This document shows positions 1 to 41,692 of a DNA stretch of 41,692 nt, in pieces (positions within the stretch are counted from its first letter, which is position 1; every line of letters begins with the position of its first letter). The stretch comes from an uncultured Gammaproteobacteria bacterium (lineage in GTDB: Bacteria; Patescibacteriota; Microgenomatia; UBA12405). The notes under the pieces are model-generated. The model searched no databases. It saw only the letters and a program-made list of their open reading frames with translations, and had not been told where the DNA came from. Location: contig CAZSQT010000005.1 in the NCBI GenBank assembly GCA_964609295.1, forward strand, positions 1 to 41,692. The letters are read 5' to 3'. The translations under genes and the position numbers were made by a program.

Positions 1-104
1 ATCAGTCCCTTCATTACCTTACTCCCATGTCCTATTTTCAATCATTACATGTTAAATTATTAAAAGGAGGAAGCGTTCACTAGGTATTGGACCAGGACAT
101 AATA

Positions 105-133
105 TTGACTTATTAAACATAATATGGTATAAT
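105..133 (+). promoter_or_regulatory. sigma70 promoter with extended -10
   Basis: TTGACT (105-110), 17 bp spacer, TGnTATAAT (125-133). ATG follows 8 nt later. Confidence 0.8.
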
Positions 134-141
134 ACCTCACT

Positions 142-1341
142 ATGAAAGAAATACAAAAAAAAATAACTGCCGTTTTACTTGCTGGTGTAATAAACACTTC
201 CGCTGGTTGTAATTTGTCACAAAAAGAACAAACAACCAATCCCCAGACAACTCAAATTACCAAAACTCTTGAATCCATCGATTCCCGTCTTGCCGCCATA
301 GAAGCAAGAGAAAAAGAATTAGCCGAAAAAGAACAAAAACAAGCCGAGCTTGAAGCTAACAAAAACTTCAACAAAGGCAAACCCGAACACGAACTTAATA
401 TCAAAAAAGGTACTATTACTAAAGTCTATAGTGCCGCTGGTCTAAGCATCGAAGGTACCGATATCAACACCGACACTGATACTATTGTTTTTATCATCGG
501 TGATGAATGTGAAGACACCAAAATAAAACTTCAAAATCTCCCCAAAGAAGGTACCAACTTAGCCTACTTTTTAGGTTATGATGTTTCAAATTTTGAAGAA
601 TTTAAAGAAAAATTTGCTGACGAAATCAATAAAGGAACTGGTATTGAAAAAATATTCGTTGTAGAAATGCTAGAACAACCCAAAGTAACCCACACAAACA
701 TTGCTCCAAAAGAAGTTGAAGAGGTTAAACAAGAAGAACCCGAAAAAGAAAAAGTTGTTGTTGAAAAAAAAGTTGAAGCTCCAAAAAAAGAAGTTAAAAC
801 TCCAAAATCTGAAGAAAAACAACCCGAACCCAAACAACCCGAGGCTCCAAAAAAACCAGAAGAAAAAAAACCAGAAGAAAAGAAACCTAAACAGCCCAAA
901 CAACCCGAGGCTCCAAAAGAAGAAGTTTTAGACTTTTATGAACCACTCAAGGGAACTCTTGACGAATTCGGTGCCACAGTTCACGAAACTACTCCCCTAT
1001 CTCTTAGTGGTCAAGTATATGATCGAGGTCTTGATGAAGGTGATATCGTTGTCTTAAATGCTTATGCTATTCATGACAATGGTTCTGTTTATGAAAAAAA
1101 TGTTCTCTGCTACTACAAAGCTCCAAAAGGTGGTGGTCGTGTTCGCTTTACTGGTTATGATGGTATGGTTTTCTTAATCAAAAAAGGAGATAACACCTTA
1201 AATCAGTCTGTTGCCGCTATGAGAGAAACTCTCATTCGTGCTCATGGTGCTAATCTAGAAGAAATTAAATTTGAACAATTAGTCCGTTATGGAGATAAAG
1301 TAAACAATAGAATCTCCTTCATTGACCCACTAGCCATCTAA
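142..1341 (+). CDS. putative lipoprotein with Pro/Lys/Glu-rich linker, unknown function
   Basis: 399-aa ORF. Basic N-terminus, hydrophobic stretch and lipobox-like SAG-C, then a coiled coil and a PEK-rich linker (24-bp duplication at 829-852/895-918). Confidence 0.75.
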   Translation: MKEIQKKITAVLLAGVINTSAGCNLSQKEQTTNPQTTQITKTLESIDSRLAAIEAREKELAEKEQKQAELEANKNFNKGKPEHELNIKKGTITKVYSAAGLSIEGTDINTDTDTIVFIIGDECEDTKIKLQNLPKEGTNLAYFLGYDVSNFEEFKEKFADEINKGTGIEKIFVVEMLEQPKVTHTNIAPKEVEEVKQEEPEKEKVVVEKKVEAPKKEVKTPKSEEKQPEPKQPEAPKKPEEKKPEEKKPKQPKQPEAPKEEVLDFYEPLKGTLDEFGATVHETTPLSLSGQVYDRGLDEGDIVVLNAYAIHDNGSVYEKNVLCYYKAPKGGGRVRFTGYDGMVFLIKKGDNTLNQSVAAMRETLIRAHGANLEEIKFEQLVRYGDKVNNRISFIDPLAI

Positions 1342-1361
1342 GATTTTTCCACCCTATAATC

Positions 1362-1390
1362 TTGCTTTTTTCCACTTATTGTGATATAAT
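1362..1390 (+). promoter_or_regulatory. sigma70 promoter with extended -10
   Basis: TTGCTT (1362-1367), 17 bp, TGnTATAAT (1382-1390). A hairpin follows at 1395-1426. Confidence 0.7.
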
Positions 1391-1436
1391 CACGCACCTA
1401 GAGAATATAGCTTTCTCAATTAGGTGAACGTTAACA

Positions 1437-2482
1437 TGCAGTTAGTTTAGTATAGAAACCAATCTTTTTTTGGAAAAATTTAATTTATAGGGAGAAAGAA
1501 AGGTGAAAACCAAAACCCTCAAATTTTTTCAAAAAAGTTAAATATAGTCGTGTTTTTTTTCATATAAGATAGGTCAAAGACCTATCAAGAAAGGAATTAA
1601 AATGAAAAAAATTGTTTCATTTTTAATCATTGTTAGTTTGTTTTTTATTGTTGTCACCCCCTCTGGTATTGCATCGTATCCAACCAAAGACTTCTATTAT
1701 ACTCAATGGAATGCGATCACAGAAACAGAAACCACCGGGATTTTCTGCCATGGAATAGAGTTGCCACCGCAAAGCAGACCATCCATTCCCTCAGGAACAG
1801 AAACCACCTTGTATGTAGACGAGTGGTTGGCCGAAGGAACATCAATAGTGTTGTCAACCTATTTCTACAACGGAAGTAAGTCTGGATTCTTGGGAGTCTT
1901 CCAAGGCCCTCAACAAATCCGATTCAACTACAAAAACGGAGAGCGATTTTACACAAAATCAAAATATGCTCTTCGTTTTTTCCGATTTCGTTTCTGGTTT
2001 GGAATTGAGAACAGTTACTACCAAGTAAAGTTCCAAGTTCCGTCTAAGTGGTACTGGTCTGAGCAACAAGAAAAGCAGGGAATATATAACCCCCCTGCCG
2101 AAGAAAAGGATGAGGAATCCAAAATCGGTACATTAGCAAATGCCTTCAAGAACAATCCAAATTTTCATGATTTAAGGTCAGACTCCAGAATATACAGTAT
2201 TCGATCATATCCACAATCCAATCGAAGAGTCAGCATCTTTGTGTCATACTCAGACCAACGACAGGGAGGAATTCCATATCTAACCGTACAAGTTGGATCT
2301 TCCAACTACAATATCCCCTGCGTTTGGGAATCCCGCCAATCATGGCTTTTAATAATCGACATGGATTCAGAGGGGATATATAAGCAAGCCATAAATGAGG
2401 CTTGGAAGGATTTGAAAAGCAAATACGGACTCAATTTCGGGTACAGCATAGGCGTTTCCTATACCCCCCCAAACTAACTGCA
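1437..2482. repeat. inverted repeat pair bounding the 1602-2477 gene
   Basis: TGCAGTTAGTTT (1437-1448) is the exact reverse complement of AAACTAACTGCA (2471-2482). Similarity resumes inward as GTATAG(G)AAAC after a gap. Confidence 0.6.
1602..2477 (+). CDS. secreted hypothetical protein, atypical base composition
   Basis: 291-aa ORF with Sec-type signal peptide (MKKIVSFLIIVSLFFIVV) and SD-like AAGGA. Lacks the C-rich skew of neighbouring + strand genes. Confidence 0.8.
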   Translation: MKKIVSFLIIVSLFFIVVTPSGIASYPTKDFYYTQWNAITETETTGIFCHGIELPPQSRPSIPSGTETTLYVDEWLAEGTSIVLSTYFYNGSKSGFLGVFQGPQQIRFNYKNGERFYTKSKYALRFFRFRFWFGIENSYYQVKFQVPSKWYWSEQQEKQGIYNPPAEEKDEESKIGTLANAFKNNPNFHDLRSDSRIYSIRSYPQSNRRVSIFVSYSDQRQGGIPYLTVQVGSSNYNIPCVWESRQSWLLIIDMDSEGIYKQAINEAWKDLKSKYGLNFGYSIGVSYTPPN

Positions 2483-2486
2483 AAAA

Positions 2487-2562
2487 TAGCAGGAAGCCTT
2501 TAATTAATATTTAAGATTTTTTCTTTTATATTTTTTTCAGGCTTCCTGCTACTCGTTTTTTT
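2487..2562 (+). terminator. long-stem hairpin, possible intrinsic terminator
   Basis: Perfect 13-bp inverted repeat TAGCAGGAAGCCT (2487-2499)/AGGCTTCCTGCTA (2539-2551), 39-nt AT loop, T7 at 2556-2562. Confidence 0.5.
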
Positions 2563-2619
2563 ATCGGTGAAACCGATACTGATGAGTTCATATCAAATTA
2601 TGATTAGAACGAAAAAAAC
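2555..2619 (+). ncRNA. candidate type III hammerhead ribozyme
   Basis: Stem III GTTTTT (2555-60)/AAAAAC (2614-19). Unpaired T2561. Stem I TATCGG/CCGATA (2562-78). Core CTGATGA (2579-85). Stem II GTTC..GAAC (2586-2610). Core GAAA (2611-14). Confidence 0.65.
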
Positions 2620-3478
2620 AAAAAAATTAGTTACTGTCTATATGCCCGTCTTTAATGCGTCCAAGTTTCTTCATCAATCCATCGAAAGTATCTTAAACCA
2701 AACTTATTCCAATTTTGAATTCATCATCGTCGACGACGCTTCCACCGACAATTCTTGGAAAATCATCCGCTCCTATGCCAAAAAAGATAAACGCATTATC
2801 GCGATAAAAAATAATATTAATTTAGGCGTTTCTTTAACCTCAAATATCGCTATTTCCAAAGCCAAAGGAGAATTTCTCGCCCGCATGGATGCCGACGATA
2901 TTTCCTTTTCTGATCGTCTCGAAAAACAATTAAATTATTTTAAAAAACACTCAAATACTGTCGCTATCGGTGGCCAATGTGTCGTTATCGATGAAAATAA
3001 TCACCTAATCGGTAATAAAAATTTCCCCACCGAAGCCAATAAATTAAAAGAAATGATTTTTTGGGCTATCCCCATGCAGCAACCATCAACCATGATTAAT
3101 CTAAAAAAATTACCCAAAAACTTTACTTGGTATTCTCCAAGTGTTACTTCTGCCGAAGAAATAAATCTTATGTTTCGTCTTATGCTCCATGGTAATATCG
3201 CCAATCTTTCTCAAAACATACTTTTTTATCGTCACTTAAATAATAGTCTTTCTCACAAAAATCCCAAAGAAACTTTTAAATTAACTTTAAAAAGTCGCTA
3301 CGACGCTCTTTCTTTAGGCTTTAAACCAAGTATCAAAGCTATTTTTATAAATATTCTTCAAATCATCGCCGTCCTGACAATTCCCTCTCATCTCATAAAC
3401 GAAATTTGGTGTCAACTAAGAGGTATTAAGACTAACAATAATCTATCTGTTAGAACTTATGCCCAAAGCCAAGTATAA
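2600..3478 (+). CDS. glycosyltransferase family 2
   Basis: VTVYMPVFN, IIVDDASTD and RMDADD (DxD) motifs. ATG 2600 preferred over GTG 2567 because the GT-A fold begins about 10 aa later. Confidence 0.9.
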   Translation: MIRTKKTKKLVTVYMPVFNASKFLHQSIESILNQTYSNFEFIIVDDASTDNSWKIIRSYAKKDKRIIAIKNNINLGVSLTSNIAISKAKGEFLARMDADDISFSDRLEKQLNYFKKHSNTVAIGGQCVVIDENNHLIGNKNFPTEANKLKEMIFWAIPMQQPSTMINLKKLPKNFTWYSPSVTSAEEINLMFRLMLHGNIANLSQNILFYRHLNNSLSHKNPKETFKLTLKSRYDALSLGFKPSIKAIFINILQIIAVLTIPSHLINEIWCQLRGIKTNNNLSVRTYAQSQV

Positions 3479-3489
3479 TCTATTTATAA

Positions 3490-6201
3490 ATGCTAATGTC
3501 AAAAATAAAAAAACACTTTGACAAAATTTTACTCGCCCTCATTGTTCTCTTTCTTTGTCTTCGTAATTATAGTCTCGGCACCTATCTTATCGGCTGGGAC
3601 AATCTCATGCCCGAATTAAATATATTTTTAAATATCAAAAGATCACTATTGTCTGTCTGGCAATATTATCAAGGACTGGGCCTTGTCGGTGGCATGGCTC
3701 ATAGCACCGATCTTATTCGTCAGCTAATTATTCTCCCTTTCACTCTAATCCTTCCCACTAGCCTAATTAGATATCTCTATCACTTCGCCACCCTCCTTGT
3801 CGGCACCTTTGGTATCTATTTTGGTCTAAAAAAATATTTCAAAAATAGTCGCCCAATTTATTTTATCTCTTCTCTTTTTTATCTACTTAATTTTGGCACT
3901 ATCCAAAATTATTGGCCACCATTTGAACCATTTTCCACCTTTTTTGCTTTTTTCCCTTGGCTAATTTTTTCCCTCTTAAACTACCTAGATAAACCAGATA
4001 AATCAAAATTAAAAAAACTAATTATTATAAATATTCTCGCCATTCCCAGTTTTTATGTTCAAACCATCTTTTTAGTTTATCTTTTTACTCTCGCCTCAAT
4101 TCTCATCCCCTACCTTATTTTTCATCAACAACAATTCAAAATCAAAATCAAAAAAACTTTTTTTATTGGTATCTTAATCTTTTGCCTCAATGCTTTTTGG
4201 CTCCTACCTTTTGTCTACTTTCTCAAAAACGATGTCGCCAATACCCAACTTGGCATCGGTAACCTTATTGCCTCAGAAGAAACCGTTCATCGCAATGAAT
4301 ACCGTGGCACCATCTCTGATTTTCTAATTTTAAGAGGTTATTATTATGATTTTCCTTTTGCCGGTGGACTCCTAATGTCTTCTTGGTCAAACTATTTCTC
4401 TTCACCCATTATCCTAATTATTATCTATTCTCTAAGCTCTATTGTCATCCTTGGATTGACCAAAATAATTTTTAAAAAAACAAAAAATTACAAAATTATT
4501 GCCCTTATTTCACTGTTTTTTATCTCTTGTATTGCTCTTCTTTCTGCTACCCCACCATTTAATTTCATCAACGATCTAATTCGCCAAATACCTATTTTAA
4601 ATCAAGTTTTTCGCTCTCCTTTTACTAAATTTATTGTTCCTGCTAGTTTTTGTTTTACTCTTCTTTTTGCTTTCGGTCTCCAATTTGTCGCCAAATTAAA
4701 TCTAAAAATTAAAAAAATTATCTACGGCTTAATTATAATTTTAATTTTCATTTCAGCTTATCCTGCTTTTAAAGGTAATTATATTTACCCTTCAATGCGT
4801 CAACAAATACCCCAATCTTATTTTCAACTCATAAACTTTTTTAAGGACAAACCAAAAAATTCTCGCATCGCCAATTTACCTTCTGGTAGTTATTGGGGTT
4901 GGACTAATTATCGCCATGGCATTACTGGCTCTGGTTTTATTTGGTATGGCATAGAGCAACCAATTCTTGATAGAGCTTTCGATGTTTGGAGTTTAAAAAA
5001 TGAACAATATTATTGGGAACTAAACTACGCTATCCAAAAGCAAGACCAAAATCTTTTAAATCAAATCATTGAAAAATATTTTATTTCCTACCTTATTTTT
5101 GATAACGATGTTATTTTTCCCGATGAAGCAATTTATGGCAGAAATGCTATTCGTACCAGAGAAATACTAAAAGAAATGCCTAATTTAAAACTAGAAGCCC
5201 AATTTGATAATCTATATATCTATAAAACAAATTTTGATACCTCTCCTAAAATAATTAACAATCCTCAAAATATCAAACAAAATAACTTTTTTTATCAAGA
5301 TATTGCTTTCACTAATCATCATCATTACATTTCTACCAAGCAAGCTCAAATAACTTATCCTTTTGCTAATTTATTTACCAATAGACTCCAAAATGAAATA
5401 CCTTTTGAAATAAAAATTGAAAACAACACTCTCTTTATAGACGATACCCCTTTTCCTATTTATCAAACTTATTCTTTTTCTAACCCAACTCAAACAGATC
5501 TTAATCTAGAAATTGATAATCCGAAAAATTCTCAAGAAATAATCAGTGAAAATCAAAATTTTATTCGTCTTAAATCATCCTCGACCAATAATTTGCTTGG
5601 TAAATATTTCCCAGATATTTCATACGACAATTCCTATCTTATCAAAATCACTTATAGACATATAGACAATTACCCTCTTATCATAAGTGCTTTTGGTGAA
5701 CAATCAAAACAAACATTTTTCACCACCAAATTAGAAAAAAATAAAGATTGGCAAACTGCTTGGTTTGTAATCCCTAAACACAAAAATAATGCTTTTGAAA
5801 AAAGTTTAACCATTCTTTTTAACAATACTACTTTTAACAAAAAAACTACCATAAATGACATTAAAGATATAGAAATATATCAAATCCCCTACCAAGATAT
5901 TATTAACACCAAAATTATTTCTAATTCACAATATCAAAACACATCATATTTAGTCTACCCCCAATCCTACCACCCCGGTTGGCTCGCCTTCTATCTCGAT
6001 GGCTACAAACCAGTATTTCTCAAAGATCATGTCCTTGTCAACAATTGGGCCAACGGTTGGCAATTACCAATTACTAATTACCAGTTACAAAACAAAATAT
6101 ATTATTTTTTCTGGCCTCAACTCCTCCAATACCTCGGCTTTATACTAGGATTATATGTTTTGTTTCAATCTATCAATAAACCACATTCTAAGCATAGTTG
6201 A
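3490..6201 (+). CDS. large polytopic membrane protein, GT-C/AftD(DUF3367)-YfhO-like glycosyltransferase
   Basis: 903 aa. Many TM segments in the N-terminal half, a soluble domain, C-terminal QSYHPGW and HVLVNNWANGW motifs plus a last TM. Adjacent to GT2. Confidence 0.7.
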   Translation: MLMSKIKKHFDKILLALIVLFLCLRNYSLGTYLIGWDNLMPELNIFLNIKRSLLSVWQYYQGLGLVGGMAHSTDLIRQLIILPFTLILPTSLIRYLYHFATLLVGTFGIYFGLKKYFKNSRPIYFISSLFYLLNFGTIQNYWPPFEPFSTFFAFFPWLIFSLLNYLDKPDKSKLKKLIIINILAIPSFYVQTIFLVYLFTLASILIPYLIFHQQQFKIKIKKTFFIGILIFCLNAFWLLPFVYFLKNDVANTQLGIGNLIASEETVHRNEYRGTISDFLILRGYYYDFPFAGGLLMSSWSNYFSSPIILIIIYSLSSIVILGLTKIIFKKTKNYKIIALISLFFISCIALLSATPPFNFINDLIRQIPILNQVFRSPFTKFIVPASFCFTLLFAFGLQFVAKLNLKIKKIIYGLIIILIFISAYPAFKGNYIYPSMRQQIPQSYFQLINFFKDKPKNSRIANLPSGSYWGWTNYRHGITGSGFIWYGIEQPILDRAFDVWSLKNEQYYWELNYAIQKQDQNLLNQIIEKYFISYLIFDNDVIFPDEAIYGRNAIRTREILKEMPNLKLEAQFDNLYIYKTNFDTSPKIINNPQNIKQNNFFYQDIAFTNHHHYISTKQAQITYPFANLFTNRLQNEIPFEIKIENNTLFIDDTPFPIYQTYSFSNPTQTDLNLEIDNPKNSQEIISENQNFIRLKSSSTNNLLGKYFPDISYDNSYLIKITYRHIDNYPLIISAFGEQSKQTFFTTKLEKNKDWQTAWFVIPKHKNNAFEKSLTILFNNTTFNKKTTINDIKDIEIYQIPYQDIINTKIISNSQYQNTSYLVYPQSYHPGWLAFYLDGYKPVFLKDHVLVNNWANGWQLPITNYQLQNKIYYFFWPQLLQYLGFILGLYVLFQSINKPHSKHS
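6061..6088 (+). repeat. 7-mer tandem repeat (YARTTAC x4) inside CDS
   Basis: CAATTAC CAATTAC TAATTAC CAGTTAC, encoding QLPITNYQL. Confidence 0.8.
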
Positions 6202-6420
6202 CAATGCTAAACCCTGACTATCGGCTACTTTTTCTAATCTATTTTTAATATCTGTTTGTACTCTAACTACTACCATTTCTTCTTTATTTGTCTTCTTTTT
6301 ATAAACCATTTTTGTTTTTTTCATTTCCGGCAAAAAATCAGAAATATCATTTTTATCCCAAAAATTTGCTTCTTCTCTCATATTCTTAAATTCAGGAATT
6401 TTATTTAATTTTGTGTTCAT
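6151..6420 (-). CDS. BrnA/CopG-like antitoxin with C-terminal ribbon-helix-helix
   Basis: IPEFKNMREEANFWD motif and RHH-like C-terminus. Overlaps the toxin end. ATG 6420 preferred over 6447. Confidence 0.8.
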   Translation of the reverse strand: MNTKLNKIPEFKNMREEANFWDKNDISDFLPEMKKTKMVYKKKTNKEEMVVVRVQTDIKNRLEKVADSQGLALSTMLRMWFIDRLKQNI

Positions 6421-6673
6421 ATAATTTTCTCTCCTTTCGACTAGCATCTCTAGCCGTTACAACATAATAACTATTTTTATCAATTTGTGCCATAATTATG
6501 GCTAATATTCTTTTTTTATCAGTTTTTCCTAAAATTATTAATCTATTATTGTAACTTTCAAACACTTCAATCAAATTATCACAGGCTTCTTCAACTTCAT
6601 TAGACTTTACATTATGTTTTTTAATATGATTGATATTCCATTCATCCCAAATTAACTCATCAATCACTATCAT
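6401..6673 (-). CDS. BrnT-family toxin (type II TA)
   Basis: LIWDEWNINHIKKHNV N-terminus and VVTARDASRKERKLY C-terminus. Toxin-first gene order. Confidence 0.85.
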   Translation of the reverse strand: MIVIDELIWDEWNINHIKKHNVKSNEVEEACDNLIEVFESYNNRLIILGKTDKKRILAIIMAQIDKNSYYVVTARDASRKERKLYEHKIK

Positions 6674-6678
6674 AAATT

Positions 6679-6707
6679 ATTGTATAACAATGTAATACGT
6701 TTGTCAA
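6679..6707 (-). promoter_or_regulatory. BrnTA promoter with palindromic operator
   Basis: TTGACA (6707-6702), 17 bp, TACAAT (6684-6679). ATTGT-ATA-ACAAT palindrome at 6679-6691. ATG 5 nt after the -10. Confidence 0.75.
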
Positions 6708-6838
6708 TACCTCGGCTTTATTTTAATCCCCGTAGCACTTTATCTATCTTCTCGGCAATCCAAATAAATTTTTACCATAAATATTTATCATTAGTACTCA
6801 AATCCTTCCAAATACTCTTTTTCATTATTATCCTTTTA

Positions 6839-7573
6839 TCACCCTAAATTTTTAATTTCGTTATTCAAAAAAAACAAAACCTCACTCTTTAAATATTTTT
6901 TAACTTTCTTAAAATTTTCTACCGGCAAAAGAGTATTCAAATCCTGATCAATCAAAGTTTGGCTAACTTTACTATCGACAAAATCATGCAAATAAATAAA
7001 ATATTTTTTAATTTCCCACCCAGTTCTCTCTTCAATTACTTTTCCATTATATTTTAATTTACTAATAAAAAAATGATGAATATCATAAATATCCCGCCCA
7101 GCAATCGATTTCCGACGGTCATAACGATCTTTAACCGCCACTAGCTTATTGGCAAAAATAGTCTCTTTACTTTGACAATTAACCGTCCTCCCAATTTCAG
7201 GCAAAAAAACCGGCAAATAAATATTTGCTTTAACTAAAAAATCAAGAGCGTCAATTTTTAAAGTATTTCTTTCATTAGGTAAACTCTCATATTTCAAAAA
7301 AAATTCTAATGCTTCTTGACTCTCTTGTTTTAAAACAAAACCAAGTTCATCAAAAAGTTTGTGAAATTCTAACCTTATTTTATCCTTCTCCCCATCAACT
7401 TTAAAATCAAAATCAAGATCAACTGAAAATCTATCCAAAATACCCATCATTGCCGCACAAGTTCCACCTTTAAAATACAAATTAGATGACAAAAGAGGAT
7501 TATCTACAATTGCCGTTAACACTCTTAATAAATGAGCTTTGTGAATAGCATCAACTGGTCGTAAACTAATCAT
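6839..7573 (-). CDS. AbiEii-family nucleotidyltransferase toxin (type IV TA)
   Basis: FKGGT, RFSVDLDF, NKLVA and RDIYDI motifs. Confidence 0.9.
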   Translation of the reverse strand: MISLRPVDAIHKAHLLRVLTAIVDNPLLSSNLYFKGGTCAAMMGILDRFSVDLDFDFKVDGEKDKIRLEFHKLFDELGFVLKQESQEALEFFLKYESLPNERNTLKIDALDFLVKANIYLPVFLPEIGRTVNCQSKETIFANKLVAVKDRYDRRKSIAGRDIYDIHHFFISKLKYNGKVIEERTGWEIKKYFIYLHDFVDSKVSQTLIDQDLNTLLPVENFKKVKKYLKSEVLFFLNNEIKNLG

Positions 7574-8114
7574 AAATTTGTTTTTTGTAATTTTTAACTA
7601 AATTCCAATTGATTAAATCAACTCCATCAAAATGATATTGCGGTCGAAAATACAACATATCAACTACCGCCCTCTCAAGATTAGCCACCAAAAAACCTTG
7701 CTCATCTTCAGTAATTCCTAAAGTATTATGTAAAGACCTAACTTTTAATTGTCTGACTAAATAAATATTCTCTTCCAATACAAAATTATCAGAAAAAGAA
7801 GATACAAAAGTAATTTTATTAACCGGCTGATTAATCACTCCCTTCATGGACAAGACTGACTCAGTACTTAAATAAGCAAAACTATTAATTGCCCTAAAAC
7901 CAAGATTAATTGGATTAATCTGACCAAGAGGAACAACGCTATAAAAACCTTTTTGAACTCGGAAAAGAATCCCTTTTTTAACTAAACGATAAATTGTCTG
8001 ATAAAGAGTTTTCAAATTACTTATTTTCCAAAGCACTGCCAAATCTGCCGTATGAAATAACTTTTCTTTCTGTTTTAATAATATGGCTATTTTATCCATA
8101 TGTCTACTTATCAT
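7566..8114 (-). CDS. AbiEi-family antitoxin / transcriptional regulator
   Basis: N-terminal wHTH (RLVKKGILFRVQKGFY), AYLSTESVL and ERAVVDML motifs. Start may be 8099. Confidence 0.85.
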   Translation of the reverse strand: MISRHMDKIAILLKQKEKLFHTADLAVLWKISNLKTLYQTIYRLVKKGILFRVQKGFYSVVPLGQINPINLGFRAINSFAYLSTESVLSMKGVINQPVNKITFVSSFSDNFVLEENIYLVRQLKVRSLHNTLGITEDEQGFLVANLERAVVDMLYFRPQYHFDGVDLINWNLVKNYKKQIYD

Positions 8115-8128
8115 CTACTAATATGTAG

Positions 8129-8157
8129 AGGATAACACAACAATAATCTTCTGTCAA
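8129..8157 (-). promoter_or_regulatory. AbiE promoter
   Basis: TTGACA (8157-8152), 17 bp, TGnTATCCT. TCTAC-N6-GTAGA inverted repeat at 8114-8129. Confidence 0.6.
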
Positions 8158-9312
8158 TTATTTTAATCCCCGTAGCACTTTATCTATCTTCTCGGCAATC
8201 CAAATAAACTCCTCTTCTTTCTTTCCCTTAGTCGTTTCACAAGGACTCCCTAGTCTAATTCCCGATGGTTTAAGTGGGCTACCTTCGTCGTGAGGAATGG
8301 TGTTGGCGTTACAATAAATCCCCTCCTCTTCCAACGCCACTGCTGCTTCTTTTCCTTTCTCCTTACCAACATCCACCACCATCAAATGATTTTCTGTCCC
8401 AAAAACTCGATAACCTTTGTTCTTCAAAGTCTCTGCCAAAACTTTAGCATTAAGTTTCACTTGATTAGCATATTTTATATAATCCATTGTCATCGCCTCC
8501 CCTAGTGCAATAGCAATTCCAGCGATATTATTGACATGTGGCCCACCCTGAAGCCCAGGAAAAACCGCCTTATCAATTTTTTTTGCCAAATCCTTATCTC
8601 GAATCAAACCCTTTTTGGTTATTCCAATTATCGCCCCTCTTGGCCCTCTCAAAGTCTTGTGTGTCGTTGTCATAACTACATCGACATAATCCACTGGACT
8701 CATATGTTCTCCCGTCGCCACCAATCCTGCAATATGAGAAATATCCGCCACTAGCCAGGCACCCACACTATCAGTAATTTCCCCAAACTTTTTAAAATCC
8801 AATTCAAAAGGATAAGCTGTCGTCCCTGCAAAAATCAATTTTGGTTTTTCTGCCTTGACCAATTTCGCTAATTTTTTATAATCAATTCGACCATCTTTTT
8901 CTACATCATATTGGACACTATCAAAATATTTTCCCGAAAAAGTAATCCGTGGATGACCATGAGTCAAATGTCCCCCTGCTGACAATCTCAAACCACAAAT
9001 TTTATCTCCCTTTTCCAAAAGAGCAAACAAAATTGCGCTATTGGCTGGACTACCCGAATAAGCCTGCACATTTGCCTCCTCAAAACCAAACAATTCTTTG
9101 GCTCTATCTATCGCCAATTGCTCTATCTCATCAACAAAGCGGTTACCCTGATAATACCTCTTTCCCACATAGCCTTCTGCATATTTGTTAGTCAAACAAC
9201 TCCCCACCGCTTCCAAAACCGCTCCCGAAACAATGTTTTCACTAGGAATCAATTGTATTCCAGTAAATTGTCTCCTCTCTTCTTTGTCAATTAAATTAAA
9301 TATTTTGTCCAT
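8158..9312 (-). CDS. glyA: serine hydroxymethyltransferase
   Basis: LIPSEN, NKYAEGY, GGHLTHG, TTTHKTLRGPRG (PLP lysine) and FPGLQGGP motifs. Confidence 0.97.
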   Translation of the reverse strand: MDKIFNLIDKEERRQFTGIQLIPSENIVSGAVLEAVGSCLTNKYAEGYVGKRYYQGNRFVDEIEQLAIDRAKELFGFEEANVQAYSGSPANSAILFALLEKGDKICGLRLSAGGHLTHGHPRITFSGKYFDSVQYDVEKDGRIDYKKLAKLVKAEKPKLIFAGTTAYPFELDFKKFGEITDSVGAWLVADISHIAGLVATGEHMSPVDYVDVVMTTTHKTLRGPRGAIIGITKKGLIRDKDLAKKIDKAVFPGLQGGPHVNNIAGIAIALGEAMTMDYIKYANQVKLNAKVLAETLKNKGYRVFGTENHLMVVDVGKEKGKEAAVALEEEGIYCNANTIPHDEGSPLKPSGIRLGSPCETTKGKKEEEFIWIAEKIDKVLRGLK

Positions 9313-9898
9313 GTCCTAGTTTATCAAGAATTTCTTCAAATATCTCTTCTACTGACTGATTTCCATTGATGACTATTTTTTTGACCGGATCATTTTTGAC
9401 CAACCATTGATATTTTTTTCTAATCTTGATTAACTTTTTCTCTTTTTCAAAAATAGTTTTACTAGTTCTCCCTTTACCAATCCTCTCCATCGCCACCTTT
9501 GGTGCTGTATCAACAAAAATCACCAAATCTGGCTCAATCCCAATTTTTTTGTTAACTTCCAACATCCAATTTCTATAATGACTATGACTATAAGCTACCG
9601 TTGACCAATAATATCTATCACACAAAACCATCTTTCCTTCTTCCAAATTAGGGCTAATCACTCTATTTACATGATCACATCTATCAGCGATAAAACACAC
9701 CTCCAAGGCCAACGGATCAATCTTTTTTTTACCATTCAGCACATCTTCGATGAACAAACCAACCCCTTGTCTTTGATGCTCTCGAGTCATTATTAACTTT
9801 TTCCCTTTTTTCTTCAAAAAATTATACAATTTTTCTATCTGTGTTGATTTACCACAACCATCAATCCCCTCAAAAACAATAAATTTCCCTTTTTTCAT
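9296..9898 (-). CDS. tmk: thymidylate kinase
   Basis: FIVFEGIDGCGKST P-loop and CDRYYWSTVAY. Confidence 0.95.
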   Translation of the reverse strand: MKKGKFIVFEGIDGCGKSTQIEKLYNFLKKKGKKLIMTREHQRQGVGLFIEDVLNGKKKIDPLALEVCFIADRCDHVNRVISPNLEEGKMVLCDRYYWSTVAYSHSHYRNWMLEVNKKIGIEPDLVIFVDTAPKVAMERIGKGRTSKTIFEKEKKLIKIRKKYQWLVKNDPVKKIVINGNQSVEEIFEEILDKLGHGQNI

Positions 9899-10004
9899 AC
9901 TTATATAAATAAATAACAGAAATTTCGAAATTATATTTTTTCAAGCCTTGAACCTGCAATGCAGATTCACCAGCGCAGAAAAAATTTAATGAGAAATTTC
10001 ATAA

Positions 10005-10706
10005 TTAAATTCTTGATAATAACTGCGCATTTTTAATTGTTTTCCATTTACCACAACTCAGCTTCCCCTCCCAACAAATCTTCTCTGTCTCACAAGTCGG
10101 CCCAGCATTTTGAAAAAGATTTGGGGCTACTTTTTTAACCTGAGCCAACATCATGTTAGCCAATTGTCTAATTTCCCATTGTGCCCTCACACAACATCTC
10201 TCGGCAAAAAAGTTCAACAAAGACCTAGCATTCATCGTTACTACAATCTTTGTCTCACAAGCATTTGGCAAAATATAACGCGCATCCTCGGGCTTAATAC
10301 CCAAACTAATCATTTTTTTATACTGTTTTTCAATCAAATTCATTGTCTTTTGATATTCTTTTTTGATGTCTTTTTGTCCCGCCACTTCTACTGGAGTAAT
10401 ATATTTTAATTTCTTTTTGGACAAATCAACATATCGCTGCGACTGTTGTGAAAAAGAAGCGATTCTATGTCTAACCAATTGGTGAGTCAAAGCTCTCGAT
10501 ACTCCCTCAATGGCAAAAGTAAAGCTAGCATGCTCAATCGTCGAAGTGTGTCCTGAACCCAAAACCTGCTTGATCAATCGCGCTTGTGTCTCTTTATCAA
10601 TCTTTTTCCTCAAACCTATCGCTCCTATTGGACTATAGCATTGTCTAATCGCTGCTGTTACATTTTTTTCTGCCTCTTTGGTCCATGCTACCAATTTTAC
10701 TTTCAT
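10005..10706 (-). CDS. thyX: FAD-dependent thymidylate synthase
   Basis: GHTSTIEH, RHRIASFSQQSQRY ThyX motif, AQWEIR. Confidence 0.96.
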   Translation of the reverse strand: MKVKLVAWTKEAEKNVTAAIRQCYSPIGAIGLRKKIDKETQARLIKQVLGSGHTSTIEHASFTFAIEGVSRALTHQLVRHRIASFSQQSQRYVDLSKKKLKYITPVEVAGQKDIKKEYQKTMNLIEKQYKKMISLGIKPEDARYILPNACETKIVVTMNARSLLNFFAERCCVRAQWEIRQLANMMLAQVKKVAPNLFQNAGPTCETEKICWEGKLSCGKWKTIKNAQLLSRI

Positions 10707-10710
10707 AATT

Positions 10711-11439
10711 TTATTTTAATTCAAAAACAACTGTTAAAGTTTTACTGACCGTACTTGTCCCTGGTTCAATACTCGCCCCTCCCAAGCCTTCTTTAAAATC
10801 TCTCAATATTGGCACATTGTCATAAGTACCACCACTTCCCTCAACCACACTCAATACTTTACCCAACTTTCTCCCTGATGCCTTGGCAATCAACTCTGCT
10901 TTTTCTCGGGCATCACTCAAAGCACTATCATACAAACTCTTTTCGATATCACTCGTATCATCCATCCTCAAATTAGGACCATAAACATTTGTCGCTCCAC
11001 TCTGAGACAACAAGTCAGCCAAATCATTGGCTTTGTCCAAATCTCTCAATATTATTTCAATATTATTACTGGCATACCACAGTTTTTCTCTAGTCTCATA
11101 TCTTTCCCCTTCATGGATACTCATATCTCTAGTCTTAATATCATCTTCATTAATTCCAAATTCCTTAAGATCACTTACCAATTTATTGATTTTTTCATTA
11201 ACTTCACCAACAGCCTTACTTTTATCTTTATCATCTACACTTACTCCAGCACTAAAAGAAGCAATTTGATTTTTTTCTTTAGAGCTTGCTTCCCCAACCA
11301 CTGTAATTCCTTGATCTTGACCAATATTAATCTTACCCCAATTTATCAATCTCAAAGGCAAGACAAAAATCAAAGCCACCAAAATAACCAAGACAGCTAC
11401 CCCACTGCCTCTATTTAAGGAAATTTTATTTTTTTTCAT
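10711..11439 (-). CDS. SIMPL (DUF541) domain protein
   Basis: N-terminal TM, ITVVGE, AREKAELIA..LGKV and IEPG..VSKTLTVVF. ATG 11439 preferred. Confidence 0.85.
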   Translation of the reverse strand: MKKNKISLNRGSGVAVLVILVALIFVLPLRLINWGKINIGQDQGITVVGEASSKEKNQIASFSAGVSVDDKDKSKAVGEVNEKINKLVSDLKEFGINEDDIKTRDMSIHEGERYETREKLWYASNNIEIILRDLDKANDLADLLSQSGATNVYGPNLRMDDTSDIEKSLYDSALSDAREKAELIAKASGRKLGKVLSVVEGSGGTYDNVPILRDFKEGLGGASIEPGTSTVSKTLTVVFELK

Positions 11440-11449
11440 ACACCTCATC

Positions 11450-12124
11450 TTACCTAATTTTTACTCCCAAATCAAATGCTTCAATATCTTCCTTTTCTAC
11501 CGGATTTAACTTATTAAACTCCTCATTAAGACAGTTGTTAGGTCTAAATCTTTGTAAGACTAATTTATTTTTAGGAATAATTTTTAAAATATTTTCTATA
11601 TTTTTTTTGGTATGTAAAGTCGGTACCACCGTCGTCCTAAACTCATATTCCCCACCCCAATTTTGAATCAAATCAATTGATTTTTTAATTTTATCCAAAT
11701 CCACCGGCACTCCTACTGTTTTCTGATAATTTTCAAAATCATTTTTCATATCCATCGCCACAAAATCAATCAACTTTTTATCCATCAACCTTTTGACTAT
11801 ATCAGGATTTGTTCCATTAGTATCCAACTTCACCAAAAAACCTTTCGCTTTAATTTTTTGACAAAAATCTTCCAAATCAGGCTGTAAAGTGGGCTCTCCT
11901 CCTGTAATTACTACCCCCTCCAAAATATCTTTTCTCTTATCCAAAAATTCAAAAAAATCTGATTCACTTATTGACTGATTTTCTGACTCATTAATTTCTT
12001 GAATTACCAATTCTTTGTTATGACAAAAAGGGCAGCGCATATTACACCCTGCTGTGAATATAACGCATGCCACTTTGTCAGGATAATCCAAAAAAGTTGT
12101 CTTTTGTAGACCAGCTATTTTCAT
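11450..12124 (-). CDS. nrdG: anaerobic ribonucleotide reductase activating radical SAM enzyme
   Basis: CNMRCPFCHN (CxxxCxxC) and ITGGEP. Downstream of nrdD. Confidence 0.93.
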   Translation of the reverse strand: MKIAGLQKTTFLDYPDKVACVIFTAGCNMRCPFCHNKELVIQEINESENQSISESDFFEFLDKRKDILEGVVITGGEPTLQPDLEDFCQKIKAKGFLVKLDTNGTNPDIVKRLMDKKLIDFVAMDMKNDFENYQKTVGVPVDLDKIKKSIDLIQNWGGEYEFRTTVVPTLHTKKNIENILKIIPKNKLVLQRFRPNNCLNEEFNKLNPVEKEDIEAFDLGVKIR

Positions 12125-12255
12125 AAAATATCAGAAGCTGAATATTCAGTTCTCATTTTATATTCGGCTGTCTTACCTTCGTTCCACTGAGAAACAGGTC
12201 TCAAATAACCAACAATTCTAGAAAAAACTTCACATCGAGTTCTTTGTTTTTTCAT
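12121..12255 (-). CDS. 44-aa stand-alone glycyl-radical segment of class III RNR (not in ORF track)
   Basis: Translates to MKKQRTRCEVFSRIVGYLRPVSQWNEGKTAEYKMRTEYSASDIL. AGGAG SD and ATGA overlaps with nrdD and nrdG. Confidence 0.9.
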   Translation of the reverse strand: MKKQRTRCEVFSRIVGYLRPVSQWNEGKTAEYKMRTEYSASDIL

Positions 12256-14342
12256 TTTTTTCTCCTTTTTGAACTTTTAACTTTTGCCTTATAACCTATC
12301 TCTTTGTCACATTTTGGGCAATACTCATGCTCACCGGGCAAATACCCGTGGATTGGACAAACAGAAAAAGTTGGCGTAATCGAAAAATATGGTAAATGAT
12401 ATTTTGAAGAAATCATCTTTACTAACTTTTTGACTGATTCAATATCTGGCAAACTTTCAGTCATAAAACCATGCAAAACGGTTCCTCCATTGTATCGAGT
12501 CTGCAAATCATCTTGGTGATCCAAGGCTTCAAAAAAATCATCAGTATAATTGACTGGCAAATGAGTAGAATTAGTATAAAAAGGTGGTTCTTTTTTCTTT
12601 TTATAATTTTCCTCGTTGACACAAACAATATCTTTAAACTTTGTCTTATCTAGTCTGGCAAAACGATAGCCTGTTCCTTCAGCTGGTGTTGCCTCAAGAT
12701 TAAACATTTCCCCTGTCTCTGTCTGATAAGTCAAGATTTTACTCCTCATATAATCCATCACCTCTTTAGCAAATTCTTTGGCTTCTGGATCAGCAATTCC
12801 CTTACCCATCATATTAAGCAAAGCCTCATTCATTCCATCTAGTCCAATAGTATTAAAATGGTTTCTCCAATAAACTCCATTTCTATTGTAAATCTCAGTT
12901 AAATAATAACTACAATATGGATAAAGTCCTTTTTCGGTCAACATTTCTACTTCATCTCTTTTGATAACCAAAGAATCTTTCGCCAAATCCATCATCTTTG
13001 CCAATCGAGAGAAAAATTTTCTTTTAGCTTGTTCCAAATTAGTTGATTCTTTTTTGGCCAAATAACCAATTCTTGGCAAATTGATAGTTACTACCCCAAT
13101 TGAACCAGTCAAAGGATTAGCCGCAAACAAACCACCTCTTTTTCTTAAAACATTATTGTCCAATCTTAAACGACAACACATTGATCGTGCGTCGTCAGGA
13201 CTCATATCCGAATTAACAAAATTTGAAAAATAAGGAATCCCGTATTTTCTAGTCATTTCCCATACCGACTCTAAATTTTTGTTGTCCCAATCAAAATCTT
13301 TAGTAATTGAATAAGTTGGAATTGGAAAAGTAAATACTCGACCTTGCGAATCACCATCCATCATCACTTCGGCAAAAGCTCGATTAAACATATCTATCTC
13401 TTTTTGAAAATCCTTGTATTTAGCATTGACTGGTTTTCCACCAATAATAACTACTTCCTCACCTACCATTTTGCTTGGTTTAAGATCAAGAGTTACATTG
13501 GTAAAAGGAGTCTGAAAACCAACCCTTGTTGGTACATTCATATTAAAGATAAACTCCTGCATCGCCTGTTTTACTTGATCATAATTTAATTTGTCATATT
13601 TAATAAATGGTGCCAAATAAGTATCAAAATTAGACACTGCTACCGCCCCTGCTACTTCTCCTTGGATAGTGTAAAAGAAATTGACCAATTGACCCAAAGC
13701 TGTTCTCAAATGCTTAGGTGCTCCGCTATTAACCTTTCCCGAGACACCCCCAAAACCCTTAATCAAAATATCTTTAAGATCCCAACCAGTACAATAAGGT
13801 GACAAAAGTGCCAAATCATGAATATGAATATCACCAGACAAATGAGCTTTTCTGATATCACGAGTGTATATCTTATTCATCCAATAATTTGCCGAAATTA
13901 TAGAAGCTACATGATTATTCAAACCTTGCAAAGAATAAGTCATATTAGCATTTTCTTTGACTCGCCAATCACTTTTTTGCAAATATTTATCAATCAATTC
14001 ATCCGAATCTACCAAGCTAGAAATATCTCTCATCTTTTTGTGCAATTCACGATAAAGCTTAAAAGACTTATAAACATCATCAAAATTATTTTCCTGCAAT
14101 ACTTTTTCAATCAAATCCTGTATCTGTTCCACTTCAGGGATAATCGTTCCGTTAAATCTTTCTTCCATTTGTTCAACCACTTTTTTAGCAATCAAAAAAA
14201 CATCATTACCCTTATCTGTTTCCCCAGCCGATTTAAAAGCCGACTTAATTACTTTAATAATTTTTGCTGGTCTAAAAACGACGACTTTACCATTTCGTTT
14301 TTTTACCTTTTTGATGATTGTTTTTATTTTTTTATCTTCCAT
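12252..14342 (-). CDS. nrdD: class III ribonucleoside-triphosphate reductase, large part (ATP cone + barrel + Zn site)
   Basis: N-terminal ATP cone, IHIHDL, SMCCRL finger loop, EATPAEG, CPIHG..CPKC. Lacks the C-terminal RxxGY loop. Confidence 0.95.
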   Translation of the reverse strand: MEDKKIKTIIKKVKKRNGKVVVFRPAKIIKVIKSAFKSAGETDKGNDVFLIAKKVVEQMEERFNGTIIPEVEQIQDLIEKVLQENNFDDVYKSFKLYRELHKKMRDISSLVDSDELIDKYLQKSDWRVKENANMTYSLQGLNNHVASIISANYWMNKIYTRDIRKAHLSGDIHIHDLALLSPYCTGWDLKDILIKGFGGVSGKVNSGAPKHLRTALGQLVNFFYTIQGEVAGAVAVSNFDTYLAPFIKYDKLNYDQVKQAMQEFIFNMNVPTRVGFQTPFTNVTLDLKPSKMVGEEVVIIGGKPVNAKYKDFQKEIDMFNRAFAEVMMDGDSQGRVFTFPIPTYSITKDFDWDNKNLESVWEMTRKYGIPYFSNFVNSDMSPDDARSMCCRLRLDNNVLRKRGGLFAANPLTGSIGVVTINLPRIGYLAKKESTNLEQAKRKFFSRLAKMMDLAKDSLVIKRDEVEMLTEKGLYPYCSYYLTEIYNRNGVYWRNHFNTIGLDGMNEALLNMMGKGIADPEAKEFAKEVMDYMRSKILTYQTETGEMFNLEATPAEGTGYRFARLDKTKFKDIVCVNEENYKKKKEPPFYTNSTHLPVNYTDDFFEALDHQDDLQTRYNGGTVLHGFMTESLPDIESVKKLVKMISSKYHLPYFSITPTFSVCPIHGYLPGEHEYCPKCDKEIGYKAKVKSSKRRKK

Positions 14343-14365
14343 TTTAAAATTTAATAATAATTAAT

Positions 14366-14815
14366 TTACTTTTTATTTTTATAATCTTTTAATAATTTTT
14401 CAAACTCCTTTACTGACTTAATCTTCATATAAATAGTCGCAAATCTAATATAAGCTACCGGATCAATCTTTTTCAAATGAACTAAAACCATAGAAGCAAT
14501 TTCATTACTTGGAATTTCAATAGAATCCCAATTTAACAATTTTGTTTCTATTTTATCTACAATACTACTTCTCTCTTCTGTGCTCAATTTCCAACAAGCC
14601 TTTTCCATACATCTCTCCAATTTTTCTCTCTTATAGTCCTCCACTCGACCATCTTTTTTGATTACCTTCAACTCGATATCACCCACTTTTTCATAAGTAG
14701 TAAAACGCTTACCACACTTCAAGCACTCCCTGCGTCTACGAGTCGCTTTACCGTTTAAGGCATCACGACTTTCGATCACATTTAAATCATCGTATTTACA
14801 ATATGGACATAACAT
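14366..14815 (-). CDS. nrdR: transcriptional repressor NrdR
   Basis: CPYC..RRRRECxxCGKRFTTYE zinc ribbon plus ATP cone, AYIRFA. ATG 14815 preferred. Confidence 0.96.
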   Translation of the reverse strand: MLCPYCKYDDLNVIESRDALNGKATRRRRECLKCGKRFTTYEKVGDIELKVIKKDGRVEDYKREKLERCMEKACWKLSTEERSSIVDKIETKLLNWDSIEIPSNEIASMVLVHLKKIDPVAYIRFATIYMKIKSVKEFEKLLKDYKNKK

Positions 14816-14859
14816 AGTGTTTGACTTCAATGATAAACACTACCCGTAGTGTCTGTCAA
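14805..14859 (-). promoter_or_regulatory. nrd operon promoter with two NrdR-box-like sites
   Basis: TTGACA (14859-54), 17 bp, TATCAT (14836-31). ACACTAcccgTAGTGT (14837-52) lies in the spacer. A second degenerate box at 14805-20 is 32 bp away. Confidence 0.75.
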
Positions 14860-14934
14860 CTAGATGTTAATATCTCATATTAAATCAAATTCTTCAAACT
14901 AGAATAAAATCACTTCCTGCGATATAATAACTAG

Positions 14935-15222
14935 ATGTCAAAAATCATTCAATTTATCAAGGAAGTCAAGGCTGAATTCAAAAATATCACTTGGCCCAAA
15001 AAAGACACTTTATTTCAACTGACAATTGTGGTAATATCTATTTCGATTGTCATTTCCCTAATTTTAGGTGGTTTTGACTATTTATTTGTTAATTCTTTTA
15101 AATTTTTAACTCAAACTAATCAAACTATTACCCTACCTCAAAATATCGAAGATATTTCAGAAGCCGAAAATCAAGATAATTTTGAAGTAATTGACAAACC
15201 ATTAGACATTAAAAACGAATAA
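14935..15222 (+). CDS. secE: preprotein translocase subunit SecE
   Basis: FIKEVKAEFKNITWP plus a single TM. Upstream of nusG. Confidence 0.93.
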   Translation: MSKIIQFIKEVKAEFKNITWPKKDTLFQLTIVVISISIVISLILGGFDYLFVNSFKFLTQTNQTITLPQNIEDISEAENQDNFEVIDKPLDIKNE

Positions 15223-15225
15223 TCT

Positions 15226-15837
15226 ATGCCAACAATAAAAAAAATAAAAAAGAAAGAAACATCAAACAAAAAAGAATATCTTTTTAAACTTTCTTCACAA
15301 GAACCCACCTTTGACGCCTCTTGGTTTGTCATTAATACTTATTCTGGTCACGAATACAAAGTTATCGATGCTCTACAAACTAGAATCAAAACCATGGGTC
15401 TAGAAGACAAAATCTTCCAAGCTATCGTTCCCATCCAATCAAAAATGGTCATTAGACGCGGTCAAAAAGTCAAAACTCAAGAAAAAACATTTCCTGGTTA
15501 TGTTTTAGTCCAAATGGTTCTTACTGATGATTCTTGGGTCACCGTCCGTACTACTCAAGGTGTCACTGGTTTTATCGGTATTGACAACAAACCTTCCCCT
15601 ATTTCCCAAAAAGAAGTCGATAAAATTCTTGCCACTATTGTTGAAGACAAACCCAAATTTCAAACTCCTTTTTCTGTCGGCGATGTCGTCAAGATTACCA
15701 ATGGTGCTTTTGCTGATTTTATGGGAACTATCGACTCTGTTGACCAAGAAAAAGGTAAAGTTAGAGTCCTTGTTTCCTTTTTTGAAAGAGAAACTCCTGT
15801 TGAATTGGATTTTTTACAAGTTACAAAAGAAATTTAA
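15226..15837 (+). CDS. nusG: transcription termination/antitermination factor NusG
   Basis: WFVINTYSGHE, FPGYVLV, KOW domain, RETPVEL. Confidence 0.97.
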   Translation: MPTIKKIKKKETSNKKEYLFKLSSQEPTFDASWFVINTYSGHEYKVIDALQTRIKTMGLEDKIFQAIVPIQSKMVIRRGQKVKTQEKTFPGYVLVQMVLTDDSWVTVRTTQGVTGFIGIDNKPSPISQKEVDKILATIVEDKPKFQTPFSVGDVVKITNGAFADFMGTIDSVDQEKGKVRVLVSFFERETPVELDFLQVTKEI

Positions 15838-15843
15838 AATATT

Positions 15844-16269
15844 ATGCCTAAAAAAATCAAAACCATCGTTAAATTGGCTATTCAAGCTGGTACTGCCAAT
15901 CCTGCTCCCCCAGTTGGTACCGCTCTTGGTCCTCACGGTATCAAAATCATGGATTTTTGCCAAGAATTTAACGAAAAAACCAAAGAAATGCGCGGCTCTG
16001 TTATTCCCGCCGTTATTACCATTTACGAAGACAGAAGTTTTGATTTTATCATCAAAAAACCACCGGTTTCCGATATGATTAAAAAAATGTCTGGTCTTGC
16101 CAAAGGTTCTTCTACTCCTGGTCGAGAAAAAATCGGTAAATTAACCATGGCTCAAGTCGAACAAATTGCCAAAGACAAAATGCCAGACTTAAATACCAAA
16201 GACCTAGAAGCCGCCCAAAAAATAGTTATGGGTACCGCCCGATCCATGGGCGTCGAAATTATTAATTAA
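15844..16269 (+). CDS. rplK: 50S ribosomal protein L11
   Basis: [15 protein letters not shown] and GTARSMG. Confidence 0.98.
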
Positions 16270-16379
16270 AAGTAAAACAAAATCGAATATTGTTTTTATC
16301 AAGCCTTCAACGTGGTCACACATTTACCAGCGAAGATAAAAATAATTGAGAATTTGTAAAATTATAAATTAAAAACAAT

Positions 16380-17111
16380 ATGACAAAAAAAAGCAAAACC
16401 ACTGAAATTGTCGAAGAGACAACTCAAAAAGTGGAAGAACAAATCGTCCAAGACGACAAAAAAGTTCAAAAGGCTGAAAAAGAAGTCATCGAAGAAAAAA
16501 TCGAAAAGACCGAAAAAAAAGCCAAAGTTAGAGGTAGCAAATATCAAAAAGCCAAAAAACTAATTGATATAAACAAATATTATCCTCTCAAAGAGGCTAT
16601 TTCTTTAGTTAAAAAAGCATCTTTTTCTAAATTCGAAGGCAAAATTGAAGCTCATGTCAATACTTTTGATATTGGTACCATCGGTGAAATCACTTTCCCT
16701 CATTTAGAAACCGCTTCCAAAAAAATAGTCATTTTAACTGACAAAATTTTAGAAGAAATTAAAGATAACAAGATAAATTTTGACATTTTAATCGCCACCC
16801 CCTCAACTATGCCCAAGCTTCTTCCTTTAGCCAAAATTCTTGGCCCAAAAGGTTTAATGCCTAATCCCAAAAATGGTACTTTAACCGACAAACCAGAGGA
16901 TGCCCTCAAAAAATTATCCGTTGCCAAAACTATAATTAAAACAGAAAAAAAAGCACCTGTAATTCACACAATTGTTGGTAAAACTTCACAAGATGACAAA
17001 GAATTAATTGCCAATGTAGAAGAATTAATTAAAATTGTCAAACCTACCAAAATCAAAAAACTTTGTCTTTGTGCCACCATGGGCCCATCTGCCAAAGTCG
17101 AAATCAAGTAA
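16380..17111 (+). CDS. rplA: 50S ribosomal protein L1 (internally shortened, charged N-extension)
   Basis: ILGPKGLMPNPKNGT and TMGPS. Follows rplK. Confidence 0.93.
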   Translation: MTKKSKTTEIVEETTQKVEEQIVQDDKKVQKAEKEVIEEKIEKTEKKAKVRGSKYQKAKKLIDINKYYPLKEAISLVKKASFSKFEGKIEAHVNTFDIGTIGEITFPHLETASKKIVILTDKILEEIKDNKINFDILIATPSTMPKLLPLAKILGPKGLMPNPKNGTLTDKPEDALKKLSVAKTIIKTEKKAPVIHTIVGKTSQDDKELIANVEELIKIVKPTKIKKLCLCATMGPSAKVEIK

Positions 17112-17157
17112 TATCATTACAATTCCATAACTGAGAAAAAATATTTTAAATAAAATA

Positions 17158-17231
17158 GTTGTTCTCCCCTTGCCTGCCCCGCATTGGCGGGGTCAAGGGG
17201 AGACACCCCGCAACAGCGGGGAGAGGGGTTT
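17158..17231. repeat. GC-rich REP-like palindromic element, copy 1, with nested palindrome
   Basis: GTTGTTCTCCCCTT..TCAAGGGGAGA..CCCC.CAACAGCGGGGAGAGGGGTTT. Matches 20988-21041 apart from an insert of about 20 bp. Confidence 0.85.
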
Positions 17232-17279
17232 GTTATTTACCTCTTGGTTATTACTCCTCTTATTGTATAATGAGTAAAT

Positions 17280-17792
17280 ATGAAAGCAGCAAAAAGACCC
17301 GATTGGGATTCATTCTGGTTTACTCTCGCCCTTATGTACTCCACCAGAGGTACCTGTGATAGATTAAGAGTTGCCTGTATTATCGTCAAAAACAAAAGGC
17401 TAGTTGGTGCCGGTTACAACGGCTCCCCTCACGGACAACCTCATTGTGATGATGTCGGCCATCTTATGGTTGATGGTCATTGTGAAAGGACTTTACACAG
17501 TGAAGAAAACGCTATTCTCAATACCGCCAGAGAAGATTTAAGAGATGCCACTGCTTATGTTACCGCTACCCCCTGCTATCGTTGTACCAGACTTTTAATC
17601 AACGCTGGTATCAAAAAAATATATTTCCTTAGTACTTACAAAAACTCCCGTGGTCGCGAAATGATAGAAGAACTTGCTAAAACTTCTGGTGTTGAGCTAA
17701 TCCAAAAAGACTACCAACCCAAAGAATTGATCAACGAAGCTATCACTCGTCTCGAAGGCCCCGGCGGTTCTCTTCATCAAAAAGAAGACTGA
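17280..17792 (+). CDS. dCMP deaminase / ComEB family
   Basis: RPDWD, GYNG, HSEENA and PCYRC zinc motifs. Confidence 0.92.
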   Translation: MKAAKRPDWDSFWFTLALMYSTRGTCDRLRVACIIVKNKRLVGAGYNGSPHGQPHCDDVGHLMVDGHCERTLHSEENAILNTAREDLRDATAYVTATPCYRCTRLLINAGIKKIYFLSTYKNSRGREMIEELAKTSGVELIQKDYQPKELINEAITRLEGPGGSLHQKED

Positions 17793-18598
17793 ATAATCAA
17801 ATCCAATAATTCTGTAAAATTTATTCCAACACACTGAGCTTCTTTTGGTAAAAGTGAATTTGGGGTAAGCCCCGGTATCATATTTATCTCAAGCAAATAA
17901 GGAATATTATTTCTTATAATATAATCCAATCGAGCAAATCCTCGACATCCCATTTCTCTAAAAATCAAAGATGATATTTCCTGTATTTTTTTTGCCACTT
18001 CATCAGGAATCCTTGCCGGCACAATTTCTTTACATTTACCAATTACATATTTGGACTCATAATCAAAAAATCCATTTTTTGGACATATTTCAATTAATGG
18101 CAAAGCCAAAGCATCTTTTATAACCCCACAAGAAACTTCAATTCCTTCAATATATTCTTCCGTAATTACCATGTCATCATATTTTTTAGCGAAATTAATT
18201 GCTTGTGCTAAGTCTTTTATATTTTTTACAATACTCACTCCATAGCTCGAACCACCCTGTGCTGGTTTTACCACACAAGGTATTTCTTTTGTATCCTCTG
18301 CCACCACTACTCCTAATTTTTTAGCAAATTTTTTAAAAGCAATTTTATCCATACCCAATTTACATGCGCTAGAACCACTACCTGTAAATCTAATTCCTTT
18401 GTCTTCAAATTCTCTTTGAATCTGTCCATCTTCACCATACTTACCATGAAGAGCAATAAAGATTATATCGGGATTTTCCTCAATAATTTCATATTTATTT
18501 TTGTCCAAATTTCTAATCACCTCATTACCACTCATAATAGAAACATCGTGCTCCGCTCCCCCACCTCCCATCAAAACCTTTACTCTTATTTTTCCCAT
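17777..18598 (-). CDS. ddl: D-alanine--D-alanine ligase
   Basis: GG..AEHDVS, LHGKYGEDG, VKPAQGGSSYG, FDYESKY, LEINMIPG. ATG 18598 preferred, which removes the overlap with murF. Confidence 0.95.
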   Translation of the reverse strand: MGKIRVKVLMGGGGAEHDVSIMSGNEVIRNLDKNKYEIIEENPDIIFIALHGKYGEDGQIQREFEDKGIRFTGSGSSACKLGMDKIAFKKFAKKLGVVVAEDTKEIPCVVKPAQGGSSYGVSIVKNIKDLAQAINFAKKYDDMVITEEYIEGIEVSCGVIKDALALPLIEICPKNGFFDYESKYVIGKCKEIVPARIPDEVAKKIQEISSLIFREMGCRGFARLDYIIRNNIPYLLEINMIPGLTPNSLLPKEAQCVGINFTELLDLIIQSSF

Positions 18599-18604
18599 TC
18601 TGAT

Positions 18605-18614
18605 ATTATATAAT
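18605..18614. promoter_or_regulatory. palindromic bidirectional -10 element between ddl and murF
   Basis: ATTATATAAT contains TATAAT on both strands, 6 and 5 nt from the two ATGs. Confidence 0.7.
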
Positions 18615-18619
18615 AAGAT

Positions 18620-19738
18620 ATGCAAAAATATCTCGCCACTTTTGTCCTTTCTTACCTCCGCTTCTTTGCTAAACTCCAAATTTTAAAACTAAAATTACTC
18701 AACCCAAAACTAAAAATCATTGGTATTACTGGTTCTGCTGGTAAATCATCTGTCGTTTATGCTCTTGATCATGTTTTAAGCTCAAAATACAAAACCATCA
18801 CCACCAAAAATTACAATTCCGAATCAGGTATCCCCCTAAGCATCTTAAATCTCAAAATCAAAAACTATTCTGCTTTAGATTGGCTTAAAATATTGATACT
18901 AACTCCAATTAAATTTTTAACATCTTGGTCAAAAATTGATTTTATTATTGCCGAAATGGGCATCGATAGCATCAAATCCCCCAAAAATATGGATTATCTC
19001 CTTGGTATCATCAAACCTGATATCGGTATTTTTACTAGTCTTAGTACCGTTCATATGGCCAACTTTGACAACAATATCGACAATATTGGTCACGAAAAAG
19101 CTAAATTGATCAATTCTCTCCCATCATCCGGTCTGGCTATTTTTCCCAAAAATCTCCAAAAATATATCCATACCAAAACCCAAATTATCAATATTCCCTC
19201 AGGTATTCAAACAAAACAAATCGCCAATATTATTGCCAAAAAATTTGATATCTCTCCTAATTTTGACAACTTACCCCTCCCCCCTTCTCGTTGTTCTATT
19301 TTTCAAGGTAAAAATAACACGACCATTGTCGATAGTAGCTACAATTCATCTCTTGTTGCCACCACTGAAATGCTCAAACTCCTAAACACCTATCCATCTC
19401 CCCGCATTGCCATTCTCGGTGATATGAGAGAAATTGGCCAAAAATCAAACGAAGAACACCAAAAACTTTACAAAATTGCCCAAAAATATGCTGATATTAT
19501 TATCGGTGTCGGTCCAGAAACTCAAAAAATATTCAAAACTGCCTATCAATATTGGTGGCAAGTTCCTCTCAATTTTCCCCAAAAATCAACCATTTTAGTC
19601 AAAGGCTCTCAAAATACTATTTATCTAGAAGAACTAGTCAAGTCTTTACTAAAAAACAAATCTGACCACAAATTACTCTGCCGTCAATCTCCCTATTGGC
19701 AAAAAATAAAACAACAATTCCAATCTACCAATTCCTAA
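18620..19738 (+). CDS. murF: UDP-MurNAc-tripeptide--D-Ala-D-Ala ligase (compact)
   Basis: GITGSAGKSS, NYNSESG, DSSYNSS, LGDMREIG, LVKGSQ. Divergent from ddl. Confidence 0.88.
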   Translation: MQKYLATFVLSYLRFFAKLQILKLKLLNPKLKIIGITGSAGKSSVVYALDHVLSSKYKTITTKNYNSESGIPLSILNLKIKNYSALDWLKILILTPIKFLTSWSKIDFIIAEMGIDSIKSPKNMDYLLGIIKPDIGIFTSLSTVHMANFDNNIDNIGHEKAKLINSLPSSGLAIFPKNLQKYIHTKTQIINIPSGIQTKQIANIIAKKFDISPNFDNLPLPPSRCSIFQGKNNTTIVDSSYNSSLVATTEMLKLLNTYPSPRIAILGDMREIGQKSNEEHQKLYKIAQKYADIIIGVGPETQKIFKTAYQYWWQVPLNFPQKSTILVKGSQNTIYLEELVKSLLKNKSDHKLLCRQSPYWQKIKQQFQSTNS

Positions 19739-19766
19739 TTACCAGTTACCAGTTACTAATTACCAA
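19729..19766. repeat. 7-mer tandem repeat (YARTTAC) between convergent stops
   Basis: CAATTCC TAATTAC CAGTTAC CAGTTAC TAATTAC CAA. Confidence 0.8.
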
Positions 19767-20310
19767 CCCCATACTCCTTATCTTTTTTCATTTCCTTTTC
19801 TATCAAGCGCCTCAAAAAAACTGATTTTGGTATCATCTTGTGGTTTGATACCCAATCCAAATAATTCAAAATAGAAGAATTAACAAAAAAATTAAATCTC
19901 AAATCAATCAATTTAGCTGTTTGCTTCAAACTATTATCAATCACCTTCACCATATTACTTTTATTGTACGGTGCCATTATCAACCTGTTGTTATTCATCC
20001 ATTTAAGAAAAACTTGTTTACCTTTGTCCTTATACAAAGCAATTACCGGTTTATTTAATTCCATTGCCTTCACGATAACAAATCCCATTGACATACTATG
20101 TCCTGTCACTTCTACTACTACCACATCAGCCTTTTTAATTTTATCCAAAGCTGTCTTATAGCAAGAATCATAAGAAAAACCTTTTTTAATCCACTTTAAA
20201 ACCGAATCATCAATTAGTTGAGTCTTTTCATTCAATACTCCAAAAATATTCTCAAACAATTGAGTATCTTTCAACACAAACCTAGGTGAAGCCACAAAAT
20301 AAACCTTCAC
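19756..20310 (-). CDS. nucleoside 2-deoxyribosyltransferase-like domain fused to C-terminal RHH
   Basis: MKVYFVAS, ADVVVVEVT.HSMSMG, NKPVIALY. C-terminal RFNFFV...KSVFLRRLI resembles an RHH. Confidence 0.65.
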   Translation of the reverse strand: MKVYFVASPRFVLKDTQLFENIFGVLNEKTQLIDDSVLKWIKKGFSYDSCYKTALDKIKKADVVVVEVTGHSMSMGFVIVKAMELNKPVIALYKDKGKQVFLKWMNNNRLIMAPYNKSNMVKVIDNSLKQTAKLIDLRFNFFVNSSILNYLDWVSNHKMIPKSVFLRRLIEKEMKKDKEYGVGN

Positions 20311-20374
20311 GACTTATTATACTACAAATTACCCATATACAAAAGCCTTTTTAACTGATACAATACCCTTTATA

Positions 20375-20457
20375 ACCGAAGACAGTAGGTACAAACATAA
20401 ATCCTACCGAGGAAATCTTTTTTAATATTGATCCCCTCTTCGGTCGGGGATTTTTTT
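20375..20457 (+). promoter_or_regulatory. ribosomal protein L10 leader with attenuator-like hairpin
   Basis: CCGAAGACAGTAGG..TAA..CCTACCGAGG matches the L10-leader pattern, followed by ATCCCC..GGGGAT+T7. TGnTACAAT upstream at 20356-64. Confidence 0.85.
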
Positions 20458-20465
20458 ATAACACT

Positions 20466-20978
20466 ATGCCTGCAACCAAAAAAATAGAAAAAGTTTCGCA
20501 AGTAGTCGAAAACTTAAAAAAATCAAAATCTGTTGCTTTAGTCCAATATCAAGGTCTTACTGCTAATGATATTGCCGAGCTTAGGGCAAAAATAAAAGAA
20601 ACAGGTGGTTCCATGGAAGTTGTCAAAAACACTCTCATTACCAAAGCTTTAAAAGAAATTGGTATCGATTTACCAGAAATACTAACCGGACCAACCTCTT
20701 TAACTTATTGTTATGACGATGAAGTCGGTCCCCTCAAAGAGATAGACAAAATCAACAAAGCCAAAGAAATCACTAGTTTCAAATACGGTGTTTACGAAGG
20801 TAAACTTCTTCTCCAAGATGAACTTACCTCATTTTTAAATTTACCTTCAAAATCAACTTTGTATGCCCAACTAGTTGGTGGCTTAGTTAATCCTCTTCAG
20901 AGGTTGGTTTATGCCTTCAAATTCAACCAAACTCAACTAGTTTTAACTCTTAAAGCTATTTCAGAAAAACAATCTTAA
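20466..20978 (+). CDS. rplJ: 50S ribosomal protein L10
   Basis: YQGLT, ELR, VVKNTL, LTGPT, LPSK. Confidence 0.96.
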   Translation: MPATKKIEKVSQVVENLKKSKSVALVQYQGLTANDIAELRAKIKETGGSMEVVKNTLITKALKEIGIDLPEILTGPTSLTYCYDDEVGPLKEIDKINKAKEITSFKYGVYEGKLLLQDELTSFLNLPSKSTLYAQLVGGLVNPLQRLVYAFKFNQTQLVLTLKAISEKQS

Positions 20979-20987
20979 CACACTAAG

Positions 20988-21041
20988 GTTGTTCTCCCCT
21001 TTTCAAGGGGAGAAACCCCTCAACAGCGGGGAGAGGGGTTT
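20988..21041. repeat. GC-rich REP-like palindromic element, copy 2
   Basis: Near-identical to 17158-17231 without the insert. Lies between rplJ and rplL. Confidence 0.85.
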
Positions 21042-21079
21042 AAAACAATAAGTTAAAAATTATAAATTAAATAATAACT

Positions 21080-21475
21080 ATGGAAGATAACAAAAAATTA
21101 CAAGCAATTATCGATGATATTGCTAAACTTTCCGTTTTAGAGCTTTCCGAATTAGTCAAAGCTCTCGAAGAAAAATTTGATGTCAAAGCTGTTGCTGCTG
21201 CACCTGCTGCTGCTGCACCTGCTGCTGGTGGCGATGCCACTGCTGGGGCTCCCGCAGAAGAAAAGAGCGAATTTGATGTCACCATCACCAATGCTGGTGC
21301 CAACAAAATTGCTGTCATCAAAGCCGTTCGTGAATTTAAGCCCGAATTAGGACTTAAAGAAGCCAAAGATCTCGTTGACGCTTGCCCTGCTGCCATCGGT
21401 ACTATGAAAAAAGATGCCGCTGCTGAAGCTAAAGCTAAACTAGAAGAAGCTGGCGCTCAAGTGGAGTTAAAGTAA
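21080..21475 (+). CDS. rplL: 50S ribosomal protein L7/L12
   Basis: Ala-rich hinge, [27 protein letters not shown]. Confidence 0.98.
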
Positions 21476-21495
21476 TACTTTAGAACTCGAAAACC

Positions 21496-21521
21496 AAACC
21501 CCCTCGTCAGAGGGGGTTTTT
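21496..21521 (+). terminator. intrinsic terminator after rplL
   Basis: AAACCCCCTC-GTCA-GAGGGGGTTT followed by Ts. Confidence 0.9.
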
Positions 21522-21547
21522 CTATTTACTATGTTAAAATATTCAAT

Positions 21548-22621
21548 ATGCATTATGCCGTAATTATGGCTGGTGGTTCAGGCACTCGCCTTTGGCCCCA
21601 TAGCCGAAAAAACAAACCAAAACAATTCGCAAATTTCACTTCAGACAAAACACTTCTCCAAGAGACATTTAACCGAGTCCAACAATTCCTCCCAGTAAAA
21701 CAAATTTATATCTCTGCCACTCCCGAATACAAAAAAGAAATTCAATCACAATTACCCAAAGTACCAAAAAATAATTATATTATCGAACCTTGTGCTAGAA
21801 ACACCACCGCTGCCCATGGATTTATTGCTATTTCCTTATTAGCCAAAGATCCTAACGCTATTTTTACCACTTTACCATCTGATCATGTTATCCAAAACGA
21901 AAAAGCCTTTGCCAAAGCCAATTTAGCTTGTTTTGCGACTATCGATAAATACCCAGACAAATTAGTTACCTTAGGTATTCACCCAACCGCCCCAGAAACC
22001 GGCCTAGGTTATATCAAAATAGGTTCAGAATTTAACAAAATAAAAGGAGAAAAAGTTTACAATATTGATTCTTTTATCGAAAAACCTGATTTAAAAACCG
22101 CCCGAAAATATGTCTCACAATGGGGTTATCTTTGGAATAGTGCCAATTATTTTTGTCATGCCCAAACACTAATGAATTGGATCAAGCAATACCGACCTCA
22201 AACCCATTCAACTTTAATCAAAATAGATAATATAATCAAAAAAGATAACTGTTTTAAAAAAATAACCAAATTATACGAAACTATCGAAAAAGAACAATTA
22301 GCCGATTCTGTTGTCAAACAACCAGATATGAAAGCTCTTGTAATTCCAGTTGACTTAGGTTGGAGCGATATTGGTAACTGGGGAGCTCTTTATCAACTTT
22401 TGTCCAAAAGAGACAAAAATGACATGATTATCAAAGGCAAACATCTTGATCATCAAAGCAAAAACTGTCTTGTATTTAATACTGGACAAAAATTAGTCGC
22501 TACTTTAGGTCTAAAAGATATAATAATTGTAGAAACCCCTGATGCTATTTTAGTAACTACTACCAAAAAAGCCCAAGAAATCAAAGAACTATACAACAAA
22601 TTAGACCCAAAATACCAATAA
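21548..22621 (+). CDS. manC: mannose-1-phosphate guanylyltransferase (no cupin domain)
   Basis: MAGGSGTRLWP..KPKQF, EPCARNT, PSDH, FIEKPD, WSDIGNW. Confidence 0.93.
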   Translation: MHYAVIMAGGSGTRLWPHSRKNKPKQFANFTSDKTLLQETFNRVQQFLPVKQIYISATPEYKKEIQSQLPKVPKNNYIIEPCARNTTAAHGFIAISLLAKDPNAIFTTLPSDHVIQNEKAFAKANLACFATIDKYPDKLVTLGIHPTAPETGLGYIKIGSEFNKIKGEKVYNIDSFIEKPDLKTARKYVSQWGYLWNSANYFCHAQTLMNWIKQYRPQTHSTLIKIDNIIKKDNCFKKITKLYETIEKEQLADSVVKQPDMKALVIPVDLGWSDIGNWGALYQLLSKRDKNDMIIKGKHLDHQSKNCLVFNTGQKLVATLGLKDIIIVETPDAILVTTTKKAQEIKELYNKLDPKYQ

Positions 22622-22631
22622 TATCCAAAAA

Positions 22632-23582
22632 TTATTCTTGCATTAAAGGTATTTTACTAGAATCAAGGTTATCTACAATTTCTTTAATTCCCTCTTCCAA
22701 AGACACCGAAGGTTTATATCCCAATTCACCAGATATTTTATCTATTCCCGCTAACTGTGTTTTAATATAACCAGATTTAATTGGATTCTCAATCAATTGT
22801 GGCGGAATATTTAAATTCATTGCTTTATTAATTTTAGCCACCAAATCAACCAAGCTCACGGCTGTAGCTGTCCCTATATTAAAAACATTAAAACCATATC
22901 TCTTTTCAGACATCATCGCCAATTCAATTCCTTGAACAATATCTTTCACATTTGTAAAATCTCTTTCTTGAGTCCCATCACCATACAAAATTGCTGGTCT
23001 ACCACAAGCCATTTCCCAAATAAATTGAGATAAAACATTAGCAAACTTCTTTTTGTGACCTTCATTCAAACCATAAACACTCATAAATCTAAAAGCAATT
23101 ATTTCCATATTGTACTTCTTAGAATAAACAATAGAAGTCTCTTCCATCGAATGCTTGGTTACCGAATAAAAATTTGGAGGTACTACAAATTGATCTTCCG
23201 TCAAAGGAGTAGGATTATTCCCATAAATAGAACTCGTCGATGCAAACAAAACTTTTTTAGCTCCTATATCTCTGGCAAAATTCAAAACATCCAAATGCCC
23301 CAAAATATTATTATCCATTGCCCCTCTCAAATCATCTTCAAACATTGGCGCTGATGATGAACCAGACAAATTTACAATATAGTCAAAATCTTTACCTGCT
23401 TCCTCTAATTTAGCTCTATCTTGAACTGCTCCTTCCACAAATTTAACATTACTATTCAAATTTTCTTTCCAACCCAAATATAAATTATCAAATGCCGTTA
23501 CATCATGTCCCTTGGCTGCCATTATATTACAAAGGTTACTCCCTATAAAACCTGCTCCTCCACATACTAATATTTTAGACAT
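22632..23582 (-). CDS. NAD-dependent nucleotide-sugar epimerase/dehydratase
   Basis: GGAGFIG, ASTSSIYG, YxxxK (YSVTK), GDGTQERDF. Confidence 0.92.
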   Translation of the reverse strand: MSKILVCGGAGFIGSNLCNIMAAKGHDVTAFDNLYLGWKENLNSNVKFVEGAVQDRAKLEEAGKDFDYIVNLSGSSSAPMFEDDLRGAMDNNILGHLDVLNFARDIGAKKVLFASTSSIYGNNPTPLTEDQFVVPPNFYSVTKHSMEETSIVYSKKYNMEIIAFRFMSVYGLNEGHKKKFANVLSQFIWEMACGRPAILYGDGTQERDFTNVKDIVQGIELAMMSEKRYGFNVFNIGTATAVSLVDLVAKINKAMNLNIPPQLIENPIKSGYIKTQLAGIDKISGELGYKPSVSLEEGIKEIVDNLDSSKIPLMQE

Positions 23583-23741
23583 ATTGTATCTCCTTAATTA
23601 CTTTAAAAAATAATAGTTAAGTCTTTCAGTATATCATAGGCAAAAATCATTTTCTAGATAATCTATCTATTGACACACTAGTATCGTTTATGTTTTACTG
23701 ATTATAGTTATTATTTACTTTGATATTAGAGGAGCCATTAT

Positions 23742-23999
23742 ATGGATATTCAAAACCTATCACAAGATAACCCTGTGATACAAAAAAATACTAGTAAAAA
23801 GGTCAACGGAGTTTCCATCGACAATCTCCCCGATCTTCTCACGGTCGCCGAAGTTGCTGACCTTTTAAGAGTTTCCAAGCTAACCATCAAAAGATGGGGT
23901 AAAAGAGGAAAACTTCCAGCAATTCGCATTAACGCCCGCGGAGACAGACGATACCGCAAAGAAGCAGTTCTTTGGTTACTGGGAATTCAAGCCGAATAA
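23742..23999 (+). CDS. excisionase-type helix-turn-helix (HTH_17/MerR-like) DNA-binding protein
   Basis: LLTVAEVADLLRVSKLTIKRW..G..RRY. AGGAG SD and TTGACA at 23670. Confidence 0.85.
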   Translation: MDIQNLSQDNPVIQKNTSKKVNGVSIDNLPDLLTVAEVADLLRVSKLTIKRWGKRGKLPAIRINARGDRRYRKEAVLWLLGIQAE

Positions 24000-24000
24000 A

Positions 24001-24918
24001 TTAAATTAAAATCCTGCCCTTGGGTGTTCTTTTAATCAAGCCTTTTTTAATCAAATATGGTTCATAAACTTCTGTAATTGTCCCCACATCTTCATTTAAA
24101 GTCGCTGCCAAATTTTCAATCCCTACTGGACCACCATTATATATTTTTTTGATAGTATCTAAATACTTTCTATCTGCATCATTTAAACCTAGGCTATCAA
24201 CCCCCAACATTTTTAATGCTTCCTCTGTTTCTCTCTCTGTGATCAAACCATCGTTGTTAACTTGAGCATAATCCCTCACTCGCTTGAGTAACCTAATTGC
24301 CACCCTTGGAGTCCCCCTTGATCGTCTAGCAATTTCATCTGCTGCTCCCTTCTCTGTCTTTACCTCCAGCAATTCAGACATTCTTTCTACTATTTCACTC
24401 AAAGCCTCATCGTCATAAAAATCTAATTGCTGAACATAACCAAATCTATCTCTCATCGGACCACCAACCAAGCCTATTCTCGTTGTCGCCCCAATTACTG
24501 TAAATTTTTGTAAATTCAACCTTACTGTTTTTGCTCCCGGACCTTTACCTAACACGATATCCAAAGCACAATCCTCCATCACACTATAAAGAGTTTCCTC
24601 TACCGCCTTGTTTAATCTATGTATCTCATCAATAAACAACATATCTCCCTTTTTTAAAGCCGTCAAAATTGATGCTAAATCCCCCACTCTAGTTAACGCC
24701 GGACCTGAAGTAATTTTTATGTTAGAGCTCATCTCCTTGGCCAAAAGAAAAGCTAAAGTTGTTTTACCCAAACCAGGTGGACCATAAAACAAAATATGAT
24801 CCAATGGCTCACTTCTCTCTTTGGCTGCCCTCAAAAAAATATCCAATTGTTTTTTTAATTTATCTTGACCAATAAATTCAGATAAATTTTGAGGTCTTAA
24901 AGATTTTTTAGACACCAT
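24001..24918 (-). CDS. ruvB: Holliday junction helicase RuvB
   Basis: LRPQ..FIGQ, GPPGLGKTT, FIDEIHRL, GATTR, EPYL..RTPKGR. Confidence 0.97.
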   Translation of the reverse strand: MVSKKSLRPQNLSEFIGQDKLKKQLDIFLRAAKERSEPLDHILFYGPPGLGKTTLAFLLAKEMSSNIKITSGPALTRVGDLASILTALKKGDMLFIDEIHRLNKAVEETLYSVMEDCALDIVLGKGPGAKTVRLNLQKFTVIGATTRIGLVGGPMRDRFGYVQQLDFYDDEALSEIVERMSELLEVKTEKGAADEIARRSRGTPRVAIRLLKRVRDYAQVNNDGLITERETEEALKMLGVDSLGLNDADRKYLDTIKKIYNGGPVGIENLAATLNEDVGTITEVYEPYLIKKGLIKRTPKGRILI

Positions 24919-25466
24919 GCCAATTGCTCCTCAATAATTATTATTTCTTTCGGTAACTTAGACATTATTTTTTCAATTTCCCGCCTTTCAAAACCCAATT
25001 GTTTCAAGCTCAAATACAAATCATCCTCTTTATCAATTTCCTCTTGATTCAAATCCAAATCTTTAATTCCACCAACCTTAGATTTCAAATCGATAATAAT
25101 CCTTTGAGCTGTCTTTTTGCCTAAACCTTTAATTTTTTCAAAAAATTTTACATCAGCATTACCAATTGCTTTAATTACCAAATCACTTTCAGTTTTACTC
25201 AAAATCTGAGCTCCCGTTTTGGGACCCACACCAGAAACAGAAATAAGCATTTTAAACAATTTAACTTCCTCAAAACTTTCAAATCCAAAAAGAGAAATAT
25301 CATTTTCCGAAACTGATTGGTAAGTATACAATTCAATTTCTTGCTCAATCATTAACTTGCTAAGTAGTTTATCCCCTGTATTGACCAAATAACCTATTCC
25401 ACCAACTTCCAAAATAATTTGATTGGCCAAAATATTTTTAACCATACCACAAAGACTTGCTATCAT
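24897..25466 (-). CDS. ruvA: Holliday junction branch migration protein RuvA
   Basis: MIASLCG, GGIGY, VSGVGPK, GLGKKTA. ATG 25466 preferred. Confidence 0.95.
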   Translation of the reverse strand: MIASLCGMVKNILANQIILEVGGIGYLVNTGDKLLSKLMIEQEIELYTYQSVSENDISLFGFESFEEVKLFKMLISVSGVGPKTGAQILSKTESDLVIKAIGNADVKFFEKIKGLGKKTAQRIIIDLKSKVGGIKDLDLNQEEIDKEDDLYLSLKQLGFERREIEKIMSKLPKEIIIIEEQLAWCLKNL

Positions 25467-25490
25467 TCCCAAATTATACACGAAACAATA

Positions 25491-25961
25491 TCATGATACA
25501 AAGGAGTTAAGCCTCCTATGACTCAAATGAGTCAAAGCTACTGCTACCGCATCCGAAGCATGGCTTGGACTTATCTTTTTTTTGCGATTCAAAATATTTT
25601 TTACCATCAATTCTACCTGTGATTTGTCAGCCCTACCATAACCAGTCAGAGACATTTTGATCTTTAAAGGGCTATACTCAAAAACCTTAATTTTATATAA
25701 ATAAGCCAAAGTCTTAATCATTCCAATCGCCTCCGCCACCCTACTAGCCGATTTTTCATTTTTAGCAAAATACAAAGATTCAATTGCTACTTCTTTAACT
25801 TTAAATTTTTTAATCAACTTATCCAAGCTCTCATATATTTGACCCAATCTATCATCACTTTTTACCTGAGTAACAATACAACCCACCTCTATTAACTTTT
25901 CTTCTTCACTTAGTATCGCAAAACCAGTATTGGCCAACCCAGGATCAATTCCTAATATCAT
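25491..25961 (-). CDS. ruvC: Holliday junction resolvase RuvC
   Basis: ILGIDPG, AIESLYF, TGYGRADK, SDAVAVA. ATG 25961 preferred. Confidence 0.95.
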   Translation of the reverse strand: MILGIDPGLANTGFAILSEEEKLIEVGCIVTQVKSDDRLGQIYESLDKLIKKFKVKEVAIESLYFAKNEKSASRVAEAIGMIKTLAYLYKIKVFEYSPLKIKMSLTGYGRADKSQVELMVKNILNRKKKISPSHASDAVAVALTHLSHRRLNSFVS

Positions 25962-26119
25962 AAACAATTCTACCCCATTTTTCAAAAGATTCCTATCTAT
26001 AATTTTTTATAAGATAAACTATATTTTATACACTTTTCCACAATTTTCCCTATAATATATTTATACAAAACCAAAATAAAAATTATAAGACAATAGTCGA
26101 CTTGTGCTATTATTAATTA

Positions 26120-26917
26120 ATGAATTATCAAAAAAACAAAATATTAGCCCCTTTCACCACCGTCAAAATAGGTGGTCCGGCTGAATTTTTTATCGTTGCC
26201 AATTCAAAGCATCAATTACAGCAGATATTAGACGATATTCCCACAAATAAGGGCAAAAAAATCACTATTTTGGGTAATGGCTCCAATATTCTTATCTCAG
26301 ACAAAGGAATTAAAGGTTTTTGTATCAAAAATAATAGTTCAGATATAAAACTCCTACCCAACAATCAAATTGAAGTAGATTCTGGTGTTCAACTTTCAAG
26401 ATTAATTGACTTTTCACTACAACACCACCTTACTGGATTAGAAACTTTTGCCTATATTCCCTCCACTGTTGGTGGTGCTATTGCCGGAAACATCCATGGA
26501 ACCCAAAAAACATTTGATCAATTTGTCACCAAAATTCAATACCATCCTCTCCACACTAATATTATTCTTTCCGCCATTATTCAATTACAAACAGGAGATA
26601 GCCAACAAGCCCAGCAAACAAAAGAAAAAATAATCAACCACAAAAAACAAACCCAACCAACTAATTCTCTCGGTTGTATTTTCAAAAATCCTTCTCCCGA
26701 CAAACCAGCCGGCTATATTATCGACCAACTTTTAAAACTCAAAGGTCATCGTTTAGGTGATGCTCAAATATCCGAAAAACACGCTAATTTTATCGTTAAT
26801 AATGGAAAAGCCACTGCCAAGGACTACTACGCCCTGATTACTCTCATCCAAAACAAAGCAAAAAAAGAATTAAACATCAACCTCGAGCTTGAAATAAAAC
26901 TTTTAGGAAAAATTTAG
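26120..26917 (+). CDS. murB: UDP-N-acetylmuramate dehydrogenase (compact)
   Basis: KIGGPA, LGNGSNIL, GCIFKNP, SEKHANFIVN, LELE. Confidence 0.94.
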   Translation: MNYQKNKILAPFTTVKIGGPAEFFIVANSKHQLQQILDDIPTNKGKKITILGNGSNILISDKGIKGFCIKNNSSDIKLLPNNQIEVDSGVQLSRLIDFSLQHHLTGLETFAYIPSTVGGAIAGNIHGTQKTFDQFVTKIQYHPLHTNIILSAIIQLQTGDSQQAQQTKEKIINHKKQTQPTNSLGCIFKNPSPDKPAGYIIDQLLKLKGHRLGDAQISEKHANFIVNNGKATAKDYYALITLIQNKAKKELNINLELEIKLLGKI

Positions 26918-27632
26918 GTAACACTAATTGCCTTTTGATTCTTGATGGCTGTCTAATCAAAGAATAAAACCATTCTAATCCAAATTTACGCCAAAAAATA
27001 GGTGCTCTTTTAAGATCACCACTATAATAATCAAAGCTCCTCCCCACCCCCATCACCATTCCTACCTTTAATTTTGATAAATTTCTAACAATCCATTCTT
27101 CTTGTCGTTTCATTCCATAAGCTACCAACAAAATATCAATTTTTTTACCCTTCAACTCCTTCAATATCTTTTCATCCTCACCAATTGCCAAGCCACAATA
27201 AGAACCAGCCACCTTGGTCTTGTACTTTTTTTTAAAATATTCAGCTGTTCTCTTCGATCTATCACCAAAACCACCCAAAAAATAAATATTCCAATTATTT
27301 ACACGAGACAAACGACATAAATCATCAACCAAATCACTTCCTGCTACTATTTCTGGCCTTTTACCTGTTTTCCTTTTGACTGCCCAAGCCAAACCAACTC
27401 CATCTATAACATTCAAATTAGTCTTCTGTAAAATATCATTAAAATCCCTATCCTTACAGGCATTCATTACAAATTCAGGATTTACCGTTGCTATCCAAAA
27501 ATTCTCTTTTTTCCTAGCCAAAACACCCTTAATCAGAGTTAGCACTTCATCCTTACTTCCGCTAAATATAGGAATATTAAAGATATTGACTATCTTTAGG
27601 TTATTTTTATGTATTAAACTACCAGATTTCAT
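26877..27632 (-). CDS. WecB/TagA/CpsF family glycosyltransferase
   Basis: TVNPE, DGVG, GSDL, GVG.SFD..RAP...GLEW..L..QP.R. AGGAG SD before ATG 27632. Confidence 0.92.
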   Translation of the reverse strand: MKSGSLIHKNNLKIVNIFNIPIFSGSKDEVLTLIKGVLARKKENFWIATVNPEFVMNACKDRDFNDILQKTNLNVIDGVGLAWAVKRKTGKRPEIVAGSDLVDDLCRLSRVNNWNIYFLGGFGDRSKRTAEYFKKKYKTKVAGSYCGLAIGEDEKILKELKGKKIDILLVAYGMKRQEEWIVRNLSKLKVGMVMGVGRSFDYYSGDLKRAPIFWRKFGLEWFYSLIRQPSRIKRQLVLPKFFLKVLFQARG

Positions 27633-27960
27633 AGTTCTCCTACTCAAATTCTATCAGAAAAATAGTCAAAAAACACTAATTTCTTTCAAAAACAAATTTA
27701 AGCCCATTGTTTCAAAAATAAATTCCCCTATTTTTAAGCAACATATTCATTATTTATAAGTCATTTTTTATAAATATATCAACCCCCAAATCACTATAAA
27801 AATATAAGATACAAATATAAAAATATAAAAAATAAAAAAATAAATATATTGAATAAATTATTTACTCAAAAAAATACCAGTAGTTACAAAAAATAATAAA
27901 ATATCTTTAAAAAAGATAAAAAAAGAAATAAATTATTATAATACTAAAATACAATAAAAT

Positions 27961-28977
27961 TTACCAATTAGAATATTGCTTCAATGCTCTATTATAGGTA
28001 TCTAAATTTTCCATCACCATCCCCATGCCTTTTATCACACACAAACGAGGATCATTAGCCACATGAGCCGAAACACCTATTTCCCTAGTAATTAAAATAT
28101 TCAAATTCTTCAACTGAGCCCCTCCACCGCTTAAAACAATACCTCTATCAATAATATCTGCAACTAATTCCGGTGGCGTAGTTTCTAGGGCATCTCGTAT
28201 CGCCATAATCATCAAATCCAAGACTGGTCGAATTGCTTCATAAACTATTGCCGAATCAACCTCCATATTTTTTGGTAAACCATTCAAGGTATCTCGACCA
28301 TTTATCTCCATTTTTTCCACCTTTTTTAACCTAATAGCACTTCCCAAATTAATTTTTATATTTTCCACCGTTTGCTCTCCCACCACCAAACCATAATTTT
28401 TTTTCAAAAAATCTCGAATAGCTTCATCAATTTTGTAGCCTCCCAGACGAACGCTTTTGTGTGTTACTACTCCACCCAAGGCTACAACTGCCGCCTCAGT
28501 TACTCCTCCTCCAAAGTCAACAATCATATTACCAAAACTCTCAGAAACCGGTATTTTTGCTCCAATCGCCGCCGCCAAAGGCTTATCAATTAAAAAAACT
28601 TTTCTTGAACCAGCGGACAAAACTGAATCCATTACTGCTCTCTGTTCCACTTGAGTCACTCCTGCCGGTACCCCCACCAACACCTCTGGCCCAAAAAGCC
28701 AACCACTTCTAGAAACTTCTTTCAAAAAATATTTAATCATTGCCTGAGTCACTTCATAATCAGAAATAACCCCATTTTCCAAAGGTCTTACAATTTCAAT
28801 ATACTCAGGAGTTTTTCCAAGCATTTTTTTTGCTTCACTTCCTACCGCCATAACCTTTTTATCTTCCAATCCTACCGCCACAATTGTCGGTTCATCCAAT
28901 ACAACACCCTTTCCAGACTCCCAAACCAAACTGTTCATTGTACCCAGATCTAATCCTAACTTTTTGATTAAACTCAT
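27961..28977 (-). CDS. mreB: rod shape-determining actin-like protein
   Basis: GLDLGT.N, RPLENGVI, VDFGGG.TE, LSGGGA. Confidence 0.95.
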   Translation of the reverse strand: MSLIKKLGLDLGTMNSLVWESGKGVVLDEPTIVAVGLEDKKVMAVGSEAKKMLGKTPEYIEIVRPLENGVISDYEVTQAMIKYFLKEVSRSGWLFGPEVLVGVPAGVTQVEQRAVMDSVLSAGSRKVFLIDKPLAAAIGAKIPVSESFGNMIVDFGGGVTEAAVVALGGVVTHKSVRLGGYKIDEAIRDFLKKNYGLVVGEQTVENIKINLGSAIRLKKVEKMEINGRDTLNGLPKNMEVDSAIVYEAIRPVLDLMIMAIRDALETTPPELVADIIDRGIVLSGGGAQLKNLNILITREIGVSAHVANDPRLCVIKGMGMVMENLDTYNRALKQYSNW

Positions 28978-29022
28978 ATTTCATTTTAACAATTAAATCG
29001 CATTATTATATATAATACATGT

Positions 29023-30234
29023 ATGACATCACATCCAACCCACCACAAAAGCTTTTTTGTCATTATTGCCGTGCTTATTTTTATTGTTAGCACTACCCTA
29101 TTAATTTCCCTATATGCCAGAGGTTACAAATTAGACCTCAATGGCACTCCTACAATTAGATCCACTGGGATACTTTCTCTTATGTCAAAGCCCAAATCAG
29201 CCTCTGTTTATATTAACGACCATCTTACTACTGCTACCGACGATACCTTAGGTCTTTTGCCAGGAGAATACACTGTCAAGATAGTCAAAGATGGCTTCAA
29301 TCCTTGGCAAAAAACAATTAATATCAAAAAAGAAATTGTTACCCAAATCGATGCCCAACTCTTCAAATCTGTACCCGATCTCAAATCTCTCACTGTTTCT
29401 GGAGCTATCAACCCAGTCTTAAGTCCTGATGGTAACAAAATAATTTATGCCGTTGCTTCTGCATCAGCCAACAAAAACAACGGCCTCTATCTTATGGATA
29501 TTTCTTCCCCCACCTTATTATCCACCAACAAAAATGTCCCCAAGCAATTATCTTCCAATTATCCAAATATAAATTGGGCCGAATTTAACTTCAAATTTTC
29601 TCCAAATTCCAAAAATGTTATCGCTACTAATATTAATTCCCATATCTCCTACTTCTTCTCAGTTGACAGCAATCTATCATTAAGAGATATTGTCGATATT
29701 ACTCCTCGTCTCAAAGTTATCGAAAACGAATGGCAAGAACAAGCTGCCCTATACACCCTTAATTCTCTCGAAAAAATACCAGAGGAAATCAAAAATTTAA
29801 TTGCTACAGAATCATCCAAAAACTTCGAATTTTCTAGTTCAGCCGAAAAAATACTTTATTTAGCTACAACAGACAATGAAATACCCCAAGCTATTATCAC
29901 CCCTCCTCTCAATCCCAGCACCCAACAACAACACCGTCAAATAGAAAAAGACAACTATTATGTCTATGATTTCAAAGAAGACACTAATTTTCTTATTGGC
30001 CACAAAGATGAAATCATCAACCCCTTCTGGCTAGCCAATTCCAACAATATTGTTTATATCAATGACCAAAAAATCAAAACAATCGAATACGACGCCACCA
30101 ACAAACAAATAATTTTTGCCGGTGATTTTGATACTGAAGTTGTTTTCCCTTCACCAGACGGCAATAAAATCATCACTTTAACTGCCCCATACCAAGGTAC
30201 ATCCAAAAACTTATACGCTATTTTGATCAAATAA
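29023..30234 (+). CDS. membrane-anchored PEGA-domain protein with TolB-like propeller
   Basis: N-terminal TM, S.P..A.VYIN..L.PGEY.V.I.KDG...W PEGA pattern, repeated SPDG/FSP. Confidence 0.85.
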   Translation: MTSHPTHHKSFFVIIAVLIFIVSTTLLISLYARGYKLDLNGTPTIRSTGILSLMSKPKSASVYINDHLTTATDDTLGLLPGEYTVKIVKDGFNPWQKTINIKKEIVTQIDAQLFKSVPDLKSLTVSGAINPVLSPDGNKIIYAVASASANKNNGLYLMDISSPTLLSTNKNVPKQLSSNYPNINWAEFNFKFSPNSKNVIATNINSHISYFFSVDSNLSLRDIVDITPRLKVIENEWQEQAALYTLNSLEKIPEEIKNLIATESSKNFEFSSSAEKILYLATTDNEIPQAIITPPLNPSTQQQHRQIEKDNYYVYDFKEDTNFLIGHKDEIINPFWLANSNNIVYINDQKIKTIEYDATNKQIIFAGDFDTEVVFPSPDGNKIITLTAPYQGTSKNLYAILIK

Positions 30235-30754
30235 TAACTACCACAAACGATTAGCTAGATACAAATTGGCTCACCAAAGCCTCTAAAACAAAACTAAATA
30301 ATCTCACGCTAACAAATGATTCAATCCAAAAAATTTTAGTCTTCTAAAATACCATAAATAATATAAAAAAATAATCTTATAATATTACCTAAATTACATT
30401 TATATCAAAAAAGTCATTTTATAACTAAAAAAATAGCAATTAATTTAATTAATAAGCAAAAATAAAGCTTTATACCTATCTTAAGAATAATTTTATCAAA
30501 ACTCAAAATATAGCACTCCAAGAGGTCATTTGCTAAATACAAATTTAAGAAAAGATTAATATATCTACCTTTCTAATTCTTTGTATATACAAAAATAAAT
30601 AACTGTATCAGATAAAATCCATATCCTCTAAGGAGATATAATAAAAAGCTCAAAATAATGATAAAATTACCCTAGTAATCAAAATAAAACTAAGGATATT
30701 TTAATTAAAACAACTTAACATTTAGTTAAAAACTCCTTATTTGTAGTAAAATAA

Positions 30755-30827
30755 CGGAGATTGGCGCAATTGGTAGCGCGCAGCGTTCGGGACGCTGAGG
30801 TTGCTGGTTCGAATCCAGTATCTCCGA
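30755..30827 (+). tRNA. tRNA-Pro(CGG)
   Basis: Acceptor CGGAGAT/ATCTCCG, anticodon arm CAGCG-TTCGGGA-CGCTG, T-loop GTTCGAATC. CCA not encoded. Confidence 0.96.
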
Positions 30828-30863
30828 CAATTACTACTAATACTAATTATTAGTTACTAACTC

Positions 30864-30935
30864 GTCCTCATAGTTCAACGGATAGAACGCGGGTTTCCTA
30901 AACCTGAAATGGGGGTTCAATTCCCCCTGAGGATA
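30864..30935 (+). tRNA. tRNA-Arg(CCT)
   Basis: Acceptor GTCCTCA/TGAGGAT, anticodon arm CGGGT-TTCCTAA-ACCTG, T-loop GTTCAATTC. CCA not encoded. Confidence 0.95.
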
Positions 30936-30959
30936 CTTACTTCAAGCTAGATCAAGATA

Positions 30960-31080
30960 ATTTTTATCTTTCTCCGCAGATTTTAAAGCTAAATAACTAT
31001 ATTAACCGAAACATTTTTATCTTTCTCCGCACAATAATCTTATTAATTTATCTAAAATAATTCATCATATTCTCCGCACA
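30960..31080. repeat. spaced direct repeats downstream of tRNA-Arg
   Basis: ATTTTTATCTTTCTCCGCA at 30960-78 and 31013-31. Core TTCTCCGCA again at 31070-78. Confidence 0.75.
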
Positions 31081-31390
31081 TACTGTGTTGATTTAATTCA
31101 ATTTTTACTATAATTTAACAACTTTATATATCATTTTTTACCGCATTAGTCTTAAAACAATTCAAAAATCTCTAAAAACAACACTAAACAACCTTTTACT
31201 TCAATTAAGACAAAACAAAGCTATTGTAGTCAAATCATATATATCAAAAAACATCTACCAACTTAAAACAAAAACCTTGCCCTTTAGTCAATAATTAAAC
31301 ACGCAATAAATTGTCAAAAACAAAAAAATAAAAAGTATTCCCCATTCAATCAACCAAAAAGAAACATTAAACAATCTAGCAAAACAATTT

Positions 31391-33727
31391 CTAACTGCCA
31401 ATTACCAAGTTTAACACTCTTCCTTTAACATAAATTGTTCTCAAAATCTTTTTTTTCTCTAACCATTTACTAAGATCAGCATTTTTATTGACTAGAGACA
31501 AAACTTCTTCTTCACAAGCGTCAGTAGAAACTTCCAACTTAGCCCTAACTTTTCCATTTATAGAAACTGGCAACAAAACCCTTTCTTTGATTAAAATATC
31601 ATCTTCTATCTCCGGCCAAGCACAAAGATGAATAGAACTAGGATCATTATTTGTTTTAACTAAACTCCAAAGCTCTTCAGCCAAATAAGGAGCCATAGGT
31701 GCTATCAAGATAAGCATCTTCTTTATTTCATTTATGCCTATAGATTTATCACCCAAGCTATTCAATAACTCCATTATTTTAGCTATTGCTGTATTAAATT
31801 TAAAAGAATCTATCTCATCACCCACCATTTTTACAGTCCTATCTATTAGCAAAACCACATTATCATCGCTAACACTATTAGTGTCTATTTGTTTTTTGAT
31901 ATATTTCTCGAATTTTTCCAAAAACCTTTTAATTCCAACCAAAGTCTTTTCATTCCAAGCAATTGTACTATTAAATGGTCCCAAAAACATCAAAAATAAT
32001 CTCAAAACATCAACACCATCCCTGTCTGCTACAACTTCTGGAATAATCACATTTCCCCGAGACTTACTCATCCTCTGATTATCTGAACCCAAAATAACTC
32101 CATGGGATAATCTTTTTAAATAAGGCTCATTTGTAACCACCACTCCTATTTTTTTCAAAAAACGATAAATAAACCTCGAATACAACAAATGCAAAGTATT
32201 ATGCTCATCACCACCAACATAAATATCAACTGGCATCCAATATTTCATCTTTTCTTGACTGCATATTTCTGTATCATTATTGGGATCAATATATCTCAAA
32301 AAATACCAATCAGACCCAGCCCAATTAGGCATCGTGTCCGTTTCTCTTTTTGCCTCTCCACCACAAAGAGGACATTTAGTTTTTACAAAACTATCAATCT
32401 TGGACAGAGGACTCTCTCCTGTCTCTGTTGGTTCATACTCTTTGACATCTGGCAAAACAACAGGTAAATCTTCTTCAGGTACTGGTTGCCAACCACATTT
32501 TTGACAATAAATCATAGGTATAGGTTCACCCCAATAATGTTGTCTACTAAAAATCCAATCTCTCAAATGATAAGAACAAGTTTCTTCTCCATACTTCAAA
32601 GCCTCTTCCATTGGTAAATTTTCTTCATCAACTATTTCTAGATTAAACTTTTTGGCAAATGCCTCATCTCTTTCATCTTGTGCCGGCACTGACATAATCG
32701 CCCCTGTCCCATAAGTTGACAAAACAAAATCAGAAATCCAAACCGGTATTTTTTTATTATTGTAAGGATTAATCACATACAAACCACTAAAAACTCCTGT
32801 TTTTTCTTTATTAAGCTCCCCTCTTTCAAGATCACTCTTCTTCCTCGCCTCTTCCACATACTTCTTGATAGTTTCAGAATTAATTTTAGGACCCCCGCCA
32901 CTGCGGGGCGAGGACTTCAAAATTAATTCTGAAACTAAAGGATGCTCCGGTGCTAAAACCAAAAAAGTCGCACTAGGCAAAGTATCTGGCCTAGTCGTAA
33001 ATACCTCAATTTGTTTCTTGGAATTTGTTTCTTGGAATTTTAATATTGCCCCTTTTGATTTCCCAATCCAATTAATTTGAGATTGCTTAATTTTTTCCTC
33101 AAATTGAGTCTCATCAAGTCCTTCTATCAGCTCGTCAGCATACTTGGTAATTTTAACTATCCATTGTGATATATTTCGTCTACTCACTTCAGCTCCACAC
33201 CTCTCACATTTTCCTCCCACTACTTCCTCATTAGCCAAACCTATTTTACATACTGGACACCAATTTATAGGCATTTCTTTTTTGTATGCCAAACCATGTT
33301 TAAATAACTGAACAAAAATCCATTGAGTCCATTTATAATATTTAGGATCAGTTGTATTAATCTCCCGACTCCAATCAAAAGAAAAAGCCAATCGCTTCAT
33401 TTGATTTCTAAACATATCAGTATTTTCTTTTGTCACATCTTTAGGATTTTTTTTATTTTTAATCGCATAATTCTCTGTCGGCAAACCAAAAGCATCCCAA
33501 CCCATTGGAAACAAAACATTTAAACCTTTCATCCTGTTTAAACGAGCATAAATATCAATTCCTGTAAAAGTAAAAGCATGTCCTATATGAAGCCCACTAC
33601 CAGAAGGATAAGGAAACTCTACTAAAATATATTTTTTCTTTTTGGAATCATTATCAATTGCCCTAAACATAGACCCATTCTCCTCCCAAAAATCTTGCCA
33701 TTTTTTTTCTTGTTTGATATCTATCAT
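31391..33727 (-). CDS. leuS: leucine--tRNA ligase
   Basis: FPYPSG.GLHIGH, GWDAFGLP, CP1 FTTRPDT/GTGAIMSVPAQD, RMSKSRGN. Confidence 0.97.
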   Translation of the reverse strand: MIDIKQEKKWQDFWEENGSMFRAIDNDSKKKKYILVEFPYPSGSGLHIGHAFTFTGIDIYARLNRMKGLNVLFPMGWDAFGLPTENYAIKNKKNPKDVTKENTDMFRNQMKRLAFSFDWSREINTTDPKYYKWTQWIFVQLFKHGLAYKKEMPINWCPVCKIGLANEEVVGGKCERCGAEVSRRNISQWIVKITKYADELIEGLDETQFEEKIKQSQINWIGKSKGAILKFQETNSKKQIEVFTTRPDTLPSATFLVLAPEHPLVSELILKSSPRSGGGPKINSETIKKYVEEARKKSDLERGELNKEKTGVFSGLYVINPYNNKKIPVWISDFVLSTYGTGAIMSVPAQDERDEAFAKKFNLEIVDEENLPMEEALKYGEETCSYHLRDWIFSRQHYWGEPIPMIYCQKCGWQPVPEEDLPVVLPDVKEYEPTETGESPLSKIDSFVKTKCPLCGGEAKRETDTMPNWAGSDWYFLRYIDPNNDTEICSQEKMKYWMPVDIYVGGDEHNTLHLLYSRFIYRFLKKIGVVVTNEPYLKRLSHGVILGSDNQRMSKSRGNVIIPEVVADRDGVDVLRLFLMFLGPFNSTIAWNEKTLVGIKRFLEKFEKYIKKQIDTNSVSDDNVVLLIDRTVKMVGDEIDSFKFNTAIAKIMELLNSLGDKSIGINEIKKMLILIAPMAPYLAEELWSLVKTNNDPSSIHLCAWPEIEDDILIKERVLLPVSINGKVRAKLEVSTDACEEEVLSLVNKNADLSKWLEKKKILRTIYVKGRVLNLVIGS
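32890..32909 (-). repeat. GC palindrome inserted in frame in leuS
   Basis: Reverse complement GCCCCGCAGTGGCGGGGGTC, versus GCCCCGCATTGGCGGGGTC at 17176-17194. Confidence 0.75.
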
Positions 33728-33765
33728 TTAACTATATTTTACTATAAAATCTTCATTATTCAGAT

Positions 33766-34737
33766 ATGAAATTAGTTCGCCCAAATTATCTCATTATTGC
33801 TCTTTTTACTCTCATTGGTTTTTTTGTTGGTTATTTTATTCACCCCAACAAATCCAATATATTTACAGAAATCAGAAATAAAGGCACTTATACCTTTATC
33901 AATCCCCTCCTTGAATGTGAATACAATTTTAGTCCTCAAAGTCAAAAAAATACTCAAAAGATTAAAAATGAGATTAGCAATTACATCAACCAATCGCTAG
34001 AAGATAACAATATATTCGCTGCTTCCATATATTTTAGAGATTTAAACAATGGACCATCTTTTGGTATCAACGAAAAAGAACTCTTCTCCCCTGCCAGCTT
34101 ACTTAAGGTTCCTCTTATGATCGCTTATTTTAAAGAAAGCGAATACTCACCTGGAATCCTCCAGCAAAGCATCCTTTTTGATCATTCGGTCAACCAACAA
34201 GAACAAAATATCAAACCAGAAAAAGAACTCATCAGTGGCGAAGAATATTCTATCGAAGAACTAATCAGAAGAATGATTGTTTATTCTGACAACGAAGCCT
34301 ACGAACTACTTATCAACAATATTAACATTACAAATTACGAAAAAATCTTTAATGATCTCGGTATAGATATCTCTCTGGCCAAAGACAATCCGGGTGGCAA
34401 TATTATTAATATCAAAAGCTACGCTTCTTTTTTTCGCGTCCTCTACAATGCTTCTTATCTAAGCAAAGAAATGTCAGAAACAGCTCTTGATCTACTTTCA
34501 CAATCAACTTACAAAAAAGGACTCGTCAAACCCCTCCCCAAAGATCTTCTCGTCGCTCACAAATTTGGAGAAAGAAATTATCTGACTAGTCAAGACAAAC
34601 AACTCCATGATTGTGGCATCATTTATCTCCTCAACAAGCCTTACCTCCTCTGTATTATGTCTAAAGGCAACGACTTTGATACACTAAGCAAATTTATTCA
34701 AAATGCATCCTACATCGTCTACAAACACCTTATTTAA
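33766..34737 (+). CDS. class A beta-lactamase-related serine hydrolase, membrane anchored
   Basis: SxxK (ASLLK), SDN, HKFG in place of KTG, HDCGII. N-terminal TM. Confidence 0.88.
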   Translation: MKLVRPNYLIIALFTLIGFFVGYFIHPNKSNIFTEIRNKGTYTFINPLLECEYNFSPQSQKNTQKIKNEISNYINQSLEDNNIFAASIYFRDLNNGPSFGINEKELFSPASLLKVPLMIAYFKESEYSPGILQQSILFDHSVNQQEQNIKPEKELISGEEYSIEELIRRMIVYSDNEAYELLINNINITNYEKIFNDLGIDISLAKDNPGGNIINIKSYASFFRVLYNASYLSKEMSETALDLLSQSTYKKGLVKPLPKDLLVAHKFGERNYLTSQDKQLHDCGIIYLLNKPYLLCIMSKGNDFDTLSKFIQNASYIVYKHLI

Positions 34738-34742
34738 TCCTT

Positions 34743-36872
34743 TTATTCATATCTCAAAGCATTAAGAGCCGATATCTTTCTTGCCCTTACTGAAGGATAC
34801 CAACCAGTTACTACCCCAACGATAAAAGATATCAACAAAATAAAGCCAATAAAAAACCATGGGATATAAGTAATACTCATAAAACCTTGCCCCTTTGACA
34901 ATGAGATAGAACTCAAAAACAAAGATGACAGCTGACCCAATCCATATCCAAACAAAATTCCAAAAATACCTCCACCCAAACCCATTATCATCGATTCTGC
35001 CATGAACAACTCTCTCACCTCATTTGGAAGCATTCCTATAGCCTTCATAACTCCTACCTCCCTCGTTCTCTCCAATAGAGATACTGTCATAGTGTTAAAC
35101 ATTCCCAAAGAAGCCACCGCCAAAGCGATAGTTCCCAAAAATCCCAAAATCAATCTCAAAGTTTTAAATATTTTTTCTATTTCAGTTACCGTATCTACGG
35201 TACTGCTTGTCTTAAATCCCAAAGTTTGAACAGCATTTCTTACTTCAGACAAAGAATTAGTATTTTTTGCTACAATTTTTATCTGCGAATAATTTTTGAT
35301 TCCCAATCGCTTAGCGTCAGCCAAATTATAATAATAAAAACTACTATTATCATCCTCCACTACCCCTTTAATTACATATTCAACTTCTTTTGATTGTAAT
35401 CTCCCAGTCTTGTCAGGAATCATACTGTCAATAATAATATAAGAAACCATAAACTTTTCTCCTATTGCCTTATCAGAGGCCACACCAAACAATTTCAACA
35501 TTCCAGTTGTCACATAAGCTTCCCCTGAGGGCAATCCCAAAAATTCTACTTCTTGAACAGTATTAGGATCATCTCCAGCCTTCATTAATTCAATCCATTC
35601 CACTCCAGATTCATCAGTAAAAACTTCTGTCCCAAAAGCCGAAGTTGTTGCCTCCTCTGTCTCTTCTTCACTTTCTTCATCAAAAACCTCATCTTCAGAC
35701 ATAGATTCATCCAATTCCAAAGTTGTCGCCGAATCACTCGCCTCATCCGTAATTCCCAACACCTCACCATACAAATAATCTTCCAAACTCTTAAATTCTA
35801 AAATAAAACTATCTTCATAATCTATTTTTATTTTATCCTTCCTAATATAACCAACCATCCATTTTTGAATTCCTCCAGCCGACAACTGAGGAATAGCCCT
35901 ACCATCCTCACCCACATCCCACAATGGCACCTTAGTTTTAATCCATTTAGAATACTGATCTTCATTAAATAAATTTTTGGCTAACAATTCAGGATCATCA
36001 TAATATTTATCTCCCCAAATCTCTTCTCCAACATAACCACCTTCATTTCTCACTACATAGCCAATTACCTCTGCTCCTAATTCTGCTTTTTCATAAACCA
36101 TCAATCTATCATTTGGATTTACATTATAATTATAAATATGCTCATCAACTTTTTCCCCATACTCAACAAAAACTACCTCTTGACTTATCCCTTGCACCTC
36201 ACCCGAATTATCAAAAGTAAAATCCAAGTCTTTATCTTCAAAATTCCCTCCATGTATAAATTTAGGACTTACTGCCTTAATATAACGACTATCCACCCCA
36301 AAAGATCTCACATCCAAAACCGAATTATTATATTTTATTTTGGAAACCATTGAAACCAAAGGAATTACATCCTCAACTCCGTCAAAACTATATATCTTTT
36401 CAATAATTTCGTCATCCATCTTGAGAGATAAAGAATCAGCCCCAGTAATATCCGCCATCCTAAGTTCATCTAGCCTCGCCACCTTCGAAATAACCATTTT
36501 TTCAAGACCATAGCCAATTGATACCAAAAAAACAATAGCTCCAACACCAACTGCTACTCCTCCAATTGTTACAAAAGATCGATTCTTCTTGGCCCTCATA
36601 TTTCTAAAAGAAAGTTCTATCAGATAAATTCTTGACATCTTATTTTTGACATTACCATCCAAAAATTTCATAAAATTATCACATGCTATAGCCAAAAGAT
36701 CCAAGCGAATCAATTTAAAAATTTTTCCTACAAACCTTATCTTTATCAAAAGCTTAAAAAAATCTCTCAAAACATATAAAAACAAAATAACAATAAAAAT
36801 AAAATTAGACCAAGAAGCTCCTCCTAGTTTTTTCAAAAAAATTACCAAAGATTGTATTTTAATTTTTTTCAT
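34743..36872 (-). CDS. MacB/FtsX-like ABC permease with very large extracytoplasmic domain
   Basis: R.FVTIGGVAVGVGAIV TM1, NTMTVSLLERTREVGVMKAIG, three C-terminal TMs, ALRYE end. Confidence 0.92.
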   Translation of the reverse strand: MKKIKIQSLVIFLKKLGGASWSNFIFIVILFLYVLRDFFKLLIKIRFVGKIFKLIRLDLLAIACDNFMKFLDGNVKNKMSRIYLIELSFRNMRAKKNRSFVTIGGVAVGVGAIVFLVSIGYGLEKMVISKVARLDELRMADITGADSLSLKMDDEIIEKIYSFDGVEDVIPLVSMVSKIKYNNSVLDVRSFGVDSRYIKAVSPKFIHGGNFEDKDLDFTFDNSGEVQGISQEVVFVEYGEKVDEHIYNYNVNPNDRLMVYEKAELGAEVIGYVVRNEGGYVGEEIWGDKYYDDPELLAKNLFNEDQYSKWIKTKVPLWDVGEDGRAIPQLSAGGIQKWMVGYIRKDKIKIDYEDSFILEFKSLEDYLYGEVLGITDEASDSATTLELDESMSEDEVFDEESEEETEEATTSAFGTEVFTDESGVEWIELMKAGDDPNTVQEVEFLGLPSGEAYVTTGMLKLFGVASDKAIGEKFMVSYIIIDSMIPDKTGRLQSKEVEYVIKGVVEDDNSSFYYYNLADAKRLGIKNYSQIKIVAKNTNSLSEVRNAVQTLGFKTSSTVDTVTEIEKIFKTLRLILGFLGTIALAVASLGMFNTMTVSLLERTREVGVMKAIGMLPNEVRELFMAESMIMGLGGGIFGILFGYGLGQLSSLFLSSISLSKGQGFMSITYIPWFFIGFILLISFIVGVVTGWYPSVRARKISALNALRYE

Positions 36873-37690
36873 TTTTCTCCCTCCTCAGACCTTTGACCAT
36901 TTTTAGCCAAATAATCTTTATCGTTAACTGTTTTTTTTGTTCTAACACCTTTTTTGTTTCGCATATCCAAAAAGGACATTTTCTTCACCCCGTCACCCAC
37001 AAATTCTTCCGCCTTTAATCCATCAACTATATGAAACAATCTATTAGCATATTTCAAATATTCCAAATCGTGAGTTACCATCAAAATTGTCTTATTGTGT
37101 TCCTTATTCAATTTAGACAACAATTCCATTAATTCGTCCCCCGAAACTGTATCCAAATTCCCCGTTGGCTCATCTGCTACAATGATAGCCGGATCGGTCG
37201 TTAATGCCCTAGCCAAACTAATTCTCTGTTGTTGACCTGAAGACAATTCGCTAGGATGATGATAAGCCCAATCTTCTAATTTTACTATCCTTAACTTTTC
37301 TATTGCCGTATCTTCTGCTGTTTTTTTATCAATTCCCTTAAGTCGAATAGGAAAACTAATGTTTTCTATTACATTTAAAGATTTAATCCAAATAGATTGT
37401 TGAAACACCACTCCTATTTTTTCCTTCCTATATTCGACTATTCCGTCCTCATCCATATCATAAAGAGATACTCCATCAATAGTCACCTTACCTGCCGTCG
37501 GTGGTTCCAAGCCCAAAACAGAATGTAATAATGTTGATTTACCACAACCAGAAGGACCAAAAATAACTGTAAAATCACCTGCCTTTATCTCCAAATCAAT
37601 TCCCCTTAAAACATTTATCGTTTGACCACCAACAATAAAATCTTTTTTGATTCCTTCCACCTTAACTATGTTTTCATTTTTTAATGTCAT
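36869..37690 (-). CDS. ABC ATPase, LolD/MacB type
   Basis: GPSGCGKST, LSSGQQQR, ADEPTGNLD, VTHD. Confidence 0.95.
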   Translation of the reverse strand: MTLKNENIVKVEGIKKDFIVGGQTINVLRGIDLEIKAGDFTVIFGPSGCGKSTLLHSVLGLEPPTAGKVTIDGVSLYDMDEDGIVEYRKEKIGVVFQQSIWIKSLNVIENISFPIRLKGIDKKTAEDTAIEKLRIVKLEDWAYHHPSELSSGQQQRISLARALTTDPAIIVADEPTGNLDTVSGDELMELLSKLNKEHNKTILMVTHDLEYLKYANRLFHIVDGLKAEEFVGDGVKKMSFLDMRNKKGVRTKKTVNDKDYLAKNGQRSEEGEK

Positions 37691-40600
37691 TGTATTGATC
37701 CTGAAATATTTTTAACAAATCCAAAACTCTTAGACAAGCTTTCTACAACTAAATCCAAAGCTGACCGAGTCGCTTTGGTAGTCAAAACTACATTGTCATA
37801 AGAGATTGATAAATTAAGAGATTTATCTTCTGATAATACTCTCAAATGATACACCTGATCAGGGTTCAAATCTGGAATAGTTACCACATGATTTAAAGTT
37901 AACTTGTCATTCTTTTGAGTTTTGTTAGGATAATCACTCCCCGTCCCCTGTCCATATTCTACTTGTGTTGTCGCTGGTTCATCCGTATTCCAAGACACCA
38001 ATATCTGAGCTTTAGCTTCTTCTCCTATCCCCGTCACCGTTGTATCTATTTTCAAGTCACTTATCAATGGCGGTCTCAAATCCTCCGAGGTTCTAAATTG
38101 ATTAACACTATTTTCGGCACTATTACCGGCAATATCTTTACCCTTTACCACAATTACATAATCAGTATCATCAAGCAAATCCTTAACAATCATCTCATGA
38201 TTTTTGGTCAAAGTTAACACTATTTGATCTTTTGCCATCTCTGGTCTACCCTCAGGGTAAGTTGTTACTATTGAGCTTATCCCTGTATTTGATTTCCAGA
38301 CTATTCTTACAGTTGAAGTTGACATCCCTTTGACTTGTTGGATTTTGACATTGCTAATTCTTGGCACTGGCAAAGTCTCAAAAATATAATCATCCGAAAA
38401 AAATTGGTTTTCTTCTTCATCTTCTGCCAATATACGGAAATGATAACCAGTTCCCTCCTCCAATTCTGTTAATTTCACATTGTAAATCGATTCTGCCATT
38501 CCTGTAGTAATTGTCTGAAATGAACCATAAGACGAAGTTTTTCCATATTGAATCGTCGCCTTGGTTGCATTGGCCAAAGTAAAATTAATGTAAGCCGAAT
38601 ACATACCCACATCACTAGCCGCTACTTGGGATACCACTGGGGCTGGATTAGTTTCCAAAGTATATTCCTCAGATTCCCCAGTATTTCCATCTTCATCAGT
38701 CCAAGTCGTTTTATAATAATAGACTGTCCCTGGATCCAAGCCCACCAATTCTATCTCATGACTAGATACATGCTCCGAAGATCCCACTTCCTCACCATAA
38801 TCACCAGAGCCCTTCCCGTATTTGACGAAAGAATTACAAGTTCTATTGGTCGACCAATTAATTGTTGCCGATTTTGTCCTCACTACAGAAGCAGGCTCAG
38901 ACACCAAAGTTGGTGGTACTCGCCATTTACCATCAGGTAACAAAACTACTGTATCACTAGGAGCACTACACTCATTAGTCGAATCACAAGATTTAACACA
39001 ATAATAGTGTTTTACTTGGGTTAATTTTGATTCTACATGAGATTCCCCCCAGGTTTGAGCTATTGACACAAAATCATCAATATTATTAGTACAATTTGCA
39101 TCCTCAGTAGTTGATCTATAAATCTTATAGTAAGCAATCCCCGAACCAGTTGATTCTGGCGGATCCCATGTTGTCGCCAATTTCCAATTTTTAGTTTCTT
39201 TAATTGACACATCGGCTATATCCATATTGAGAGGAATACCAGGAGATGTCGTATCAGCCACAAAATCAACACTAGCATAAAGACTATAATCAATATTTCC
39301 CGCCTCATCTTTGGCTACTACATAAAAAGTATTTGTTCCTCTTTGAGTCGCATATTCACCCGCCGGCAAATAAGCTTGAGCCAATCCCACCGTATTCACA
39401 TTACTAGATGTCGGCAAAGCATTAATCGAATAATAATATCTCAAACCAGCTTGAGTTCCAAAATAAAATGGTGGTGGTTCCCAAGAGAAAGCAAATTCAT
39501 TGACAGGATTGCTAGCCACCTCACTTCCTTCTGGTATTGGAGTTGCCACCAGGCTGGATGGTGGCGCTGGTGCATTAGCACTATAATAGTACGCTGCTGT
39601 GATATAACCACTACTATAATTGCCCGCTGTATCTTTAGTTCGAAGATAAAAAGTATTTGTCCCCGCCTTATAAGAAGAAACATCAGCCACCACCGTATCC
39701 GCAGTACAAACTTCTTCAAAAGCCGTACTTCCTGTCTTATAGCAATATTGATAAACCTCCGAAGCCTCATCCGTCCCTTCATTCCAAGTAAAAGTATAAC
39801 TATTTACTGTTGAATAACCAGGTGGATCCGCCACCAAAGTACTTGGATTTTCTGGTCTGATATTATCAAAATGATAGACAAATGGCTCCCAAGCAGTTGA
39901 CTGAATATTGTCAGCATCATCCACTGCCTTAACTTTAAAATAATAAGTATTTCCCGACACCAAACCGGAAGGGACATACTCTGATACACTTACAAATTCA
40001 CCATCCACTGCTGGATCAGCTGTTGCCCCTACTCCAAAATAAACGTAATAACCCTTTACTCCCGATCCACTGACCCCATCACTCGCCCCACCTGTACTTT
40101 CTGCATCCGGCCAATCAAATTTTGGCGCCTCGTAATTATACCAAGTATCACTTGTCAAAGTCGTTGCTCCTACCGAAGAATTATATACACTCAATTGTTC
40201 TGGATTACTCGGCGCCACCGCATCTTGAAAATAATTGATTGTATATTTATCTATTGAGCCCGAATAAATTCCATCTGAAGAAAACAATTCCAATTTTACT
40301 TGCATATAGCGATTTTTGGGTGAATTTATCTTATAGACCTTCTTACCCACAATATCTTGATCCACCGTCCCTATTTCCCAATCAGTCCACTCTTCTTCAT
40401 CAGCACTTGTCTTAGTATAGACAGCAAAACTAAAATTATCCGCACCAGTATAACCCACCGTCAAATTAGCCAAACGATAAACTTTACCCAAATCATGAAC
40501 TGGTGAAACATAAGTTCCCTCTCTCTCAAAAGCAGTATTTTCTGTTTTTATTATATAAGTATAAATACCCGTATTCCAAGTCCCATCACTAGCATTACCC

Positions 40601-41692
40601 GGAATAACATACAATCTATTAGTTCCATCAAATGCCACCTCACCCCCGGCACTACCAAAATTGGGTGATGACAAATCAGTGATATCACTCCAAGTCGAAG
40701 TCCCAATATGGTAGCGATACATATCATTTCTATATTCCCCCCTAGTTGCATACAGATATCCATCACCACCATCAGCCAACCAAGCTCCTTGATAAACCCT
40801 TCCTGGCAAACTAGGCAAAGTTGTCCAAGTAGTTGTTCCAATTTCAAAACGATAAAGAGGATTGGGGTTAGAAGCTCGCCCTCTTAGACTATAAATATAA
40901 CCATCTTTAATAGCCAAATAAGCACCCCAACCCAATCCATAAGGCGCATTGGTTGTTCGACTCCACCTGCTTCCTTCTTCACCCTCCGTATCATAACGCC
41001 AAAATTCACTTGAATCCCAACCTCTTGCCGCATAAATATACCGACTCCCATCATAGACCATACTATGACCACTATAATTAGAAGAAATCCATGGCATTGT
41101 GTCCCCCGTATTTACACTCCAAGTGTCTGTCGGTATATCATAAGTAAACCAATTTCCTCCTCGATAATAATAATTACTCGTCATCATTATCTTTTTTTTA
41201 TCCGCCAGATATACCATTTTACCCATATGAAAATTACCCTGAGGAATACTGGCCAAGACTGTTCTCTCATCTGTCACCGGATTGTATTTGGCAAAAGCAT
41301 CAGCAAAATAGCCATTAGTAATATAATAATTTTGTCCTTCTCCTTTTACCATTGCACTTCCCCAATATTGAGTTCTTATTTCTTGTCCCTTCCAAAACTC
41401 ATTAAACAAACCTCTTGGCGGTGTATTCCATGTTTGTGTCTTTGTGTCAAAAATACCCGCCCAAACACCATTTCCACCTCGCATCCAATACAATTTTGTT
41501 CCTACTGTCACCAAAGCCGTTCCCGCACTAGGTGTATATGGTACATCTGGTAACTCCGACCAAGTTTGACTATCAATATCATAACGATAAAAAAAGCTAT
41601 AACCCGATTGATAATAAACACTATTAGTTGTTGCCTCATAGACTATCCTCCCCCAACTATTGGGATGATCAGGCAAACTTGGCAAAACACTC
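37687..41692 (-). CDS. giant extracellular protein with Kelch-like propeller and multiple Fn3/Ig-like domains (5' truncated)
   Basis: Frame is open to the window edge (>1330 aa). Repeated YD....W blades, then Fn3 repeats (W..P, L.PG..YY.., D.AGN). Confidence 0.88.
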   Translation of the reverse strand, partial: SVLPSLPDHPNSWGRIVYEATTNSVYYQSGYSFFYRYDIDSQTWSELPDVPYTPSAGTALVTVGTKLYWMRGGNGVWAGIFDTKTQTWNTPPRGLFNEFWKGQEIRTQYWGSAMVKGEGQNYYITNGYFADAFAKYNPVTDERTVLASIPQGNFHMGKMVYLADKKKIMMTSNYYYRGGNWFTYDIPTDTWSVNTGDTMPWISSNYSGHSMVYDGSRYIYAARGWDSSEFWRYDTEGEEGSRWSRTTNAPYGLGWGAYLAIKDGYIYSLRGRASNPNPLYRFEIGTTTWTTLPSLPGRVYQGAWLADGGDGYLYATRGEYRNDMYRYHIGTSTWSDITDLSSPNFGSAGGEVAFDGTNRLYVIPGNASDGTWNTGIYTYIIKTENTAFEREGTYVSPVHDLGKVYRLANLTVGYTGADNFSFAVYTKTSADEEEWTDWEIGTVDQDIVGKKVYKINSPKNRYMQVKLELFSSDGIYSGSIDKYTINYFQDAVAPSNPEQLSVYNSSVGATTLTSDTWYNYEAPKFDWPDAESTGGASDGVSGSGVKGYYVYFGVGATADPAVDGEFVSVSEYVPSGLVSGNTYYFKVKAVDDADNIQSTAWEPFVYHFDNIRPENPSTLVADPPGYSTVNSYTFTWNEGTDEASEVYQYCYKTGSTAFEEVCTADTVVADVSSYKAGTNTFYLRTKDTAGNYSSGYITAAYYYSANAPAPPSSLVATPIPEGSEVASNPVNEFAFSWEPPPFYFGTQAGLRYYYSINALPTSSNVNTVGLAQAYLPAGEYATQRGTNTFYVVAKDEAGNIDYSLYASVDFVADTTSPGIPLNMDIADVSIKETKNWKLATTWDPPESTGSGIAYYKIYRSTTEDANCTNNIDDFVSIAQTWGESHVESKLTQVKHYYCVKSCDSTNECSAPSDTVVLLPDGKWRVPPTLVSEPASVVRTKSATINWSTNRTCNSFVKYGKGSGDYGEEVGSSEHVSSHEIELVGLDPGTVYYYKTTWTDEDGNTGESEEYTLETNPAPVVSQVAASDVGMYSAYINFTLANATKATIQYGKTSSYGSFQTITTGMAESIYNVKLTELEEGTGYHFRILAEDEEENQFFSDDYIFETLPVPRISNVKIQQVKGMSTSTVRIVWKSNTGISSIVTTYPEGRPEMAKDQIVLTLTKNHEMIVKDLLDDTDYVIVVKGKDIAGNSAENSVNQFRTSEDLRPPLISDLKIDTTVTGIGEEAKAQILVSWNTDEPATTQVEYGQGTGSDYPNKTQKNDKLTLNHVVTIPDLNPDQVYHLRVLSEDKSLNLSISYDNVVLTTKATRSALDLVVESLSKSFGFVKNISGSIQ

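Follow-up and report, generated by a model that had tools for sequence, protein, structure and literature searches.

Results

Gene Order and Ribozyme Architecture

The window, that is, the whole 41,692-nt stretch of DNA analyzed here, carries near its start and on the forward strand an orphan ORF of 291 aa (1602 to 2477), a long stem-loop (2487 to 2551), a sequence with the architecture of a type III hammerhead ribozyme (2555 to 2619), a gene encoding a family 2 glycosyltransferase (GT2; 2600 to 3478; PF00535, E 5.5e-36) whose first 20 nt lie within the ribozyme, and, 11 nt after GT2, an ORF for a 903-aa multi-pass membrane protein (3490 to 6201). The orphan ORF, taken from the ORF list, has an N-terminal hydrophobic segment (a hydrophobic 19-mer at residue 1) and matched no Pfam or PHROGs family at E ≤ 1e-5. 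The stem-loop starts 9 nt past its stop codon and ends 3 nt before stem III of the ribozyme, combining a 13-bp GC-rich outer stem with an AT-rich inner part in folds of -31 kcal/mol. The membrane protein, also from the ORF list, matched no Pfam family at E ≤ 0.01, its homologues come after GT2 in relatives too, and its gene is probably on the same processed mRNA as GT2. A look-up of 1500 to 4500 among sequenced samples listed no RNA run; positions 1500 to 2733 are identical in two further DNA contigs (X1 and X2), and a promoter scan returned 10 sites versus 8.2 expected.

All core and helix elements of the hammerhead were in register when read directly from the forward strand. Stem III pairs 2555 to 2560 with 2614 to 2619 through five U-A pairs and a closing G2555-C2619; its 5' strand, a G followed by five U with U2560 at position 16.1, was also supported by the descriptor scan and by homologue covariation. 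In the consensus alignment U2561 occupies position 17 as the sole unpaired nucleotide between stems III and I. The stem I hairpin (2562 to 2578) consists of 7 bp (2562 to 2568 with 2572 to 2578) and a GAA loop, the alternative being 6 bp with a 5-nt loop, and was supported by sequence, fold, descriptor, and compensatory changes relative to a locus in another genus (L064). The catalytic core CUGAUGA, positions C3 to A9, follows directly after A2578 (2579 to 2585). Stem II (2586 to 2610), evident from both sequence and fold, comprises 4 bp (GUUC/GAAC, 2586 to 2589 with 2607 to 2610), a 2x2 internal loop, a 4-bp extension (AUCA/UGAU, 2592 to 2595 with 2601 to 2604), and a 5-nt loop, and is closed by a G-C pair, G2586-C2610 (G10.1-C11.1). 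G12, A13, and A14 (the GAA at 2611 to 2613) precede the 3' strand of stem III, which runs from A15.1 (2614) to C2619 and pairs A2614 with U2560 (A15.1-U16.1); this segment, 2611 to 2619, overlaps GT2 codons 4 to 7. Stems I and II are loop-closed and stem III is open, as in type III topology, and the descriptor stems are 7, 4, and 6 bp. CUGAUGA and GAA columns were invariant in alignment A1. The cleavage triplet is UUU, with the cut predicted between 2561 and 2562. Letter by letter, the sequence bore out an earlier note on this DNA that had placed every hammerhead element in register, left U2561 as the single unpaired nucleotide, described stem III as A-U rich (five A-U pairs among six), and located the GT2 start AUG in the loop and stem of stem II; of its three letters, A2600 falls in the loop, whereas U2601 and G2602 take part in pairs.

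Detection of the Window Copy

We scrutinized both strands of the whole 718-kb genome with a type III descriptor in which each stem had to have 4 bp or more. Only one site, 2555 to 2619, was recovered among 294 core matches, with two overlapping solutions there. Shuffling the dinucleotides of the genome 60 times gave on average 0.083 descriptor matches per genome, and no shuffled genome (0/60) held a match with stems of at least 6, 4, and 6 bp. At gathering thresholds, Rfam models identified two tRNAs and an L10 leader in the whole window and no hammerhead. In a permissive search of 261 nt, RF00008 aligned end to end with the window copy at 17.2 bits (E 0.39), short of the gathering score of 48.5, which is a curated cut-off and not a biochemical criterion; the Rfam covariance search, which the earlier note had named as a check, therefore left the window copy below the cut-off. 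It was the best of four sub-threshold RF00008 matches in its genome, and the same search gave sub-cut-off matches in 7 of 14 control genomes as well. Among relatives, RF00008 returned four matches in the first 10 loci (42.1, 40.3, 30.1, and 26.6 bits) and, when run on 20 of 30 further loci, 12 matches at E ≤ 0.01. Two relatives scored above the gathering score (L021, 49.2; L037, 49.1) and ten others reached 32 to 47.5 bits.

Conservation and Covariation in Relatives

A nucleotide search of 40 related genomes recovered the GT2 gene, with alignments that mostly ended at the gene start. Upstream of GT2 in 7 of 10 orthologous loci, CUGAUGA, a short stem II, GAA, and stem III were found at the same position with different stem sequences; among the 10 loci inspected the motif was absent upstream of GT2 in L006, L011, and L012. 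A covariance model, R1, was built with an analyst-drawn structure line from 8 copies (the window and the seven loci of the GT2 search), including two flanking bases on each side. R1, trained within the family, matched 81 of 104 family genomes at E ≤ 0.01. Matches came from 23 of 29 genera, and among the 61 high-quality genomes 50 were matched. A single genome carried as many as 6 copies; the window's genome has one. Across the order at E ≤ 0.001, 79 of 103 genomes of the family were matched versus 3 of 28 from six other families, and across the phylum 17 of 150 evenly drawn genomes at E ≤ 1e-4, counts that are biased low outside the family because the model was trained inside it and includes the flanks. 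Starting from the gene, the ribozyme was found directly upstream of GT2 in 23 of 29 loci whose GT2 is at least 47% identical to that of the window, and in none of 50 loci with distant GT2 homologues; both sets overlap genomes already counted and are not independent of them.

Covariation was determined in three alignments: A2 (36 copies: the window and 35 loci, own-genome duplicates left out), A3 (30 copies, none from the R1 training set), and A4 (24 copies upstream of GT2 orthologues). In A2, 92.2% of stem cells were paired versus 30 to 47% with slid partners, and changes on both sides were observed at 16 of 17 pairs; the corresponding values were 95.6% versus 30 to 49% (16 of 17 pairs) in A3 and 91.4% versus 24 to 52% (15 of 17 pairs) in A4. 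None of 500 column shuffles matched the observed values in any of the three. Such figures are inflated by model-fitted alignments and by the kinship of the sequences, although the slid-partner control keeps that kinship and was still far lower. The A15.1-U16.1 pair was U-A in 32 of 35 (A2), 28 of 30 (A3), and 21 of 24 (A4) sequences. Among 79 distinct copies, the core was CUGAUGA in 69, CUGACGA in 7, and CCGAUGA in 3, and position 17 was C in 41, U in 19, A in 18, a gap in 1, and never G. The UUU triplet was present in 5 of the 79, and the earlier description of UUU as a weak cleavage context is softened by its recurrence in these homologues and by the consistent exclusion of G from position 17.

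The compensatory changes that the earlier note had proposed to look for in related genomes were therefore found, at 15 to 16 of 17 pairs, and its identification of a type III hammerhead stands despite the 17.2-bit Rfam score, with the core kept and the stems covarying across homologous loci in A2 to A4. Homologues conserving neither core nor stems, which the note had listed as evidence against itself, are not the pattern observed, because the homologous loci retain the core together with covarying stems. A chance look-alike, put together in AT-rich DNA by runs of U and of A with a short core, would be in keeping with a genome of 32.5% G+C, with a stem III formed by a U-run against an A-run, and with the Rfam E of 0.39 and the sub-cut-off matches in half of the control genomes (7/14). 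It is at odds with the orthologous position, conserved core, and covarying stems in relatives, and with R1 scores of 56.2 bits for the window copy (partly circular, because the window is one of the 8 training sequences) and 44.3 bits for L064, which lies outside the training set. We regard coincidence as extremely improbable, and it is refuted as far as sequence comparison can do so. The comparisons strongly support 2555 to 2619 as a genuine but divergent type III hammerhead, of a family common in this family of Patescibacteria (Microgenomates), and we hold its membership of that hammerhead family to be very probable indeed.

The window copy departs from most of its relatives in stem II, which in the family is usually 4 bp with an AAAA loop, whereas that of the window is extended. 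In L064 the stem II extension is identical in form to the window's, and compensating changes separate the two copies in stem I (C-G to U-A) and stem III. The hairpin upstream of L064 is unrelated to that of the window, and the 175 nt downstream are non-coding, not GT2. In L043, too, GUUC/GAAC closes an extended stem II, a related form that is likewise non-coding. Since the non-coding L064 shares it, the extension belongs to the ribozyme itself and did not arise through coding, and the window's start codon came to lie inside it.

A Recurrent Module of Gene, Hairpin, and Ribozyme

To describe the surroundings of the family, we used 66 copies (A2 and A3), a non-random sample comprising 8 founding copies, 28 in the best-scoring R1 loci, 20 regions with long or paired matches, and 5 phylum matches; because of how the copies were chosen, GT2-linked and long forms are over-represented in it. 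In 60 of 66 copies a co-directional ORF, 70 aa or longer, ended no more than 200 nt upstream, typically at 55 to 125 nt. The 90 nt upstream of the ribozyme folded with z < -2 in 61 of 66 copies (median -31 kcal/mol, median z -5.6; window z -8.2 versus shuffles), compared with 18 of 66 for the 90 nt downstream (median z -0.7). The predicted cut falls 7 to 12 nt after the hairpin in 47 of 66 copies (median 9), and the remaining 19 have tails of 14 to 43 nt, the longest mostly purine-rich. The ribozyme is thus the last part of a recurrent module of gene, long hairpin, and hammerhead.

The earlier note had read the hairpin and its tail as a terminator fused to the ribozyme. The U-rich tail was confirmed, with 6 U in the last 8 nt placing the window in the most U-rich class, and the terminator was not: the U-run begins 5 nt after the stem, the terminator scan, which requires a GC-rich hairpin with a U-run within 0 to 2 nt, made no call at 2487 to 2551, and only 15 of the 47 hairpin-adjacent copies with short tails have at least 5 U in the last 8 nt.

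Outside the family, an exact 23-nt core with consensus stem II was detected in 36 IMG/VR contigs and in at least 120 stretches of species-representative genomes, 80 of which became loci; among the matches listed, most of the 80 are titled Saccharibacteria, Paceibacteria, or other Patescibacteria. Stems I and III were present in 82 of 87 genome matches to the 23-nt core among those listed. With folds assessed against mononucleotide shuffles, and again among the matches listed, the segment upstream was structured in 56 of 76 genome matches versus 22 of 76 downstream, and a co-directional ORF lay upstream in 52 of 76. Of 32 viral-contig matches to the 23-nt core, 19 were structured upstream and 3 downstream, and 25 had a co-directional ORF upstream. 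The module thus extends past the family, where it is kept less strictly.

The upstream genes have little in common. At E ≤ 1e-5, 59 of 60 upstream ORFs lacked a Pfam family, the exception being LemA; in many loci they are mutually unrelated, 30 of 60 contain a hydrophobic 19-mer, and the window's orphan ORF had no match at E ≤ 1e-3 in any of 103 other family genomes, which makes the gene that the earlier note had called foreign an orphan. These properties would be expected of a mobile cassette or phage-derived boundary, in which orphan gene, hairpin, and hammerhead move together and the ribozyme serves the element, for example by making RNA circles. Several genomes carry two copies 0.7 to 2.6 kb apart, the exact core and stem II recur in the 36 IMG/VR contigs, and the available text of two reviews ties bacterial hammerheads to prophages and small non-conserved ORFs (PMC6155905, PMC3088659). 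Nevertheless, the window's genome holds a single copy, so no ribozyme pair is available in it, and no RtcB ligase was found there. Of the 60 upstream ORFs, 4 gave PHROGs matches, each of them weak or without a known function, and a phage link by this route was rejected. In 23 of 29 orthologous loci the ribozyme has stayed in front of GT2, as vertical inheritance at a host locus would have it, and we consider a mobile origin of the window's arrangement improbable.

The GT2 Start Codon and Downstream Genes

Ten GT2 orthologues align from residue 1 to 10 of the protein starting at ATG 2600, which is therefore the best-supported GT2 start; the last 20 nt of the ribozyme consequently constitute GT2 codons 1 to 7. 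The AUG of the core (2582) is in frame with ATG 2600 in the window. By the ORF finder the core AUG is also in frame in L013, L018, L019, L069, and L070, and not in L008, L010, and L015. Co-directional downstream ORFs were assigned at 41 loci in addition to the window, with GT2 in 18 loci and the window, adenylosuccinate synthetase in 3, and MscL in 1. A convergent ORF of at least 150 aa faces the ribozyme in 12 of 66 copies (7 MurB, 1 FKBP, and 4 without a Pfam family; the convergent ORF of L020 matched no Pfam family).

An alternative, which the earlier note had also raised, is that the ribozyme gates translation, controlling GT2 initiation by locking the start and first codons in stems II and III until cleavage frees them; in relatives, the sequestered element would be a GGA-type ribosome-binding sequence in the 3' strand of stem II or III. 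The window's start codon is inside stem II, and in 16 of 18 other GT2 loci the best-supported start lies -2 to +15 nt from the end of stem III, where for six of the 16 the ORF finder had extended the frame earlier and the start nearest the GT2 alignment was taken. An adenylosuccinate synthetase locus, L067, abuts as well with a gap of 0, and at the adenylosuccinate synthetase loci L052 and L070 the ORF finder puts the start inside the ribozyme. In abutting loci, AGGA or GGGA of stem II was seen by eye 8 to 12 nt before the ATG. Precedents are available from parts of two reports: some RNA viruses can initiate translation owing to cleavage by a ribozyme (bioRxiv 10.1101/2024.05.16.594327), and one haloviral hammerhead is followed, 13 nt on, by a start codon (PMC3088659). 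On the other hand, the start is distant in L007 (+47) and L061 (+73), the window's ATG 2600 has no evident ribosome-binding sequence ahead of it, and many copies have no gene to gate, a convergent ORF being next in 12 of 66 and a spacer of 50 to 250 nt preceding the next ORF in others. The constant partner of the ribozyme is the upstream gene with its hairpin and not a downstream start. Control of GT2 initiation is accordingly an unlikely primary explanation.

Folding of the Window Copy

The isolated 65-mer has an MFE of -12.8 kcal/mol (z -2.2) in what is essentially the hammerhead fold, the exact hammerhead fold being -11.8 kcal/mol. Within a 183-nt context, the hammerhead fold lies 2.9 kcal/mol above the MFE, in which 2551 to 2557 pair with the core at 2581 to 2587. 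Predicted pair probabilities of the window copy in context were 0.81 to 0.99 for stem I, approximately 0.1 for stem II, and approximately 0.01 for stem III, from models that leave out tertiary contacts and co-transcriptional folding. Natural hammerheads need loop-loop tertiary contacts between stems I and II for fast cleavage at cellular Mg2+. A stem III probability below 0.1 was common (29 of 66 family copies, one of them above the Rfam cut-off). In contrast, a stem II probability below 0.2 was seen in only 7 of 66 copies against a family median of 0.94, and because so low a value is rare, the window copy ranks among the weakest of the family. The alternative helix in the 183-nt fold gave rise to the idea of a regulatory "anti-core" strand upstream; as a general feature of the family this was rejected (median z 0.05; 4 of 66 copies below -2; window -1.6).

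The same predictions bear on whether the window copy is decayed or very slow, a descendant of the family that no longer cleaves usefully and is kept as GT2 coding sequence next to an ordinary terminator. Besides the competing helix over the core and the weak stem II, this would account for the low Rfam score (17.2 bits), the A-U-rich stem III, and a tail in the most U-rich class; the closest GT2 orthologue, L006, has a plain hairpin and U-run with no hammerhead. However, all core positions and the G-C pair closing stem II are intact, and the unusual stem II is kept with compensating changes in L064 and is extended in L043 too. Coding constraint applies only to 2600 to 2619, a stretch that includes neither the core nor stem I nor the stem III 5' strand, and the terminator scan made no call at the hairpin and U-run. 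Loss of useful activity is a minority prospect, to which we give little weight, and it is reasonably probable that 2555 to 2619 cleaves usefully in the cell.

Discussion

We infer that self-cleavage after U2561 most likely separates the orphan-gene mRNA from the GT2 mRNA. The earlier note's suggestion of an insulator or processing element is consistent with the family-wide context, in which a co-directional gene and hairpin usually precede the ribozyme. RNA polymerase would transcribe the orphan gene (1602 to 2477) and read through the hairpin, and once 2619 had been made the ribozyme would fold and cut after U2561, at the base of stem I. Because the start codon of the window copy is inside stem II, the ribozyme must fold before a ribosome occupies the site. 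The upstream mRNA would finish with the hairpin and 10 further nt bearing a 2',3'-cyclic phosphate, and would thus be shaped at its end like a terminated transcript. The mRNA for GT2 and the membrane protein would start at U2562 with a 5'-hydroxyl and its first nucleotide paired in stem I. Stability and dosage of the two messages would thereby no longer be tied together; at loci with a convergent next gene, the ribozyme would do no more than set a 3' end.

The genome encodes Rho, RNase J, and RNase Y, and RNase E/G and RtcB were not found in it (97.9% completeness). RNase J targets single-stranded 5'-hydroxyl and 5'-monophosphate ends and degrades the 5'-hydroxyl product of the glmS ribozyme in Bacillus. 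It is blocked by 5'-terminal stem-loops, as 3' exonucleases are by 3' hairpins. Given this background, both cleavage products would be shielded from decay, and a single transcript could supply the two genes at different levels. We favor, with moderate confidence, a divergent hammerhead within a gene-hairpin-ribozyme module that would uncouple the orphan-gene and GT2 messages by self-cleavage, and put the chances that processing or insulation is the main role of the window ribozyme at about even.

The window copy resembles the type III hammerheads of RF00008 in CUGAUGA, GAA, the A15.1-U16.1 pair, a non-G position 17, the G-C closure of stem II, and topology, and relatives of its family reach the gathering score. 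It differs in its 17.2-bit score, in an extended stem II holding a start codon, in its A-U stem III, and in the UUU triplet. As this case shows, the Rfam cut-off misses real hammerheads in AT-rich genomes.

Other self-cleaving mRNA leaders, such as the glmS ribozyme and RiboJ insulators, leave a 5'-hydroxyl and a defined 5' end, with altered stability or insulation. Unlike glmS, the window ribozyme has no indicated ligand dependence and its hammerhead fold is unrelated; unlike RiboJ, which is engineered, the present arrangement is natural and lineage-wide. The predicted upstream RNA end also resembles an intrinsic terminator, being a stable hairpin with a 7- to 12-nt tail (47/66) that is U-rich in the window. 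In contrast to such terminators, the end would come from self-cleavage and not from polymerase release, polymerase would continue, the short tails are U-rich in only 15 of 47 cases, and the window site is not called by the scan.

The closest described counterparts are prophage hammerheads, which, in the portions of PMC3088659 and PMC6155905 available, also lie between same-strand genes, often beside small non-conserved ORFs of unknown function. For these, Perreault et al. 2011 proposed, in the part of the article available, the processing of long transcripts into gene-length mRNAs (PMC3088659). Bacterial hammerheads, the way they cluster near small ORFs of unknown function, and the idea of processing have accordingly been published already (PMC6155905, PMC3088659, in part), and their biological role is acknowledged as an open question in excerpts of PMC6155905, PMC3088659, and PMC8782182. 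Here, in contrast, the hammerhead has a conserved site on the chromosome, in front of a GT2 gene of housekeeping type in 23 of 29 orthologous loci, is present as a single copy in the window's genome with no integrase context seen, and directly follows a strong hairpin (61 of 66 copies), a feature that the available portions of PMC3088659 and PMC6155905 do not describe. The adjacency to a hairpin and the conserved chromosomal locus are what the present case contributes. A full-text literature search, with subscription journals and supplements outside its scope, gave among the papers listed none on hammerheads in the candidate phyla radiation, Patescibacteria, or Saccharibacteria.

These data place a hammerhead family at a fixed position, after a co-directional gene and a strong hairpin, in approximately three quarters of the genomes of one bacterial family, where it often touches the start codon of a conserved GT2 gene. 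This fixed placement, together with its recurrence in Patescibacteria and viral contigs, turns the question of function into a testable statement about mRNA ends. More tentatively, and with the odds against it, hairpin and type III hammerhead may form in Patescibacteria a general means, inherited with the chromosome, of closing one message and opening another, with a terminator-like 3' end on read-through transcripts that needs no U-run, a downstream 5' end made of a paired, 5'-hydroxyl stem I, a ribosome-binding sequence supplied by stems II and III, and translation licensed by cleavage. If true, this would be the first defined housekeeping role for bacterial hammerheads, and the recurrent gene-hairpin-ribozyme unit is a consistent clue to their function.

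Gene neighborhood and strain context of the window

Directly 3′ of the glycosyltransferase gene, the window encodes a multi-pass membrane protein of 903 aa (3490–6201, + strand), for which no Pfam family was matched at E ≤ 0.01. A homologue also directly follows the glycosyltransferase gene in related genomes, sharing 48 to 69% identity over the first 200 to 300 residues, and the 903-aa protein may work with the GT2 enzyme as its partner transferase. Further downstream, on the − strand (6839–8114), lie two overlapping genes. One encodes a nucleotidyltransferase toxin of the AbiEii type (PF08843, E 4e-19) and the other an AbiEi-like antitoxin, whose match to PF13338 (E 2e-5) falls narrowly short of the cut-off. 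These genes constitute a type IV toxin–antitoxin or abortive-infection pair, carried here in a 0.7-Mb genome.

The non-coding stretch at 1342–1440 (+ strand), which follows the ORF at 142–1341, resembles by eye the stretch 3′ of the near-twin hammerhead in L064, a locus from another genus. TATAAT-like boxes are present in this stretch, and a promoter-like site at window 1331–1360 scored 10/12. This visual likeness suggests a conserved promoter region that is placed differently relative to the ribozyme in the two genomes.

In the two DNA runs with contigs matching the window (X1 and X2), no differences from the window were found over 1500–2733. Each run also contained a second set of contigs over 3646–4122, differing at many third-codon-like positions (12 to 32 differences per 184 to 258 nt), which points to a co-occurring close strain.

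Other structured RNAs

Two ordinary kinds of structured RNA were detected elsewhere in the window. A ribosomal protein L10 leader at 20358–20465 (+ strand) scored 49.2 bits against a cut-off of 44, and two tRNA genes lie at 30755–30935 (+ strand). At L029, a locus from a bacterial relative, the RNA adjoining the hammerhead (1596–1871, − strand) had as its top match the archaeal RNase P model (105 bits, cut-off 84), in a ranking that excludes overlapping models of the same clan and thus leaves the bacterial model's score outside the comparison.

Variation among hammerhead copies

In one subgroup of copies (L010, L013, L014, L015, L016, L018, L042, and others), a conserved purine-rich spacer, comprising GAAAG/AAGAA runs and ending in GAGAUUAG, separates hairpin from hammerhead at 20 to 43 nt ahead of the cleavage site; the window copy has no such spacer. 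Core position 4, a normally invariant U, is C (CCGAUGA) in 3 of the 79 distinct copies (L048, L069:1301–1356, and L070:1301–1356), which may be inactive or tolerated variants. At two further loci, L041 (2774–2837) and L044 (1501–1556), the hammerhead core is almost perfectly complementary to a segment within the 3′ arm of the hairpin upstream, an arrangement that does not extend to the wider family. The core–arm duplex, with a predicted energy of −10.8 kcal/mol (z −3.2 and −3.8), could act as a local on/off switch in these two copies.

Follow-up and report, generated by a model that had tools for sequence, protein, structure and literature searches.

Toxin-antitoxin cassettes bracketed by unequal direct repeats at the junction of a GT-C-like gene and glyA in Patescibacteria

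Many bacteria have hotspots where defence and toxin-antitoxin (TA) genes gather, which raises the question of how small cassettes that lack mobility genes reach them. The locus described here poses it for two TA operons that sit between a gene for a GT-C-like membrane protein and a convergent glyA. The DNA that was analysed (a stretch of 41.7 kb, called the window below) is a contig of an uncultured Patescibacteria (Shapirobacteria-like) bacterium. The GT-C-like gene (3490..6201, plus strand) is an open reading frame for a large polytopic membrane protein with 262 homologues, mostly from Patescibacteria. No Pfam or NCBIfam family matched it. In its nearest Atlas clusters the annotation is GT-C_AftD (15% of members) or YfhO (84%), and this gives no more than a lead. 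The glyA gene encodes serine hydroxymethyltransferase (8158..9312, minus strand; Pfam PF00464, 2.9e-137).

The two operons and their repeats

The first cassette (6144..6704, minus strand; 561 bp) was assigned with Pfam and a promoter scan and, judged by its domains and gene order, is a predicted BrnT/BrnA type II TA operon. The brnT gene (6401-6673, minus strand) scored barely above the Pfam cutoff (PF04365, 1.5e-08; 35.3 bits against 34.5, over residues 9-81 of 90) and found no match among the PADLOC or NCBIfam models. The downstream gene brnA, for the BrnA/CopG antitoxin (6151-6447, minus strand; PF12441, 45.2 bits, 1.6e-11), overlaps it. In BrnT/BrnA systems, the toxin gene precedes the antitoxin gene, and BrnT would be expected to act as a ribonuclease whose toxicity BrnA neutralises.

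The second cassette (6769..8157, minus strand; 1389 bp) was assigned with Pfam, PADLOC and a promoter scan. Its domains and their order identify it as an AbiE type IV TA/abortive infection operon with a predicted role in phage defence. The antitoxin gene comes first: abiEi (7566-8114, minus strand; PADLOC AbiEi, 1.2e-24) overlaps abiEii (6839-7573, minus strand) by 8 nt. AbiEii carries the DUF1814 nucleotidyltransferase domain (Pfam PF08843, 69.9 bits, 4.1e-19; PADLOC AbiEii, 3.1e-20). AbiEi fell just below the Pfam cutoff (AbiEi_4, 24.9 bits against 25) and far below that of NCBIfam (TAA_AbiEi, 49.9 bits against 150). PMC3985639 describes AbiEi as an antitoxin and regulator encoded upstream in a bicistronic operon, and PMC7319586 describes autoregulation of AbiE via inverted repeats in the promoter. 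By eye, short inverted and direct repeats can be seen between the -10 box and the AbiE start codon (~8100-8130).

Both cassettes are low in G+C (25.8% for BrnTA and 29.2% for AbiE, against 31-40% in the flanks). Each has its own promoter on the minus strand, and these are the two best promoter-like sites of the region 5900-8400: TTGACA-17-TACAAT for BrnTA (6707..6679, 11/12) and TTGACA-17-TATCCT with a TG for AbiE (8157..8129, 10/12). The window has 45 occurrences of TTGACA, counting both strands. A preliminary description of this DNA had placed a -35 TTGACA on the boundary of each cassette, and this is where we observed them, one per cassette edge. For BrnTA, the TTG of the -35 box is duplicated host sequence (the CAA of the repeat) and not derived from the cassette. 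The cassettes had further been proposed to be minimal units from promoter to stop; BrnTA ends 7 nt beyond the brnA stop, but AbiE extends 70 nt past the abiEii stop. Nor is the layout with the -35 box on the boundary a general rule, since the AbiE-like cassette of a relative (locus L051) has a TTGACT ~40 nt inside its boundary.

The direct repeats proposed to flank the cassettes were confirmed as exact. The 17-bp sequence CAATACCTCGGCTTTAT occurs at 6127-6143, where it supplies the residues Q Y L G F I to the GT-C-like protein, and again at 6705-6721. In a window of this composition ~0.04 exact repeats of at least 17 bp, spaced by at most 3 kb, are expected, and its alignment score was reached by 0/200 flank shuffles. 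The 51-bp repeat (6718-6768 and 8158-8208) is the longest direct repeat of the window and was likewise matched by 0/200 shuffles. The right copy serves as the functional glyA 3' end, supplying the last 16 codons (F I W I A E K I D K V L R G L K) and the stop; the left copy duplicates this stretch but is non-coding. Homology was lost abruptly at 4/4 repeat ends. The 17-bp and 51-bp repeats are unlike in sequence and have just 4 nt, TTAT, in common where they overlap. We also saw, post hoc, the hexamer CTCCTC directly outside both edges of the duplicated region (6121..6126 on the left, 8209-8214 on the right).

When the GT-C-like frame is read through the right 17-bp copy, as it would be after removal of BrnTA, it gives QYLGFILIPVALYLSSRQSK and a stop at 6765-6767, which is the alternative C-terminus that had been predicted. 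It is well supported that the BrnTA insertion severed these last 13 codons, which persist as a remnant (6705..6767, plus strand). The gene now ends in 17-19 codons (6144-6201 with the stop) taken from the strand opposite the 3' end of brnA. The glyA stop (8158-8160) marks one end of the 51-bp repeat and the other lies one base past the alternative GT-C stop, in agreement with the earlier reading of its coordinates.

Searches for a mobility function were negative. In line with the preliminary description, none of the 39 window ORFs scanned against Pfam belongs to an integrase or transposase family; neither the BrnTA nor the AbiE cassette has terminal inverted repeats; and there was no DNA match to the phage or plasmid collections. 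Among four cassettes compared (these two and two from relatives, described below), we observed no shared end motifs.

The junction in relatives and the natural empty allele

We compared 31 related loci with GT-C-like/glyA synteny. The ends of the two genes overlap in 6/31, by 4 to 95 bp, so the empty overlapping arrangement does exist in relatives. In the other 25/31 the genes are separated by gaps of 28 to 5663 bp that hold TA pairs, DUF5652, Ddl-like genes, IS200-like fragments, DUF559, HIT and GNAT genes. These varied contents bear out the proposal that the junction is a hotspot.

A natural allele of the GT-C-like protein, P0243 (896 aa), ends in QYLGFILIPVVLYLSSRRSK, 2 substitutions away from the predicted alternative tail. 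Over 883 residues it shares 99.0-99.3% identity with the BrnTA-tailed alleles P0001 and P0244; in the same comparison the figure is 92% for another BrnTA-tailed allele, P0241, and 88% for the window allele. Altogether, the BrnTA-derived tail was found in four diverged alleles. With 3 point changes, the window sequence 6705-6768 encodes the P0243 tail together with the glyA end of a relative (P0251) in overlapping phase, each change being silent in the other frame. The natural tail and the encodable overlap bear out the earlier claim that the insertions entered a formerly overlapping convergent pair. We infer that P0243 and P0251 lie on one contig, a placement made from equal sizes only (the contig of P0243 and the longest contig of the P0251 cluster are both 9794 in size, as P0241 and P0250 are both 34500).

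The cassettes had also been proposed to be removable at their repeats. The near-identity of P0243 to BrnTA-tailed alleles supports this for BrnTA only, which is predicted from these alleles to be present or absent exactly at its repeats. The P0243 empty allele could also have arisen from allelic replacement instead of excision.

The two insertions seem to differ in age. BrnTA appears old, being common to lineages 12% apart in the GT-C-like protein and polymorphic within a 99%-identical population. AbiE looks recent: a protein search found it in the window lineage only (the best non-self AbiEii match among 4225 is 74% identical, whereas the glyA of a relative is 98% identical), and its 51-bp copies are still identical. 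If BrnTA is the older, the GT-C tail was already displaced when AbiE arrived, and a need to keep that tail cannot account for the agreement of the 51-bp repeat with the old overlap. As the preliminary description noted, the repeat spans the ancestral overlap to within one base, but the tail had not been kept by the BrnTA insertion either. With two separate insertions, the match of the 51-bp duplication to the former overlap would be a coincidence.

A second junction of the same GT-C-like gene carries comparable events in relatives. At locus L041, an MNT+HEPN pair is accompanied by a 27-bp repeat with 1 mismatch, which begins at the stop of GT2. At the same junction, L051 carries an AbiE-like pair with a different but overlapping duplication. 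The flanks of these two loci are 98.1% and 89.6% identical, with different cassettes between them. A further locus (L053) has a 61/63-bp duplication of the last 20 codons of a gene. The duplications of the four cassettes compared (17, 51, 27 and ~21 bp) were each drawn from the cassette's own exact site, and the target duplications here and in the relatives range from 17 to about 63 bp. Significant flanking repeats were seen in 3-4/10 TA cassettes beside the GT-C-like gene (absent in 6/10, marginal in 1), and such repeats may mark only some events, or only young ones.

Origin of the insertions

Our explanation, which we regard as probable, is that two separate TA insertions with target duplication took place in an ancestral overlap, most plausibly through host-mediated illegitimate recombination. 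The course of events is well supported: ancestrally the GT-C-like gene converged on glyA, with 50 bp shared between the two, and a pair of self-contained TA operons with their own promoters inserted there separately, first BrnTA with duplication of 17 bp of target and later AbiE with duplication of 51 bp. Since the cassettes encode no recombinase and show no terminal motif and no constant duplication length, host-mediated illegitimate recombination is the favoured mechanism, with the duplication step being inferred. The insert could have entered when a fork switched template and re-entered upstream, or it could have been captured at a widely staggered break that was then filled in. Loss would occur via homologous recombination, either from one repeat copy to the other or in the flanks, and spread among kin probably likewise; the recombination genes ruvA, ruvB and ruvC of the window are consistent with this. 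Toxin-antitoxin addiction would guard such repeat-flanked inserts from repeat-driven deletion.

Two conventional kinds of element were compared with the cassettes. An insertion sequence or MITE does not fit, as there are no terminal inverted repeats, no transposase among the 39 ORFs, and the duplications of 17 and 51 bp are not of fixed length. An integrase-dependent island or cis-mobilisable element does not fit a pair of differing repeats with a 4-nt overlap only and a window without a recombinase.

The alternative that survives best is spread by allelic replacement through the flanks, which we consider a real but clearly lesser possibility. Here the repeats would be relics of one ancient founding event, perhaps in a genome with the overlap intact, instead of arising at each insertion, and the match of the 51-bp repeat to the old overlap would be accounted for despite the older BrnTA. 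Neisseria minimal mobile elements are of this kind: variable genes between conserved flanks, exchanged by homologous recombination. The window locus is also a fixed junction of conserved genes with a differing small cargo per genome and no mobility genes. Across the 31 loci the flanking gene order is conserved, the spacing runs from -95 to +5663 bp and the contents vary, and exchange via the flanks is plausible. L041 and L051, with different cassettes between near-identical flanks, also fit, as do ruvA, ruvB and ruvC, all found in the window in a Pfam scan of its ORFs. In addition, the two sides of the junction give conflicting groupings: by the GT-C-like protein, P0241 goes with P0243 (92%) and the window falls outside (88%), whereas by glyA the window goes with P0250 (97.9%), both being ~94% from P0251. 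However, allelic replacement leaves the origin of any duplication unexplained, and the four cassettes each have a duplication from their own site. The identical 51-bp copies fit a recent duplication in place. There was also no close AbiE donor in the protein collection, where the best match is 74% identical. The inserts differ from minimal mobile elements, a term used in PMC3787668 and PMC1797815, in being bracketed by exact target duplications, in lying at the overlapping 3' ends of two genes and in having a host of the Patescibacteria lineage.

Less likely, and in our view doubtful, is that the cassettes are non-autonomous elements moved in trans, either by a transposase that makes long variable duplications or by an integrase whose gene lies elsewhere and for which the repeats would serve as att sites. 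Repeats over a gene 3' end, as seen here, are typical of integrase-made att sites. IS200-like Y1 fragments occur at the GT-C-like/glyA junction in three relatives (L025, L032 and L038), but Y1 transposases are not known to make target duplications. A precedent is offered by IS1549 and IS1634, for which PMC2266710 reports variable target duplications of 8 to 514 bp; the elements it describes encode a transposase and have defined ends, whereas the cassettes here have neither. Two unlike repeats are present rather than one att core in three copies, and the missing end motifs, the 39 ORFs free of transposase and integrase, and the searches of phage and plasmid DNA weigh against trans-mobilisation as well.

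It is very improbable that duplication came first, with a 64-bp overlap region flanked by CTCCTC microhomology being tandemly duplicated, so that the genes separated and the cassettes landed in the spacer. The hexamer at both outer edges (~6e-4 per position on the plus strand) would suit this, and both PMC13167724 and a 2026 bioRxiv preprint treat microhomology-mediated tandem duplication as a general process. However, the three partial copies present (17, 64 and 51 bp) have kept an internal CTCCTC in none, two rounds of duplication and two exact deletions would be needed, and P0243 displays the simple single-copy state. That the repeats or the tandem layout are an assembly artefact, conceivable for a metagenome-assembled contig, is hardly credible, given that the exact BrnT, AbiEii and glyA proteins are recorded on 4, 3 and 3 contigs of several origins, four diverged alleles have the BrnTA-derived tail, both repeat-adjoining genes are intact, and 51 bp is below the k-mers that assemblers commonly use.

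Known systems and the meaning of the locus

Three other systems bear comparison. Islands made by integrases, and cis-mobilisable elements, duplicate the 3' end of their target gene and so keep it whole, and can accumulate in tandem at one site. The locus is similar in its repeats over last codons, its intact gene and its tandem elements, but it has no integrase, its two different repeats overlap by 4 nt, and the length varies per event. The ccdO157 operon between folA and apaH in E. coli is a chromosomal TA islet without mobility genes, and other strains are empty at this site. It shares with our locus a TA operon alone between conserved genes and an empty site elsewhere, but differs from it in that here we see clear target duplications, two tandem cassettes and a replaced C-terminus of the neighbour. 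Integron gene cassettes are small, often TA, and stacked at one place, as here, but the window cassettes have their own promoters and no intI or attC-like imperfect palindromes.

The locus can be read at the level of single bases: it shows the target, two nested duplications of unequal length and, in a population with 99% identity, a natural allele with the empty site. It also displays a cost to the host, as the C-terminus of a host gene was rewritten by the insert. Nor does it stand alone, as relatives have more examples at a second junction of the GT-C-like gene.

A wider and much more tentative proposal, to which we give a low probability, is that in small-genome bacteria TA and other selfish or defence cassettes are mobile without a recombinase of their own, with the repeat acting as an address tag. 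An illegitimate host-driven event would insert the cassette and duplicate tens of target bases; RecA-type recombination between the copies would free a circle (the cassette and one tag) and restore the site perfectly; and a sibling cell would take up the circle DNA, which would re-enter at the same address. TA addiction would hold the otherwise unstable insert. If true, overlapping or abutting gene ends would become defence hotspots through a general, enzyme-free system of cassettes. TA pairs between duplicated gene ends are a signature that can be searched for in metagenomes. If the duplications stem from a host process and not from a dedicated enzyme, they would represent an overlooked route of gene flow in streamlined genomes with overlapping genes, and would explain why addictive modules are the ones that survive between such repeats.

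Two cassettes between a GT-C-like gene and glyA

We observed that two gene pairs, BrnTA and AbiE, lie between a gene for a large membrane protein and glyA, which are convergent. The window is one entire contig of 41,692 bp. On the plus strand, a GT2 glycosyltransferase gene (2567-3478, from Pfam/PADLOC scans) precedes the gene for a polytopic membrane protein of 903 aa (GT-C-like; 3490-6201). The minus strand carries brnA (6151-6447), brnT (6401-6673), abiEii (6839-7573), abiEi (7566-8114), glyA (8158-9312), tmk (9296-9898) and thyX (10005-10706). The genes ruvA, ruvB and ruvC are also located within the window. The relatives of the window proteins belong to Patescibacteria/Microgenomates, most of the records being labelled Shapirobacteria or Woesebacteria.

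Neither Pfam nor NCBIfam has a family for the membrane protein; the protein-atlas clusters nearest to it carry GT-C_AftD (in 15% of their members) or YfhO (in 84%). The label GT-C-like is thus used as a reasonable lead and in no stronger sense. No NCBIfam family was found for BrnT, BrnA or AbiEii; BrnT is barely above the Pfam cutoff; for AbiEi, PADLOC gives support, and the Pfam and NCBIfam scores are below their cutoffs. Judged by domain content and gene order, both pairs are ordinary members of their families. The cassettes have a lower G+C (25.8% for BrnTA and 29.2% for AbiE) than the flanks (31-40%).

The preliminary description had reported a 17-bp repeat around BrnTA (6127-6143/6705-6721) and a 51-bp repeat around AbiE (6718-6768/8158-8208), and both are exact in the sequence. 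The number of exact repeats (17 bp or longer, within 3 kb) expected by chance in a comparable window is about 0.04, and none of 200 flank shuffles matched the score of either repeat (0/200 for each). Homology ends sharply at all four repeat ends. Outside the repeats we found no diverged homology (4/4 flank comparisons within the shuffle range), so the repeats do not represent what is left of an older and longer duplication. When the right 17-bp copy is read in the membrane-protein frame, as if BrnTA were removed, the reading adds QYLGFILIPVALYLSSRQSK and reaches a stop codon at 6765-6767, as had been proposed. The 51-bp repeat likewise runs from the glyA stop (8158-8160) to one base beyond this alternative stop.

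The two promoters named earlier, which read along the minus strand, ranked above all other promoter-like sites between 5900 and 8400. A promoter-like site scan placed that of BrnTA at 6707..6679 (TTGACA-17-TACAAT) and that of AbiE at 8157..8129 (TTGACA-17-TATCCT, with TG). The cassettes had been described as minimal promoter-to-stop units, but the AbiE unit runs 70 nt past the abiEii stop. The BrnTA -35 box does sit at the boundary, but its TTG comes from duplicated host sequence. The TACAAT -10 ends just 5-10 nt before the start codon of the BrnT operon, both in the window (6671-6684) and at the related locus L076 (13657-13672), so the toxin mRNA would be leaderless or nearly so in both.

As stated earlier, no integrase or transposase is encoded among the 39 window ORFs scanned against Pfam. 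The cassette ends have no convincing terminal inverted repeats, the best end-touching arms being 13 nt at 77%. The only tRNA genes of the window are at 30.7-30.9 kb; with no tRNA and no Rfam match in or near 6000-8300, a tRNA-type integration site was ruled out. The DNA of 6100-8230 had no match in phage and plasmid collections. CTCGGC, considered as a motif common to both repeats, was dropped, being at about chance level by a rough estimate. A CTCCTC hexamer (25 occurrences on the plus strand of the window) stands directly outside the duplicated region on either side (6121-6126, 8209-8214); the region bounded by it is the 64-bp stretch that supplies both duplications.

The empty BrnTA allele and the probable order of the insertions

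We further examined the five members of the 90% cluster containing P0001, a related GT-C-like protein. Four of the five (P0001, P0241, P0242 and P0244) terminate in ...GFILGLYALFQSINKPHSKH(S/G)R, which is the present tail of the window protein with one substitution. The window reads this present tail from the strand opposite to brnA. In the remaining member, P0243 (896 aa), the C-terminus is ...QYLGFILIPVVLYLSSRRSK, so that the predicted alternative tail exists naturally, with two substitutions. This natural allele settled the question of alternative versus present tail. Scoring of the tails against those of 42 relatives put both above shuffles, gave no discrimination and was dropped (shuffles reach the alternative score in 1/500 and the present score in 18/500).

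In the 883 residues that precede the tail, P0243 shares 99.0-99.3% identity with P0001 and P0244, 92% with P0241 and 88.6% with the window protein. By these identities, the deepest split has the BrnTA-derived tail on either side, and the empty allele is nested within the 99% group. It had been suggested that BrnTA is removable by recombination between its repeats. Its presence or absence is indeed exact at the repeat boundaries; P0243 would fit either an exact loss of BrnTA at the repeats or an empty allele that was recombined in.

The glyA side agrees with an overlapping pair. P0251, a glyA protein 94% identical to that of the window, terminates in ...FIWIAEKIDKVLQGLK. Three point changes in 6705-6768 give both the P0243 tail (plus frame) and the P0251 tail (other strand), and each of them alters one of the two proteins and leaves the other unchanged. 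Such double-frame compatibility would be expected of a still-overlapping pair under double constraint. That P0243 and P0251 lie on one contig is indicated indirectly, solely by equal values: the longest contig of the P0251 cluster is 9794, as is the recorded contig of P0243. Similarly, P0250, a glyA protein 98% identical to that of the window, has a longest contig of 34500, equal to that of P0241. A further glyA allele, P0256 (2929-bp contig; 97.9% identical to P0251), ends in ...KVLKKI versus ...KVLQGLK, which suggests another rearrangement in the last four glyA codons, at the same junction.

BrnTA is old; it is common to lineages 12% apart in protein. AbiE looks young: the best non-self match of AbiEii among 4225 matches is 74% identical, whereas a relative's glyA reaches 98% identity to the window, and the 51-bp copies are still identical although the left copy now codes for nothing. 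The absence of AbiE from the relatives is indicated indirectly, by this protein search. The 51-bp repeat does match the old overlap, as had been noted, but a role in keeping both genes whole is weakened by this order, since the GT-C-like tail would already have been replaced when AbiE arrived. The BrnTA insertion itself failed to preserve that tail. The match is therefore either chance, or the mark of an AbiE-plus-51-bp module that originated in a genome still carrying the overlap intact, and later entered by recombination. Identities conflict across the junction: the membrane protein pairs P0241 with P0243, and glyA pairs the window with P0250.

The junction and its repeats in related genomes

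We also evaluated the junction in more distant genomes, by a synteny scan in which a membrane-protein alignment was searched against one genome per species. The scan yielded 80 loci, 31 of which have the GT-C-like gene and glyA convergent with both stops placeable. The membrane proteins of these genomes are distant (31-57% identity to that of the window). The overlapping empty arrangement expected in relatives was found in 6/31 loci: 4 bp in L006 and L019, 14 bp in L029, 68 bp in L020 and L022, and 95 bp in L011. The remaining gaps measure 28-129 bp (5 loci), 195-612 bp (11 loci) and 742-5663 bp (9 loci).

A scan of 37 ORFs showed that the gaps contain a DUF5652 gene (L005, L007, L014, L024), Ddl-like ATP-grasp genes (L016, L028, L033, L042, L048) and one DUF559, one HIT and one GNAT gene. 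TA-type contents are a RelE/YafQ-like toxin with a small upstream partner (L016) or an RHH partner (L042), a HEPN+MNT pair (L034) and a DUF6290 antitoxin-like gene (L048); in L076 a BrnTA pair lies immediately 3' of the GT-C-like gene. The overlaps and the varied gap contents establish that the junction is a variable site and that its overlapping empty state exists among distant relatives. L016 carries two RelE/YafQ-like TA pairs, up- and downstream of the GT-C-like gene (9333-9876 and 12739-13271), and the downstream toxin gene and the GT-C-like gene overlap by 4 bp at their stops. Fragments of IS200-like Y1 transposases occur in the junction of L025 (3419-4027), L032 (12636-13010) and L038 (9315-9869). 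Those of L025 lie amid copies of a locus-recurrent palindrome (GGAACAGTCGCGACTGTTCC-like), resembling REP/RAYT elements.

We surveyed 1.32 Mb, made up of the window and the 80 loci, for exact direct repeats with a minimum length of 15 bp and a spacing of 200-5000 bp. Most of the 109 repeat pairs obtained were due to paralogous genes or palindromic elements. In L041 (349-1165), an MNT+HEPN pair between a GT2 and a GT-C-like gene has a 27-bp repeat on either side, which contains one mismatch and starts at the GT2 stop codon (0/200 shuffles). At the same GT2/GT-C-like junction, L051 (8272-9897), a second contig of the same MAG bin, carries an AbiE-like pair. Its duplication (10 bp exact, about 21 aligned; 6/200 shuffles) differs from that of L041, and the two share 8 nt when both are placed on the inferred empty sequence; the contig flanks are 98.1% and 89.6% identical. 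Repeats were also found around other genes. In L053 (4467-5165), a 137-aa ORF without a Pfam, PADLOC or NCBIfam family is enclosed by two copies of the final 20 codons of an M23-peptidase-like gene; the copies match exactly over 61 bp, or over 63 bp if a single mismatch within the stop codon is allowed. L059 has a PD-(D/E)XK_3 gene and a Cas2/PaaX-like gene (4809-5290, 15389-16082), each within repeats (about 50 bp diverged; 17 bp), and L036 has a 501-aa secreted-looking ORF within repeats of about 75 bp (959-2730). No mobility gene lies inside these host-like direct repeats of L059 and L036. In the window itself, a 39-bp repeat (95% identical) lies 3' of rplA (17193) and rplJ (21003); in this region (15844-21475), rplK-rplA and rplJ-rplL are 3.3 kb apart, separated by an unknown ORF and genes for a dCMP deaminase, Ddl and a Mur ligase, with an L10 leader at 20358-20465.

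Flanking repeats are not a general rule of these TA cassettes. Six of the ten adjoining a GT-C-like gene have none, and shuffle-tested alignment detected none around those of L016 (two), L042, L034 and L048. The cassette ends have no motif in common. The -35 box of the L076 BrnTA also straddles the repeat boundary, but that of L051 lies away from it, so a -35 on the boundary does not hold generally. The 9-bp repeat of L076 was not counted, as 30/200 shuffles reach it.

Possible routes of insertion and loss

The locus contains two insertions with target duplications of unequal length. They lack a recombinase in cis and any end motifs, and comparison of the protein tails shows that BrnTA is precisely present or absent. 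We favour a host-mediated illegitimate event for the insertion, which could proceed by template switching with re-entry upstream, or by capture at a widely staggered break. Homology-facilitated illegitimate recombination in naturally competent bacteria is a parallel to this model. Loss, and spread among kin, would occur by homologous recombination, with either the repeats or the flanks as substrates.

Duplications that differ so much in length speak against an ordinary transposase or a site-specific integrase. To our knowledge, IS1634 and IS1549 are the sole transposases with long variable duplications. One report gives 8-514 bp for these duplications (PMC2266710). Unlike the cassettes described here, these elements have defined ends and their own transposase gene. 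That a tandem duplication came first and the cassettes later is a weak rival to illegitimate insertion.

The closest working likeness is to the minimal mobile elements of Neisseria and to chromosomal TA islets such as ccdO157. In contrast to both, the target duplications here are clear, long and variable, the target is a pair of overlapping gene ends, and the C-terminus of the neighbour is rewritten. Word matching in open-access text retrieved no description of repeat-flanked, recombinase-less TA cassettes in Patescibacteria. TA addiction would counter-select cells that delete a cassette via its repeats, and this may be the reason that TA operons occur between such repeats.
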